A stretch of DNA of 64,000 nt from Stegostoma tigrinum (taxonomy: Eukaryota). Positions 1 to 64,000 of the stretch are shown piece after piece; the first letter of the stretch is position 1, and the number at the start of each line of letters is the position of its first letter. The notes under the pieces were generated by a model, which had not been told where the DNA came from, made no database searches, and was given only the letters and a program-made list of their open reading frames with translations. The position numbers were made by a program, and so were the translations under genes. The stretch is taken from NCBI RefSeq assembly GCF_030684315.1, contig NC_081369.1, positions 2,098,689 through 2,162,688 on the forward strand, given 5' to 3'.

Positions 1-128
1 TAGTCATTAGTTATAGCAGGATGTTTTGATAATCTGTGAATTTAGAAACTGGAACAGAGCCCTCAGTTCATGTCGGTGTTTATCTTCCACATTGACCTTT
101 ATCCTGACCAGCCATCTTGCTCCTCTGT

Positions 129-320
129 TAACGAAGTGTGAAGCTGGATGAACACAGCAGGCCAAGCAGCATCTCAGGAGCACAAAAGCTGACGTTGAAG
201 GGTCTAGGCCCGAAACGTCGTCAGCTTTTGTGCTCCTGAGATGCTGCTTGGCCTGCTGTGTTCATCCAGCTCCACACTTTGTTATCTTGGATGCTCCAGC
301 ATCTGCAGTCCCCAATATCA
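129..320. mobile_element. Short palindromic PLE-terminus derivative
   Basis: Inverted arms match the 55014/57797 PLE ends. TSD ttgctcct(c/a)tgtta at 117-130 and 321-334. Confidence 0.85.
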
Positions 321-397
321 TTGCTCCTATGTTATCTCATTTAACCCTCTTTCACTCAGCCAGCTAACAAATCCACCAATAAATGGTCTTCACCATG

Positions 398-740
398 ATC
401 AGTGACTCAGTGGTCAGCGCGTATGCCTCTCAGCCCCAGGAACCTGTGTTCAATTCCAGACTCTGGTGACTGTCTGTGTGGAGTTTGCACTTTCTCTCTG
501 TGTCTCCGTGGGTTTCCTCCGGGAGCTCTGGTTTCCTCCCACAGTCGAAAGATGTGCGGGTTAAGTAGATGGGTTGTGCTAAATTGTCCATAGTGTCCAG
601 GGATGTGTAGGTGAGGTGGATTAGCCATTGGAAATGCAGGGATAAGGTTGTAGGGATAATTCTGCGTGGGATGCTTTTCAAATAGACAGTATGGACTTGT
701 TGAGCCAAATCACCAATTTCTACACTGGGGGGATTCTATT
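398..740 (+). mobile_element. HE1-type tRNA-derived V-SINE
   Basis: tRNA-like head, tgtctgtgtggagtttgcac...ggtttcctcccacagtc core and CR1-like tail. Confidence 0.85.
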
Positions 741-887
741 AAAAAAAACCTAACTCTAACAGTGATCCAAAGTCTCTCAATCCTGCACGTAAAGTAAATT
801 TTCTCCTACTCTTTGCAGGAGATGCTAATTGAATTAGGCCTGTTACCAGAGATCACATCACATCACATGCCCTCCTCCCCTCACACT

Positions 888-991
888 ATTGGTTGTCTGA
901 CATGTCAATCATTAGGGAGTTCCATCTCCCCAGACCAACTGCAAACCAATGGATTCTTCACAACCTGATTGGATGAGGTAGCTGTCAATCA
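888..991. promoter_or_regulatory. Two NF-Y/TALE(PBX-PREP/MEIS)-like composite motifs
   Basis: ATTGG-N10-TGTCAATCA at 888-911 and again at 968-991 with different spacers, plus CCAAT at 946-950. Confidence 0.45.
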
Positions 992-1524
992 TACAGGCCT
1001 CCCACTTCTGTCAACTTTGGAATGAAGAAACAAATGTTGTTTTAATTGTGCAAAGATTAGTTCTTGGGCCACAGCTGTTCACAATACATATTATCCATTT
1101 GGAGGTGGGGGCCAAGTGTAATTTTTCCAAATTTGCAGATGTTACAAAGCTAACTGATAGTGTGTGTTGTGAGAGAGATGTAAAGCTGCATCAGGAGAGT
1201 TTGTAAAGGATTGTTGAGTGAGCAAGAACATGGCAGGTGTAGTATAACGTGCTAAATTTTGAGGCTATCTGTTTTGATAGGAAGAAGAGGTGTGCAGAGT
1301 ATTTTTTTAAATGGCAGGAGATTGGAAAATGTAGAAGTAGGAAGGGGTCTAAGTATCATTTTCATTAAGTCACCAAAAGTTAACATTCAGGTCGAGCAAG
1401 AAATGACTAATTGGAATGAATGTGGTGGCCATGTTAGAACTGTTTTAATCAAAACTCAACCTACATTTGGTCTGTATGCTTGTCCTCACAAAAAAAACAA
1501 AAGTTAATTTAGTCTGCTTTTTTT

Positions 1525-2567
1525 CATTTTACCACAACTTATCCCAGAGTCTACTAGTCATTTCCAACTCATACTTCAAAACCAACAAAAGAATAATAAC
1601 AAAAGTAATGAAAAATCAACAAGGGTGCTAACAATACTGAAAGAATAGTAAGGGTAGATGCAAGTAAGTTGTTTCCCCTGGTTAGAGTGTCTTGAAAAGT
1701 ACAGAAAAATTTAAAAATACAGGGAGATACCATTTAAGAATGAAGTAAGGAGAAATATTTTTATTCAGTGTGCTGTGGAAGCTCAGTTGTTGAAAATGTT
1801 TACAGTTTGTCAGACATTTGATTAACAATGCCATAAAGGATAATGGAGATTGTGTGGGCACAAGGTATTGAAATATTTGAATAGCCATGATTGGATAAAA
1901 TGATGGGCCTGGCTTGATGAGCTGAATGGCCTACTCCTGTTCCTATATTTCGACACTGGTATTTCTTTTAGCCTGTTTCCAGTTGTGTCCTGAAGATCAA
2001 CCTTTAGTTCCTGGGAACTTCTTTGTTCCAGTGAGTTCGTAGTATCTGGAAGTCTCAGTCTCATGTATGCCTAGCTTTAATATCCTCCTGTTTTCTAATG
2101 AAAACAGTTTCAATTTCAGAAGCTCATCCAGCTCTACACCTTGTTATCTCAATTATTTTGTTGTCTGGGGATAGTTAAGTTCAGGTTTGCAAATTGGAAG
2201 AGACAGTAAGAACTACAGATGCTAGAGTCAGAGACAGCACTGTGTGGATTTGGAGGAACACAGAAGGCCAGGCAGCATCAGAGGAGCAGGGAAGTTGATG
2301 TTTTGGGTCGTGATCCTTCTTCAGAAATAGTCCTGAGGCGAAATGTCAACTTTTCTGCTCCTTTGATGCTGCCTGGCCTGCTGTGTTCCTCCAGCTTCAC
2401 ACTATGCTGTCTCTTTTAAATTGGTAGAGATGCTTACATGTGACAGATAATTATTTAATGCTTTGATCTACTGCAATATTTGCTTAAAGTGAATGAATTT
2501 TATTAATTCATGCCATTTTACCACAACTTATCCCAGAGTCTACTAGTCATTTCCAAATCATACGTCA
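1525..2567 (+). repeat. 54-bp direct repeat pair (1525-1578 and 2514-2567)
   Basis: cattttaccacaacttatcccagagtctactagtcatttccaa(c/a)tcatac(t/g)tca, 52/54 identical. Confidence 0.9.
2204..2417. mobile_element. Short palindromic PLE-terminus derivative
   Basis: Inverted arms. TSD aaattgg(a/t)agaga at 2191-2203 and 2418-2430. Confidence 0.75.
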
Positions 2568-2689
2568 TTAATTTATATTGTTATTCTTTTCACAAGGTGT
2601 TTGAACAAATACTCGGTTCTCATCCATCATACCCTGCCCCTTAGCCTTGACTGACTGCTGTGGGCCTCAGTCACAGACAATGTGAGCAA

Positions 2690-4770
2690 GGTTAAAGGTT
2701 TAGAGGGAGCAGAATTCTTAAAATGCATCCAAGACAGCCTTTTATGCTAGTACATAGAAGGCCCTACAAGAGCAAACACAGCCCTGGACTTAATTTTGGG
2801 TGACAAATATGGGCAACAGGTTAAATTAAGTTGGTGAGCATATTGCAGACAGCAATCATAACTCCTTGAGATAAACATTGTTATGGAAAACAACAAGGAT
2901 GCATGTGAAAACAAAGTTCTAAAATGGTGGCAGGCTGATTTTAATAAGATCAGAAATTGCTTGGCCAGGCTGGACTGGGAGCTGTTGCTTGTTGATAAAT
3001 CAGTCTCAGAACAGTGGGGCGTATTCAGGAAGGAAACATGGAGAGGACAGAACTAACATCTTCCAATGAAGAAAAGGGTTGGGACCATCAAATCCTCGAT
3101 ATCCAAGGATTCACAGGAATATACAGTATTGGATTAAGACAGAAAGGGAGGCTTATGCCAGGTATCATGGACTCAAAACGGTAGAAGTCATAGTGGAGTA
3201 CAGAATGTGCAAAAGAGAACTTCAAAAGAGATTAGGACAGCTAAAAGTACATTAAATTATATTAACAAGTAAAGTAAAGGAAAATCCAAAGTTTTTGTTT
3301 TCCCTCAGCTATTTGAAGAGTGAAAGGATAGTGGGGGAAACATTAGGGACCACAAAGGGCCACAACAGTGATTTATGTGTGGAGGATGCAGGTGGGGATC
3401 AACATGAATGCCTTGTGTCAGTGCTTATGAATGAGGAAAAATATACATATAGCGATCAGAGAAAAGATCTGTGATACAATTAAACAAACTTGCATAGACA
3501 TGGGGTTCTGACTGGTCTGGCAGTCATAACAGTCAATAAATGGCCAGGGCTGGATGAATGGCAAAAACTTTCAGTTCCTCTCTGACCACAATCAAGGTGC
3601 CGGAGGATTGGAGGATAGCCCATTATTCAAGAAGGGAGCAAGGAATCAGACTAAAAGTTACAGGCCTGTTGACCTAACCTTGTTGGTGGAAAACTGTTAA
3701 AAGCAACTCAGACGTACAGAAATAACCTGCATTTGGAGAGGCAGGGATTAGTCAAGAACGGTCAGCGTGGTTTTGCCAATGGGAGATCATGTCTGAACAA
3801 CTTGATTGAATTTTTTTTGTAGAGCTGACCAGGTGTGTAAGTGAGGGCAAAGCTATTGTAGTCCACTAGGATTTTAGCAATGATTTAAATAAAGTCCCAT
3901 AAGAGATAGTAATAGCAAAGAATAGGATCCAAGATGTTTTGTCAGGCCGGATCCACAATTGCCTGAACGGCTGGAAGCAGAGTGTGAGGGTTGTAGGGAC
4001 TTTTTTCTGATTGGAAGTTTGTGCCCAGTGGGACTATATGGGAATCAGTGCAATCCTGTTTATAATTTACAAAAACAATTTACACTTGAATTTTAGGAAG
4101 GTTGATCAGTAAGTTTGCAGATTGGTGGGGTGGCAAATGGTGAGGAGGATACCTTAGAAATAGGAAGATTAAAAGAAAAGACTGGACTTATAGAGTAATC
4201 AGTAACAAATAGAATTCAATCTGGATAAATGTGAGCTCATGCCTTTAGATAGGACACACAAAGCAAAGGAATACATGATGGACAGTAGAACCTTGTTAGG
4301 TACTGAGGATCAGAAAGACATTGGTGTGCATGTCCACTGGTCCCGTCAGGTATCGGACAGATGGATGAAGTGGTTAAGAAAGCAAATGGGATACTTGTCT
4401 TTATTAGCAAAGGCATGAAGCTTAAGAGCAGGGAGATGACACTGAAACTCTATAACTGGGTAGCCCACAGCTAGAGTAAAATGTGCAGTTCTACACATTC
4501 ACAATATAGAAGGGATATGACAGCACAGGAGAAGATGCAAATTTACATGACATTGCCTAGGCTGGAGGATTTCAGTTATAAAGAGAGATTGGACAGTCTG
4601 GGCTTGTTTTCTGTAGAGCATAGGAGATTGAGAGGGGACGTAATTGAGATGTATAAAATTATGAGGAACATACACAGTAAACAGGAAGAAACTTTTCCCC
4701 TTGATGAAGGGTTCAATAACCAGGGAGCCATAAATTTGAGATGAAGAGCAGAAGGTTTTGAGGATAGATG
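2690..4770 (+). mobile_element. Old CR1/HER1-type LINE ORF2 remnant
   Basis: Degenerate endonuclease-to-RT-to-C-terminal motifs (RSCLNNLIEF; LGLFSVEHRRLRGD). Confidence 0.8.
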
Positions 4771-4927
4771 GATGGATAAATGAATGAATTAACTTTATTA
4801 TCACTTGTACTCAAATGAGTTTCTAAGTCACCACTTCCAGTACCATTTTAGGTATAAAGGTACGTAGGTACAACCCCTAGTTACTGAGAGAGAAATGAAG
4901 AAGAAAGAAAGTAACATTACAGCATTA

Positions 4928-5098
4928 GAGATAACAAGGTGTAGAGCTGGATGAACCCAGGAAGTATCAGAGGAGCGGGAATGCCGATTTTTCGGGCCTA
5001 GACCCTTCTTCAGAAAGGTCTAGGCTGAAACGTCAGCTTTCCTGCTCCTCTGATGGTGCTTGCTCTGCTGTGTTCATCCAGCTCTACACTTTGTTATC
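4928..5098. mobile_element. Short palindromic PLE-terminus derivative
   Basis: gataacaaggtgtagagctggatgaa...catccagctctacactttgttatc arms around a hammerhead-like centre. Confidence 0.8.
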
Positions 5099-5319
5099 AC
5101 AAAATAATGCAAGTTGGGAGACTGCACCCATACACAGGGAGATCAAGAAGGATCTACTGTTACTGTGTAAGAGGTAAAAATCACAGGACCAGACTCCCAA
5201 TTTCAACTCCCCTTTTACTGACTTCCATCACCATCAATGTCTACTCACCATATTGATTCCTCACCCTTCTTTCTGAACCCCCTCATCAACCCTTTCACTC
5301 ACACTCATTTGGTAAATAT

Positions 5320-5825
5320 AAGAACATAAGAAATAGGAGCAGGAGTAGGCCATCTGGCCTCTCAAACCTGCTCCACCATTCAATAAGATAATGGCTAATC
5401 TTTGTGGGGACTCAGCTCCACTTAATCACTTGCTCACCATAACCCTTAATTCCTTTACTGTTCAAAAATCTACAACAATTCAACAAGGTAATCTCAACTG
5501 CTTCACTAGGGAGGGAATTCCACAGATTAACAATCCTTTAAGTGAAGAAGTTCCTCCTCAACTCAGTCCTAAATCTATTTCACCTTATTTTGAAGCTATG
5601 CCCCCTAGTTCTAGTCTCACTCACCAGTGGAAAAAGCTCCCTGCTTCTATTTTATCTATTCCTTTGTAATTTTGTATGTTCCTATAAGATACCCCACATT
5701 CTTTCAAATTTAAGTGAGTATAATACCATTCTGCTCAATCTCTCCTCCTAAACCAGCTTTCTCAATGAACCTCGTGAAACTCTCCGTACACCCTTTAGTG
5801 CAAGCACAATCTTTCTCAAGTAAGG
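5320..5825 (-). mobile_element. CR1-type LINE 3' end
   Basis: Reverse complement of the CR1 C-terminus and 3'UTR (aacataagaaataggagcaggagtaggcc). Confidence 0.75.
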
Positions 5826-6423
5826 AGAGAGTATTCTTCATATTAGCAGTTGTGTAGTACTGTACCTTAATATGATATTGTTTTATTTACTTGTATATAC
5901 TGATATAATACAGAAACACTTACTCAAAAAGTAAAATGATCAATTGTGTCTCATAAATTTTCATTTAACTCAAAACAGATCCAGACATATGATGCAGGAC
6001 ACCACTGAAAGTGGAAAGAACACAACTGGTGATGAGATCCACAAATGATAGTTGGGAAACTAAGTTGGAATTTGGAAAAGTAAATTGGAGCAAGGAGCTG
6101 GGGAACAAGCAGGCCAGTCAGAATACTGAGGGTCTATGGAAAATTGAATATGTAGCAGATTGTGCAATGTGTTTTAACCTGAGCAGTGACAGGCAGGAAG
6201 AAGGAGGAAGAGTAAATGCATATTGCAGTTTAACTGGAATTTAATGACAACTAAAGTTTTACTGACAGAAATTGTCATCAAGTTAGCATTGACAAAATAC
6301 GATCAGAATATTTGAAAGAGGGAGAGTTGAGTTAAAGGATATTTTTTAATAGAGTTGAAGAAGATTAACCAGCTCAGAAACAGGCTAACCAGCAGATGAA
6401 ACCTGTACTGTTGTTTATGCTGT

Positions 6424-6653
6424 ATCAGAGATAATGGGAACTGCAGATGCTGGAGAATCCAAGATAACAAAGTGTGGAGCTGGATGAACACAGCAGGCCA
6501 AGCAGCATCTCAGGAGCACAAAAGCTGATGTTTCGGGCCTAGATCCCTCATTGGAGAGCTCTCTGATGAAGGGCCTAAGCCCGAAACATTAGCTTTTGTG
6601 CTCCTGAGATGCTGCTTGACCCGCTGTGTTCATCCAGCTCCACACTTTATTAT
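6424..6653. mobile_element. Short palindromic PLE-terminus derivative with hammerhead core
   Basis: CTGATGAAGGGCCTAAGCCCGAAAC at 6563-6587. Perfect 16-bp TSD ctgttgtttatgctgt at 6408-6423 and 6654-6669. Confidence 0.88.
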
Positions 6654-7231
6654 CTGTTGTTTATGCTGTTATTGCTTTACTTCACTTCACTAGATCCTTC
6701 TATGCTTTTTTTCTTTCATTTATCAAGCCAGCTTCCCTTTTGAAGGCTATTATGTTTCAGGATCCAATGAGCCACATTCTTGGGTGAAGTCTTCCACCGA
6801 CTGCACTCGGTAACTTCAGGGTGAAAGGGTTTTTAGTTGTTTATTCATTGAGGTGTTTTTGCAAACAGTCACCAACTGAGAATGGAAAGTTTTTAATTAG
6901 ACATGACTGGTGTTATCAATAAAACAGATCTAACTGCAATTAGTACAGCTACAAATAAATAACCAATTTCCATTGAATCCGCAAGGCTGTGGTTGCTCAG
7001 GCAGAGCTTAGCATTCTGTCGCAGCTACTTTGTAAAAATGTTCTGTGCAGGTTAGCTGGGGCACAGTGTGGTATATCTTTGCAAGAATCTTGTCAATCAC
7101 AAGTGCAATATGTGTCCAGTTCAATGGAAACTTTTGTGGTTTGCATCTTGTACTTATGACACAAATTATGCCCCAGCTATTTGCAAATGATTTTCAAGTG
7201 ACCAAAGAAATGCGGCCAGGTTTGCAGATGA

Positions 7232-7880
7232 TTCATAGAGTCATACAGCATGAAACAGACGTGTTAGTCCAACTCGTTCATGCTGACCGATTTTCCCAAA
7301 CTAAACTAGTCTGACTTGTCTGTTTTTGGCCCATATCCCTATAAACCTTCCCTATTTACATACCTATCCAAATGTATTTTAATGTCGCAACTGTAGCTGT
7401 ATCTATCACTTCCTCTGGCAGATCATTCCACATGTGAACCACCTGGGAAAAGTTACCCCTCATATCCCTTTTAAATCTTTCTCCTCTTACCTCAAAAATA
7501 TGCCGTCTAGTTTTGAACTCACCCAACCTAGGGAAAAGACCTTTGTCAACCACTTTATTTAAGTCCCGCATGGTTTTATAAGCCTTTATAAGGTCTCCCC
7601 TCAACCACTGACATTCCAATGGAAAAGTCCTAGCCTATCCAGCCTATGCTTTTCACTAAACTCTTCAGTCCCAGCAACATCATGGTAAATCTTTTCTGAG
7701 CCCTCTCTAATTTAATAACATTCTTCCTAAGGCAGGTTACCAGCCCTGTACACATTACTCCAAAAGTGGCCTCACCAACATTCTGTACAGTCTCATCATG
7801 ACATCCCAACTACTATACTCAGTGGTCTGAGCAATGAAGTCACGTGTGCTAAATATCTTCTTGACCACCCTGTCTACTTG
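7232..7880 (-). mobile_element. CR1-type LINE 3' end
   Basis: ORF 7356-7619: LRGDLIKAYK...HMWNDLPEEV. Confidence 0.8.
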
Positions 7881-9084
7881 TGGAGAATATCAGATATGAC
7901 TAACTCACAGAGAGTCTGCAGACACCTTAACTGAGTGGGCAAGAAGGTAGCAGATGACATGTATGATGGGGAATTGAGAGGTTATTTATGAACTGAGAAA
8001 CACTTTATACTTTTAAAGAGTGAACTGTAAAATGTTTACACTTAGAGTGATTTTGGTGACCTTGTATGGAAATTACAGAGTTAAAATGCTAATACAGCGT
8101 GTAGAAATGAAAAAGCGTGATAAAGGAGTTGGAGTAAATGAGAAAGTGTCACTTTTGATGTGTTGTGACCTGTAGCTAAGGAAGTATTTACTTACCTTAT
8201 AGAAAGTACAAAAAGGATATCATTAGATTGATTCCTGGCACGATAGAACTGACTTCATTTGAGAGGCTGAGGGGAGTAGGCTTAAGCTGTCTGTCATTTA
8301 GAAGAATAAAATGTGATTTGCTTTGTGTGGTTTTATGCCAACATCCATCATTTATGTTCATGGCAGTCGGATTGTGGAGAAAACAAAGCTAAAAACAACA
8401 CACCGCACGTTCCGCATCCGAGAATCAGTGATCTCCTATCTGATTAATGGGTTTCTTCTGTCTGAATGTCTGATAAAGAACTCCCTGATTAAACTCAATG
8501 TGTAATTTTATCTCCAAAAGTTATAAATCTCCTCAAGCCTGAATTCAATGTAAACATTGCGAGACCTCTCAGAACACCTTGAGCTACGCTGATGGGTTAT
8601 GTGTGGCATTAGGTTTTTTTTAAACAGCAAATGGTTAGTTAAACACACAGTCCATGGTATCCACATGTAAGACCTTAAAACATAGGAGCAGAAATAGGCC
8701 ATCAGATCTGTTTTGCCACTCAATGAAATCATGGCTGATTTGATAATCCCCAACCTCATTTCCTGCCTTATCCCCATCACCCTTGATTCCCAAACGCACC
8801 TGAAGATGGATTTGTCATGGAAACTGTCTGTGTCTGGATGTCTGCCAGCAGCAATTTTGTCTGTGCAAATGCTTCCTGGCAAAGAAGGCTACACTGTTTG
8901 GACATGCATCAGCAGCTATTTTAGTGTTCAGACTAATTATTCTGATTTGATAAACTGTACTATCTACTGGCAGTTGGTGCTGTAAACATGTTTCTCTACT
9001 TGTATTTTTTTTCTTTTTCTTAACTGCAGCCACATTGTGCTCTTTATATCCAGTGAAAAAGCTGCTTGACGACATTATTGTTTC

Positions 9085-9560
9085 CAGAGGACTGGAAAAT
9101 TGCTCATGTGACACCCCTGTTTAAAAAGGGAACATTTGAATACTCTGGGACTATACTCATTGGAGTTTAGGAGGATGAGGGGGAATCTAATTGAAGCTTT
9201 CAGAATACTGAATGGCCCGAACAAAATGGATGTTGGGAAGATGCTACCATTGTTAGATGAGTCTAGTTCTATAGGCCACAGTCATACAGTAAAGGGAAGA
9301 ACTTTTAGAATGGAGATAAGGAGAAATTTCTTCTGCCAGAGAGTGGTGAATCTGTGGAATTCACTGCCACAAAAGGCTGTAGAGACCAGGTCATTGAATA
9401 CATTTAAGAGAGATAGGTTCTTGATTATCAAGGGAATCAAGGATTATGGGGAGAAAGCAGGAGAATGGGGTTGAGGAATTGATCAGCCATGATTGAACAG
9501 TGGAGCAGAGTCAATGGGCTGAATAGCCTAATTTATGCCCCTAAGCCTTATGGTCTTGAG
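9085..9560 (+). mobile_element. CR1-type LINE 3' end
   Basis: LGLYSLEFRRMRGNLIE...RVVNLWNSLP. Confidence 0.85.
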
Positions 9561-9588
9561 GTTAGGTGGCTCGCAGAGGTGGTTTGTT

Positions 9589-9632
9589 CTGCAGATGTTT
9601 CGTTACCATGCTTGGTAACATCATCAGTACAG
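9589..9632 (-). ncRNA. Minimal hammerhead ribozyme, inverted copy
   Basis: Minus strand CUGUA-CUGAUGA-U-GUUACC-aagcau-GGUAAC-GAAAC-AUC-UGCAG. Stem III is altered by CpG-type decay. Confidence 0.65.
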
Positions 9633-10090
9633 CCTTTGATGAAGCGTTGGTGTTTTTTCCCACCTGGTTTTTAAGCTCTGAGGTTCCACTCCCCTCCATG
9701 GACAGAACCAATGCCATCAACAAGATCCCCTGCAGACACTGTGAGAAACATTACATCAGTCAACCAGGAAGGAAATTAACAACAAGAATACATGAACACC
9801 AAGTGGCTACAAAAAGACATGACCAATACTCACTCATCTCAATCCACATGGACAAGGAGAACCATGGCTTCGACTGGGACAACACCAAGATCCTGGGACA
9901 TGATAGGCAGAGACAAGCACGAGAATTCCTGGAAGCATGGTACTCCATGAAGCATGCTATTAATAACCATATTGAACTTGACCCCTTTTACATTCCATTG
10001 CGGAGGAAACCCGGAAGTGAGGCAATCCATCGCAACGGACCCCAGAGTTTAAAAACCAGACGGGAAAACACACCGACACCTCATCAGAGG

Positions 10091-10134
10091 CTGCACTGAG
10101 GATGTTACCAAGCATGGTAACGAAACGTCTGCGG
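10091..10134 (+). ncRNA. Minimal hammerhead ribozyme in PLE terminal repeat
   Basis: Stem I CUGCA/UGCGG, core CUGAGGA (10096-10102), stem II GUUACC-aagcau-GGUAAC, then GAAAC-GUC. Predicted cleavage after C10129. Confidence 0.8.
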
Positions 10135-12439
10135 AACAACCAGCCAGCTCAGCGAGCCAACCAACCTCAACAACCACAACCTGAGTTACAGATCTACTCC
10201 AAAACCTTGTGGTTTTATGGTACTGTTGCTGTAGGCTCTTACAGCCATGCAGAACATATTCATTTTGAAACATACAAGTGTCATGGACAGCTTTTTGACA
10301 TTTCTTCAGAACTGCCTATGATCAATATGTTACGTGGATGTGTGCATTTTCTTTTCTCTTGGAGTGAGGGAGTCAATTTTTTTAAAACCCAGCATGAAGC
10401 TTTTTGTATGTAACAGGAAAGCTTAGCTTATTTTCATGCTCTTGTCTGGTAAGTCACTCATGCATGTGCACGCAAAGATTTGTTTCAGTATGAACATAGG
10501 CTATGAATATAAAATATGGATGCAGCTCCATCTCCACTTAAATGCAGGCCTGTTGTTTCATGGTGAAGTTGTTAAAATGCTGGAAGTGAAGTCTTTGCAA
10601 TTGAAGATATATCTCAGCAACTGTGACATATTCCTCAGTTGATCTGCAGAGTGTGAACAGAATGAGTTCAGGGAGAAATTCTTATGCAGCACTGTTGGTG
10701 TAGGCTTTTCCAGCCTGGGTGATGACAGCAGACTGATAGTAGGACTTGCTGGCCCTTGTCTCCTTGCAGTAATGTTTTGTTTTATTAGAGAATCTGTCAG
10801 TTTGTCACAATTTGGTATGTTTCATAGAGAGGGACAGTGATCCGTTTGTCCGGAGACAGGGTAAAAGATGCTGAATCTTGTACAAAGTAAAAGAGTGTGG
10901 TAATTTTACTTCAGCATTTGCAGTGGTTGACTTTTCACATCTGAAGGTTTTTTGAGAATTGTTTTGAAGGAGCAGACGAACTCCAGCTGGAGTGTCTCCT
11001 CCACCACCATTTTGGATTCTGGGACTGACATCATTAGAAGCGTATCATTGGACAGTGAAGCCTATTTACATATTTAGACATAGATTCCAAGGTGACTTTC
11101 ATATCTGGGGATGTCTTCTGTTGCTTCCCCAAGATGTAAAGGAGTCTTTGAATCGACAATTCCAGTTGACTGCTCTGGGACCAATTTTTAAAGTCAACGG
11201 CTTGTTTTCACAAAGGTAAGCTTTAGAAATAGTTTTTCAAAACCCATATAAAGGTATTACAACAACATTGACGTGACATAAGAGGTTCAATAGTGTCGTG
11301 CTGAGAAACTGTTTACCCCATCTGGAGAGTCTAGAACAAGAGAGGTATCCATTTAGCACTGGGCTGAGGAGCAATTTCTACACTCAAAAAATTATGAACA
11401 TCTGGAGTACTGTGCTGGAAAATCTTGACAGTGCTCAGTTTTTGTACAGTTTAATATTGAATTGAAAGGTTATGAAACCCTGAGGAAATACAGGAATTTC
11501 TGTATTGAATGGGATCTTGGAGTCAATGTCAAAGAATAATCATAATGTAACAGAACAGTGTGACAGGCTCAAGGAGCTCTTAATCTGAATACTTTTTTTC
11601 TGTTATTACAATGGTCAGCAAGTCTGTACTTAATTTATCCAGTTTTTTTCTGGCACTTTGCAGAGCTTCCTGCAGCAAATGGGTGTAATGGTTTGACAGA
11701 GTAAATCTGCTATTTCCGGAATGTTATGTGAGAACACAAAGTATCAAATTAAAGCAGCATGAAGTTTCAAATGCATTCTCTTTTATTAAAAAAGTTTCAA
11801 GCATAATCAGTGCAAATGAGATAATATGGTTGCTGTGATGCTGAATCAATTAAATGGCAAAGTTTTTGCTTAAAACCAGTCTCAGTCACTGAGTTAGTGA
11901 TCTTTGAATATGTATAGTATAGCTGTGGCCATAGTCCCACTGGACCATAAGCTTGTTCTTTCATTAGAGAGAGATGACTGGTGGTTATTTAATCTGAGGG
12001 CTACCAAGCCTCAGGAAAGGGGAGAGGCTGAGAAAAAGAGTGCTTCAAAGTAATTTCAGCGATATAAGAACTGAACCCATGCTGTTCGTATGGAGCTGGA
12101 AGAACACAGCATTTCCGAACAGTGATCCCAACCCGAAACCTCAACTTTCCTGCTCCTCTGATGCTGCCTGGCCTGCTGTGTTTTTCCAGCCTCTCACTGT
12201 TATCTCTGACTTCAGCATTTGCAGTTATTGCATGCTGATGTTATCAGTCTGTATCACAAACCAGCTGAGCTAACAGAACTCCATATTCGAATATCGGGCC
12301 TCAGATGTGATGTGCAGACCGCAAACAAATTGAAAAAAATTGGCTGATTTCTGGACAGAATAACAGGCTTTCAGAGTGAGTTGGAGATTGAAATCGAATT
12401 GAGGAGATTGGGTATTTGATAAAGGCACTACTATGTGGC

Positions 12440-13862
12440 CCATAGCCAAAAGATTGGAGAGAGGCAGACATCATTCCCTTATTCAGAAAAGGGAATAGGG
12501 ATAACCCCAAAATTTCAGTCCAGTTAGTCTTATGTCAGTGGTGGACAAATTATTGGAACGGGCTCTGAGAGATAGGATTTATGATCACTTGGATAGGCAC
12601 AGCTTGGTTTGTGATAGTTAGCATGGATTTGTGGGGGTGGGGGGGGTAGGGGTCATTCCTCGTTGAATTCTTATTTAATTCTTTGAAGAGTTGACCAAAC
12701 ATGTGGATGAAGGTAGAGCAGTGGATGTGGTAAACATGGATTTAAGTAAGGTGTTTGATAAGGGTCCACTTGGTAGGTTCATGCAGAAAGTAAGGAGGCA
12801 TGAGATAGGGGGAATTGTGGCAGATTGAATTCAAATTTGGCTGACCTTGAGAAGACAAAGGGTGGTAGTGGATGGAAAATATTCAACATGGCGCTCAGTT
12901 ACGAATGGTGTACCACAAGGATCTGTCCTCTTCTATCTGTGATTTTTGTAAATGATTTGGCTGAAGGAGTGGAAGGGTGGATTTGTAAGTTTGCAGACAA
13001 TATGAAGGTGGCTCAAGGTGTGGAGGGCTGCTCTGGGTTACAAAGGGACATTGATAGAATGCACAGCTGGGCTGAGAAGTAGCAGATGGAGTTTAACCCT
13101 GAAAAGTGTGAGGTGATTCATTTTGGAAGGACAAACTTGAAAGCAGAATATAGGGTTACCGGAAGGATTCTTGGCAGCATGGAGGAGCGGAGGAATCTTG
13201 GGGTTCATGTTCACAGTTCCCTGAGAGCTGCCACCCAGATGGATAGAGTTGTTAAGAAAGCATGTGGTGTGTTAGCTTTCATTAATAGAGGGATTGAGAA
13301 CTATGAATTTTTCTGCTTCAGCTATACAAAAGCCTGGTGTGGTCACATATGGAGTATTGTGTCCAGTTTTGGACACATTACAGGAAAGATGTGGAAGCTT
13401 TGGAAAAGATGCAGAGGAGATTTACCAGAATTTTGCCTGGAATGGAGGTAAGGTCTTACAAAGAAAGTTTGAGAGAGCTAGGGCTTTTCTCTTTAGAATG
13501 ACGAAGGATGAGTGGTGACTTGATCGAGGTGTACAAAATGATCAGGTGTATAAATAGAGTGGACTGCCAGAGACTTTTTCCTAGAGTGGAGGTAGCTGTT
13601 ACGAGGGAGCATAGTTTTAAAGTGAGTGGAGACATCGGAGGTATGTTCTTTACTCAGAGAGTGGCAGGCCTGTAGAATGCATTGTCGGAGAGGGTAGTGG
13701 AGTCGACCTCATTTGAGGCATTTAAACAGCTATTAGATAGGCATATGGATGATAGTATAAGATAGGGGTAGAGGTTCGATAGACCTTGGGGTTAGGGAAA
13801 AAGTTCAGCACAACATTGTGGGCTGAACGGCCTGTCCTGTGCTGCACAGTTCTATGTTCTAT
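12440..13862 (+). mobile_element. CR1-type LINE (RT to 3' tail)
   Basis: [21 protein letters not shown] and ttctatgttctat tail. Same subfamily as 37826-40330 and 60991-62282. Confidence 0.9.
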
Positions 13863-14879
13863 AGCAGCAACCATGCGAATGAGAGAATGTTTAATACCAG
13901 CCTGCTCTATTCAATGTGAGGAATGCTTTATTAATGTATACATTTCAATCTTTACTCATTATTTTGTCAAATACAGAGAATCAGAGGAGGGACTTCCACG
14001 GGGTGAGATTGTAGGAAATGTCACTCGGGTGTCAGAGATTAATTACAGTGTTATGAAGGACTATGGTGAAAATGGAGGATTTGTGTTCCTTGATAAGTAT
14101 CGATTGATACACATGCTCCTTTGACCTCAGCTCCTAAATTTATTGTTTCTTGATCTTTTTTGATAAGTTCCAGTCCATAACCCTCAGATCCACCATCCTT
14201 GGAGGTCATGAGTTCAAATCTCACTCCAGAGGAAGGAGCAGAATTACAATCGAACATTCTCGGTGCAGGACAGAGTGGGTGCTGCACTGTTGGTTATGCT
14301 GTCATTTGATGAGAAATTAAATCAAAGCCTCATTGGTCTTGAAAATAGAGAATAAAGATAGCAAGCCACTTTTTCAATGGATAACAAACTTTTCTCTCAA
14401 ATGTTCAGACTGGTGTCTCTCTCTGAACTGACATTGAAGTGGAACTTATCTGATAATTTTGTCCATTACTGTTTGTCAGAGCTTGCCCTATGCAAATTGA
14501 CTTCTGCATTTTTAACACTCCTGACAGCTGTATTTTTTTTAACTTTTATTTCCTTTTCATTGAAAAACCAGGATAAGGTCATGACCCTACAATGCTACAT
14601 TTCCCTGAGAGTGAAAATAATGGCAGAGGAGACTGAGGAGCAGATATTGTGAGAATGATAAGATCAACAATGGTCAGTGAGCTTGCGTTTTGTGTTCTTT
14701 TGTGAACAAACTCAATGTCCCTGAGCATTGCATGTTGTTGATAGAAGGTTATACCTACTGTACGTTTTGACCCTTTAGGGCGCACAGTTTCTGCGCCAAG
14801 AGTGCTATTCGGACTTGAAATACCGTCTACAGCATATACACACATTTTCACTGAGGGCCGTTCCAAATGCTGTGTCCCT

Positions 14880-15860
14880 GTGGAGTTCTACAGGAGTCAG
14901 TGTTGAGACCTCAACTATTCACATTATACAAGAAATGATCTGGACCAAGGAAGCGAGGGCATCGTTGCTGTGTTTGCATATGAGATAAAGGCAGGTGGTG
15001 GGACATGTAGTGTTGATGAGGCAGGTAGGTTGCAGAAGGATTCAGATTGGCTACAAGAGTGAACAGAATAATGGCAGATGGAATACAATTTGGAAAGGTG
15101 TGAGGATTTGCATTTTGGCTCGAAGAATAGAGGCATGAACTATTTCCTAAATGGGGAAAGGCTTCAGGAATCTGAAGCACAAGGATTTAAGAGTCCTAGT
15201 TCAGGATTCTCGAAAGATCAACATGCAGGTTGGCAGTTACGAAGGTAAATGCAATGTTATCATTCATTTGGAGAGGGCTAGAATACAACAGCAGGGATGC
15301 TGGGCTGTAGAAGGCCCTGGTCAGACCGCATTTGAAATATTGTGAGCAATTTTGGGCCCTGAACGTAAAGACAGATGGGCTGGCCTTGGACAGTCCAGAG
15401 TAGGTTTACAAGAATGATCTTCGGGATGAAGTGTTTATCATATGACGAGCGGCTGAGAACTCTGGGTCTATACGTGATGGACTTTAGAAGGATAGTTGGG
15501 GGAGGAATTACAGAATACTGAGAAGCCATACTGAGACATATGGTTGATGTGGAATACTAGGACCTGAGAACACAGTCTTTGAGTAAAGAGATGACTTTTT
15601 AGAACTGAGATGAGGATAAATTTGTTCAGCCAGAGGGTGGTAAATCAGTGGAACTCTGATTGTCCCCAAAAGCTGTGGAGGCCAAAAGATTGAGTTATAA
15701 AACTGATATAGATGGATTTTTGATTTTAATAAAGGGATCAAAGGTTACAGGGAGAAGGCAAGAGAATGGGGTAGGGAAACATATCAGCCACATAGGATGG
15801 CTGAGCAGACTCAATGAGCCGAATCACCTCATTCTGCTCCAATATCTTATGGTCTTATGC
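14880..15860 (+). mobile_element. CR1-type LINE remnant
   Basis: Degenerate [10 protein letters not shown] through to the 3'UTR. Confidence 0.75.
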
Positions 15861-17679
15861 ATATTAGCAGGGATTCATGGAGTCATGATTGACAACAACA
15901 TTGACAATTGAAATGTCACTGCAGTAAGCTCCTTCTCTAAACACACAGCCGTACACAAACTCAGCAACAAGATGCTGCCAGCAATGCAACGTCAAGAATC
16001 ACAAGCCACTTGCATGTTACTGGATTGTCAAAGTGTTTCTAGGTTTCAAGAGTCCTATAGAAGTTGCTATATTCATGGTACATGGTAAGACAGGTGCTGA
16101 TGGAATTTTCCTTGAAATCAAGTTATCTGCACTGATCACTCAGACATTGATACAGTCGCAGGAATTTCCCTTGGCTTACAGTGTGATGAGGATGACCATG
16201 AAAATGATCAGAAATGCTACAGAACAGGAGCTGTTCAACGGAGAAGTTAACTCAGTAAAAAAAAATGTATCCACCTGCAGTATTCAGGGAAAAATGCATC
16301 TGACTGAAGCTTGGCAATAAATGACCTGTCAGATATCTGTACTTTTCTAAGTCTTGTTGAAAGTGTTGCATTACTGCAAACTGAGAAGGACATAAACATT
16401 TTTCCCTGTAGCTTTGATTGTTATGAATTTTCAGACAATAGCAGCAGATATTACAAATACCTCCCAGTTTCCCAACCACTGTTCCAATGAGAAGGAAACT
16501 GATACTCTGTACTCCAAGAGAACTTGGTGCATTAATTCTCCAAAGAAAAAAAAGCCCAGAAAGCTGCTGATGCTGGAAAACAGAAACAAAAATAGAAACT
16601 GTTGGAAAAACTCAGCAGTTCTGGCGACATCTATGGAGAGAAAGCAAAATTGACATTTTGGGTCCAGTGACCCTTCTTCTGAAGATTTACTTCTGTTTTG
16701 CGACAGAGTAGCAGGCAGAATAAATTCATAAATACAAAAAATTTGGGGCTTCCAAAGGGTGCTAGGTGCCATTGATTGCCCACCTCAGAGGTGTACTACA
16801 CCCAGAAGTAATAACATTCAGCAGGTGTACAGCTAGGAATAGTATCATGCTACAAGGAACAGGAAGGCTTGTTTCCACTGGAGCTTAAAATTTATTTCCC
16901 AGAGTTGAAATGTCTAATATGAGGGGGCATGCATTTAAGGTGGAGGGAGAAGGTTCAAAGGAGATATTTTTTAACACAGAGAGTGGTTGGAGGCTGGAAT
17001 GCACTATGAGGGGTGGTGATGGAGGCAGATATTATAATGCGTCCAAGACATTTTTGGATAAGTACATGAATATGCAAGGAATAGACAGCTATGGACCAAG
17101 GGCAGGCAGAAGGGGTTAGTTTGACTTGCTGTCATGTTCCGCACAACATGGTGGGCCAAAGACCAGATTCCTATGCTGTACTGTTCTACATTCTGTGAAT
17201 GAAAGGTGATTTGATTGAAGTTTATAAGGACCTATGTCTCTGTGTTCTCAGTGAATAATGCAGGTGAGCACCCATTATCCTGCCATCGATCATGATGCCT
17301 TGGAAACTTATGGTAGCTCCAAGGTAACAAGGATGGATTCGATAAGAATGTGGGAAGATTATGGTGCACAACATATGCATACAATAGACAGTCAGAAAGA
17401 TATACCTGCTTACCGAGTATAACAGAGCACACCACTGGCATACTGCAACAATACTTCCAACACATGGGTCTTCTTGGAGGAACCTGGCAATATTCAGTGG
17501 AGATTCCATTGAGGTAATGGGCTGACCTTATTTCCTTATTCACTTGTGGGACATGGGTGCCACTGGCTAGCCAACATATATTGTCTGTCTGTCCCTAGTT
17601 GCCCTTGAGAAGGTGATGGTAAGATGTCTTCTTGAGCCGCTGCAGTCCAAGTAGACCCACAATGGCAGAACCCTGAGGA

Positions 17680-18390
17680 GTATTGGAGTGCAGGTCCACA
17701 GATCATTGAAGTACCACCACAGGTAGACAAGGTAGTAAAAGAAATCTATGGCATGTTTTCCTTCATTGGAAGGGGCTTTGAGTATAAGGATAGCCATGTT
17801 ATTCCACAGCTTTGTAGAACTTTAGTTAGGCCACACTTGGAATATTAAATACAGTTCTGGTCACCACATTACGAGAAGGATGTGGATGCTTTGGAGAAGG
17901 TACAGAAAAAAAAATACCAGGGTTTTGCCTGGTATGGAGGATTTTAGCTATGATGAAATGTTGGATACACAGCATTTGTTTTGACTGGAGTGCAGGAGGT
18001 TGAGGAGCAACCTGATAGAATTTGGTAAGATTGTGAATAGCATGGATCGAGTGGAAAGTATGAGGCTTTTTTCCCAGGGTGGAAGGGTCAATTACTTGGG
18101 GACACAGGTTCAAGGTGCGAGGGGTGAAGTTTAAAACAGATGTGCAAGTCACATTTTTCACTCAATTGATGATGAGTGCCTGGAGCGTGCTGCCAGAGGA
18201 GGTGGCGGAAGCAGACACAGTAGCAGCATTCAAGAAACACCTGTATGAATACATGAATAGGAAGGGAATAGAGGAATACCAATCCTATAAATATAGGCAG
18301 TTTTAACATGGAAGGGCAATATGTGTTGGTGCAGGCTTGGAGGGCCAAAGAGGCTGTCCTTGTGCTGTATTGTTTGTTGTTCTTTGTCCT
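17680..18390 (+). mobile_element. CR1-type LINE 3' part
   Basis: LVRPHLEY..QFWSPH-like DNA and WSVLPEEV. Confidence 0.8.
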
Positions 18391-20525
18391 TACGGAGGGA
18401 ATTTTGGAATTGTGACCCAGTGACAGTGAAGGACCAGTGATTTATTTCTGAGCCAGGGTGGTGAGTGGCTTAGTAAGGAACTTCTAGATGGTAGGGGGTC
18501 CCGATATATCTGCTGCCTTTGTCCTCTTGGATGGAAATGGTTGTGGCTTTGGAAGGTGCTGTCTAAAGATCATTGGCAAATTTCTGTTATTTAGATAGTA
18601 CACACTGCTGCTATTGAGCATTGGTGATGGAAGGAATGGATGTTTGTGGATGTGGTGCCAACAGAGTGGGTTGCTTTGTCCTGGATGCTATCAGGTGTCT
18701 TCAGGTTGTTGGAGCTGCACCCATCCAGGCAAGTGGGCCAATTCCATCACACTCCTGATTTGTGCCTTGTAGATGCTGGATAGTCTTTAGAGAGTCAGGA
18801 GGTGAGTTACTTGCTACAGTATTCCTAGCCTTTTTGCCACTGTATCATTATGGTGAGTCCAGTTGAGTTTGGGTAATCTCCAGGATGTTGATAGTGGGGG
18901 ACAAATCTTCCACATTATTGTGTAGGTGCCAATATTGTAACTATACTAGAAAAGCTTGGCCTGGACTGCACCAAGTTCTGGAGCACCAGTTGCACGTTGC
19001 CCAGCCCGACCATCAGAAGAGCACAGCATTTTCTACCTATGTTGACCAACAGAAAGGACAGAAACAGAATGAGGAGGAAGAGTAAGTGAAGGAGAGAGAG
19101 CAGGAGATGAAAGAAGAGAGGAATAGAAAACACATTAAGCACTTTTTCAGCCAAACTGACCTTGACTGACTGACTGACTGTAAACCAACAAACACAACCC
19201 CAATCTCACATTCACAAACCTTCCATATCTTTGCTTGCTTCTGTTGCTGACCATCACAGCATCTTCTTGGTAATAATGCTCAACAGAAAATCAATATAAG
19301 CATTGCAAACCTAACTTACAAAGTAGAGCATGCCACACTGCATGCAAATATTAATTGTCATTCTGGTGCCTTTGATGTCTGGGTCTCATGTCTTTTTGTC
19401 TGTTATTGTGTTCCTATGCAATAATCCAGTCCACCAGTTTTAGAAAGGGTATTAACAAGCTGGAGAGGGTTCAGAAAAGACTCAACAGGATGTTGCTGGG
19501 AATGGAAGACTTGAGTTATCGGGGAAGGCCAGTTCAGCTGGGACTTTTTCACTGGAGAAAAGGATAGTGAGGAATGATCTTATAGAAGGTTTTAAAATCA
19601 CGAGGGGTAATGACAGGTGTCTTATCCCTATGATGGGGGATTTCAAGACTAGGGGGCATAATTTTAAGATGAGAAGAGAAAGATTGAAAAATGACATGAG
19701 GGGCAACATTTTTACACAGAGTGGTTTGCATGTTGAATGGGCTTCCAGAGAAAATGATGAATGTGGATTCAGTTACAATGTTTAAAAGACAAAATTACGG
19801 TCGCATGGACTGGTTGGACTGAAGGGTCTGTTTCCATGCTGTATGATTCTATGACTCCCAATACCTGTTGCATGAGTCATGGAAAGTTGTTGCATTTCAT
19901 GCAAGATGACTGCTGCTGTTCTTAGAGTATGACTGTGAGCAGCCTTAGGACCACAAAGTAGGTCTTGCTACTTCACCTTATTTGATGCAGTTGAGGCTGG
20001 TTGGCAGTAAAAGGCACTGATAGTGTGGCACTGTGGAGCATTAAACACAGTAATCCTGAGAAAGGATCTTTGTGCTGTGCTGCCACTTCCTTGTGAAAGT
20101 GCCTTAATAACCGTAGTACTTACTTGGAGGGCTGTGACACACAGCCTGTCATTTTGAACATTGATCTTTGTAGTCATGATGAAAGCAATCTAAGCTTGCA
20201 TGACTGCATTGACCTTTATATAGCTGATATCTGAGCTTCTGCACACCACTGGATGTTGGGCACTTCCTGCTTGTTCTCCCATTTGAAGCTGCTACATTGG
20301 CCATCAGACACAGCTTCATTTTCTGGTCCACAGTAGTCATAATGTAGTTGCCCACTTTTCTTTCTTGCAAGTTTCTAAGCAGAACTCTGTGCCCTTTGGT
20401 GTTCTGACAGGGCAGCAAATGTCTCCTTGTTCAGGCCTGTATCCTCTTATTGTATAATGTTCTGGTCACTATATTACAGGAAAGATGAGCTCACTTTGGA
20501 ATGTATACACAGAAAATGTGAACAA

Positions 20526-21220
20526 TGGGGGAGGTGCTGGCCTGGTGCTATTATCGCTAGACTATTAACCCAGACACTCAGCTAATGTTCTGGGGACCCA
20601 GGTTCAAATCGCACACAACACAATTCAATAAAATATCTGGAATTAAGAATCTACTAATGACTAATGAAATCATTGTCAAATGTCTGATGTCCTTCAGAGA
20701 AGGAAATCTGCCATCCTCAAATAGTCTGACCTACATGTGACTCCAGACCCACAGCAATGTGGTTGACTCCTAACTGTCTTCTAAAATGGCCTGACAAACA
20801 TTCTGATGTACTAATTGCTACAAAGCCTCAAAGATATGAAACTGGACACTTCACCTGGCATCAACCTAGGCACCGGAAAAGACAACAGAAGGAAAAGCCC
20901 TGTTGGCCCTGCAAAATCCTCCTTTCTAACATCTGGGGGTGAGGGCCAAAATTGGGAGACATGTCTCAGAGACTAGTAAAGCAACAGCCTGACATGGTCA
21001 TGCTTGCAGAACTTATACCTTACAGACAATGTCCCAGCCACCACCATCACCCATCCTTGGATATGCTCTGACCCAGCAGCAAGACAGACCCAGCAGAGGT
21101 GGCATCACAGTGCTGTAGAGTCAGGATGGAGTTTCTCTGGGAGTCTTCAACTTGATTCTAAGCCCCATAAATTCTCATTGGTTCAGAATAATGGCCAAGG
21201 AAACTTTCTGCTGACTGATT
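20526..21220 (+). mobile_element. Non-LTR element 5' end: tRNA-like head followed by APE endonuclease N-terminus
   Basis: Head tggcctggtg...ggttcaaatc, then DNA encoding degenerate LSNIWG...RLVKQQPDMVML. Related copies at about 50215-50700 (+) and 30500-30900 (-). Confidence 0.55.
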
Positions 21221-21534
21221 AAGCATGTTGACATTCCTGTGAGCCAAGGACCTGCTTTAAGCCGAACACATATGTTGACGATGATTCCCCAAATGCTCAC
21301 GTTTATGATAATTTCCAGTCCCCTTCTTCCACAAGAGGCTAGTTCTAATCCTTTAGTAACAGCAACTAATTGATAACTAACTAGAGATCAATTATGTTCT
21401 CCTCTAGTCTGTATTCATTAATGCTACAATTGACATTCTGAGGGATATAAATCTTGAATATCATTATAAATTCACCATTATTTATGTTGTTTTGAATCAG
21501 CAGATACATACTTATCTTCTATTTTATTCAGTCA

Positions 21535-21833
21535 TCATAGAATCATGGAAATAGGCTCTTCGGCCCAACAAGTCCACACCGACCTTCAGAGCATCCCACC
21601 CAGACTCATACCCTTGTAACCCACCTAATCTACATATCCCTGAATGCCAATGGCAATTTAGCATGGCCAATCCACCTAACTTGCACATCCTTCGTGGAAA
21701 CCGAAGCACCCGGCAGAAACCCACGCTGACACAGGGAGAATTTGCAAACTCCACACAGACAGTCGCCCGAGGGTGGAAATGACCCCAGTCCCTGGTACTG
21801 TAAGGCAGCAGTGCTAACCACTGAGCCACCGTG
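21535..21833 (-). mobile_element. HE1-type V-SINE
   Basis: Reverse complement of the same SINE head, core and tail. Confidence 0.85.
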
Positions 21834-22562
21834 CTTGCCTCAGAGTCCTGGTATTTCAGTCTGTAAAATGGTCAGATGTTTTATCCTGAAGTTTAGTTTA
21901 TTTGGCAGGATTTTTGGTTTGTTAATCTGGCAGGATGATGTTGAGAGGGTAGGGACAGAGCTACTGCATCTCATCCATTTAGCCACGTGGTGGTAGCAGA
22001 GACCAGCAATGTGAGCTCTTGCTGCCTGAAACTGCAGCCTCTGCTCAGGATTAGTGTTGGTCAGTCAAAACTGAAACAGAAGCTTCAAGTGTCCTGATAT
22101 TCATATACTAGATGAACCAGTATGAAAGATGCACATTTTGAGATCCTTTGCAGGTTTAAACTTCTCATGGGCAATGGTCCTGCATATGAAATCCTTCAGA
22201 AGAGCCTCCAACTTTGAGTTAGAGCAATACACTTCAGAAAGGGTCTGACTCACTTTCCTTGGTGGAAGGATTAAAAGCAGTTTTTCATTAACCACACCAC
22301 TGCCCTCCTTCAACTCCCACTGGACTCTCCAATTCTTCCTTATGATATCCAACTCACCTGGCCAAGACCCCCGACCTGAACCAACAAGCTAACATAACTG
22401 TTCCTCCCCGACTCCCAACCGTGACTCATTCAAACTGTCTCTAGATCTATGACCTGACTGGATAAACACCTGGCCTGACTCAATTACCAGCGTTAATGAC
22501 TCAGTGGTATTTTAACCAAGTGGCCAGCATTGTATATATTGTATAAGCTACTGCAGCACGAT

Positions 22563-22762
22563 TGCTTGGTTAGCACTGTTGCCTCAGCGCGCCAGGACCT
22601 GGGTTCAATTCCAGCCTTGGGCGACTGTGTATGTGGTGTTTGCAAGTCCTCCTTGTGCCTATGTGGCTTTCCTCTGGGTGCTCTATTTTCTTCCCACAGA
22701 CCAAAGATGGGCTGGTTAGGGTGGATTGGCCATGTTAAATTGCCCAGTGTGCATTGTCCACA
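22563..22762 (+). mobile_element. HE1-type V-SINE, partial
   Basis: ggttagcactgttgcctcagcgcgccaggacctgggttcaattcc head and V core. Confidence 0.75.
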
Positions 22763-24779
22763 GGCATACTCATGGCCTTCTGTACCTGTTGGGCCCTTGC
22801 TATTTATTCCTTTGTGGAATGCTGGCATCACTGTTTAGTCCAGGACTTGTTTCCAATTTCTAAGTGCCCTGCAGAGTCAGCCACACTGCTGTCGATCTGG
22901 ATTCACATATCAGCCAAACCAGATAAAGATGGCAGACGTCCTTCCCTGAAAGGTATTGATGAGCCAGCTTTTATTTTGCCGAAATTGGTGTTGGCTATGT
23001 TGTCACTTTTACTGAAACTAGCTTTCAATTCCAAATATTAATTAAATTTATTTTTCACAAGTTGATGTTGTTGGATTGGAGCTCACATCCTCAAATAATT
23101 AGTTTGGACTTGTAGTTTATGGATCCAGCAGCATTACCACAATGTCATCATCTCTTTGCATTAAACCCCAACATTGCACTCTAATTTGAATCTTGTAACT
23201 CGAATTTTGTTATAATGCGCCTTTAAGGGCTAGAACCCTTTCATCTGTCTATTTTGGTTTAATTTCCTTGAACTTGATTCATTTGATTAAACCCTTTTAA
23301 AATTGCACAAAATAGCTTCCCAAATTGGTCTTTTTAGCAGAAGATTCCAATCCAGGAAATTCAAGTTTAATTAAGGTATGTGATTCTGAACAGAAAACCT
23401 AAGCTGATTGTCAGGATGGCAAGCCATGGCTAGTGGAGTACCCCAAAGACCAGTGCTTTGACCCCAACTATTTAAAATCTGTATCAATAATTTGGATGTG
23501 TACACCAAATGTAAAATTTATTTTTTTAAGTTCCTCCCTCAATTACATTTTTCAGTTTATCACTGCTACTGAAATGTTTCCTGCATCTGCTAAAGACTGA
23601 TGCAAAACATCTTTTCAGTTAATCTGACAGTTCCTTATTTATCATTCTTGATTCTCCCACATCACTTTCTAAAGTTTCAATGCTTGTTTTGCTAGCTATA
23701 ATCTTTTTATTCACATGCTTTTTTTAAAAAAATTACTTTCTGTATTTATATTCCTGGCTAGCTTTCCCTTACGGTCTAATTTTTCACTTCTTATTGATTT
23801 TTGGCCACTCTATGCCATTTTTTCATATTCTACCCAATCATCTGACCCGCCAACTATTTTTGAGTAATTATATGAATTTTCCTTTTAGTTTGACACTATG
23901 TTTAATGTTCATATTTAACCAGATCATAGGTCTATCCCTTAGAATATTCTTTCTCAATATAATATATCTATACTGTGTATTTTGAAATATCCAGTTAAAT
24001 GTTTGCTGCTGCATTCCTATTTTCCCTTTAGAAGGTGATGGTGAGCTGCCTTCTTGAAACCTTGTATTCTATTTGGTTTAAATAGACCCATACAAAGACA
24101 CCGAAGGGATAGTGACAGAGTTCCAAGTCAGGGTGGTGAGGGCCTTGGAGGGCCACATCGAGGTGGTGGTACTTCTATATATCTGCAGCCTTGTTCTCCT
24201 AAATAGTAGAGATCATGGCTTTGGATGTTGTTGTCTAAGGAACCTTGATGAATTTCTGCATGGTTCCTTGTAGTTGGTAAATTTTGTTCCTAGTGATAGT
24301 GGAAGGATTCAAAGTTTGTAGATGTGGTGCCAAGCAGGTGACTGCTTTGCCCTCGGTGATGTCTAGCTTCTTGAGTATTGTTAGAGCCGTACTCATTTCA
24401 GCAGGAAATAACTTGCGCCTTCTAGAAGGTGGACAGGATTTAGGGAGTCAAGAGATAAATTACTTACCGCAGGACTCCTAGTCTCTGATCTTTTCTATTT
24501 TTCTATTTATATAGTCAGTCCAGTTCAGTTTCCTGTCAGTAGTAATCCACTGAATGTGGATTCAGTGATGGCAATGTCAAGAGGTGATTGTTGGTTTCTC
24601 TTTTTGGAGATGGTCATTGCCTGGCAGTTGTCATTACTGGAATGTGAATGTCACGAACTGTGAATGTTTCTTGTTAGTATTTGATAAATGGTGACAAGCT
24701 CCTCACATTGACTGCACAGAACCCTGTTTATTGTCCTGCATATGCTTTTAGTGGCTATATAAACCATGAAAATTGAATA

Positions 24780-25400
24780 CTTCCTCCGCCACTGCAAGTT
24801 CTTCTTCACCCGAAATTAGATGTTCCAGACCTGACACTGAGTAAGCAATACAACCATCTTGCTGTGAGCTCTTTGCTGCAGAGAATGCTGGCAATCCCCT
24901 TTACTATACTCACCCTTACTTCACCAATTTCTTTCTTACTCCCTTTCATCAATGGCTTCCTGTCCCACATGCCAGGATCATTTAATTCTCCTTTGTAACT
25001 GTCACTCTCACCCAAACAAGCAGAAAGAACCTCTAACCTGTGGATGATTGGAAAGTCAAGGAACATTGCTCCTTCCTTTGGAGTCCATTAATCTCCTTCA
25101 CTTGTAAACACAAACTACTGTCCCTGAACACTGATCAAATCAGGCGACCAAATCTTAAGGAGTGTCTACCTCTTGGTAGTCGGAATCCATGTAACTTTGT
25201 GACAACCCTTGATGCATCACAGTGTCTGCAGTTCAGTCTCCAGCTTATATAATCTGTGACAAATCTCCTTGAACTTTAAACATTTTCTGCAAATCTGTTT
25301 CTTCGGGATCAAACTGGCATTCAGAAACTCCTGTTTAGTACAACTGTGAGAGATTATGTATCCAGCTATGCTTATTATATCCTTTTTTAAAGAAAATACT
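24780..25400 (-). mobile_element. CR1 ORF1 (SGNH esterase) remnant
   Basis: SIVKGIASILCS...LYCLLSVRS resembles the CR1 ORF1 motif DSIVRG.D..FC...VCCLPGAR. Confidence 0.5.
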
Positions 25401-26384
25401 TCATTATTTCATTTGATTGTATATTTACTTTAAGTATATTGTGCTAACATACCACAAGTTTCTATACTATGTTGAAATTTATAAATAACAAAACTTAGTT
25501 ACTTACCCAAAACTCACCAAGTAACCAACTTCTCATGTAGCAGAACATTAATTAATTCCTGAGGCTGCAAATATTTCAGAACATTAAAATTAAAAGTAAC
25601 ACATTACCTATTTCTCTTCTCCCCCTAACTTCCCTTTATCACTGATCTCTGGCATACTGTTGTAAGACTCGCCAAAGTGCTATGTCCCCCTAAGTTGGCT
25701 AGCTTTGTCTATCTAAAAGGATGAAAAAATGCTGACTCAACCCACTCGATGAGGTGCGATTCAAATGTTATTTTTAAAATAATCTGTTCTTTCACTGGAA
25801 TCCTTATCAAAATCCTAGTTAAACCATGTAACCCAAATATGGAATTTAAACTGTGGTTTCCAGGACAATTCAAACTACAAATGACAAAATAAGATTGTTG
25901 CAAAATAAAGAAGTTCCTATGCAACAAATGCAAATACTAAATGCTAAGTTAAGCCATGTTTCTGAGATGAATTTATATGTCCTAAGGCAAAAGGCCTTTT
26001 TGACCCACTCGACGTGAATCCAGTTGGAGTTGCTTCTTAATTAAGCCGAATTGCTCTCTCATAGGAGACTCTTTTTAAATACTTATACAAGACTGGCAAC
26101 TAGGGACTGTGAATTTTCAATCTCAGGTTCATGGAAATTATTAACTACAAATAAAACTGGATTAGTACAACATGAATATGTAGAAATTCTTACCAAGTGG
26201 TAACTACTGTCAGCATTCAGTCTTAAAGAAGATTAACCGTTAACTCAGCATCAGCGAAACCAAACTCCTGCAGCAGTCCTCCACAAACAAGCACATAAAC
26301 CTTCAATGACTGTAATTGATGGGGTGACTATAGAAGTTATTGAAGGGTTCCCATATCTCAGCAGTTATTTTCATTGAGGTAGGT

Positions 26385-27974
26385 GATAAGATATAAGGTA
26401 AGGAATAAGGTAGGTGAGCTTGCAGCATGGCTAGGTACCTGGGACTTTGATGTTGTGGCCATTTCGGAGACATGGATAGAGCAATCAGGACTGGATGTTG
26501 CAGGTTCCAGGGTTTAGATCTTTCATAAAGGGCAGGGAAGGTGGTAAAAGAGGGGGAGGTGTGGCTTTGTTAGTCAAGGGCAGTATATCAATGGCTGAAA
26601 GAACTTTTGAGGAGGACACGTCTACTGAGGTGGTATGGACTGAGGTCAGAAACAGGAGAGGAGAGGTAACACTGCTGGGAGATTTTTATAGGCCTCGCAA
26701 AGTTCCAGGGATGTGGAGGAGAAGATTGGCAAAACTATTCTGGGTATGAGTGAAAGGAACAGGGTGGTCATTATGGGAGACTTTAACTTCCCCAACATTG
26801 ACTAGAAATGCTATTACTCAAGTATGTCGGATGGATCCGTTTTTGTCCAATGTGTGCAGGACAATTACCTGACACAGTATGTTGAAGGGCCAACAAGAGG
26901 GGAGGCCACACTGGGTCTGGTACTTTGTAATGAACCAGGCCAGGTGTTTGACTTAGTAGTAGGTGAGCACTTTGGAGAGAGTGACCATAATTCGGTTACG
27001 TTTTGTTTAGCGATGGAAAGGGATAGGAACATGCCACAGTTCAAGAGTTATAGATGGGGGAAGGGCAATTATAATGCAATTAGGCAAGACTTAGGAGGCA
27101 TAGAATGGGGTAGCAGGAGATGGGGACAATCAAAATGTGGAGCTTGTTTAAGGAACAGATATTGTGTGCCCTTGATAGGTATGTTCCTGTCAGGCAGGGA
27201 GGAAGTGATAAACTAAGGGAACCGTGGTTTACTGAAGAAATTGTATCTCTTGTTTAGTGGAAGAAGGAGGCTTATGTGACGATGAGACATATGGTTCAGA
27301 TGAGGCGATGGAGAGGCGGGATTTAAAGACAGAGTTAAGAACAGCAAGGAGGGGACATGAGCAGACGTTTGCCGGTAGAATAAAGGAGAACCCTAAAGCT
27401 TTCTATAAGTATGTGAGGAATAAAAGGATGACTAGGGTAAGAATAGGGCCAGTCAAAGACAGAAGTGGGAAGTTGTGTGCGGACCCTGTGGAGATCAGAG
27501 AGGTGCTAAACGAATATTTCTCATCTGTTTTCACTCAGGAAAAGGAGAATATTGTAGAGGGTAAGACTGAGATACTGGCTATTAGACTTAAAAGGATTGA
27601 GGTTAGTAAGGAGGAGGTGTTATCAATTCTAGAAGGTGTGAAGGTAGATAAACCTCCTGGCCAGATGGGAGCTTTTCCAAGGATTCTCTGGGAATCTAGG
27701 GAGGAGGTGGCAGAGACTTTGGCCTTGATCTTTGAGTCCTCATTGTCTGCAGGTTTAGTACCAGAGGACTGGAGGATTGCAAATGTTGTGCCCTTGTTCA
27801 AGAAGGGCAGTAAAGATGATCCAGGTAATTATAGACCAGTGAGCCTTACGTCTGTGGTAGGAAAAATTTTGGAAAGGATTATAAGAGATAGGATTTATAA
27901 TCATGTAGCAAGCAACAATTTGATTGGAGATAGTCAACATGGATTCATCAAGGGCAGGTCATGTCTCACAAACC
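26385..27974 (+). mobile_element. CR1-type LINE ORF2 5' part, abruptly 3'-truncated
   Basis: APE motifs (GGGVALLV, GDFN, SDHN) and RT start (NYRPVSLTS, QHGF), ending at GRSCLTN. Confidence 0.92.
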
Positions 27975-29176
27975 ATGAGCTTCAATATTATTGATAAGTC
28001 TTTTATCCAATAGCCTGTCATTTTCTTCTCAAAAATTACCTAGAAGACATTTCCATTGCATTTTACTTAATGATTTCCAACCATTGTATTTCCATCCATT
28101 ATTTCCACCATGTGTTTCTCTCTATATTGTACCTGCATTTTCTTCCTTGGTGACAACTGTCATGAACTACCAAAGAAGTCATTGTATAGTCTTAGATTGT
28201 TTCTTTACCTCCAAGCATCTATCACTTTCTTTAACTCCAATATGCCTCACTCTGCCTTCCTTGGAGCTTAAAGTTTAAATGGTAGTCAGAACTCTTTGTT
28301 CTTTTTTTTACATTACTGCATTGCATTCCCTCAAAAAGAAAACTGTGGATGTTGGAAATCAGGAACGAAAACAGAAATTGCTGGAAAAACTCAGCAGGTC
28401 TGGCTGCATCTGTGGACAGAAAACAGACTTAACATTTTAGGTCCACTGGCCCATCTTCAGAATGATTACTGCTAGGAGAAGGTTGGTATATATGCTAAAG
28501 TTGGGGTGCAGAAAAGGGAGGAGTGAATGATAAGTGAAGATGGAGAGAAAGAGAGAAAGGGGGCAAAAAAGCAATTGAGCAGACAAAGGAATGCCTAAAT
28601 TCAGTCTATCCAGCAATGTGTATAATGCTAGACATAAATCCAGGGAACCAAATAAAATTTAGAAATCTATTCTCCTTTTCTGGGTCTCTCCAATTTGCTG
28701 CCAAGACAATTTTAAACCTCTCTGAAGCAGAACACTAATTAGATTTTATATTCAATTAATTTAAATGTATTTCTACAGGACACACTTAAAATTTTATTAC
28801 AACCAGGAGAATTTTCATCTGATATTACTCTGCAAACAATAACATTCTCAATGTGCTTCTTTTGGAAATTGCTTCAATATTTATATGTTTTTAAAATCAT
28901 TTTATCGTCTCCTTCACCCCTAGCTTCCTTTATCATTCTATACAGTACAATATTGTTGCCTAAATTTAGAAAGATGAATGCATCCTGCCACATTATTCAT
29001 GTTATGTTAAGTCTACAGACAATTCTGAAATATGAGTGGATTTGAAAATTCCACAGTACTACCAAAATTAAATACAAAATACTCTTTATATATTATAAGT
29101 AACCCAATATCTGTAGTTACAGCTCAACTACTCCTGATCAAACCATATAAATGCGTCATGTTTGTTGTAATTTTAC

Positions 29177-29482
29177 CTACGTTGTCGACAATGTAACTGC
29201 AATTTCCTGGAGCAGTGATAGAAATGTGATAGACTTGACAGGTGTAAACTGTGCCATGCTCAATTGGCTGTGCCTCTTCTATGGAACTGATGACTTCATA
29301 CAGTCCGTTTGCCATTTCCCGCTGTACAGTTGTAATTCCTGTCAGAATTCTAGTGCCGTTTTTATGCCAGGTAACATTGAATTCCTTAGGGTGAAACTTA
29401 GCCGTTTGACACTGGAGTCTCAAAAAGGTAGATGAAGACTTTTGGAATGATGTAGAGACAATCTTCAGGGGTACAGGAGCAG
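29177..29482 (-). CDS. Ig C1-set domain exon
   Basis: Acceptor aaatttAG (29484-29483) and donor G|GTAAAA (29176); 306 nt, phase 1-1. LQCQTAKFHPKEFNVTWHKNG, NGLYEVISS and YTCQVYH match the C1 (Ig/MHC) [FY]xCx[VA]xH signature. Confidence 0.93.
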
Positions 29483-31618
29483 CTAAATTTTAAAAAAAAT
29501 TAAAAAGAGGATATTTTTAACTGCTTTATTTCATTTATATTGCTCAGCAATCATGTCAAGGCTTGGTAGTTGGATTTTAGATCAATATTTCATGTGAATG
29601 GGTTCCAAAATAATTCCTTCCTTGCTGTCCAGCACTGAGGTGAAAACGATTGCTCTTCACATCGTGGAAACAGTTACTAATCAAAACCTTAGTAAGCCCG
29701 AATAAATTGAGTGGGTGGTGTCCTGAGGAAGTCACCCAACATGAAAAATTAACTCTGATTATTTTTTTCTCACGCACAGAAGCTGCCAGACCTGCTTAAT
29801 TTTTCCAGCTACTTCTGTTTTTGTGCTTGTTTAAACATTTTACAGCAGGAATTAAACCAATTTTCCTTTGCGGAGTCTTTGCAAGGCTTCCTTGAGGAAT
29901 ACGTTTCAAATTTAGACAGATTTCTGTTGATTTTCACAGGTTTCTTCCTCATTCTCAACAATTCCTTTGTTGTATGTTGCAGTAATGCAGTAACACCACT
30001 CGAAGCATTTGTACTGAATTATATATATTTGTTTGTTTGCTTTCCTTTTTTTGAAATAGGTTAAGGGACTAATCCTAAATATTATCTGCCTATGTGTTAA
30101 ATATTTTGTTTTGGAATATATAAATAAGACTTTTAAAAAATTGACGATAAATCTCTCATGTGCTGTTTCAAAAGTGGAAACATAGACATTGTAGTCAATC
30201 CTTTTCCCTCAACCACACATGGTATGCTCTCTGTTTTTCCAGCATGCCCAGTTGATCATGTTAAGATCCAGCAACAGCTCCCTTAGATTGCGATGAGCAA
30301 TATCTGTCTTGCATTGTTTTACGTTATTGAAGGTTCATTGTTCTAGCTTCAATACTGAGTGCCTATGGAACACATGGTGAACTTTTAGTATCATAGAGCC
30401 ATGGTGCAGAAGGAGGCTATTCAGCTGATTATATCTGTACCAGCTGTATTATCTAGTTCCAATTTTGTGGCTTGTTTGCATAACCCTATGCAAAAATGTC
30501 CAAACACATTTTTTGCACTCATGGGGCATGGGTGTCGCTGGCTAACAATGACCTTATTGTCCATTCCTAGTTGCCTTAGAACTGAATGTCTCGATAGACC
30601 ATTTCAGAGGGCAGTTAAAAGTCAACCACATTGTGTGGGTCTGGAGTCATATAGACACCAAACCAAGCAGATTTCCTTCTTTACTTGTTGGTGAATTAAA
30701 CATGAGTGAACGAGATCAGTTTTTCCAATGATCATCAATGGTTGCATTGTCATCAGTCAATTCTTAATTCTGGAGTTTTGTTAACTGAATTCAAATTCCA
30801 TCCTTCTGCTGTGGTGGGACTTGAACCCGGATCCCCAAACATTAAGCTGAGCTTCTGGATTAAAAATCTAGCAATAATACCACTGTCGCCAGGGCATCAC
30901 CTCCCCACACCTCCTGAATTTGTCAATTGAACTTGCCTCTGCCACATTTCCAGGCAGTGCGTTCCACAGCCTAACAGCTTCCTGTGTGAATGTGATTTGT
31001 TTTCTCGCATCACCTTTGCTTCATTGGAGGCCATCTCATTCATGTACCTTTTACCAACAGAAACAGGTTTGTCCTTTCTATTCTGTCCAGCACACTTATG
31101 TTTTTGAAAATCTCAATCAGATCTCCTTTCAAACTTCTTCTTTCCAGAAAGAACAGTCCCAACTTCTTCAAGCTATTCTCTTAGCTGAAGATTCTCATCT
31201 CTGGAACCATTTTAATAACTCACTTCTGCCCTCTCTGCAATGTGTTCACATCATTCCGATAATGTGGATCACAACTATACACGTTACTCCAGATGAGATC
31301 TAATAAGTGTCTTGTACAATTTCAACATCACTTCCATTTCTTGAGACAGTTTTGAAGAACCTAAATGATCTTTGAGTAGGAAGTCTGCTGGAGATCAGAA
31401 ACCATAATATGGTAGCTGTTAGCTTTCAGTCTGAGACTGAGCAATTTGGATTGGAGCAATTGTGCCAAACTTAAATAAGGGTAGTTAAGTCAGAATGACG
31501 GCTGAGTTGTTTAGTGTGGGCTAGGAAAATAATTTAGCAGAAAAGATGGTTGAGGAGCAACAGCAAGCATTTAAAAAAATAACTCATGACTTCATTACAA
31601 AGAATATCTCCCGTTAAG

Positions 31619-31927
31619 GGGCGGCATGGTGGCTCAGTGGTTAGCACTGCAATCTAACAGCACCAGGAACCTGGGTTCAAATCCACCCTTGGGCGACTGC
31701 CTGTGTGGAGTTTGCACGTTCTCCCTGTGTTTGCGTGGGTTTCCTCCGAGTGCTCCGGTTTCCTCCCACAGTCCAAAAATGTGCAGGTTCGCTGGATTGG
31801 CCATGCTAAATTGCCCGTAGTATTCAGGGGTGTGTGGGTTATAGGGGGATGAGTCTGGGTGGGACATATCAAGGGGCCGTGTGGACTTGTTGGGCCGAAA
31901 ATCCTGTTTCCACACTGTAGGGAATCT
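31619..31927 (+). mobile_element. HE1-type V-SINE
   Basis: gggcggcatggtggctcagtggttagcact (A box), ggttcaaatcc (B box) and V core. Confidence 0.88.
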
Positions 31928-32998
31928 TAAGGAAGAAGGTTACTCGGAAGGACGTTCAACAAGCATGGCCGAAGGGCCTGTACTATGCTGTAATGTTCTA
32001 TGTTCTATTCTATGTTCTATGTTATCTGGGAAAGTTAAGGATGGTATCAATTTCAAAGAAAATACATACAATTTGACAAATCTTAGCTGCAAACCAGTGA
32101 ATAGGAATGATTTAAAATCTGTAAAAAGATACAAAAATAAAATTAAGAGTGATCAAATAAACTATGAGGGGAAATTAACAAGCATGTAGTAAGGGCTTAT
32201 TTAAATATATTTTAAAAGGGGCAAGGGATTCCAAAATGAACACTAGTTCCATAAACAAAAAGGCGGGGTTGACAAAATAGGAATGAGGAATCTGTAAATA
32301 GCAAATTGAAAAAAAATACTCTGCATCAATTTTCACAGCATAAGGCATGTGGTGGTAGTGAAAATAAACACAGCAATTACCATGAATGTAGTGGGGGACC
32401 AAATAAGTTTCAAGGTTGATGAATGCCCTGGACCTGATGGGATGTATCCAAGGATTTTAAAGATGTAAATGCATATATAATTGATAAATTGATAGAACTC
32501 CTTGAATCCTTAGTTCATGGTCAAGTCCCAAACAATTAGAAAACTGCCAATGCAACATTCTTATTCAGGGAGGGAGAAGGAAAAAATGTTTATGTCACCA
32601 ATGGTGTCCCACAGGGATTGGTGCTGTTTGCACTTTTGTTTGCCATTTAAATAAATGATTTAGATGAAAATGTAGAAGGTATGGTTAGTAAGTTAATGGA
32701 TGACACCAAGATTGGTGGTATAGTGACTAGCAAAAAATGTTATCTAAGAACAAAAAGAGATATTGATGAGGTGGGTCAATGTGTTAATGAGTGACAGGTG
32801 CAGTTTAAGTTGGATAAATGTGACATATTCCATTTGGTAAAATAAACAAGGGCAGGAATTATACAATTAAAAGTGGGGCCTTGGGAAGTGTTGTACAATA
32901 GACAGACCTGAGGTTCAGGTACGTGATTCATTGAAGTTTGCATCACATATAGATAAGGTGATTAAGAAGTCATTTAATATGTTTGTTTTCATTGCTCA

Positions 32999-34653
32999 GG
33001 CTAAATGATTATTTCTCATCTGTTTTCACTGAGGAACAGGAGAATATTGTAGAGGAGATGACTGAGTTATGGGCAACTAGAATTGAAAGGATTAAGCTTA
33101 GTAAGGAAGAGGTGTTATCAATTCTAGAAGCTGTGAAGGTAGATAAACCCCCTGGCCAGATGGGATTTTTCCAAGGATTCTCTGGGAAGGTAGGGAGGTG
33201 GTGGCGGAGCCTTTGGCCTTGATCTTTGAGTCATCATTGTCTACAGGTTTAGTACCAGAGGACTGGAGGATTGCAAATGTTGTGCCCTTGTTCAAGAAGG
33301 GCAGTAGGGATGACCCAGGTAATTATAGACCTTACGTCTGTGGTAGGAAAAGTTTTGGAAAGGATTATAAGAGATAGGATTTATAATCATGTAGCAAGCA
33401 ACAATTTGATTGGAGATAGTCAGCATGGATTCGTCAAGGGCAGGTCGTGTCTCACAAACCTCATTGAGTTTTTTGAGAAGGTGACCAAGCATGTGGATGA
33501 GGGTAGGGCAGTTGACGTGGTGTACATGGACTTCAGTAAAGCCTTTGATAAGGTTCCACACAGTAGGCTATTGGAGAAAATACAGAGGCACGGGATTGAG
33601 GGAGATTTAGCAGTTTGAATTAGAAACTGGCTTTCTGTAAGAAGGCAATGAGTGGTGGTTGATGGAAAATATTCAGCCTGAAGTCTGGTCACTAGTGGTG
33701 TGCCTCAAGGATCTGTTTTGGAACCGCTGCTGTTTGTCATTTTTATAAATGACTTGGACGCAGGCATAGGTGGATGGGTTAGTAAGTTTGCAGATGACAC
33801 TAAAGTCGGTGGAGTGGTGGACAGTGTGGAAGAATGTTGCAGGTTGCAGGGAGACTGGATAAACTGCAGAATTGGGCTGAAAGGAGGCAAATGTTCACTG
33901 CGGATAAATGTGAGGTGATTCACTTTGGGAAGAATAATAGGAAGGCAGAGTACTGGGTCAATGGAAAGATTTTTGGTAGTGTGGATGTGCAGAGGGATCT
34001 TGGTGTCCATGTACATAGACCCTCGAAAGTTGCCACCGAAGGCTTACGGTGTGTTAGGTTGTATTGGTAGAGGGTTTGAATTCCGGAGCCATGATGTCAT
34101 GTTGCAACTGTACAAAACACTAGTGCGGCCTCATTTGGAATATTGCATACAGTTCTGGTCGCCCCATTACAGGAAGGATGTGGAAGCATTGGAAAAGGTG
34201 CAGAAGAGATTTACCAGGATGTTGCCTGGTCTGGAGTGCAGGCCTTATGAAGAAAGGCTGAGGGACTTAAGTCTGTTCTCATTGGAGAGAAGGAGGCTAT
34301 GAGGGGGTTTAATAAAGACATACAAGATGATCAGAGCATTACATAGGGTGGACAGTGAGAGTCTTTTTCCGAGGATGATGACTTCAGCTTGTACAATGGG
34401 GCAAATTGAGGGGTGATATATTTAAGACAGCTATCAGAGGCAGGTACTTCACTCAGAGAGGGGTAAGGGCGTGGAATGCCCTGTCTGCCAATGTAGTTAA
34501 CTCAGCCACATTAATGACATTTAAACAGTCCTTGAATAAGCATATGGATGATGATGGGATAGTGTGGGGGGAGGGGGTTAGATTAGTTCACAGGTCAGTG
34601 CAACATCAAAGGCCGAAGGACCTGTTCTGCACTGTATTGTTCTATGTTTTATG
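32999..34653 (+). mobile_element. Younger CR1-type LINE nested in an older CR1 (about 32590-35270)
   Basis: RT motifs DFSKAFDKV, PQGSVL, FADD and ttctatg tail. Host CR1 sequence resumes at 34655. Confidence 0.92.
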
Positions 34654-36452
34654 TAGGCCTTTAATTATAGGAGTTGGGACAATATATTGAGGTTGTACAG
34701 GATATCAGTGAGGCCTCTTCTGCAGTTCTATGTCCAGTTCTGGTCACCCTGTTATAAGAAGGACATTATTAAGCTTGAGAGGGTTCAAAAGAGATTGACC
34801 AGTGTGTTGCCAGGATTGGAGGGCTTTAATTATGGAGAGAGGCTGGATCAGCTGGGACTCTTTTTCACTGGAGCATAGGAGATTATGGGTGACCTTATGG
34901 AAATTTTTAAACCATGAGGGCTATTGAAGAGGTGAGTAGCAGGTGTCTTTTCCATGGGGTCGGGGATTTCAAGAGTAGGAGACTCATTTTTAAGGTGAGA
35001 AGAGAGAGATTTACAAAAGACATGAAGGGCAATTTGTTTTATGCAGGGAGTGCTTTGTTTGTGGAATGAGCATCCAGAGGAAGCAATGGATGCCGGTGTA
35101 GTTTACATTGTTTGAAAGACATTTGGATATGTACATGAATAAGAAATATTTGGAGGGAAGGGGCCAAATGTTGGCAGGTGGCACTTGTTTAGTTCGGGAT
35201 TTTGGTCAGCACAGACTGGTTTGACTTAAGGGCTTGTTTTCATGCTGGATGATCTATGACTGTATGACAGGCTGGTTAACTTAGCTGTTAATATGAAATG
35301 TTAGAGTCTGTTTTATACTTATGACTTGGATGATGGAATTGTGTATTCCATTGCCAAGTTTGTTGATGGCACACAGAAAATAAATGGGTAGGCCAGTGTT
35401 GAGGCTGACACTGTAAGTCTTTAGAGAGATACGAACAGGCTAAATGAATGGTCAAAAACTTGACAGATGGAATATAATGCGGACCATATGAGGTCATGCA
35501 TGTCAACAGGAAGAACAGAAGAGCTGAATATTATTTAAAATGGGAAATATTACAGAAAGCTGCAACACAGAGTGATTTAGGCATTCCTAGTGCATGGATC
35601 ACAAACAGCTAACAACCTTGTTCAATCAGTTAAAGGAAAGGCAAATCGCGTGATCTTATTTCAAAAAGAATGAGGCACATTTTGTTAAAACAATACAAGC
35701 GAGACACATCTAAAGCAGCTCATTTTCCCTTATCTAAGGAAAGATGTATTGGCATCAAATTCAGTTCAGAGCAGGTCCACTGAGATGTTTCCAGGTATGG
35801 GGGATTTTAATGTAAAGAGAGGTTGAGAGTTTAGGTTTGCAATCATTTGAGTTTAGTAGAATAGTAGGCAACCTTGTTGAAACAGATATGATTCGTAGAG
35901 ATTCTTAAAGATTCAATGGCCTCCCAGAGCATTTTCTGGCAGGTTGTTTCTCATTGTGGTATAATGTAAGACCAAAGGGCATCAACTCAGAGCAAGGACT
36001 CACTCACTTAAGACAGACAAGGGAACATTTATTATATTGGATGGTAGGAAATCCATGGAATTTTTTTGGCAGATGACTGTTGAGAGTGATTTAATTCAGA
36101 ACTGACATGGAGAGATGTTTAGTCAATGGTTAGTGGGATACGGCAGGAAAATGAAGTTGAAGGCATCAGATCAACCATGATCTCATTGAACAGAGGAACA
36201 GACTTGATGGACAGAATGTCAAACATCTGCTCTTTCAACTTACGGTCTTATTTTGTGATTTTACCAAGTGACCGTCAATGGCACAAAAACAGAAGTTGCT
36301 GGAAAAGCTCAGCAGGTCTGGAAGCATCTGTGAAAAAAAGATCAGAGAAAATATTTCGGGTCCGATGGCCGCTCCTCAGAACTGTTCTAAGGCCTACTCC
36401 TGTTCCATTGTCTCCTTAAACGCTCTACGTTTATCATTTTTGCAACACTTAC

Positions 36453-36764
36453 TATATACAAGAAGTCGGAATCCGGTTCCTTTCACAACTGTTTGATGAT
36501 GATATTTGATGACACAGTAATATATTCCAACATCTGCAACAGTCACATTCAGAACATGAAGGTAGGCGCCGCCTCTCCTCACATCGAGACTTTTTCTGCC
36601 GTTTGCTTGCAGGAAAGTCTCGTTACCGTCTTTCCACCAGTAAGCGAATACCGCCGAATGTTTGAGATGGAAAGGGAAAGGACATCGGAAGGTAACGTTA
36701 CCACCCCGGTGCGTCGTCGTTTGTGCCACATTTCTGTCATATTCGCCAGAGCTGCACACAGAAA
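36453..36764 (-). CDS. Ig V-type (germline VJ-joined) domain exon
   Basis: Acceptor ttttattgatAG (36766-36765) and donor GTAAGT (36452); 312 nt, phase 1-1. Translation has B-strand VTFRC, C-strand YWW, F-strand DVGIYYC and a J-like G strand KGTGFRLLVY. Confidence 0.93.
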
Positions 36765-37089
36765 CTATCAATAAAATGCCCACAATTAAATCTCATCCAG
36801 AGTTAAAAAAAGACACTGCTAAAAATGCTATTATGCTTCCCATCATTTGTTACCTTAGTAGTGCTGACTAACCATACAAGTTAAATCATCCTGCTAACGA
36901 ATGTGTTTCCAGATTAAAATATCATAACTAATGTTGCTTTTCATGTTCACATCATTCTTTTCTGCAAAAGGAAACTTAATACAAAAACACACAGATGAAA
37001 CTACAGCAGCAGAAAGCTACTTTATGTAGGACATTGAATCCATACACAAGTTCTTGTTCAGTGAAGTTTAGTAATTAACATAAATACTA

Positions 37090-37240
37090 AATGGAAAGGA
37101 GCAGTCGACGTTTCGGGTATCGCACTTCTTCAGGGCTCCAGTGATACCCGAACCGTTGATTGTTCCTTTCCTCCAGAAGCTGTCTGGCATGCTGAGTTCT
37201 TCTCCTGTTCATCGAACTGCATCTGCAGTTTGTTTTTGCC
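37090..37240. mobile_element. Short palindromic PLE derivative in the leader-V intron of the Ig gene
   Basis: Minus strand CTGAAGAAGTGCGATACCCGAAACGTC with inverted flanks. Confidence 0.65.
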
Positions 37241-37263
37241 TCTAATGAAATCTACATGCCTAC

Positions 37264-37318
37264 CAGCACACAAAATTCCCAGGAAAGGTACGTTGCAAAG
37301 TAATCGGATCTTCAACAT
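37264..37318 (-). CDS. Leader (signal peptide) exon of a non-rearranging VJ-C1 Ig-superfamily gene
   Basis: ATG at 37318 gives MLKIRLLCNVPFLGILCA plus G, then donor GTAGGC at 37263 (phase 1). Upstream acceptor tttccatttctAG at 37349-37348 suggests a further 5'UTR exon. Splices in frame to the V exon. Confidence 0.8.
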
Positions 37319-37689
37319 ATTCTCCAGTGGAAGTTGCAAACTCAGAGCTAGAAATGGAAATAGAAACAATTAAAGCAAAGTTTTCCGTGTCTACAACATC
37401 ATTTCAGAGCTGTTCGTGATGTCACCTGGCTTCTGCTTGCAACTGTAGAATCTTTTGGTATAAATCCGAGCGGGTAGTCGTGAAGGAGATACAAAAACAT
37501 CGCCTTTGCTCATGAAATTGAACTTATTAGAGCAGTACATAAGCCATATCAATTCATTTGTTTCCTTCATCTGTCGAGAGGGTCGATAATATCGCATTTA
37601 TTCAATGTTCTGACCGTAAGAATCAAGCTTGTTCTTAACCTAAGCCTCGTAAGTCTGAGAGGGCCATACTGCAGGTCTGTTAGCTGTTG

Positions 37690-37730
37690 AAATCACTTCT
37701 GGGAAGTTAGGAAGTCTCCCAGATAACCTA
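37690..37730. promoter_or_regulatory. Candidate promoter motif cluster about 380-410 bp upstream of the Ig gene ATG
   Basis: TTCTGGGAA (STAT/GAS, 37697-37705), two GGAAGT (ETS, 37702 and 37710), kB-like GGAAGTCTCC and AGATAA (GATA, 37721), in unique, CpG-containing DNA. Confidence 0.4.
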
Positions 37731-37825
37731 ACCACTACTTAACGTCAGAGAGCAATCCCATTCACCATGGATGAGAAGGAGCGTTTTTGTCTGTTACCTT
37801 TCAGTATGGTCCACATTAGCTATTT

Positions 37826-40330
37826 AGAACATAGAACAGAGAACATTGAACATTCCAAAGTGTATAGGTCCTTCGGCCCACGATGTTGTGCTGAACTTTT
37901 ACCCTGATCCTAAGGTCTATCTAATCTCCACCACTACTTTATACTATCATCCATATGCCTATCTAAGAGTTGCTTAAATGCCCCCAATGAGGCTGACTCC
38001 ACTACCCTCTCCGGAAATGCATCCATGCCCCGACCACTCTCTGAGTTGAGAACTTGCCTCTGATGTTGACCTGATACTACCTCCTTTCACTTTAAAACTA
38101 TGTTCCCTCGTAAAAGCAACCTCCCCCTGAGGAAAAAGTGTCTGGTGTCCACTCTACCTATACCTCTGATCATTTTGTACACCTCTATCAAGTCACCTCT
38201 CATTCTTCATCGTTCTAAACAGAAAAGCTCTAGCTCTCTCAACCTTTCCTCATAACACCTTCACTCCATTCCAGGCAACATTCTGGTAAATCTCCTCCGC
38301 ACTTTTTTAATGCTTCCATATCTTCCCTGTAATGAGGTGACCAGAACTGGACACAATACTCCAGATGTGGCTGAACCAGGCTTTTGTATAGCTGGAGCAT
38401 AACTTCACAGCTCTTGAACTTAATCCCTCTATTAATGAAAGCTAACAAACCATACGCCTTCTTAACAACTGTATCCACCTGGGTGGCAGCTCTCAGGGAA
38501 CTGTGAACATGAACCCCAAGATCCCTGTTCTCCTCCACACTGCCAAGAATCTTTCTGTTAACCCTGTATTCTGCTTTCAAGTTTGACCTTCCAAATTGAA
38601 TCACCTCACACTTTGCAGGGTTAAACTCCATCTGCCACTTCACAGCCCAGGCCTGCATTCTATCAGTGTCACTTTGTAACCTAGAATAGCCTTCTGCACT
38701 GCCCAAAACATGACCCACCTTCGTATCGTCCATGAACTTGCTAATCCACCCTTCCACTCCTTCATCAAAATCATTTATAAAAATCGCAAATAGAAGAAGA
38801 ACCGGAACAGATCCTTGTGGTACACCACACATAACTGTACACCATGTTGAATATTTTCCGTTCACTACCACCCTTTGTCTTCTAAGGGTCAGCCAATTCT
38901 GCCACATTTCTCCCTATCCCATGCCTCCTTACCTTTTGCATGAGCCTACCAAGTAGAACCTTATCAAACGCTTTACTTAAATCCATGTATACCACATCCA
39001 CTGCTCTACCTTCATCCACGTGTGTGGTCAACTCTTCAAAGAATTCAGTAAGTTTTGTGAGGCATGATCTACACCTCACAAATCCATGCTGACTATCACA
39101 AATCAAACTGTGCTTTCCAAGTGATCATAAATCCTATCTCTCAGAGCCCTTTCCAATAATTTGCCCACCACTGATATAAGACTAACTGGCCTATAATTTC
39201 TGGGGTTATCCCTGTACCCTCTTTTGAGCAAGGGAATTATGTTTGCATCTTTCCAATCTCCTGGCAGTATATCCATGGACAGTAAGGATGAAAAGATCAT
39301 CGCCAAAGGCCCTGTAATCTCGTCCCTCGCTTCCCATAGAATCCTTGGGTAAATCCCATCAGGCCTGGGGGAATTATCTATCTTCAACCTCTTCAAAATT
39401 CCTAGCACATCTTCTTTACTAACATCAACCTCATCTCACCTACCTGCCTGTTTCACAACACCCTCTTCTACAGCTAGGTCCCTCTCAGTTGTGAATACTG
39501 AAGAAAAGTATTCATTAAGGATCTCTCCTATATCTTTAGGCTCTGTGCACAAATTCCCCTTACCATCTTTGATCGGCCCTACCCTTTCTCTGGTCATCTC
39601 TTGTTCTGCACATACGTGTAAAAAGCCTTACAGTTTTCCTTGATCCTATCCGCCAAGATTTTCTTATGCCCTCTTATAGCTCTCATAAGCTCTTTCTTCA
39701 GCTCCTTCCTGGCTAACTTGTATCCCTCTAGAGCCTTTTCCGTTCCTCTTTTCCTAAAACCTACACAAGCCTCCTTCTTCCTCCTAACCAATCATTCAAA
39801 CTCTCTCAATAACCATCTCTCTCCCCATCACTCGACAGCATCTTCTCTGACTGCTAGGGACAAATGCATTGAGCACATGCAGTATGCATCCATTAAACAA
39901 TCTCCACATTTATGTGGTGCTCTTCCCTGACAGCATCTGTTCCCAATTTATGTTACCCAGTTCTTGCCTAACTGAATTGTAATTACCCTTCCTCCAATTG
40001 TAAACTTTATTCTGCTGTTATGTACTTATCCTTACCCATAACTATAGTGAAAGAAACAGAGTTATGATCATTACCGCCAAAATGCTCTCCTACCAACAGG
40101 TCTAACACTTGGCCTGGTTCGTTGCCAAGCACCTAATCCAAAGTGGCCTCTTCTCGTGTTGGTCTGTCCATCCTGAACGCACTGGACAAAATCTGCTCCA
40201 TCTAAACTATTACAACTGAAATGTTTCCAATCAGTATTTGGAAAGTTGAAGTTACCCATGACTACAACCCTTGACTTCTGCACCTCTCAATCTGCTCCTT
40301 TACTTCTCTGCCACTATTCAGAGATCTGTA
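37826..40330 (-). mobile_element. Long CR1-type LINE ORF2
   Basis: ORFs 40071-40283, 39103-39408, 38882-39106 and 38239-38907 cover APE and RT; agaacat tail near 37826. Confidence 0.92.
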
Positions 40331-40635
40331 ATTAAAAAAAACTAATTTAGTTTGTATATCTGCAAAGACATCCGCATTGGATTAGGATCTAAGTAAGAAC
40401 ATACAACAGAGACAATTTCACAAGTTTCACTTAAATCAAGCCATGTCAGAATGATGTGGTTTTCGCTTGGAGATGCAGTCTGTAAAATGTGAAGTAGTAG
40501 TTCCTGCTGACCAAAGATACCAGGGAAATGCAATAAAAAATGAAAGAATAGAGATGCTGCAAATCAGAAACAGAAACAGAAATGGCTGGAAAAGCTCAGC
40601 CAGTCTGGCAACATCTGTGGAGAGAAATCAGAATT

Positions 40636-41250
40636 AACAAAGAACAATACAACACAGGAACAGGCCTTTCAGCCCTGCAAGCCTGCCCCTACACATTTTG
40701 CTCTTTCATTTTAAAACTGTCTCCACTTACAGGATCCTTATCCCTCTCCTCTTACTCTTGTATTTGTCCAAGTGTTTCTTGAATGCTCCTACTATGTCTT
40801 CTTCCACTACCTCCTCTGGCAGTGCATTCCAGGCACTCATCACCCTTTGTGTGAAAACCTTGCCTCACCTGTCCCTTTTAAACTCCATCCCTCCTGCCAC
40901 TTTGCACCTTGATCATTCCACCCCACCCCCCATCACCAACACCACCTTGCACCTTGATCCTTTGTCCCCAAGTGATCGACCCTTCCACCCTGGGAAAAAG
41001 CCTTATACTTTCCACTCTAACCATGCAATTCCGAACATTCTAAAATTCTATCAGGTCACCCCTCAGCCTCCGTGAAAATAAACCCAGTCTATCCAAACTT
41101 TCTTTAAAGCTAAAATCCCCCATATCAGGCAACATCCTGGTAAACCTTTCCTGTATGCTCTCCAAAGCATCCACATCATTCTGGTAGTGTGGTGACCAGC
41201 ACTGTATGCAATATTCCAAGAGTGACCTAACTTAAGTTCTATAAAGCAGC
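40636..41250 (-). mobile_element. CR1-type LINE 3' part
   Basis: Reverse complement of sequence similar to 17800-18390. Confidence 0.8.
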
Positions 41251-44200
41251 ACAAGTAACATTTATAATGAGGAAGGGTCACTGGACCCGAGACATTAATT
41301 CTGATTTCTATCCACATATGCCGCTAGAGCTGCTGAGCTTTTCAGCAATTTGTATTTTTGTTTCAGGGAATGCAATCATGGCTGTCGGATTCTAGTTGGA
41401 CAAAGCCATTGCTCAGTTAGCTGGCCGTTGAAGAAAAGTAATTGCTTTGTAGATAAAGTAATTGCTTTTAGATTAAGGATAGCCTTAGTATTTACCTTAA
41501 GAGTCATTAATCTAAATAATTATTAGTCATATAGAAAGACAGAATACCAGGTTCATGAATGGTTGTCTGATAAACAATATGAATTTGGGGCAAATCTATT
41601 GACGCCTCCCCATTACTTGAATTAATAATAAATTTGGATGCAATTAATCCCAAAGTATTATGGTGTGCCTCTTTAATTTCCCAGTAGCTTGCTTCATGGG
41701 AGTTTCTGTCTTTAAAACAAAAATCATCGGGTTTATTTGAAGGAAAAACGTCACAAAGAGAAAATCAATACCTGGCATCACTCAGAAATCTATACCGAAA
41801 ATAAGCCTGCCTTATGCTCTATGAAATTGAGAAAAAAAAACTTCTAAATACATCAGGAATACTTAGAATGCTTAGAAGTTGCAGAAGTATCTGTCAAGAG
41901 GAAACATATACAACATTTACCTGTGCATGCGTGCTTCACAGAAAAACCCCCCTCCAGTGTCCAGGGTGGTATTGGTGTCACAGAAAACGATCGTGTACCA
42001 GCAAAATTTGAAGTATGATGTCGTCGCTCACTAGAATGGCAGCGATAGCTGAACTGATCATGATGCTGAATAGCTATGATCCCTGTGATAGAAGGCCTAC
42101 TTTATTCTATAAGGGCTAATATACGTGATGAATTTATTTTAAATAAAAGCAAGCTTGTTAACTAACATCCAACAAAGAACAAGTGTGAAACCCCCAGGGG
42201 AAAATAAGCTCGATGTATTGATTTGATGCAATCAAAGGACTGAAAAGGAAACATTGCATAATGCGTGGCCACTAGTCTGTTTCCTGTGGTTCATGCTCAG
42301 TCATAGAGCTTTTGATAATGCTTAGACTTATCTTGCATAAATATATGAACAAAAAAATTGTGGATTTCTTTTCCTTTCAACAAAAGCATGCCCATTTCAC
42401 ATATAGCTGTGAGTCTTACATTGTGTGAGAAGCGAGAGAGCATCACTTGAAAGACATTTGTGGTATTTCTCTTTCTTTGATAGGCATTCATGGTACATCA
42501 GCCAATATTTCTTGCCCAAGTCTCATTACCCAACGGCCAGTTAAGCTTCAACCGTATTGCTGTGGCACTGGAAACAGACCGAGGCCTGAGCAGATAAGGA
42601 TGATAAATCGTCTGATTTGGTCAGTGACATGAGTGAACTAGATGGTGTTTTTCGGAAATCATTTACAGTATTATTGTGATTAAGAGAGCTTTCTACTGGG
42701 TCCATTTTATTTTTACATTTACCATGGTAGGATTCAAAATCATGCACCCAAAACATTAGTCTGAGATTCTGGATGAGTCATCCAATGACGTTGGGTCTGT
42801 ACACCACATGGAATTAATGGAATTAGCTATTGTTTACACCATCCTCTTAGAGAGTGGAAACATTGAGAATGTTCCAAGAGTAATGTTGAAGATCATCAAA
42901 AAACTAACCAACCTTCGAAATTGTTGACAAGTTTCTGAAAAGGAAGCTGACTAATAGATTGTTCCCCTTTTGTACCAAGAAACCCCGTCTCAAATTTTAT
43001 CAGTAAAACAGCATGGCTGATCTTCTAACCTGATGTAAACAATAGACTCGGGTGAGGGGGGTGGGGGAGGGGTGGTGGTGTTGGGATATGCATGAGATTA
43101 ACGATTTAGATTGGATAAAATTGCCACTGACAATCTACAGCACCTGTTACAGTTGTTTTGAGATGAATATTTATCAGTCCATTTAAGACATCAACACAAA
43201 TTGTTTGACTGTGACAAGTGGATCATTAAAAAAAAACTGAAAGAGCTGTGGGTGCTGTAAATCAGGAGCAAAAATAGAAGTTTCTGGAAAAGCTCAGCAG
43301 GTCTGGCAGCATCTGTGAAGAAAAAAAAACAGAGTTAACGTTTTGGAGCCAATGACCCCTTCTCATCTGTGGCCTAGGTCTGTTTCCAGAGTCATGGCAA
43401 TGTGGTTGAAGCTTAACTGGCCATTGGATAATGAGGCTTGGGCAGGAAATGCTGGCTGATGTGCCATGAATGGATATCAAACATTTTTTTAAGATAATGA
43501 ATGGCCTTTTGTTTTTAATTACACATAGTGAAATCAATGGCAGCAAAAACTGTTTTGAAATTATTTCCAAGTGTGCCAATTCAGGATTGTAATAATGAGA
43601 TGTCATTTCATTAAAATTCAATGTCCAAATCATGAGGGTGTTTTCAATTTTCTGTTATAGTCCATTTGCTATAATCGATGATGACATGTTTTTTCTATAC
43701 AGTGATGGGCTTTCTTCAATTTTACAGATGATGTGTTAACTTAGCTACATTCTTGTTTCGCTTCTTCTGGTTTTGTGTTTTCTTTTGTCTTTTCAATCTC
43801 ACACTAAGAATGCAAAGTTTCCTGTTTACCATTTCTGGGTGTCTCAATCTGCTCTGCAATTACAGATCTGCAACAAACTGCAAATGGATGAATCAGTGTG
43901 TTGTCGTCAGTTGGTTTCCTAACGAAACTCCTCGTCCCATTCTGTCTGAAAGATCCATCTTACTCCTGGGAAAATTATCTTAACACTATTGAAAACACGC
44001 ACCACTTGATTGATACAACCTGTAAAACTTTCCTCGTATATGAGCATTGGAGCAGAGCCCAAGTCCATTCCAGGTTATATTCCAAAAAGGAAAACATGGC
44101 ATGTCATGTGGAACACAGTTATTAATGTGTTGCATAATGAAGTAATCAAAACTATTCAACACAAGAAAGCTGCCTCACAGAGTAATCAACTAGCACCTTG

Positions 44201-44538
44201 ACATATCCATTCTCATGGAATCACACATTACAAACATGCCCCGCATGACACCACAGTATCACTGCATATTTCCTGTCTGACAAAGCACTGATGGGAAGAC
44301 AATGGTTGACTTTGATTCTGCAAGTCCTCGGCATTGACTCTGTACCCCATGAAGTCTCATGGTATTAGTCCAAATGCGGGTAATGGCTCAGCAGCACTAG
44401 AACTTCCTGAATTAATTGAATCTTCAAAAACACCTTAGAAACTTTTGGATTTGACAGCTGAAAAGTGCTATTTTGTCAGTTTGTATTTTTGCTGAAAACA
44501 TAATGCTTCCCACTTTATACACAAAAATGTCATTGCAG

Positions 44539-44577
44539 CTTTAATTCTGATAAAATAACATTTTATCAGAATTAAAG
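44539..44577. repeat. Perfect 18-bp inverted repeat with 3-nt loop
   Basis: ctttaattctgataaaat-aac-attttatcagaattaaag. Confidence 0.9.
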
Positions 44578-45656
44578 AATAAAATAACCTAACTACTCAG
44601 CCAAGTAATGATGGGATGCAATTTAATAGTCAATATTAACTGAAGCTGGCTTCCTTGACAGCAAAATCAGTGCTTGAGCATTGCTCAATTTGGGAAAGTG
44701 GTAGCGTGATGGCAATGCCAGTGGATTAATATTCTAGAGATGCCAGATTAATATTCTGGGGAAATGAGTTCGAATGCTATTATGGAAAATTATGCATTTT
44801 GGATCAAATAAACATCTGCGTTACATCCCCACTGTTGTCAGTCACTAACAGTCCCCATTAACAAGAATTCACCCTCCCAGCCTAATTGTTTTCAACTCCT
44901 TTGCCTGCTCAACTGTCTTTCTCTCTATTTGGGCTTGATCCAATCTTTTACTCCTTACCTCATCCACATCCCTATTTACTGCATATAAACTGATGTTTTC
45001 CCAGCTACCATCAGTTCAAAGGAAGGGTCACTGGACCCAAAACGTTAACTGTTTTTACCTTCACAAATGCTGCCAGACCTCCTGGGCTTTTCCCACAACT
45101 TTGTTTTTGTTCCTGATTTACAGCATCTGCTATTATTTCAGTTTTTAATATCTGTCGTTACAAGCTAACTCATCTTCACTATTATCAATTATTGTACAGA
45201 CCCATTTGATTCACTAATGAACTTTCCGGAAATAAACCTTCCATCCTTATTTGATCCAGTGTACATGTAACTTCTGACCAACAAAAATGTTGTTCACTTT
45301 AATTTCCCCTCTGGGTGATTAAAAATGGACAGTAACTCCTGCTTTGCCAATAATGCCCAGAGCCCAAGATCTTTTGTTTTTTTAAAAATCTGTCTCTAAC
45401 AGACAACGAAAATACTCAATTCCCAACGGACAGAACGGTCAGTACTCTGTGTCACATGATGAAAAAAGAAAATGAGGTATATATGAATTGTTAAAGAAGC
45501 TATCAAAATTAAAAGCTTGCAAATGATCTTCATAACTACATGAACCAACTTCTGTGCCATTCAGTACAGCACCAACAGGTATTATGCCTTTAGAAGGGGT
45601 ATATATCTCAACAATTGATCTAGTCATTGAGTCACACAGCACAGAAGTGACCCTTT

Positions 45657-46924
45657 GTCAGCACGGTTTTGTGAAGGGAAGGTCGTGCATCACAAACCTT
45701 ATTGAGTTCTTTGAGAAGGTGACCAAACAGGTAGATGAGAGTAAACCGGTTGATGTGGTGTATATGGATTTCAGCAAGGCGTTCGATAAGGTTCCCCACA
45801 ATAGCTATTGTACAAAATGCGGAGGAATGGAATTGTGGGAGATATAGCAGTTTGGATCGGAAATTGGCTTGCTGAAAGAAGACAGAGGGTGGTAGTTGGT
45901 GGGAAATGTTCATCCTGGAGACCAGTTACTAGTGGTGTACCGCAAGGGTCGGTGTTGGGTCCACTGCTGTTTGTCGTTTTTATAGATGACCTGGATGAGG
46001 GCGTAGAAGGATGGGTTAGTAAATTTGCAGACGACACTAAGGTCAGTGGAGTTGTGGATTGTGATGAAGGATGCTGTAGGTTGCAGAGAGACATAGATAA
46101 GCTGCAGAGCTGGGTTGAGAGGTAGCAAATGGAGTTTAATGCAGACAAGTGTGAGGTGATGCACTTTGGTAGGAGTAAGCGGAAGGCAAAGTACAGGGCT
46201 AATGGTAAGATTCTTAGTAGTGTAGATGAGCAGAGAGATCTCAGTGTCCATGTACACAGATCCTTGAAGGTTGCCACCTAGGTTGACAGGGCTGTTAAGA
46301 AGGCATACAGTGTTTTAGCTTTTATTAATAGAGGGATTGAGTTCTGGAACCAAGAGGTTATGTTGAAGCTATACAAAACTCTGATGCGGCCACACTTGGA
46401 GTATTGCGTACAGTTCTGGTCACTGTATTATAAGAAGGATGTGGAAGCTTTGGAAAGGGTGCAGAGGAGATTTACTAGGATGTTGCCGGGTATGGAGGGA
46501 AGGTCTTACGAGGAAAGGCTGAGGGACTTGAGGCTGTTTTCATTAGTGAGAAGAAGGTTGAGAGGTGACTTAATTGAAACATATAAAATAATCAGAGGGT
46601 TAGATAGGGTGGATAGGGAGAGCCTTTTTCCTAGGATGATGACGGCGAGCTCGAGGGGGCATAGCTTTAAATTGAGGGGTGAAAGATATAGGACAGATGT
46701 CAGAGGTAGTTTCTTTACTCGGAGAGTAGTAAGGGAATGGAATGCTTTGCCTGCAACGGTAGTAGATTCGCCAACTTTAGGTACATTTAAGTCGTCATTG
46801 GATAAGCATATGGACGTACATGGAGTAGTGTAGTTTAGATGGGCTTGAGATCGGTATGACAGGTCGGCACAACATCGAGGGCTGGAGGGCCTGTACTGTG
46901 CTGTAATGTTCTATGTTCTATGTT
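45657..46924 (+). mobile_element. Relatively young CR1-type LINE (RT to tail)
   Basis: [30 protein letters not shown], 157-aa C-terminal ORF and (ttctatg)n tail. Confidence 0.93.
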
Positions 46925-47162
46925 TGTTTCATTGAGCCTGCACTGATCTACATACACTAATCCGATTTTCCAGCACTTGGATGCAAGGATAATTCAAGTG
47001 CTCATTCAAGCAGGTGTTAAAGGTTGTGAGCTGTCCTGTCAATACTACTTTCCTAGGCAATGCATTCCAGGTTTCCACTGCAAGGTGCTTGAAAAAAATA
47101 CTTTCCACAGTTCCCTGCTATACCTCTCGCCATTCACTTTAAATTCAAATCCATTTGTTATT

Positions 47163-47297
47163 TGAGATTAGTAGGAACTGCAGATGCTGGAGGATCTGAA
47201 TCAGAAATGAAGGAGGGCCTCGACTCGAAACGTCAGTTTCCTACTCCTCTGAAGCTGCTTGGCCTGCTGTGTTCATCCACCTTTACACCGTGTTATC
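47163..47297. mobile_element. Short PLE-terminus derivative nested in a CR1
   Basis: 13-bp TSD tccatttgttatt at 47150-47162 and 47298-47310. Confidence 0.8.
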
Positions 47298-50200
47298 TCC
47301 ATTTGTTATTAACTTACTTGACAATTGCTTTCTATCCACCCTGTCCATGCCACTGATAATCTCATACAGCTCAGTTAGGCCCCCCTTCAACCTTTACAGC
47401 TCCAAAAAAAAAGCATTCTTCATTACTAGAGTATTACATTACAGGCAATGATGACTCTCCTCTGAACCCCCGCAGTGCAATCATGTCCTTCCCATACTGT
47501 AGTAACTGGAATTGCATACAGTCCTCCACATGTTGCCTCACCATGGTTTTGTACAGTTCCAGCATAACCTCCCTACTCTTACAACATATAGCAGAGCTGA
47601 TAAAGGCAAGTATCTAGTATGCCCTCTTAACTTCTTATTAACTTCTCCTGCACCTTCAGGACCCTGTGAATAAGCACCCAGGGACTTTTGGTATAAGACA
47701 AACCAAAATAACACATTGAGGGACCCTTGTTTGTTGAACAGTGGCAATTGTAAATTGGGAACCTTAGGAAGAAGCTGAGATAAATCATTCACTCACCAAT
47801 TCTGACTGAATAAAAAGATGCTGAGCTTTTAATTGGAGATATTTTTTATCAACTGAATTTATATTGTCCACAACCATCATGACTTCTCCAATCTGCAAAA
47901 TTAATGGAAGGTGTCAGGACAGGTTCAGAGACTGGTCAATGAAGCAACAAACATATTGAATTTTATAAAAAAGGTCACTTAAACACACTAATCCAGGGTG
48001 AAAGAACTAGTGCACAGCATTAAAAGATGTACATGAGAGAAGAATGTTCAAAATACTCACCTGAAACACTGTAAAAAATAGTACAAATGCAGGAAATTTA
48101 GTTAAACATGTAAAATGCACAAGCTTGGTGTCAATTGGAGTGTTGTATTTGGGTGTCACATTTTAGGAGAGACAGAGTATGTTAGAAAAGGAGTAGATAA
48201 TATTTAAGACAATTGTTTTACAGAGGAGGTGCTTGCAAGCGTGATGAAGAAAATACAAAAAGTAGAATAGAAATCCATTGTCACATGTATTTTTACATGA
48301 AAAATACAGCAAAATGATGCCCTACTGTCTAGTGATAACACTGCAAATTTTCCTTAAGGATCTTGAGAGTGATCACACCCAGCTAGAAGGGAACCATAGC
48401 CATAAGGGACGGTTTTTACTTTTGAGTTCTTGCCTCCACATAAAGTCATCTGCACATCAGCCAATTTTGAATGGAAGTCCCTGCAAACATGAAGTGGTTT
48501 GATCCACCTTTTGGCTCAAGCTATGACCGGCAGGGCACAATCATTTCCATTTAAGGAGAAAGGAGGAACCGTAGGGGTTGCATCATTACACCATTACCAG
48601 CTCTGCTCTAGCAAACATGCAATATTGTCAGTGGTATATATTTACAGATAGATTTTGAATCAAAGCTTGCTGAGGTTACCACATCAGCATATAAGCGACC
48701 AAGAGAGCTTGTGGCTGCTGTGGTCATTGAAGTTCAATGGGAGATTGGGTTAATGTTGAGCCGCATGCTGGATGTTTCATGTCTATAGTGTCATCAGAAA
48801 GACAACAGATTTTCTACATGCAGCTGCAGTTGTGTGAAGGTCTGACGAAGATTCCAGATGACATGCAAATAGCTTGGTCAATCAGCAAAAGAGTCCATCC
48901 AGACCATGAGTGCTGTCATTTCTCCCTTGTCTGTGAATGCATCTTAACCCATTGAGAGACTGCCCTATCACGCTGAAACAACAGATCCCATGTACCTGTT
49001 AGTTAGTGCAAGAGATGGGAATAGAGCTTTATATGATTGTATGGGCAGTTCTCTCTGTGTAGTAATGGAAAGACAAGTGGGATATGAGGTGCCTGGAGTC
49101 TCAAATGGGAATCATAGTGGCAAATATGGAAAGGCAGAGAAGCTAAATATTTACGTTGTGTCTGCATCCACAAAGGAACTCCCAGGAATAAGAGAGATCA
49201 AATGGACTAGGAAGAATAAAGAATGAAGTTAATACATTAAAATTATTTTTAAAAGTATTTGCCAAATTAGTGACACTAAAAAATAACAAATTGATGGAAT
49301 CCTCTGATTTATATCCCAGAGTTCTGGAAGGATATGATAGAGTTAGTTGATGCATTGCTAATCAATGTTCACAATTCTATAAATTCTGGAGCAGTGCTTG
49401 CAGATTAGATACTTGCAAATGCATTCCCATTATTTACAATAGGGAGGAAGACCTTGTGCTCATTTGTTACTCTTTAATGTAGGAAATATTACAACCAGTT
49501 CTGAGGGATATGCTAACTTGACACTTAGAAGATAATTATCTTTTTTGATCAGGCAAATGTGGATTTATGAGCTGAAAATTACATTTGAAAAAGTTGCTGG
49601 AGAGTTTTGATGATATTACAAGGCAAGTAGACAAGAAGAGACCAGGTGGTAAGGTAAGGTGCATTTGGATATTGGGAAAGCATTTGATAAAGTCTCACAC
49701 AACAAGTTAAGAAACAAAGCTAAAATGCATGGGATAAATTGACATGTATTGAGCATTGTTCAAAGAAAATTGAACAAAGAGTGGGAATAAATAGGTATTT
49801 TGTAGCTTGGCAGTTTGTAACTAGTATGGTAGGGCAAGGGTCCACACTTAGGCCCCTGCCTTTCACTGTATATGAATGATTTTGAGTTGTTGACCATATG
49901 GTAAAAATGAAATCTATAATGAAGATACAAAAACATTTAAGGGGGATTTGAACAAGATGAGTAAGTAGATAAGAACATGTCAGGTGCAAAACAAATGCAG
50001 ATAAGTGTCAGATTACCCAGTGCAGTAGGAGGAACAGATATACAGAATATATCTGAAACTATGGCATGTTGTTAAGTGTTGATATCAAAAGGGTGTTGTT
50101 ATTTATAAATGACCAAAAACTAGCATTCGGGTGCAACAAACGACTTTTGGAAGGTTTCTAATACTGACATTACAAGCAGATGAATGTGGTTTGCAAGTAG

Positions 50201-51101
50201 TATTGGTGGTAAGATGACTGATAATCTGTGTTAGTATCTCACTAGTAATGGCAATATAACTGTTATGTCACTGGTTTACTAATCCAGAAACATAGGCTAA
50301 TGTTCTGATGACAAATATTCAGGTTCTATTAAGTATGGTTGTTAAATATGGCACTAACAGTTCCTCTAATAGCAGCTATGAAGCCTCCATATGGTTCATT
50401 AATGTCTCTTAGTGAACAAATCTAACATCCTAACTTCAATGTGACTCCAGGTTCATAGACAGACAGATACTTAATTGCCCCCTGTATTGTCTAGAAAACC
50501 ACTCATTTATATCAAATGGCTGCAAAGCGTAATAGGAATTAACTTGACTCAACCACTCGACAGTGAAAAAGGCATTGGAAATGATAATGTCAAACAAAGC
50601 CCTGCTCAGGGCTACAGCGTCCCACTTTGTAAAATTTGATGGCATGTTCCAAATTGCAAGAGCTGTCCCAGAGACCAATCAAGCAAAAGCCTGGCGTGGG
50701 CATATTTTTTAAAAATATCATTCATGTACTGTGGGCAATATTAGCTGCACCAGCATCTATTGCCCATTTTTATTATTGTTTGTAAAGGTGGTTATAAGCC
50801 GTCATCTACAACTCTGTAGTTCCTTTGATACAGATAAATTCACAATTCTATTAGGGAAGGATTTTAGGACTTTGAACTCATGTCAGTGAAACAACCGCAT
50901 CATTGTCTCTTATCAGGATAGAGAGCCCCAGAAGTGTCAAAAGTGTCAATTACAGTTAGTGGAATGACTAGATAGAATAGAAATTTAATTTCAAACGTAC
51001 TTTTACATGAAAAATTACAGTGATAAGTTTTATGTTTCCCCACTATGGCACATACATCAATGACAGAAGTCATATATAGGAACAAAAAAAATAAAATTAA
51101 T

Positions 51102-51297
51102 CAAGGTGTAGAGCTGGATGAACACAACAGGCCAAGCAGCATCATAGCAGCATGAAAGCTGGTGTTTCAAGCCTAGATCCTTCTTCAGAAATGTCAGCTT
51201 TTGTGCTGCTATGATGCTGCTTGGCCTGCTGTGTTCATCCAGCTCTACACCTTGTTATCTCAGATTCTCCAGCAGCATCTGCAGTTCCTAATATCTC
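51102..51297. mobile_element. Short palindromic PLE-terminus derivative
   Basis: Inverted arms. 10-bp TSD taaaattaat at 51092-51101 and 51298-51307. Confidence 0.85.
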
Positions 51298-51559
51298 TAA
51301 AATTAATGACAGTTCAGTTAATGGCTCCTGGGCTCAGGGAAGGCCAACTTAGAAATGATGAAATACCCTGATGATGCAGCCAGGACAAAACCACCAGGCT
51401 GGTCGCTGGATACTAGGCCAGAAGCCTCACTGAAGTATACCTTGTTGGGCTTCCATTGTCCATCTCATGATAGCAGCACAGGTTTGAAATTTTCTGCTGA
51501 ATGCGCATTGTGCCTTGTACATGGTGGGAAGGCACTAGGGAGAAAGGAGGTGATTTAAT

Positions 51560-54500
51560 TGCTGCAGGATTCCTAGTCCCTCACTTATTCCTGTAGCCAG
51601 TGTACAACATTGGCTAGTGTACAAGAGTGGCATAGGTAGCACATATAGAGAGGTGGTCACATTGCACTGAAAATTCAAACTCCATAGGCACGAAAGAAAT
51701 GGATGGGGGCATCAGGCAGAACAAGCAGTGTGCAAGAATCCCTTGTGGCTATTGCCCTATAAAATATTTTGGATACTTTTGAGGGGAATTGCCTCTCAGC
51801 GGATAACAGGAACAGCTAAATTCATGGCACCATGGTTGGCTCTGTTGCACAGTGAGGGAGAAATCAGCATAGAAATGCTAAAGTTAGAGGGAATTCAATC
51901 ATAAGGGGAATAGATTGGCATTTCTGTGGCTGAAAATGAGAGTCCAAAATGGTGTGCTGCCTCTCTGGTGCTAGGGTCCTGGATGTCTTGGAGCAATTGC
52001 AGGGCATTCTGGCAGGGGAAAAGAATAGCCAATGGTTGTGGTACATGTTGGCACTAATGACATAAGTAAAAAAAAAGGGTGTGGTCCTAAAAGCAGTATA
52101 TAGAGAACTAGGAAGAAAGTTAAAACGTAGGACCTTAAAGGATCAGGATCTCAGGACCTCAAATTTCAGGATTACTACCAATGCCACGAGCTAGTCACAG
52201 CAGAAACAGCAGGATATATAGGATGAATATGTGGTTGAAAAAATGATGTGGGGGCTTGGTTCCGATTCATAGGGCAATTGGACCACTTCTGGAGGAAGTG
52301 GGGCCTAGACAAACTGGACGGGTTACACCTGGGCAGACCCAGGACCGATGTCATTAGCGTGATACTTGGGAGAGTGGTTGGGGAAGGTTTAAATACATGT
52401 GGCAGGGGAATGAGAAATAGGGTAGGGCAGTTAATACAAAAATTGAGGGAAGGGTTTAAACCAGCTCAAGTATGACTAAGAAACGGCAGGGAGATGCTGT
52501 TGAAAAGAGCAGGGGTGGTGGTCTGAAATGCATGTGTTTCAATGCAAGAAGTATAATTGGCAAGTTAGATGAACTCAGAGCATTGGTTAGTATTTGGAAC
52601 TATGACATAATACGATTACAGTGACTTGGCTGAAAGAGGGACAGGACTGGCAACTGAATATCCCAAGATTTAAATGTTTCAGGTGCAATGAAATGGGTGT
52701 AAAAGGGGTGGGGGAGTTGTGTTACAGGAAAAAGGAGTACCTCACAGTTGTACTGAAGGAGGATATATCAGAGAACTCATGCAGCAAGGCGATCTGGGTA
52801 GAACTCAGGAATAGGAAAGGAGAAATACACAATGCTGGCATATACGACACACCTCCCAACAGTCAGCGGGAGAGAGAGGAGAGGATATTTAGACAGATTT
52901 TGGCAACATTTAAAAACTGCAGGGTTGTTGTGAAGCATGATTTTAACTTCCACTGTGTTGACTGGGACTCATTATGTGCTAGGGGCTTGGATGGAGCAGA
53001 ACTTGTGAGGGCCATTCAGGAGGGTTTCTTAACACAGTATGTAATCAGTCTAACTAGGGAAAGGGTTATAGCAGACCTGGTTTTGGGAAATGAGGCCAGC
53101 CAGGTGAGTGAAGTTTTAATGGGGATGCATTTCGAGAGTAGTGACCATAATGCCATGAGTTTTAAGTTACTCACAGATAGGGATAACAGCAGTCATCAGA
53201 TGAAAATGTTAAACTGGGGGAAGGCAAAATGCAACAATAATCGACAGGTGCTAGAGAGTAAGATAACAAAGTGTGAAGCTGGATGAACGCAGCAGGCCAA
53301 GCAGCATCTCAGGAGCACAAAAGCTGACCTTTCGGGCCTAGACTCTTCATCAGTCTAGGCCCGAAACATCAGCTTTTGTGCTCCTGAGATGCTGCTTGGC
53401 CTGCTGTGTTCATCTAGCTTCACACTTTGTTACCTTGGATTCTCCAGCATCTGCAGTTCCCATTATTTCTGATAGCATTTCAAGAGCTGGAGAGCGTTAG
53501 TTGAAGGTGGCTATTTGAGGATAAATTTGCATCTGTCATGTGGGAATATTTCAACTGGCAGTTGATAAGAGTTCAGGAGTGGCATGCTCCCACAAGAATG
53601 AAGGATATGTATGGCAAGTTACATGAACCTCGGATGCCCTGGAATGTTATGATCTTGGTCAAAAAGAAAAAGGAAGCATACATGAGGTCTAGTAGGATGG
53701 TAACTGACAAAGCCCTTGAAGTATATAAGGGAATTGGGAAAGAACTTAAACAAAGGTCTGGAAGGGCTAAGAGGAATCAAGAAAAATCATTAACAAACAA
53801 GATGAAGGAGAATCCTGAGGTTTTTTGCACACATATAAAAAGCAAGAGGGTAGTCAGGGAAAGCATTAGCCCACTGAAGGACAAAGAAAGTGATGTATAT
53901 GTGGAGTCTGAAGACGTAGGTGAGGTGCTAAGTGAATACTTTGTACCAGTATTCACCAAAGAGAAGGAATTGGTGGAGGATAATCTCATGGAAAGGATTA
54001 TCAAATGTTTAAGCCAAGATGCTATTTAAAAGGAAGAGGTGTTGTGCATCTTAAAACATATTAAGATAGATAGGTCCCTGGGTCGTGATGGATCTATCCT
54101 AGAATATTGAGGGAGGGAAGAGAACAAATTGCAGGAGCAATGACAGACACCTCTGTATCCTCTTTGGCTACAGGTGATGCCCAGAGGACTGGAGAAAAGC
54201 TAATGATGTCCTATTATTTAAAAAGGGTAACAGGTATAATCCAGAAAATTACAGGCCTGTGAGCCTCACAACAGTCATAGAGAAATTATTGGAAAAGATT
54301 CTCAGGGACAAGATCTATACACATTGAAAAGCAAATGGGCTGATTAGCGAAAGACGGCATGGTTTTGTGCAGGAGTGGTCGTGCCTCACTGACTGGATTG
54401 AGAGTTCTAAGGAGGTAATGAAGATGATTGATGAGGGAAAAGCTGTTGATTTTTTCTACTTGGGTTTCAGTAAAGCCTTGGACAAGGTCCCTCACAGCAA

Positions 54501-54990
54501 ACTGATGCAACATGGTATCAGGGGTGAGCTGGTAAAATGGATACAGTACTGACTTTGTCATCAGAGTCAGAGGGTAATGGTAGAAGGATGATTTTCAGAA
54601 TGGAGGGCTGTGATTACTGGTGTTCCATAGGGATCAGTTCTAAGACATCCGCCGTTCATAATCTATATAAATAATTTGTAGGAAAATGTAGCTCCTCTAA
54701 TTAGTAATTTGGCAGATGCTACAAAGATTGAAGGAGTTTCCCAAAGTGAGGCGGATTATCAGAGAAGACAGCAGGATTTCAATCAGCTGGAGGCATGGGC
54801 AGAAAAATAGCAGATGGACTTTAACCCAAACAAATGTGAGGTGATGCATTTGGAAGGTCAAGTACAGGTGCAAATTATACAATAAATGACATAACCATTC
54901 AGAATATTGAGTGGCAGAAAGATCTGGGCGTACAAGTCCACAGATCCCTGAAGGTGGCAGCACAGATAGATAGGGTAGTGAAAAAACACC
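51560..54990 (+). mobile_element. Near full-length decayed CR1 LINE (ORF1 esterase plus ORF2), interrupted by PLEs
   Basis: ORF1 MVCCLSGARV..HVGTND, ORF2 APE (52621-53286) and RT. Continues briefly after 57797. Confidence 0.88.
53260..53472. mobile_element. Short palindromic PLE-terminus derivative nested in CR1 ORF2
   Basis: Near-perfect inverted arms. Minus-strand CTGATGAAGAGTCTAGGCCCGAAA. Confidence 0.85.
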
Positions 54991-54994
54991 CCTG

Positions 54995-57797
54995 GCAGAT
55001 GCTGGAGAATCCAAGATAACAAAGTGTGGAGCTGGATGAACACAACAGCCCAAGCAGCATCTTAGGAGCACAAAAGCTGACATTTCGGGCCTAGACCCTT
55101 CATCAGAGAAGGGGGGTGGGGAGAGGATTCTGAAATAAATAAGGGGAGAGGGGGAAGCGGATTGAAGATGGATAGTGGAGAAGATAGGTGGAGAGGAGAG
55201 TATAGGTGAGGAGGCAGAGAGGGGATAGGTCAGTCCGGGAAGGACATACAGGTCAAGGTGGCTGGATGATGTTAGTAGGTAGGAAATGGAGGTGCGGCTT
55301 GAGGTGGGAAAAGGGGATAGGTGAGAGGGAGAACAAGTTAGGGAGGCGTGGACAAGCTGGGCTGGATTTGGGATGCAGTGGTTGGAGGGGAGATTTTGAA
55401 GCTTGTGCAATTCACATTGATACCATTGGGCTGCAGGGTTCCCAAGCAGAATATGAGTTGCTTTTCCTGCAGCCTTCGGGTGGCATCATTATGGCACTGC
55501 AGGAGGCCCAGGATGGACATGTTGTCTAAGGAATGGGAGGGGAGTTGAAATGCTTTGTGACTGGGAGGTGCAGTTGTTTATTGCGAACCTAGTGTAGATG
55601 TTCTGCAAAGCGGTCCCCAAGCCTCTGCTTGGTTTCCCCATTGTAGAGGAGGCCACAACAGGTATAGCGGATGCAGTATACCACATTGGCGGATGTGCAG
55701 GTGAACATCTGCTTGATGTGGAAAGTCATCTTGGGGCCTGGGACGGGGGTGAGTGAGGAGGTGTGGGGGCAGGAGTCATCTCTATGGATGGCAGACAAGG
55801 GTGGGGAGGGAAAAATGTCTTTAGTGGTGGGGTCAGATTGTAGACGGCAGAAGTGTCAGAGGATGATGCGTTGTATGCAGAGGTTGGTGGGGTGGTATGT
55901 GGGGATGAAGGGGATTCTTTTCTGGTGGTTATTGTGGCGGTGGGGTGTGAGGGAAGAGGTGCAGGAGACTCGGTTGAGGGCGCTCTTGACCACCACGGGT
56001 TAGAAGTTGTGGTCCTCGAAGAACGAGGTCATCGGGGATTTGCAGGAGTGGAATGCCTCCTCCTGGGAGCAGATGTGGCAGAGGCAAAGGAATTGGGAAT
56101 AAGGGATGGCATTTTTGCAGGAAGGTGGGTGGGAAGAGGTGTATTCTAGGTAGCTGTGAGAGTCAGTGGGCTTAAAATGGGTTTGTTGGTGGTTGCCTGA
56201 AATAGAGACCGAGAGGTCCAGGAAGGTGAGGGATGTGTCGGAGATGGTCCAGGTGAATTTGAGTTTGGGGTGGAACGTGGTGGTGAAGTGCATGAACTGT
56301 TCAAGCTCTTCTTGAGAGCACAAGGCAGGGCCGATACAGTCATCAATTTAACGGAGGAAGAGGTGGGGTTTAGGGCCAGCGCAGGTGTGGAAGAGGGACT
56401 GTTCCACGTAACCTACAAAGAGGCAGGCATAGCTAGTCCCCATGTGGGTACCCATGGCCACTCCCTTTGTCTGTAGGAAGTGGGAGGAATTGAAAGAGAA
56501 CTTGTTGAGGGCAAGGATGAGTTTGGCCAGGCAGATGAGGATGTCGGAAGAGGGGGACTGGTCGGGCCTGCGGGACAGGAAGAAGCGGAGGGCATTTAGG
56601 CCATCTGTATGGGGAATGCAGGTGTATAGGGACTGGATGTCCATGGTGAAAGTGAGGTGTTGGGGACCGGGAAATTGGAAGTATTGGAAGTATTGGAGAA
56701 GGCGGAGGGCATGGGTGGTGTCACGGATATAGGTTGGGAGTTCCTGGGCCAAGGGGGAGAAGATGGAGTCCAGGTAGGTGGAGATGAGTTTGGTGGGGCA
56801 GGAGCAGGTGGAAACAATGGGTCAACCATGGCAGGCAGGTTTGTGGATTTTGGGAAGGAGATACAAGTGGGTGGTGAGAGGTAGGGGAACAATGAGGTTG
56901 GAGGCTATAGGTGGGAGGTCACCTGAAATGTTGTGGTTGTGGATGGTTTGGGAGATGATGGTTTGGTGCTCCGGGGTGGGGTCATGATCCAGGAGGCAGT
57001 AGATGGTGGTGTCGGAGAGTTGGCGTCTGGCCTTGGCGATGTAGAGGTCAGTGCTCACTCACCCCCATCCCAGGCCCCAAGATGACTTTCCACATCAAGC
57101 AGATGTTCACCTGCACATCCGCCAATGTGGCATACTGCATCCACAGTACCCGTTGTGGCTTCCTCTACATTGGGAAAACCAAGCAGAGGCTTGGGGACCG
57201 CTTTGCAGAACACCTACGCTTGGTTTGCAATAAACAACTGCACCTCCCAGTCGCAAAACATTTCAACACCCCCTCCCATTCCTTGGACGACATGTCCATC
57301 CCAGGCCTCCTGAAGTGCCATAATGATGTCACCCGAAGGCTGCAGGAACAGCAACTCATATTCCGCTTAGGAACCCTGCAGCCCAATGGTATCAATGCGG
57401 ATTTCACAAGCTTCAAAATCTCCCCTCCTCCCACTGCATCCCAAAACCAGCCCAGCTCATCTCCGCCTGCCTAACCTGTTCTTCCTCTCACATATCCCCT
57501 CCTCCCACCTCAGGCTGCACCTCCATTTCCTACCTACTAACCTCATCCCGCTTCCTTGACCTGTCCGTCCTCCCCAGACTGACCTATCCCCTCCCCACCT
57601 CCCCACCTATACTCTCCTCTCCACCTATCTTCTCCTCTATCCATCTTCAGTCTGCCTCCCCCTTTCTCCTTATTTATCTCAGAATCCTCGCCCATCCCCC
57701 TTCTCTGATGAAGGGTCTAGGCCCGAAACGTCAGCTTTTGTACTCCTAAGATGCTGCTAGGCTTGCTGTGTTCATCCAGCTCCACACTTTGTTATCT
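54995..57797 (-). mobile_element. Penelope-like element (Neptune-like), 5'-truncated, with an inverted 3' duplication; inserted in a CR1
   Basis: Minus-strand RT remnants (TMDIQSLYTCIPH, QTKGVAMGT, YIDD disrupted by a stop near 56348), thumb (HPKLKFT) and GIY-YIG (FTCTSANVVYCI..YNGETKQRLGDRFAEH). Plus-strand 57054-57797 repeats 55014-55757 inverted. Confidence 0.92.
57701..57735 (+). ncRNA. Minimal hammerhead ribozyme in PLE terminus
   Basis: CUGAUGA(57705)-A-GGGUCUAGGCCC-GAAAC-GUC. A counterpart on the minus strand lies at about 55077-55110 (GAAAUGUC). Confidence 0.7.
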
Positions 57798-58379
57798 CTG
57801 CAGACTTGCCTTCATTGGAAGGGAGGAGCAATATAAATCTTCAGTCTAGCACTTTACAACTTTCTGGGCTCAATATTGAGTTCAACACCGTCAGATCGTG
57901 AACACCGTTTCCCTTTCTTTTCGCTTTTCTTGTTACATTCTCTGTCACCACGTCCTCTCTCCTCTCCCCCCAACTCTAGTAAGACTGTTGTTTCCGGACC
58001 GGCTGTTAGACACATCACTATACTGCCTTTCTCACATCCCAATCACGTAATCTGGGCTATCAACATTCTTTCTCCCCCAGCACTCCAAAATCCCCTGTAC
58101 CTCACTATTGCATAAATGCTGTCCCCTTCCCACTTCACGTCAGCTCTGATGAAAATCTATACTTGAAACATTAGCTTGCTTTCTCTCTCTAGATGCTGCA
58201 TGACCCATTTTGATCTCCAGCATTTTTTGTTTCTTAGTCCACTTAAGAAAACTGATTCCATTTATAGTTTCTTCTGAAAGACAGCACTTTCAACAGTATG
58301 TCATCCATCAGTCACTGAATAGTGTGTTCATCCCCCAGAGTCAGGCTTAAACCAGGAACTTTAAGTGTGCACATGAAAC

Positions 58380-59360
58380 TTTTTTTCACTCAGTATGTAG
58401 ATTACCTACGACAGAAGGATCAAAAATTGATCTTTTCTTGGGAAATAAGGCAGGGCAAGTGACTGAGGTGTCAGTGGGCGAGCATTTTGCTGCCAGTGAT
58501 TGAAATTCTATTAGTTTTAAAATAGCTACGTTAAAGAATAGACCTGATGTGAAAGTTAAATTTGTAAATTGGAAGAAGGCCAATTTTGACGGTATCAGGC
58601 AAGAATTTTCAAAAGTTGATTGGGGTCAATTATTTACAGGTAAAGGAATGCCTAGAAAGAGGGAGGCCTTTAAAAATGTGGTCATGAGAGTCCAGAGACA
58701 TATTTTCCTTTTACAGTGAAGGGCAAAGCTGGTAGGTGTGGGGAATGCTGGATGGCTACAGAAATTGAGATTTTGGTCAGGAAATTGAGGAGGCATATGT
58801 CTGGCCTAGGCAGCATGGATCGAGTGAATCCCTAGAAGAGTATAAGATACAACCATTCCATGCCAAACATAATTCCAATCTAAACTAGTCCCACCCTCCT
58901 GCTCGTGGCCCATATCCCTCGAAACCTTTCCTATTCATGTTCTTATCAAAATGTTTTTTTGACATTGTAGTTGTATCCACATCCACCACTTCCTCAGCAA
59001 GTTAATTCCACACACAAATCACCCTCTGTTTAAAAAAAGGCCCCTGACGTCTTTTTTTTAAATTTCACTCCTCTCACATTGAAAATGTGCCTCCTAGTCT
59101 TGAAATCCCCTATCTTAGGGAAAAGACAGCTACCATTAACTCTATCTATAGCCGTCATTATTTAATGCATTTCTATCAGGTCACCACTCAACATCCTACA
59201 GTCCAGTAGAAAAGCTCCCAGCCTATTCAGCCTTTCTTTATAACTCAACACTTCCATACCTGGCAACATCCTTTTAAATCTCTTCTGAACCCCCTCCAGC
59301 TTAATAATATCCTTCCTTTCACTGAACTACCTGAACTGGACATTGCATTCCAGAAGGGCC
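58380..59360. mobile_element. Two CR1 fragments in opposite orientation
   Basis: Plus-strand APE-linker piece to about 58850, followed by a minus-strand 3' end. Confidence 0.7.
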
Positions 59361-60220
59361 CAACTCTCTTCATAACTAAGGTCAAGTGCAGAAAACCAGC
59401 AACTTCAAACTGAGGGATTCATATTATTATCAAGCGGCAGATCAGAAATAATAGATTTCTATTGTTGAATTTTACAAGACAATACAACAGGTTTCATACA
59501 TGTGTTTCAAACTCCAAATCCAAGGTAGAAAATACACGTGCAATTTTCCAAGCATTTAGCCTGCCATAAAATGGGCTATCCATTTGGATATGCTTCTTAA
59601 TATAAATACCAACCACATTTCATTGAAATGTGACATGCCAAGTTTAGTGTAAATCAAATGATGAAAATTTACTACATTATCACCAAAATAAATACATATA
59701 AAGTCACACATTGAGGTAACATTACACTGATATCGCGTGCCTTTTTTTCAATTCATACCCAATCACGGCAGCGAAAGTAATTTTATGGAGATAAATATGA
59801 ATTAATACAAATTGATCATTCATTATTGGGAACTATGTCTGAAATGCATGCCTTCAGCCCTTACCGAAAGTAACCTATGAATGGAAAAATGCTTTAATTA
59901 GAATGACCTGTTATTCAGTGATAAGTACGTCTTATCTAATGTTTAAAGGTGGTCGTTAATGTATACTCGTGTAAGTGTGAAACAAATAGGCTTTTTGGTG
60001 CTTTCAACCACATCCGTCCGCCAGACTGAATTATTCTGTGCACTGTTTGAACGCAAGCTAATTGCCAGTATTGATACTGCGAGGTCAAAGTGAATTGATT
60101 CGTTGACAAAAAAGATGATAACAAAATATAATAGTTTAGTTGCTTTCTACAATGCATTAAAAGGCACCAACGCAAGCTGCTAGTTTTCGTTAATTTGCTT
60201 CATAGTTTTTTTTTCGTCAC

Positions 60221-60541
60221 CAGCATGGTGGCTCAGTGGTTAGCACTGCAGCCTCACAGCACCAGGGACCCGGGTTCGAGTCCAGCCTCGGGTGACTGTC
60301 TGTGTGGAGTTTACACATTCTCCCCGTGTCTGCGTGGGTTTCCTTTGGGTGCTCCAGTTTCCGCCCACACTCCAAAGATGTGCAGGCTAGGTGGATTGGT
60401 CATGCTAAATTGCCCATAGTGTTCAGGGGTGTGTGGGTTATAGGGGTATGGGTCTGGGTGGGATGCTTCAAGGGGCGGGTGTGGACTTGTTGGGCCAAAG
60501 GGCCTGTTTCCACACGGACGGGAATCTAATCTAATCTAATC
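60221..60541 (+). mobile_element. HE1-type V-SINE
   Basis: A and B boxes, V core and (atcta)n tail. Confidence 0.88.
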
Positions 60542-60990
60542 TCATAACCAGCACTTCCTGCAAATAGGCAGAAACTCACAAATCATTCAAGAACACTGAG
60601 CAAAACCAATTATTGGTGACCCAATGACCATCCTGTCTTGCATATATTCATTCATGTAATTTGGTAACTCATTGGAAGGTATAATATTTTCAAGTTTTAT
60701 CGTGACATACATGACAATAAAGTGAAATTTGTGCATTTAAATAAATCTATGAAATGGAGCACTGAAGCAGTGGGACAGTCCTGATGAAATAAAAACCAGA
60801 ATATACAGTTGCACTACCAAGACTTAGCGAAGAGGGCATATGCAATGCTTGCCTTCATCGCCCAGCGCATGCAGTACAACAGTTGGCAAAATATGTTGCA
60901 GCTGTATAAAACTCTTGCTAGGCAGCATTTGGAAAATTGTATGCAGTTTTGCTCACCACACTACCAGAAGGATGTGGAAGCTTTGGAGAA

Positions 60991-62282
60991 ATTTGTGAGG
61001 GGTAAATCATGCCTCACAAACCTTATTGAATTCTTTGAAGAGGTGACCAAATGCGTGGATGAAGGTAGAGCAGTGGATGTGGTATACATGGATTTAAGTA
61101 AGGCATTTGATAATGTTCCCATGGTAGGCTCAAGCAGAAGGTAAGGAGGCATGAGATGGGGGGAAATGTGGCCGACTGGGTTCAGAATTGGCTGACCCTT
61201 AGAAGACAAAGGGTGGTCGTGGACGGAAAATATTCAACACGGTGCTTAGTTATGAGTGGTGTACCACAAGGATCTGTTCTGGATCCACTTTTATTTTTGA
61301 TTTTTGTAAATGATTTGGATAAAGGAATGGAAGGGTGGATTGGTAAGTTGGCAGACAATACGAAGGTGGGTCAAGCTGCAGGTAGTGCGGAGGGCTGTTC
61401 TAGGTTACAAAGGGACATTGGTAGGATGCAAGGCTGGGCTGAGAAGTGGCAGATGGAATTTAACCTTGAAAAGTGTCAGGTAATTCATTTTGGAAGGACA
61501 AACTTGAAAGCAGAATACAGGGTGAACAGGAAGATTCTTGGCAGTGTGGAGGAGCAGAGGGATCTTGGGGTTCATGTCCACAGTTCCCTGAAGGCTGCCA
61601 CCCAGGTGGATAGAATTGTTAAGATGGCATATGGTGTGTTTGCTTTCATTAATGGAGGGATTCAGTTCAAGAGCCACAAAGTTATGCTTCAGCTATACAT
61701 AAGCCTGGTTTCGGCTACATCTGGAGTATTGTGTCCAGGTCTGGTTGCCTCATTACAGGAAGGATGTGGAAGTGTTGGAAAAGGCACAGAGAAGATTTAC
61801 CGGGATGTTGCCTGGAATGGAGTGAAGGTCTTACGAGGAAAGCTAGGGAAAGACAGAGAGAGCTAGGGTTTTTCTCTTTAGAATGATGAAGGATGACAGG
61901 TGACTTGATAGAGGTGTACAAAATGATCAGAGGTGTAGATAGAGTGGACAGTCAGAGACTTTTTCCTGGGGTGGAGGTAGCTATTATGAGGGGGCATAGT
62001 TTTAAAGTGAGTGGAGGTAGATATAGATACGGTGTCTTCATATATCAGAGGTAGATTATTTACTCAGAGAGTGGTAGGGGTGTGGAATGCATTCCCGGAG
62101 AGGGTTGTGGGGTCGGCCTCATGGGGGGGGGGGCATTTAAGCAGCTATTAGATAGGCATATGGATGATAGTATAAGGTAGGGGTGGAGGTTGGATAGACC
62201 GTAGGATTAGGGTAAAAGTTTGGTACAACATTATGGGCTGTAGAGCCTGTACTATGCTGCTCTGTTCTTTGTTCTATGTTCT
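60991..62282 (+). mobile_element. CR1-type LINE nested inside another CR1 (about 60820-62775)
   Basis: Host reads KDVEALEK, is interrupted by FVRGKSCLTN...tail, and resumes gtacagtggaggttcaccaagatg at about 62286. Confidence 0.9.
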
Positions 62283-64000
62283 AAAGTACAGTGGAGGTTC
62301 ACCAAGATGTTGTCTGATCTCCAGGGCATGGGTTATGAGGAAAGGTTAAAAAATCTAGAATTGTTTCCATTGAAAAGATGGCAGCTGAGAGGAGACCTGA
62401 TAGAGATGTACAAAATTATGACAGGCAGAGACAGGGTGAATAGTCAGATGGTTTTTTTTCCCCCCAGGGTTGAAGTTTCAGTTACCGGGGGCACAGGTTC
62501 AAGGTCAGAGGGGGAAGGTTTAAAGGGAATGAGCAAAGGAAGATTTTTTTTTAAACTGAGAGTGGTAGTAGCCTGGAATGTACTACGAGAAGAGTCTATG
62601 AAAGCAGGCACATTGATGACATTTAAGTTGGGTACATGAATAGGGAGGGAATAGAGGGATACCCATCAAAAAAATGATAAATTTATTTTTAGATTAATTA
62701 GGGCATGATGGTCAGCACAGGCTTGGGGGCAGGGCGATGGGCCAGTTCCTCTGTTGTATTTTTTTATTCATTTGTGCATTCAGTTACTCCTTAAGAAGAA
62801 TTGGAAAGAAAGAAACGAAAAGAGTTACGCAGCAGTAAATGAGAAATTATGGGCTGCACAATAGAAGCTGAATGTGATTAGGATGTGGTCTCTTCATATA
62901 TCGTTTACGTATGTTGAAACAGGATGTGTACAGCCTGTAATGGTAAAGTTATTGTCATGGCACATTGCGACATTATTGAGACACAATCAATTAGTTTTCT
63001 GGATAGCCACGAGGGTGCCAGGAGTTGTGGACAACAGACCAGCAAAATGCAGTTGTGACCACAATTAGACCAGCCAAGATATTCTCGAATGGAGGAGTGG
63101 ACTTGACAGCTGAATGGTTTTAATTCTTCTCCGAAATCCAATGTCCTATTTCGTACGGAAGCTAAGTTCATTCGTTGAACCATGGGCGTGCAAACACATG
63201 CCAACAAGCTTAACGTTGTTAAAATAAAAGAACGGTTCTATTTCCTTTCAATGGTTACTTAGAAGTGGTGGTTCTGGGACAATATTTACTACTTCAGATG
63301 GAAAACAAAGTAGAAACAAAGTTATTTTGATTCTTAAAATTCAACAGATAATAAACTGTAAAAATGAATAACGAAGATATTACTTTCTTTGTCTTTAATC
63401 TGAGTCGTTGCAAGGTATTGCAGAGGATAGCGTCGCTAGAGTCACGTGCAGGATCGGGTAAGAATGTTGAATGCACTTCAGTTTAACAACCAAAGGGAAT
63501 CCTTGTCAAACAATGTGGTGAATTTCAGCACAGTTGGGCTTTACCAAGAAGATTCAGTCTAACGAATTACGACTTCCGTACTTCAAACCCAAACAAAAAC
63601 AGAATACTAATGTCACAGCATAGATTTAATTTGGTTTAAATCTGCAGGGCAGTTTAGAATTAAAAGGTGCGAGAAAATCTAATGAGAAACGACGAGAGGT
63701 TAAGCAATTCAAATAGTTGTTCCGCATTCCCGCAGTCATCGATAGTGGATAACTAGATTGGGAAATGCAATGTAAACAGGTCAATTTGTCAGATAAACCC
63801 CGAAAGCGCTGCAGATGCTGTAAACCAGAGACAAAAACAGAAGTTGCTGGAAATGTTCAGCAGGTCTGGCAGCTGCCAGAGTAAGCGGCACAGGCTAGTA
63901 CAACTACAACACTTAAGAGGCATCTGGATGGGAATATGAATAGGAAGGGTTTAGAGAAATATGTGCCAAATGTTGGAAAATGGAACTAGATTTATTTGGG

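What the first reader, a model, noticed from the sequence alone, without database searches (positions are those of the whole stretch)
29177..37318. Intact non-rearranging, antigen-receptor-like VJ-C1 gene hidden among retroelements
Seen: three minus-strand exons with canonical phase-1 splice sites join into an open 224-codon frame: MLKIRLLCNVPFLGILCA|VSVCSSGEYDRNVAQTTTHRGGNVTFRC...DVGIYYCVIKYHHQTVVKGTGFRLLVY|TAPVPLKIV...LQCQTAKFHPKEFNVTW...YTCQVYHISITAPGNCSYIVDNV. The J-like GxG strand is in the same exon as the V, and I see no RSS there. Known: a VJ-type V plus a C1 domain is the architecture of Ig light chains and TCR chains. Among non-rearranging genes it is limited to a few families such as SIRP, tapasin, B7-H6/NCR3LG1 and PRARP/VJC1-type genes, which are discussed as relatives of the pre-RAG receptor. 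Inference: this is a shark member of such a family, possibly uncharacterised.
Basis: partly seen in the sequence, partly recalled or inferred. Interest (0 to 1): 0.85.

Follow-up and report, generated by a model that had tools for sequence, protein, structure and literature searches.

The report
Shark non-rearranging V-C1 receptor gene fragment
The three exons are real and encode the outer part (leader, antibody-like variable domain, constant domain) of a germline-fixed shark immune receptor from a large, unnamed shark, ray and chimaera family, but the membrane-anchor exon that its closest relatives have is not in this window.

Summary
Three minus-strand exons (37318-37264, 36764-36453, 29482-29177) have canonical phase-1 splice sites. 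They read as leader, a single-exon V domain with a J-like G-x-G strand (Pfam V-set 5.8e-9), and a C1-set domain (2e-11). No RSS is present.

The frame does not end in a stop. It ends at another phase-1 donor, so "intact" is not shown. The conserved transmembrane exon of the closest relatives is absent from the 29 kb downstream.

Both domains are sister (100/99 support) to Chiloscyllium punctatum XP_072403667.1, an "uncharacterized" V-C1-TM protein. That protein has an arginine-bearing membrane helix and a short tail.

The wider family is found in sharks, rays, skates and Callorhinchus. Pipelines label it SIRP-alpha-like, tapasin-related-like, NCR3LG1-like and so on. It mixes ITIM-tailed and charged-TM short-tailed members, some with near-identical ectodomains, which is a paired-receptor design.

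It is not a rearranging receptor. It is not shown to be a SIRP or UrIg member.

Expression evidence is indirect: exon-limited contigs from a related organism only.

This scan had already found the same family on other DNA of this genome.

Verdict: an ordinary new member of a poorly described family. Interest is moderate to low.

The parts
37264..37318 (-). Exon 1: start codon and most of a split signal peptide (18 codons + 1 base), with donor CTG|gtaggc
   Evidence: The same leader/V split position is seen in the orthologue P0001 and across the family alignment.
36765..37263 (-). Intron 1 (499 bases, phase 1), a leader intron as in Ig/TCR V genes
   Evidence: gt...ag ends.
36453..36764 (-). 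Exon 2: a single-exon VJ-type variable domain. It has C27 and C83 with 55 residues between them, a YWW core, DxGxYYC, a J-like G95-T-G97 ... LLV strand, and three N-x-T sites.
   Evidence: translation. (V-set 5.8e-9). AF2 pLDDT 88.8, strands A' B C D E F G, G broken at the G-x-G, no C'' strand; fold matches to VL, VNAR and I-set; no RSS.
29483..36452 (-). Intron 2 (6970 bases, phase 1) carrying reverse-transcriptase-like retroelement fragments
   Evidence: splice ends. RT-like tblastn matches at about 32678-32821 and 33769-33920.
29177..29482 (-). Exon 3: a C1-set constant domain (C24, W38, C81, H85; FHP, GLYEV and YTCQV motifs). It ends at a phase-1 donor GTAG|gtaaaa, not at a stop.
   Evidence: C1-set 2e-11. 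AF2 pLDDT 92.1. MHC class II beta2 and IgNAR C1 as top folds; exon-limited contigs from a related organism.
1..29176 (-). Downstream 29 kb searched for the missing TM/cytoplasmic exon(s). None was found that resembles the clade's conserved TM or the family's ITIM tails.
   Evidence: HMM of the conserved TM exon against all six frames, best E 0.3 on the wrong strand.

Best explanation
The three exons are the 5' part (split leader, germline-joined VJ-type V domain, one C1 domain) of a non-rearranging IgSF surface-receptor gene. It belongs to a large multigene family of sharks, rays, skates and chimaeras. The family is built as V-C1-TM with either a long ITIM/ITSM tail or a short tail. The short-tailed forms have an arginine at the outer end of the membrane helix and Asp/Asn/Glu-His at the inner end. 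This is a paired inhibitory/activating receptor design like SIRP-alpha/SIRP-beta.

The window's gene is the counterpart of Chiloscyllium punctatum XP_072403667.1, which is in the short-tailed, arginine-TM subgroup.

Shown here: exon structure, domain types, folds, absence of RSS, family and clade placement.

Inferred:
- The V domain (short, VNAR-length, with a long F-G hairpin) binds a ligand.
- The full protein is anchored by a TM exon lying beyond the window.
- It signals by pairing its TM arginine with an ITAM adaptor, opposing ITIM-tailed relatives that recruit phosphatases.
For: - Exons and splice phases.
- Pfam V-set and C1-set.
- AF2 models with pLDDT 88.8 and 92.1. C1 fold nearest MHC II beta2 and IgNAR C1. 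V fold tied between VL, VNAR and I-set.
- Exhaustive search with the V exon. The best hit, P0001, is 74% identical in V and 82% in C1. At least 48 clusters at 50% identity carry both domains.
- All 30 representatives I looked up by name, and all 20 named hits, are chondrichthyan.
- Separate V and C1 trees both put the window exon as sister to P0001 with 100/99 support. In the V tree it sits inside a starred 10-row clade.
- All invariant and nearly invariant family residues are kept in the window exons.
- The TM motif of the clade is conserved among Chiloscyllium, Scyliorhinus and Heptranchias.
- ITIM and arginine-TM forms with near-identical ectodomains occur in Heptranchias (P0169/P0174) and Mobula (P0071/P0176).
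- Contigs from small runs of a related organism (about 95% identical) cover exon 3 only. One starts exactly at the acceptor 29482 and carries 97 letters that do not fit the flanking intron.
Against: - No TM or cytoplasmic exon was found in 29 kb downstream.
- No RNA run of the window's own organism is on record, so no splice junction of this locus was seen directly.
- The runs of the related organism are only guessed to be RNA. One of them has a contig running unspliced across the exon-3 donor.
- No protein 90% or more identical to the window exons came back from any search, so the gene may be unannotated or not called.
- The C1 of the window lineage carries 11 derived changes against 2 in the orthologue, which could mean relaxed constraint.
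- Adaptor pairing and ligand binding are pure inference from orthologue sequence.
Confidence: 0.7

Rival explanations
1. It is a truncated or decaying duplicate (an orphon or young pseudogene). It kept leader, V and C1 exons but lost its membrane-anchor and tail exons, and is no longer a working receptor.
For: - No TM exon in 29 kb downstream, even with a clade-specific HMM.
- C1 changes are 11 window-derived against 2 orthologue-derived (sign test about 0.02).
- Exon 3 differs from the related organism about as much (about 5%) as the adjoining intron does (about 7%).
- No own-species RNA.
- The surroundings are full of retroelement debris.
Against: - Both domain exons are open.
- All splice sites are canonical.
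- Every family-invariant residue is kept.
- V-domain changes are symmetric, 10 against 8.
- A counterpart in a related organism gives exon-limited contigs in very small runs, which suggests transcription and splicing.
- Shark introns of more than 29 kb are plausible, given that intron 2 is already 7 kb.
Confidence: 0.2
2. The locus makes a secreted V-C1 protein. Transcripts read through the exon-3 donor, add 17 codons and stop, which gives a soluble decoy or opsonin-like form instead of, or beside, a membrane form.
For: - Reading through the donor gives a short open tail, then a stop.
- One contig of run X2 runs unbroken from exon 3 into the intron (28591-29441), and X1 has a contig at 28658-28810.
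- Several family gene models end shortly after C1 without a TM (P0048, P0087, P0101, P0122).
Against: - The unbroken contig can be pre-mRNA or DNA, because the run kinds are guesses.
- There is no canonical AATAAA just before 28658.
- The TM-less models may be incomplete predictions.
- The donor GTAG|gtaaaa and its phase are conserved with the orthologue, which splices to a TM exon.
Confidence: 0.1
3. It is a relic close to the pre-RAG antigen-receptor precursor (UrIg/UrIg2-like), that is, a true non-rearranging antigen-receptor chain and not an innate paired receptor.
For: - Single-exon VJ with a split leader and a C1 domain, the features stressed for UrIg and UrIg2 (PMC12227049).
- The V fold matches VL and VNAR as well as anything else.
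- The family profile hits UrIg2 (9dmx) at 1.2e-35.
Against: - The UrIg2 score comes mainly from its three C domains and is no better than ordinary Ig chains.
- UrIg2 V is not among the 60 best PDB matches of the window V.
- UrIg and UrIg2 have 3 to 11 C domains, while the orthologue here has one.
- The closest relatives carry ITIM tails or a charged TM.
- Linkage to the MHC or to the Ig/TCR complex was not tested.
Confidence: 0.07
4. It is a genuine member (co-orthologue) of the vertebrate SIRP family, as the pipeline names suggest.
For: - Many family members are auto-named SIRP-alpha-like or SIRP-beta-1-like.
- The family profile aligns over the whole V plus first C1 of human SIRP-alpha (2wng, 2.3e-30) and SIRP-gamma.
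- The Atlas puts the C1 exon next to SHPS1 fragments.
- The paired ITIM / charged-TM design is shared.
Against: - Antibody chains and UrIg2 score as well or better against the same profile.
- SIRP V is not among the best PDB matches of the window V.
- Family members have one C1 (P0090 alone shows a second C1-like stretch), not the V-C1-C1 of SIRP-alpha.
- The pipeline names are inconsistent, with six different families used.
- A search with an ITIM tail found no SIRP.
Confidence: 0.1

Closest known systems
Chondrichthyan V-C1-TM receptor family known only from automatic RefSeq names (e.g. Chiloscyllium punctatum XP_072403667.1 'uncharacterized protein'; Heptranchias, Heterodontus, Scyliorhinus, Mobula and Callorhinchus 'SIRP-alpha-like / tapasin-related-like / NCR3LG1-like')
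   Same: Same exon plan (split leader, VJ exon, C1 exon, all phase 1). Same invariant residues. Both domains group inside it with full support.
   Different: The window holds no TM or tail exon. The window's C1 has evolved faster than the orthologue's.
SIRP-alpha / SIRP-beta paired receptors of mammals
   Same: VJ-type V followed by C1-set. Inhibitory ITIM-tailed and activating charged-TM members with similar ectodomains. The family profile aligns across the V and first C1 of 2wng.
   Different: SIRP-alpha has V-C1-C1, while this family has V-C1 (P0090 alone shows a second C1-like stretch). Sequence similarity is no higher than to Ig chains. CD47 binding is unknown here. Orthology is not shown.
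UrIg and UrIg2, non-rearranging shark antibody-like genes (PMC12227049; J Immunol 2023, cited in PMC10751288)
   Same: Single-exon VJ, split leader, C1-type constant domain, found in elasmobranchs, not rearranged.
   Different: UrIg and UrIg2 have 3 to 11 C domains and form Fc-like dimers. UrIg is described there as expressed mainly in liver, and UrIg2 has a TM and cytoplasmic domain. The V of this gene does not match UrIg2 V above background. The relatives here are ITIM / charged-TM receptors.
PRARP genes of birds, reptiles, amphibians and fish (Fu et al. 2019, cited in PMC10751288)
   Different: Not tested here. No PRARP sequence was available to any tool, and the paper is not in the searchable library.
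IgNAR variable domain (VNAR) and Ig light-chain V
   Same: The AF2 model of the V exon aligns to VNAR and V-lambda at Z 11.2-12.6 over about 90 residues. It has VNAR-like length (55 residues between the cysteines), no C'' strand and a G-x-G bulge in strand G.
   Different: No RSS and no rearrangement. I-set domains score equally well, so the fold match does not show kinship.
B7 family (PD-L1, B7-H6/NCR3LG1, CD276)
   Same: V plus C ectodomain with phase-1 exons. PD-L1 V is the best V-set match of the window V by sequence in the PDB (about 1e-5). Some family members are auto-named NCR3LG1-like or CD276 homolog.
   Different: The constant domain here is clearly C1-set (2e-11) and only weakly CD80-like C2 (0.007). 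ITIM or charged-TM tails are receptor-like, not ligand-like.

Membership tests
Rearranging antigen receptors (Ig, TCR) | V and J in separate segments flanked by RSS (heptamer, 12/23 spacer, nonamer) | tested here: not met
   V and the J-like strand are in one exon. No RSS-like site in or beside the exon.
Rearranging antigen receptors (Ig, TCR) | V-set domain with G-x-G bulge followed by a C1-set domain | tested here: met
   Pfam V-set and C1-set. AF2 strand G broken at G95-T-G97. C1 fold.
Chondrichthyan V-C1-TM 'SIRP-alpha-like' multigene family | Family-invariant residues in V (G20, C27, W42, R56, D77, G79, Y81, C83, G95, V102) and in C1 (P2, P4, C24, T26, F29, P31, W38, G59, L60, S65, Y79, C81, V83, H85) | tested here: met
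   Alignments A2 and A3 and translations.
Chondrichthyan V-C1-TM 'SIRP-alpha-like' multigene family | Groups inside the family in trees of each domain | tested here: met
   V and C1 trees: sister to P0001 with 100/99 support. V sits inside a starred 10-row clade. No outgroup families were included.
Chondrichthyan V-C1-TM 'SIRP-alpha-like' multigene family | TM exon and either an ITIM/ITSM tail or an arginine-TM short tail | tested here: not met
   Not found in the window's 29 kb downstream. It may lie beyond the window.
SIRP family | V-C1-C1 ectodomain | tested here: not met
   The orthologue P0001 and nearly all relatives go V-C1-TM with one C1. P0090 alone shows a second C1-like stretch. No second C1-like exon in the window.
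SIRP family | Closer in sequence to SIRPs than to other V-C1 proteins | tested here: inconclusive
   Against the family profile, SIRP-alpha scores 2.3e-30, but antibody chains and UrIg2 score as well or better. The window V does not list SIRP among its 60 best PDB matches.
SIRP family | CD47 binding; synteny with SIRP loci | not testable with these tools
   No vertebrate genome context tool was open.
UrIg / UrIg2 | Single-exon VJ with split leader | tested here: met
   Feature as described in PMC12227049.
UrIg / UrIg2 | Three or more C1-type domains after the V; V and C domains cluster with UrIg | tested here: not met
   One C1 in the orthologue. UrIg2 V is absent from the best matches of the window V. 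UrIg itself was not available for comparison.
UrIg / UrIg2 | Linkage to the MHC class III region or to the Ig/TCR complex | not tested
   The window holds no other gene, only retroelement fragments.
PRARP | Sequence kinship with chicken PRARP genes | not testable with these tools
   No PRARP sequence or paper text was reachable.
Tapasin / TAPBPL | Large N-terminal domain before the Ig domains | tested here: not met
   The leader is followed directly by the V domain. Orthologue length is 292 aa.

The most novel reading that the evidence does not exclude
The family to which this locus belongs would be an undescribed, ancient paired activating/inhibitory receptor system of cartilaginous fish. It would be built on an antigen-receptor-type VJ-C1 ectodomain with a VNAR-length V. 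Its arginine-TM clade (to which this gene belongs) would be conserved across several shark orders. If it proved to be the cartilaginous-fish sister of SIRP/PRARP-type genes, or to map to an MHC paralogous region, it would add a third non-rearranging VJ-C1 lineage, beside UrIg/UrIg2 and NCR3, to the debate on what the RAG transposon invaded.
Probability: 0.25. Interest if true: 0.6.

Novelty: new member of a known kind. Interest (0 to 1): 0.35.

Why it matters
Non-rearranging genes with a germline-joined VJ domain next to a C1 domain are the raw material in models of how antibodies and T-cell receptors arose. They are also where paired activating/inhibitory receptors are studied.

This locus adds one more, apparently unannotated, member to a large shark, ray and chimaera family that exists in databases only under inconsistent automatic names. 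It falls in the subgroup with a conserved arginine-bearing membrane helix.

By itself it changes little. It is incomplete in the window, has a clear orthologue in RefSeq, and the scan has met the family several times. Its value is as one data point for a proper description of that family: gene count, clades, selection, map position and ligands.

Tried and rejected
- **TM/tail exon.** I searched by a hydrophobicity and Ig-pattern scan of all minus-strand ORF pieces. I also ran tblastn with nine full-length relatives and with seven tails at permissive settings, and an HMM of the conserved TM exon against all six frames. There was no credible hit. The best tblastn hit (19127-19026) is a leucine-rich stretch without the motif.
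- **Own-species RNA.** No RNA holder is on record. It showed only repeats, exon 3 and a small contig at 28658-28810.
- **Non-chondrichthyan relatives.** The two word-indexed searches (P0001; profile A1) and the Atlas returned no named non-chondrichthyan relative. A search with the ITIM tail of P0024 found only itself. These blanks say little, because the index favours close kin.
- **Literature.** Searches for VJ-C1, PRARP, and SIRP in sharks found nothing describing this family. The library lacks most subscription papers.
- **Fold searches.** They cannot discriminate V-set kin: VL, VNAR, TCR V, I-set and TREM-like domains are tied.
- **Joined model.** Exons were handled apart by reference, and the natural orthologue P0001 served as the full-length proxy.
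Full report
**1. Observation**

On the minus strand, an ATG at 37318 opens an 18-codon hydrophobic leader that ends at CTG|gtaggc (37264). After a 499-base intron, tgatag|TT starts a 312-base exon (36764-36453) that ends at ATA|gtaagt. After a 6970-base intron, a good polypyrimidine tract and aatttag|CT start a 306-base exon (29482-29177) that ends at GTAG|gtaaaa.

All junctions are phase 1.

Pfam scores exon 2 as V-set (5.8e-9) and exon 3 as C1-set (2e-11). The window has no N and no second Ig-like exon.

A scan for heptamer / 12 or 23 spacer / nonamer finds nothing at the V exon. It finds one chance-level site deep in intron 2, against 16 such sites in the whole window on both strands.

The frame does not end in a stop. 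It ends at a phase-1 donor, so more exons must follow.

**2. The domains**

Each exon was used by reference.

*V exon.* With a 39-row family alignment, AlphaFold2 gives the V exon pLDDT 88.8. The strands are A', B, C, D, E, F, G. Only one residue stands where C' would be, there is no C'' strand, and strand G is broken at G95-T-G97, the J-type bulge.

- Foldseek ties I-set domains, CRTAM, BTLA, PD-L1 V, a light-chain V and an ancestral VNAR at about 1e-6.
- VIA-align ties V-lambda, a TCR V, many VNARs, contactin and titin at Z 11.2-12.6 over about 90 residues.
- By sequence, the best PDB V-set match is PD-L1 V at about 1e-5, after multi-domain I-set proteins.

*C1 exon.* It folds with pLDDT 92.1. 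It matches MHC class II beta2 domains (TM about 0.8) and IgNAR C1. By sequence it matches Ig CH domains, MHC class I alpha3, UrIg2 C3 and SIRP-alpha domain 3 at 1e-8 to 1e-11. The Atlas puts it beside C1-set clusters, including SHPS1 fragments.

**3. Relatives**

An exhaustive HMMER pass of 1.84 billion representatives with the V exon gives one hit below 1e-30. This is P0001, 292 aa, Chiloscyllium punctatum XP_072403667.1, 'uncharacterized protein'. It is 74% identical in V and 82% in C1, with splice-equivalent domain borders.

At least 48 further 50%-identity clusters carry both domains. I looked up names for 30 representatives, and 20 more hits came with names from a profile search. Every one is a shark, ray, skate or Callorhinchus protein.

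Their automatic names disagree with one another:
- SIRP-alpha-like
- SIRP-beta-1-like
- tapasin-related-like
- NCR3LG1-like
- CD276 homolog
- Ig lambda-1-like
- H-2 class I alpha-like
- HLA-DO beta-like

Such scatter is what one expects when no named family is a clear orthologue. Several members of one species sit on one chromosome-scale contig (Heterodontus, Heptranchias, Scyliorhinus, Mobula), so the family is clustered.

The family consensus keeps a canonical J-like motif (N-G-T-G-S/T-x-L-x-V) and the C1 hallmarks.

**4. Tails**

After C1, members have one of two endings:
- a plain TM and a 75-190-residue tail with repeated ITIM/ITSM-like motifs (L-T-Y-A-A-L, T-V-Y-A-x-T), or
- a short tail behind a TM that begins with an arginine and ends with Asp/Asn/Glu-His.

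Heptranchias P0169 (ITIM) and P0174 (arginine-TM) have nearly identical V and C1 domains. So do Mobula P0071 and P0176. This is the signature of paired inhibitory/activating receptors.

**5. Placement of the window gene**

Separate maximum-likelihood trees of V and of C1 both put the window exon as sister to P0001 (100/99). Scyliorhinus torazame P0161 is next. In the V tree this sits inside a starred 10-row clade that also holds Heptranchias, Heterodontus, Pristis, Hemitrygon and Mobula proteins.

In Chiloscyllium, Scyliorhinus and Heptranchias this clade shares a strongly conserved TM exon with P-V-H-L-I-Y-R-S at its start and I-I-F-D/N-H at its end.

The trees contain no outgroup families. 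They show placement inside the family, not the family's position among IgSF genes.

**6. What is missing**

Nothing in the window resembles that TM exon or the ITIM tails. This holds for the ORF-piece scan, tblastn with whole relatives and with tails, and a TM-exon HMM over six frames, whose best E was 0.3 and on the wrong strand.

Either the next intron exceeds 29 kb or this copy has lost its 3' exons.

Using five clade members as reference, the window lineage has 11 derived C1 changes against 2 in P0001. In V the counts are 10 and 8. Every family-invariant residue is nevertheless kept.

No protein 90% or more identical to the window exons appeared in any search, so the gene seems not to be represented in the protein collections.

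**7. Expression**

No run on record as RNA holds exon 3. Four runs of organism B hold it fully and are probably the genome's own DNA. Four small runs of organism A hold 13-17% of its words.

Laid on 23600-29599 at 80% likeness:
- Run X1 (106 million letters) has a 399-letter contig that matches 29181-29482 with 16 differences. It ends exactly at the acceptor and has 97 further letters that do not fit the flank.
- X3 has a 309-letter contig on 29170-29478.
- X2 has a 1053-letter contig running unbroken over 28591-29441.

Runs this small could not assemble single-copy DNA of a shark genome at depth 5-8, so these are probably transcripts of the counterpart gene in a close relative, spliced at exon 3 and partly unspliced. 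That is an inference. The run kinds are guesses, and the loose letters were not shown.

Within 5.6 kb downstream of exon 3, no other non-repeat block stands out except a small contig at 28658-28810.

**8. Mechanism proposed**

Shown: a germline-fixed VJ-C1 ectodomain gene part, in a family with opposed tail types.

Inferred from the orthologue: a type I membrane receptor whose V domain binds a ligand. The V is short, with three N-glycan sites and a long F-G hairpin. Its TM arginine pairs with an ITAM-bearing adaptor, as in the activating partners of mammalian paired receptors. ITIM-tailed relatives would recruit SH2 phosphatases.

A secreted read-through form (17 extra codons, then a stop) is possible but weakly supported.

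**9. Comparison with known systems**

- *Rearranging receptor.* It is not one: there is no RSS.
- *SIRP.* It works like SIRP-alpha/beta but fails the V-C1-C1 test. It is not closer to SIRPs than to Ig chains. Against the family profile, Ig chains score up to 2.8e-38, UrIg2 1.2e-35 and SIRP-alpha 2.3e-30, and multi-domain chains are favoured by summed scores.
- *UrIg/UrIg2.* It shares the single-exon VJ and split leader stressed for these genes (PMC12227049). It lacks their many C domains and shows no special V similarity.
- *PRARP.* These genes, cited in PMC10751288, could not be compared.
- *Literature.* I found no paper on this family in the searchable library. That library omits most subscription journals.

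**10. Earlier notes of this scan**

These are AI notes, used as leads only.

- The family was already reported on other DNA of this genome, and follow-ups reached the same reading: 's1-881642' and 's1-881498' describe a large uncharacterised SIRP-like V-C1 family of sharks, rays and chimaeras.
- Two others propose kinship with PRARP, or a range reaching birds ('s1-881641', 's1-881487'). I could not test this. My nearest hits were all chondrichthyan.
- Notes 's1-882326' and 's1-881827' place further V(J)-C1-TM genes 25 kb and 135 kb beyond the window's end, so this gene probably lies in a cluster.
- Some notes call the genome zebra shark. I did not verify the species. The closest protein, from Chiloscyllium, fits an orectolobiform shark.

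**11. Verdict**

This is a real, well-formed 5' part of a non-rearranging V-C1 receptor gene. It is a new, apparently unannotated, member of a known but undescribed family. Intactness and expression at this locus are unproven. Interest is 0.35.

Noticed in passing
window 28658-28810: A 183-letter contig of run X1 (related organism, depth 4) lies in the intron 370-520 bases downstream of exon 3. It has 30 unaligned letters at the end that points downstream in gene orientation. It could be pre-mRNA or the end of a read-through transcript. No canonical AATAAA lies just before it.
   Followed up: partly
window 24000-24199, 26400-27999, 28200-28599: Summed contig depths in the thousands to about a million, in all four runs, mark high-copy repeats. 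The middle block overlaps a reverse-transcriptase ORF (27257-27994, + strand).
   Followed up: partly
window 27257-27994 (+), 38239-38907 (-), 52621-53286 (+), 61156-61866 (+): ORFs with RVT_1 or endonuclease-RT Pfam matches.
   Followed up: partly
P0023 (XP_067905015.1) and P0003 (XP_067905013.1), Heterodontus francisci: These RefSeq models carry long N-terminal extensions before the leader. For P0023 the extension matches reverse-transcriptase fragments in this window (tblastn down to 3.8e-14), so the model likely has a retroelement piece fused on. The P0003 extension was not identified.
   Followed up: partly
P0097 (XP_038661939.1), Scyliorhinus canicula: The model contains the stalk-TM-ITIM tail block twice in nearly identical form. 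It is probably two neighbouring genes or a duplicated exon block merged into one prediction.
   Followed up: no
P0169/P0174 (Heptranchias perlo) and P0071/P0176 (Mobula): Pairs of ITIM-tailed and arginine-TM short-tailed proteins have almost identical V and C1 domains (end branches 0.02-0.1). This suggests recent duplication or gene conversion between paired receptors.
   Followed up: partly
P0001 C-terminus: The RefSeq orthologue ends in a V-G-Y-D-A-L motif (ITIM-like YxxL) even though it has an arginine TM. The older GenBank model of the same gene (P0151) has a different last exon, so the tail is uncertain.
   Followed up: no
window 9589-10134: Another first-stage note reports minimal hammerhead ribozymes on both strands of a Penelope fragment. 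It is not part of this finding.
   Followed up: no

What the first reader, a model, noticed from the sequence alone, without database searches (positions are those of the whole stretch)
36453..36764. V domain is shortened like VNAR (55 aa between the canonical cysteines)
Seen: only 55 residues separate FRC from YYC, and just KDGNETFLQANG lies between the C-strand WW and the RKSL D strand. Known: conventional V-set domains have about 65-75 residues here, while shark VNAR lacks much of C'/C'' (CDR2). Inference: a germline single-exon V with a VNAR-like or I-set-like CDR2 deletion that still keeps the J-type GxG motif. It bears on whether the compact VNAR fold has non-rearranging relatives or arose convergently.
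Basis: partly seen in the sequence, partly recalled or inferred. Interest (0 to 1): 0.7.

Follow-up and report, generated by a model that had tools for sequence, protein, structure and literature searches.

The report
Shark receptor family with VNAR-shaped tip
This exon encodes an unusually short antibody-like domain shared by a large family of non-rearranging shark, ray and chimaera surface proteins that likely act as paired on/off immune receptors; its likeness to shark nanobodies (VNAR) is likely convergent, and this copy appears to have lost its membrane anchor.

Summary
In detail: a single-exon VJ domain with 55 residues between the cysteines and GxG kept, modelled without a C'' strand. 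It is not a private lesion. 46 related V exons lie on the same contig, most beside one C1 exon. Database relatives from sharks, rays and a chimaera span 53-59 residues, with ITIM-like tails or an Arg in the membrane segment: likely paired receptors. The shape is VNAR-like: a paralogue model's top fold match is a VNAR, tied with NCAM, TCR and an NKp30 entry. Descent from or with VNAR is not supported: no RSS, short DE loop, no shared residues in the shortened segment, another chromosome, and two V trees put NAR among rearranging receptors and the family beside a coelacanth VJ-C1 gene. V-only tests cannot reject kinship (AU p 0.27, 0.10). C''-less non-rearranging V domains are already known (PD-L2, NKp30, sponge SAML/RTK). 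This copy has leader, V and C1 but no membrane exon within 209 kb, although its orthologues carry an Arg-type one.

The parts
37264..37318 (-). Leader exon (ATG at 37318, 18 codons plus 1 nt); split leader completed by the first residues of the V exon
   Evidence: Best match to the leaders of orthologues P0002/P0003; GT donor; joint 37264/36764 with GT-AG ends seen in one contig of run X1 from a related organism (RNA status of the run is a guess)
36453..36764 (-). Single-exon VJ domain, compact (55 aa Cys-Cys), no C'' strand
36682..36684 (-). B-strand Cys (IMGT 23)
   Evidence: Invariant in 56 of 56 aligned family rows
36589..36639 (-). C-strand Trp (IMGT 41) and the shortened C-to-D connection: 16 residues before the D-strand hydrophobic residue, against 18 in NAR V and 26-31 in Ig/TCR V
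   Evidence: model shows one C' bridge residue and no C''
36514..36516 (-). F-strand Cys (IMGT 104)
   Evidence: Invariant in 56 of 56 rows
36472..36480 (-). J-like GxG of the G strand, preceded by Lys rather than Phe/Trp
   Evidence: Sequence; 33 of 42 family V rows keep both Gly, 0 of 42 have Phe/Trp at 118, 26 of 42 have Asn
29177..29482 (-). C1-type Ig exon of the same gene (306 nt, phase 1/1, open frame, extra Cys near its end)
   Evidence: 82% identical to the C1 of P0002; splice sites
29124..29176 (-). Possible read-through tail (17 codons to a stop) if no downstream exon is used; would give a secreted L-VJ-C1 protein
   Evidence: Sequence only; no transcript evidence. No membrane exon found in 209 kb downstream

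Best explanation
The exon is the compact, germline-joined VJ domain of a leader-VJ-C1 gene from a large cartilaginous-fish family whose members likely work as paired inhibitory and activating immune-cell receptors, and its lack of C''/CDR2 is an old family trait that likely arose independently of VNAR. Shown: exon structure, short C-D segment in all measured members, presence in a chimaera, sharks and rays, two kinds of membrane/tail module. Predicted: an 8-strand fold with a vestigial C' and no C''. Inferred: the V binds ligand as a single domain, since Phe/Trp118 is absent and most members carry an N-glycan site there. Members with ITIM-like tails would recruit SHP-type phosphatases. Arg-membrane members, which include the orthologues of this gene, would signal through an FcR-gamma/CD3-zeta-type adaptor, as NKp30 and NKp46 do. 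This copy has no membrane exon in the assembly, so it is likely either a secreted form or a decaying gene at the edge of the cluster.
For: Family: 46 V matches, all on C19, 37 of 46 without a stop in the match; C1 matches beside them. Cys spacing 53-59 in 86 of 92 family-scoring stored proteins, 6 not measurable; isoforms included. All 25 family clusters looked up, plus 6 new hits, are chondrichthyan, including Callorhinchus. Of 62 database proteins under 500 aa, 15 have two or more ITIM-like motifs and 12 (read by eye) an Arg at the start of the membrane segment; both types occur on C19. Fold: two models without C''. Independence from VNAR: DE loop 8-10 in 42 of 42 family rows against 12 in 8 of 8 NAR rows. 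In the 18-residue segment only generic Trp, Lys/Arg, Arg and Phe positions agree (24 against 8 rows). A NAR profile scores Ig/TCR V (median 26.6 bits, 16 rows) above family V (19.2, 42 rows), and the family profile ranks a CD28-like V, coelacanth P0144 and an NCR3-like V above any NAR V. Reciprocal genome searches do not cross-hit (different E cut-offs). V trees: family one clade (99/98, 100/98); NAR inside the Ig/TCR group (94/95; 84/66); family beside coelacanth P0144 and other non-rearranging V (94/86; 98/74). Adaptor logic from PMC5371597 (passages).
Against: The commonest family type has exactly the NAR length between Trp41 and position 76 (18 residues). A VNAR is the top structural match of the paralogue model (8ht3, Z 14.4, rmsd 2.1, 96 aligned), though tied with NCAM, basigin, TCR and an NKp30 entry. 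V-only AU tests do not reject family + NAR (p 0.266; p 0.102). The trees rest on 72-86 columns and the deep branches are not starred. The V+C1 test rejects family + IgNAR (p 0.0009), but IgNAR C1 has a separate origin (PMC4622739), so it does not test the V. No ligand, cell type, adaptor or expression was tested. The missing membrane exon could be an assembly gap.
Confidence: 0.68

Rival explanations
1. The family V and VNAR/NAR-TCR V descend from one compact V exon: the family is the non-rearranging cell-surface relative that VNAR has been proposed to come from, or a germline-joined NAR V that escaped to another chromosome.
For: Same 18-residue C-D length in 24 of 42 family rows and 8 of 8 NAR rows. 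Both are seen only in cartilaginous fish in my look-ups. VNAR is the top, tied, fold match. AU p 0.266 and 0.102. A cell-surface-receptor origin of VNAR has been suggested (passage in PMC4622739).
Against: No shared specific residues in that segment; the C' hydrophobic positions are offset by 2-4; DE loop 8-10 against 12; no Phe/Trp/Tyr before GxG; NAR profile prefers Ig/TCR V. Both best trees separate them. Different contigs.
Confidence: 0.12
2. The short C-D segment is inherited from an older non-rearranging VJ ancestor of the NCR3/VJ-C1 (PRARP-like) kind and only trimmed further in sharks; full C'C'' would then be the Ig/TCR state and VNAR a separate secondary loss.
For: NCR3-like V exons of this genome have 17-23 residues in the segment and two coelacanth VJ-C1 proteins 20. 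Human NKp30 is described as I-type (PMC5371597, PMC12272517, passages). Coelacanth P0144 is the nearest outgroup by mean identity (27.8%) and in three trees. This is a variant of the best explanation on where the loss began.
Against: NCR3-like and coelacanth V have long DE loops (14-15) unlike the family (8-10). Support for the P0144 grouping is not starred. NCR3-like rows do not group with the family in either V tree.
Confidence: 0.15
3. The family is the shark branch of the SIRP family, and the short V is a derived SIRP d1 domain that reads CD47 or a similar self marker.
For: VJ-C1 layout, no Phe/Trp118, ITIM-like pairs of tyrosines, paired forms. Many database names are 'SIRP-alpha-like'. 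SIRP-alpha is rank 4 for the family profile in PDB. Family + lungfish SIRP not rejected (AU p 0.082).
Against: One C1, not two. Activating forms use Arg, whereas SIRP-beta uses Lys (recalled). NSFL1C-like and prodynorphin-like genes, recalled neighbours of mammalian SIRP, lie on C23, not C19. Lungfish SIRP V has 64 residues between the cysteines and ranks 19th of 48 for the family profile.
Confidence: 0.05

Closest known systems
VNAR (IgNAR V) and NAR-TCR V
   Same: No C''/CDR2, very short C', C-D segment 18 residues (family 16-18), tied top fold match; features from PMC4622739 and PMC8470474 (passages)
   Different: VNAR rearranges (V-D-J), has a 12-residue DE loop (HV4) and its own C'-HV2 residues, and lies with IgH/TCR-alpha-delta on C55. 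The family is germline-joined, has an 8-10 residue DE loop, one C1 and a membrane/tail module, on C19
NKp30 / NCR3
   Same: Single-exon VJ, I-type topology, Arg in the membrane segment coupling to FcR-gamma/CD3-zeta (PMC5371597, PMC12272517, passages); short C-D segment in shark NCR3-like exons
   Different: NKp30 has no C1 and is MHC-linked; NCR3-like exons here are on C44 with a 15-residue DE loop. The family has dozens of genes with inhibitory partners
SIRP family (SIRP-alpha/beta/gamma; PDB 2wng, 4i2x)
   Same: VJ followed by C1, GxG without Phe118, paired inhibitory and activating members
   Different: SIRPs have V-C1-C1 and a longer V (64 in lungfish); activating member uses Lys (recalled); recalled flanking genes map to C23, not C19
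PRARP / VJC1 genes (named in PMC11599192 and PMC10751288; original papers not held, features recalled) and coelacanth VJ-C1 proteins P0144, P0177
   Same: Non-rearranging VJ-C1-membrane layout with ITIM/ITSM-like tails; P0144 is the nearest outgroup in my trees
   Different: Coelacanth V has 63-70 residues between the cysteines; PRARP is recalled as one or two genes with a canonical J motif. No PRARP sequence was in hand, so orthology is untested
PD-L2 and sponge SAML/RTK V-C1 proteins
   Same: Non-rearranging V-type domains without C''/CDR2, compared with VNAR by the authors (PMC11926128, passages)
   Different: Not J-type exons of a paired-receptor cluster; no sign of close kinship was tested
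UrIg / UrIg2
   Same: Non-rearranging VJ exon, split leader, C1-type domains (PMC12227049, abstract, sections 6-7, passages); UrIg2 is the top PDB sequence hit of the family profile
   Different: Full-length V (73 in P0080), three or more C domains, MHC- or AgR-complex-linked; groups with Ig/TCR in the V+C1 tree

Membership tests
VNAR / NAR-TCR V | Loss of C'' strand and CDR2, very short C' | tested here: met
   Two AlphaFold models, pLDDT 87.7 and 95.0, one C' bridge residue, no C''
VNAR / NAR-TCR V | V segment ends at an RSS and rearranges to D and J | tested here: not met
   J-like G strand is in the same exon; no RSS pattern nearby
VNAR / NAR-TCR V | Long DE loop (HV4) | tested here: not met
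   8 residues here, 8-10 in 42 family rows, 12 in 8 of 8 NAR rows
VNAR / NAR-TCR V | NAR-type residues in the C'-HV2 segment | tested here: not met
   Column counts, 24 family rows of equal length against 8 NAR rows: only generic V-set positions agree
VNAR / NAR-TCR V | Located in the IgH/TCR-alpha-delta complex | tested here: not met
   10 of 10 NAR V matches on C55; 46 of 46 family V matches on C19
VNAR / NAR-TCR V | One clade with NAR V in a V-domain tree | tested here: inconclusive
   Best trees separate them, AU p 0.266 and 0.102
NKp30 / NCR3 | Single-exon VJ with I-type topology | tested here: met
   NKp30 entry 6yjp Z 13.6, rmsd 2.5, 99 aligned, tied with others
NKp30 / NCR3 | One Ig domain only, directly above the membrane | tested here: not met
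   C1 exon at 29177-29482
NKp30 / NCR3 | MHC-linked | tested here: not met
   MHC-like, UrIg-like and NCR3-like exons are on C44 (identities read from recalled motifs); the family is on C19
SIRP | VJ exon followed by C1-type domain, GxG without Phe118 | tested here: met
   SIRP-alpha G strand seen
SIRP | Two C1 domains (V-C1-C1) | tested here: not met
   One C1 per V in the window and in orthologues P0002, P0003, P0179-P0184
SIRP | Synteny with NSFL1C and PDYN (recalled mammalian neighbours) | tested here: not met
   Both on C23 at 33.9 and 35.9 Mb
SIRP | One clade with SIRP in the V+C1 tree | tested here: inconclusive
   One long-branch lungfish row; AU p 0.082
SIRP | Binds CD47 | not testable with these tools
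   Needs a binding assay
PRARP / VJC1 | Non-rearranging VJ-C1-membrane protein with ITIM/ITSM-like tail (recalled) | tested here: met
   Met for inhibitory-type family members; this copy has no membrane exon
PRARP / VJC1 | Canonical J motif with Phe/Trp before GxG (recalled) | tested here: not met
   0 of 42 family V rows
PRARP / VJC1 | Orthology by sequence and synteny | not tested
   No named PRARP sequence in hand; papers not held
Paired activating/inhibitory IgSF receptors (as a kind) | Clustered genes with alike ectodomains on either ITIM tails or charged membrane segments | tested here: met
   55-residue V clade occurs with Arg membrane segments (P0002, P0003, P0179, P0180, P0182-P0184) and with neutral segment plus tyrosine tails (P0004, P0181, C19 paralogues)
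Paired activating/inhibitory IgSF receptors (as a kind) | Opposite signalling shown in cells | not testable with these tools
   Needs adaptor and phosphatase assays

The most novel reading that the evidence does not exclude
This family is the surviving non-rearranging sister of the shark nanobody domain: one compact, C''-less V exon gave rise both to VNAR/NAR-TCR, after gaining RSS, and to a 40-gene germline paired-receptor family, which would supply the cell-surface ancestor long proposed for VNAR.
Probability: 0.12. Interest if true: 0.85.

Novelty: new variant of a known kind. Interest (0 to 1): 0.42.

Why it matters
It gives a second cartilaginous-fish lineage of compact V domains, with 53-59 residues between the cysteines against 57-64 in this genome's NAR V, kept since chimaeras and sharks split. 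If convergent, losing C''/CDR2 is a repeated solution for V domains that bind alone, which weakens shape-based arguments about VNAR origin. If related, it would settle where VNAR came from. Either way the family is a large, little-described candidate set of shark NK/myeloid on/off receptors that databases mislabel as SIRP-alpha, tapasin-related or B7-H6. Interest is tempered because C''-less non-rearranging V domains are already known and this scan has noted the family several times.

Tried and rejected
Private lesion of this copy: rejected. Germline-joined IgNAR or IgL gene: rejected by one C1, no RSS, no Phe/Trp118, V+C1 tree. Plain I-set domain: Pfam prefers V-set and the exon has a J-like G strand, although weak PDB sequence hits are led by titin, DCC and contactin. 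Fold searches cannot rank relatives: VNAR, I-set, TLT-1/NKp44, IgL and TCR lie within about 1 Z unit; SIRP was not seen in the listed rows, which excludes nothing. ESM Atlas gave only generic V-set clusters. Membrane exon of this copy: not found by ungapped scan, profile or frameshift-tolerant search in 29 kb of window plus 180 kb beyond (best 43, control paralogue 70, self 191). Genome-wide searches with two orthologous membrane peptides also found nothing, but they missed known paralogous exons too, so they carry little weight. One AATAAA 378 nt after the C1 exon is no more than chance. No RNA holder listed for the window's own sequence. The C1 exon and its downstream side were not examined with reads. 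The last protein search covered only 789-2250 aa and says nothing on the family's range, so absence from bony vertebrates is not shown. No complex prediction was run. Literature: 10 searches found no paper describing this family. Ohta 2019, Flajnik 2012 and 2023, Criscitiello 2006, Kinlein 2021 and the PRARP paper were not held and may bear on novelty. No supplements were read.

Full report
Observation. The minus strand holds a 312-nt exon, 36764-36453, with AG/GT ends in phase 1/1. It encodes a V-set domain (Pfam E 5.8e-9) with 55 residues between the canonical cysteines and a J-like G strand, KGTGFRLLV. No RSS pattern lies nearby. In the same genome 16 Ig/TCR V domains have 64-72 residues between the cysteines, 8 NAR V domains 57-64 and 3 NCR3-like exons 60-69 (outgroup labels are my reading of recalled motifs, except the VNAR, which matches solved VNARs at E 2e-40). 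An AlphaFold model on a 56-row alignment (pLDDT 87.7) shows strands A', B, C, one C' bridge residue, D, E, F, G and no C''.

The gene. A leader exon at 37318-37264 matches the leaders of two orthologues, and one contig of a related organism joins it to the V exon at the predicted sites (one run, RNA status guessed). A C1 exon lies at 29482-29177. The closest database proteins are P0002 (Chiloscyllium punctatum, V 74%, C1 82%) and P0003 (Scyliorhinus torazame, V 53%): leader-VJ-C1-membrane segment with an early Arg-short tail. In the window's genome I found no membrane exon in 209 kb downstream, where a GPR139-like GPCR cluster begins (the same search finds a distant paralogue's exon at score 70 against a background of at most 43). 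Of 19 V-exon differences to the related organism (read by hand), 10 are silent and 9 change a residue; in 6 of the 9 the relative agrees with P0002, in 2 the window does, 1 is unresolved. The window's changes include the D-strand Phe. This hints at relaxed selection but is too small to be significant. So this copy is a secreted form, a decaying gene, or incompletely assembled.

The family. The V exon has 46 matches in the genome, all on C19 at 2.1-3.0, 9.1-10.3 and 13.7 Mb, 37 without a stop in the match; C1 matches lie beside most. I measured 23 of them by alignment: 53-58 residues. Among 92 stored proteins scoring at least 60 bits on the family V profile, spacing is 53 (21), 55 (22), 57 (2), 58 (39), 59 (2), unmeasured (6); isoforms are included. 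All 25 family clusters that I looked up, and 6 further hits, come from sharks, rays or Callorhinchus; only 28 of the 150 listed representatives were named, so the range is a lower bound. Database names are automatic: SIRP-alpha-like, tapasin-related, B7-H6-like, IgL-like. Of 62 proteins under 500 aa, 15 have two or more ITIM-like motifs and 12 an Arg at the start of the membrane segment; both modules occur on C19, and the window's 55-residue clade occurs with both. A 58-residue paralogue also models without C'' (pLDDT 95). The short V is thus older than the shark-chimaera split and is not a lesion.

Is it VNAR's relative? For: the C-D segment of the commonest type is 18 residues, as in 8 of 8 NAR V, and that model's top fold match is a skate VNAR (Z 14.4, rmsd 2.1, 96 aligned), tied with NCAM2 (14.2), basigin, a TCR and an NKp30 entry (13.6). 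For the window's own model VNAR, I-set, TLT-1, NKp44 and IgL are likewise tied at Z 11-12. Against: the DE loop is 8-10 residues against 12, so HV4 is missing. Column by column the 18-residue segments share only generic positions, and the family has its own near-invariant Arg two places before IMGT 75. A NAR profile scores Ig/TCR V above family V despite the length advantage, and the family profile ranks six non-NAR domains above the best VNAR. NAR V exons are all on C55 with IgH and TCR-alpha-delta. Two V trees, without and with the C-D columns, hold the family as one clade, place NAR in the Ig/TCR group, and place the family beside coelacanth VJ-C1 protein P0144 and other non-rearranging V (58 and 45 of 90 rows used, 72 and 86 columns). 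The forced family + NAR clade is 7.1 and 10.9 log units worse but not rejected (AU p 0.266, 0.102). The V+C1 test rejects family + IgNAR (p 0.0009), but IgNAR C1 is thought to come from IgW (PMC4622739), so that test excludes only whole-gene descent. Convergence is the best reading, not a proven one.

Likely mechanism. Position 118 is never Phe/Trp (0 of 42) and is Asn in 26 of 42, mostly as an N-glycan site on the face that pairs in Ig/TCR; GxG is kept in 33 of 42 and lost in the window's nearest paralogues. I infer single-domain binding through the BC and FG loops or the GFC face, which frees C'' to be lost, as in VNAR, PD-L2 and NKp30. Arg-type members would couple to FcR-gamma or CD3-zeta as NKp30 and NKp46 do (PMC5371597); tyrosine-tail members would recruit SHP phosphatases (established for ITIM receptors; untested here). 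Ligand and cell type are unknown.

Known kinds. Germline VJ domains with GxG are common (CD79, NITR, SIRP, CD8, NKp30, PRARP; PMC11599192, abstract and passages). C''-less non-rearranging V domains are described for PD-L2 and sponge SAML/RTK (PMC11926128, passages) and NKp30 is called I-type (PMC5371597, PMC12272517, passages). VNAR's likeness to the I-set is discussed in PMC8470474 (passages). The family fails defining tests for VNAR, NKp30, SIRP and UrIg (PMC12227049: abstract, sections 6, 7, part of the reference list, passages); NSFL1C-like and prodynorphin-like genes lie on C23 and MHC-like markers on C44. PRARP/VJC1 is the nearest untested candidate (named in PMC10751288 and PMC11599192; features recalled). 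PMC11372145 (passages) had no mention under the terms tried. Ten searches found no description of this family, but six relevant papers were not held. Earlier unchecked notes of this scan reach the same reading; they are not independent support.

Verdict. Real feature, family-wide, VNAR-shaped, most likely convergent; a new variant of the paired Ig-receptor kind. Interest 0.42; shared origin with VNAR about 0.12.

Noticed in passing
window 29177-29482 and G000:C19:1918689-2127865: No membrane or tail exon follows this C1 exon within 209 kb, although orthologues in five other genera carry an Arg-type membrane segment; catshark database isoforms lacking that exon exist (P0154). The gene is the outermost family match at this end of the cluster.
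   Followed up: partly
L046, L186, L189 (G000:C19 about 2.059, 1.950, 1.923 Mb): A cluster of GPR139-like seven-transmembrane genes (name recalled) borders the receptor cluster on the window's left.
   Followed up: no
L160, L163, L146, L165 (G000:C14 about 31.99 and 32.14 Mb): A second, unrelated pair of non-rearranging VJ-C1 genes with full-length V and an EIPPP motif like CD28H-like proteins; sister to Ig/TCR/UrIg in the V+C1 tree (95/90). The CD28-family paper describes those genes as V-only.
   Followed up: partly
L002, L003, L004, L012, L016 (G000:C19 2.42-2.88 Mb): The window's nearest paralogues have lost the GxG motif entirely and carry neutral membrane segments with tyrosine tails, some with two such tail exons about 250 nt apart.
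   Followed up: partly
G000:C19:9299171, 9453825, 9532014, 9609964 (and 9375877): Four family V exons with identical scores, and a fifth similar one, at about 77-78 kb spacing: a recent tandem duplication or an assembly repeat.
   Followed up: no
L123 / L139 (G000:C55:2930210, 2939741): A divergent IgNAR-like cluster inside the IgM region whose V has only 57 residues between the cysteines and NAR-TCR-like residues, 57% identical to the typical VNAR at C55:8054890.
   Followed up: partly
L106 (G000:C44:20242847): An NCR3-like VJ exon with a 17-residue C-D segment, shorter than VNAR's, showing another compact non-rearranging V in the same genome.
   Followed up: partly
P0144, P0177 (Latimeria): Coelacanth VJ-C1-membrane proteins, one with a two-tyrosine tail spaced like the family's and one with a Lys in the membrane segment: possible bony-vertebrate relatives.
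   Followed up: partly
window 29198-29200 (C1 residue 94): An extra Cys at the end of the C1 exon, shared with P0002 but not with P0003, P0179 or P0180; could form an interchain disulfide.
   Followed up: no
window, outside the three exons: The rest of the window is mostly decayed LINE-type repeats; the longest open frames are retroelement pieces or repeat-derived.
   Followed up: no
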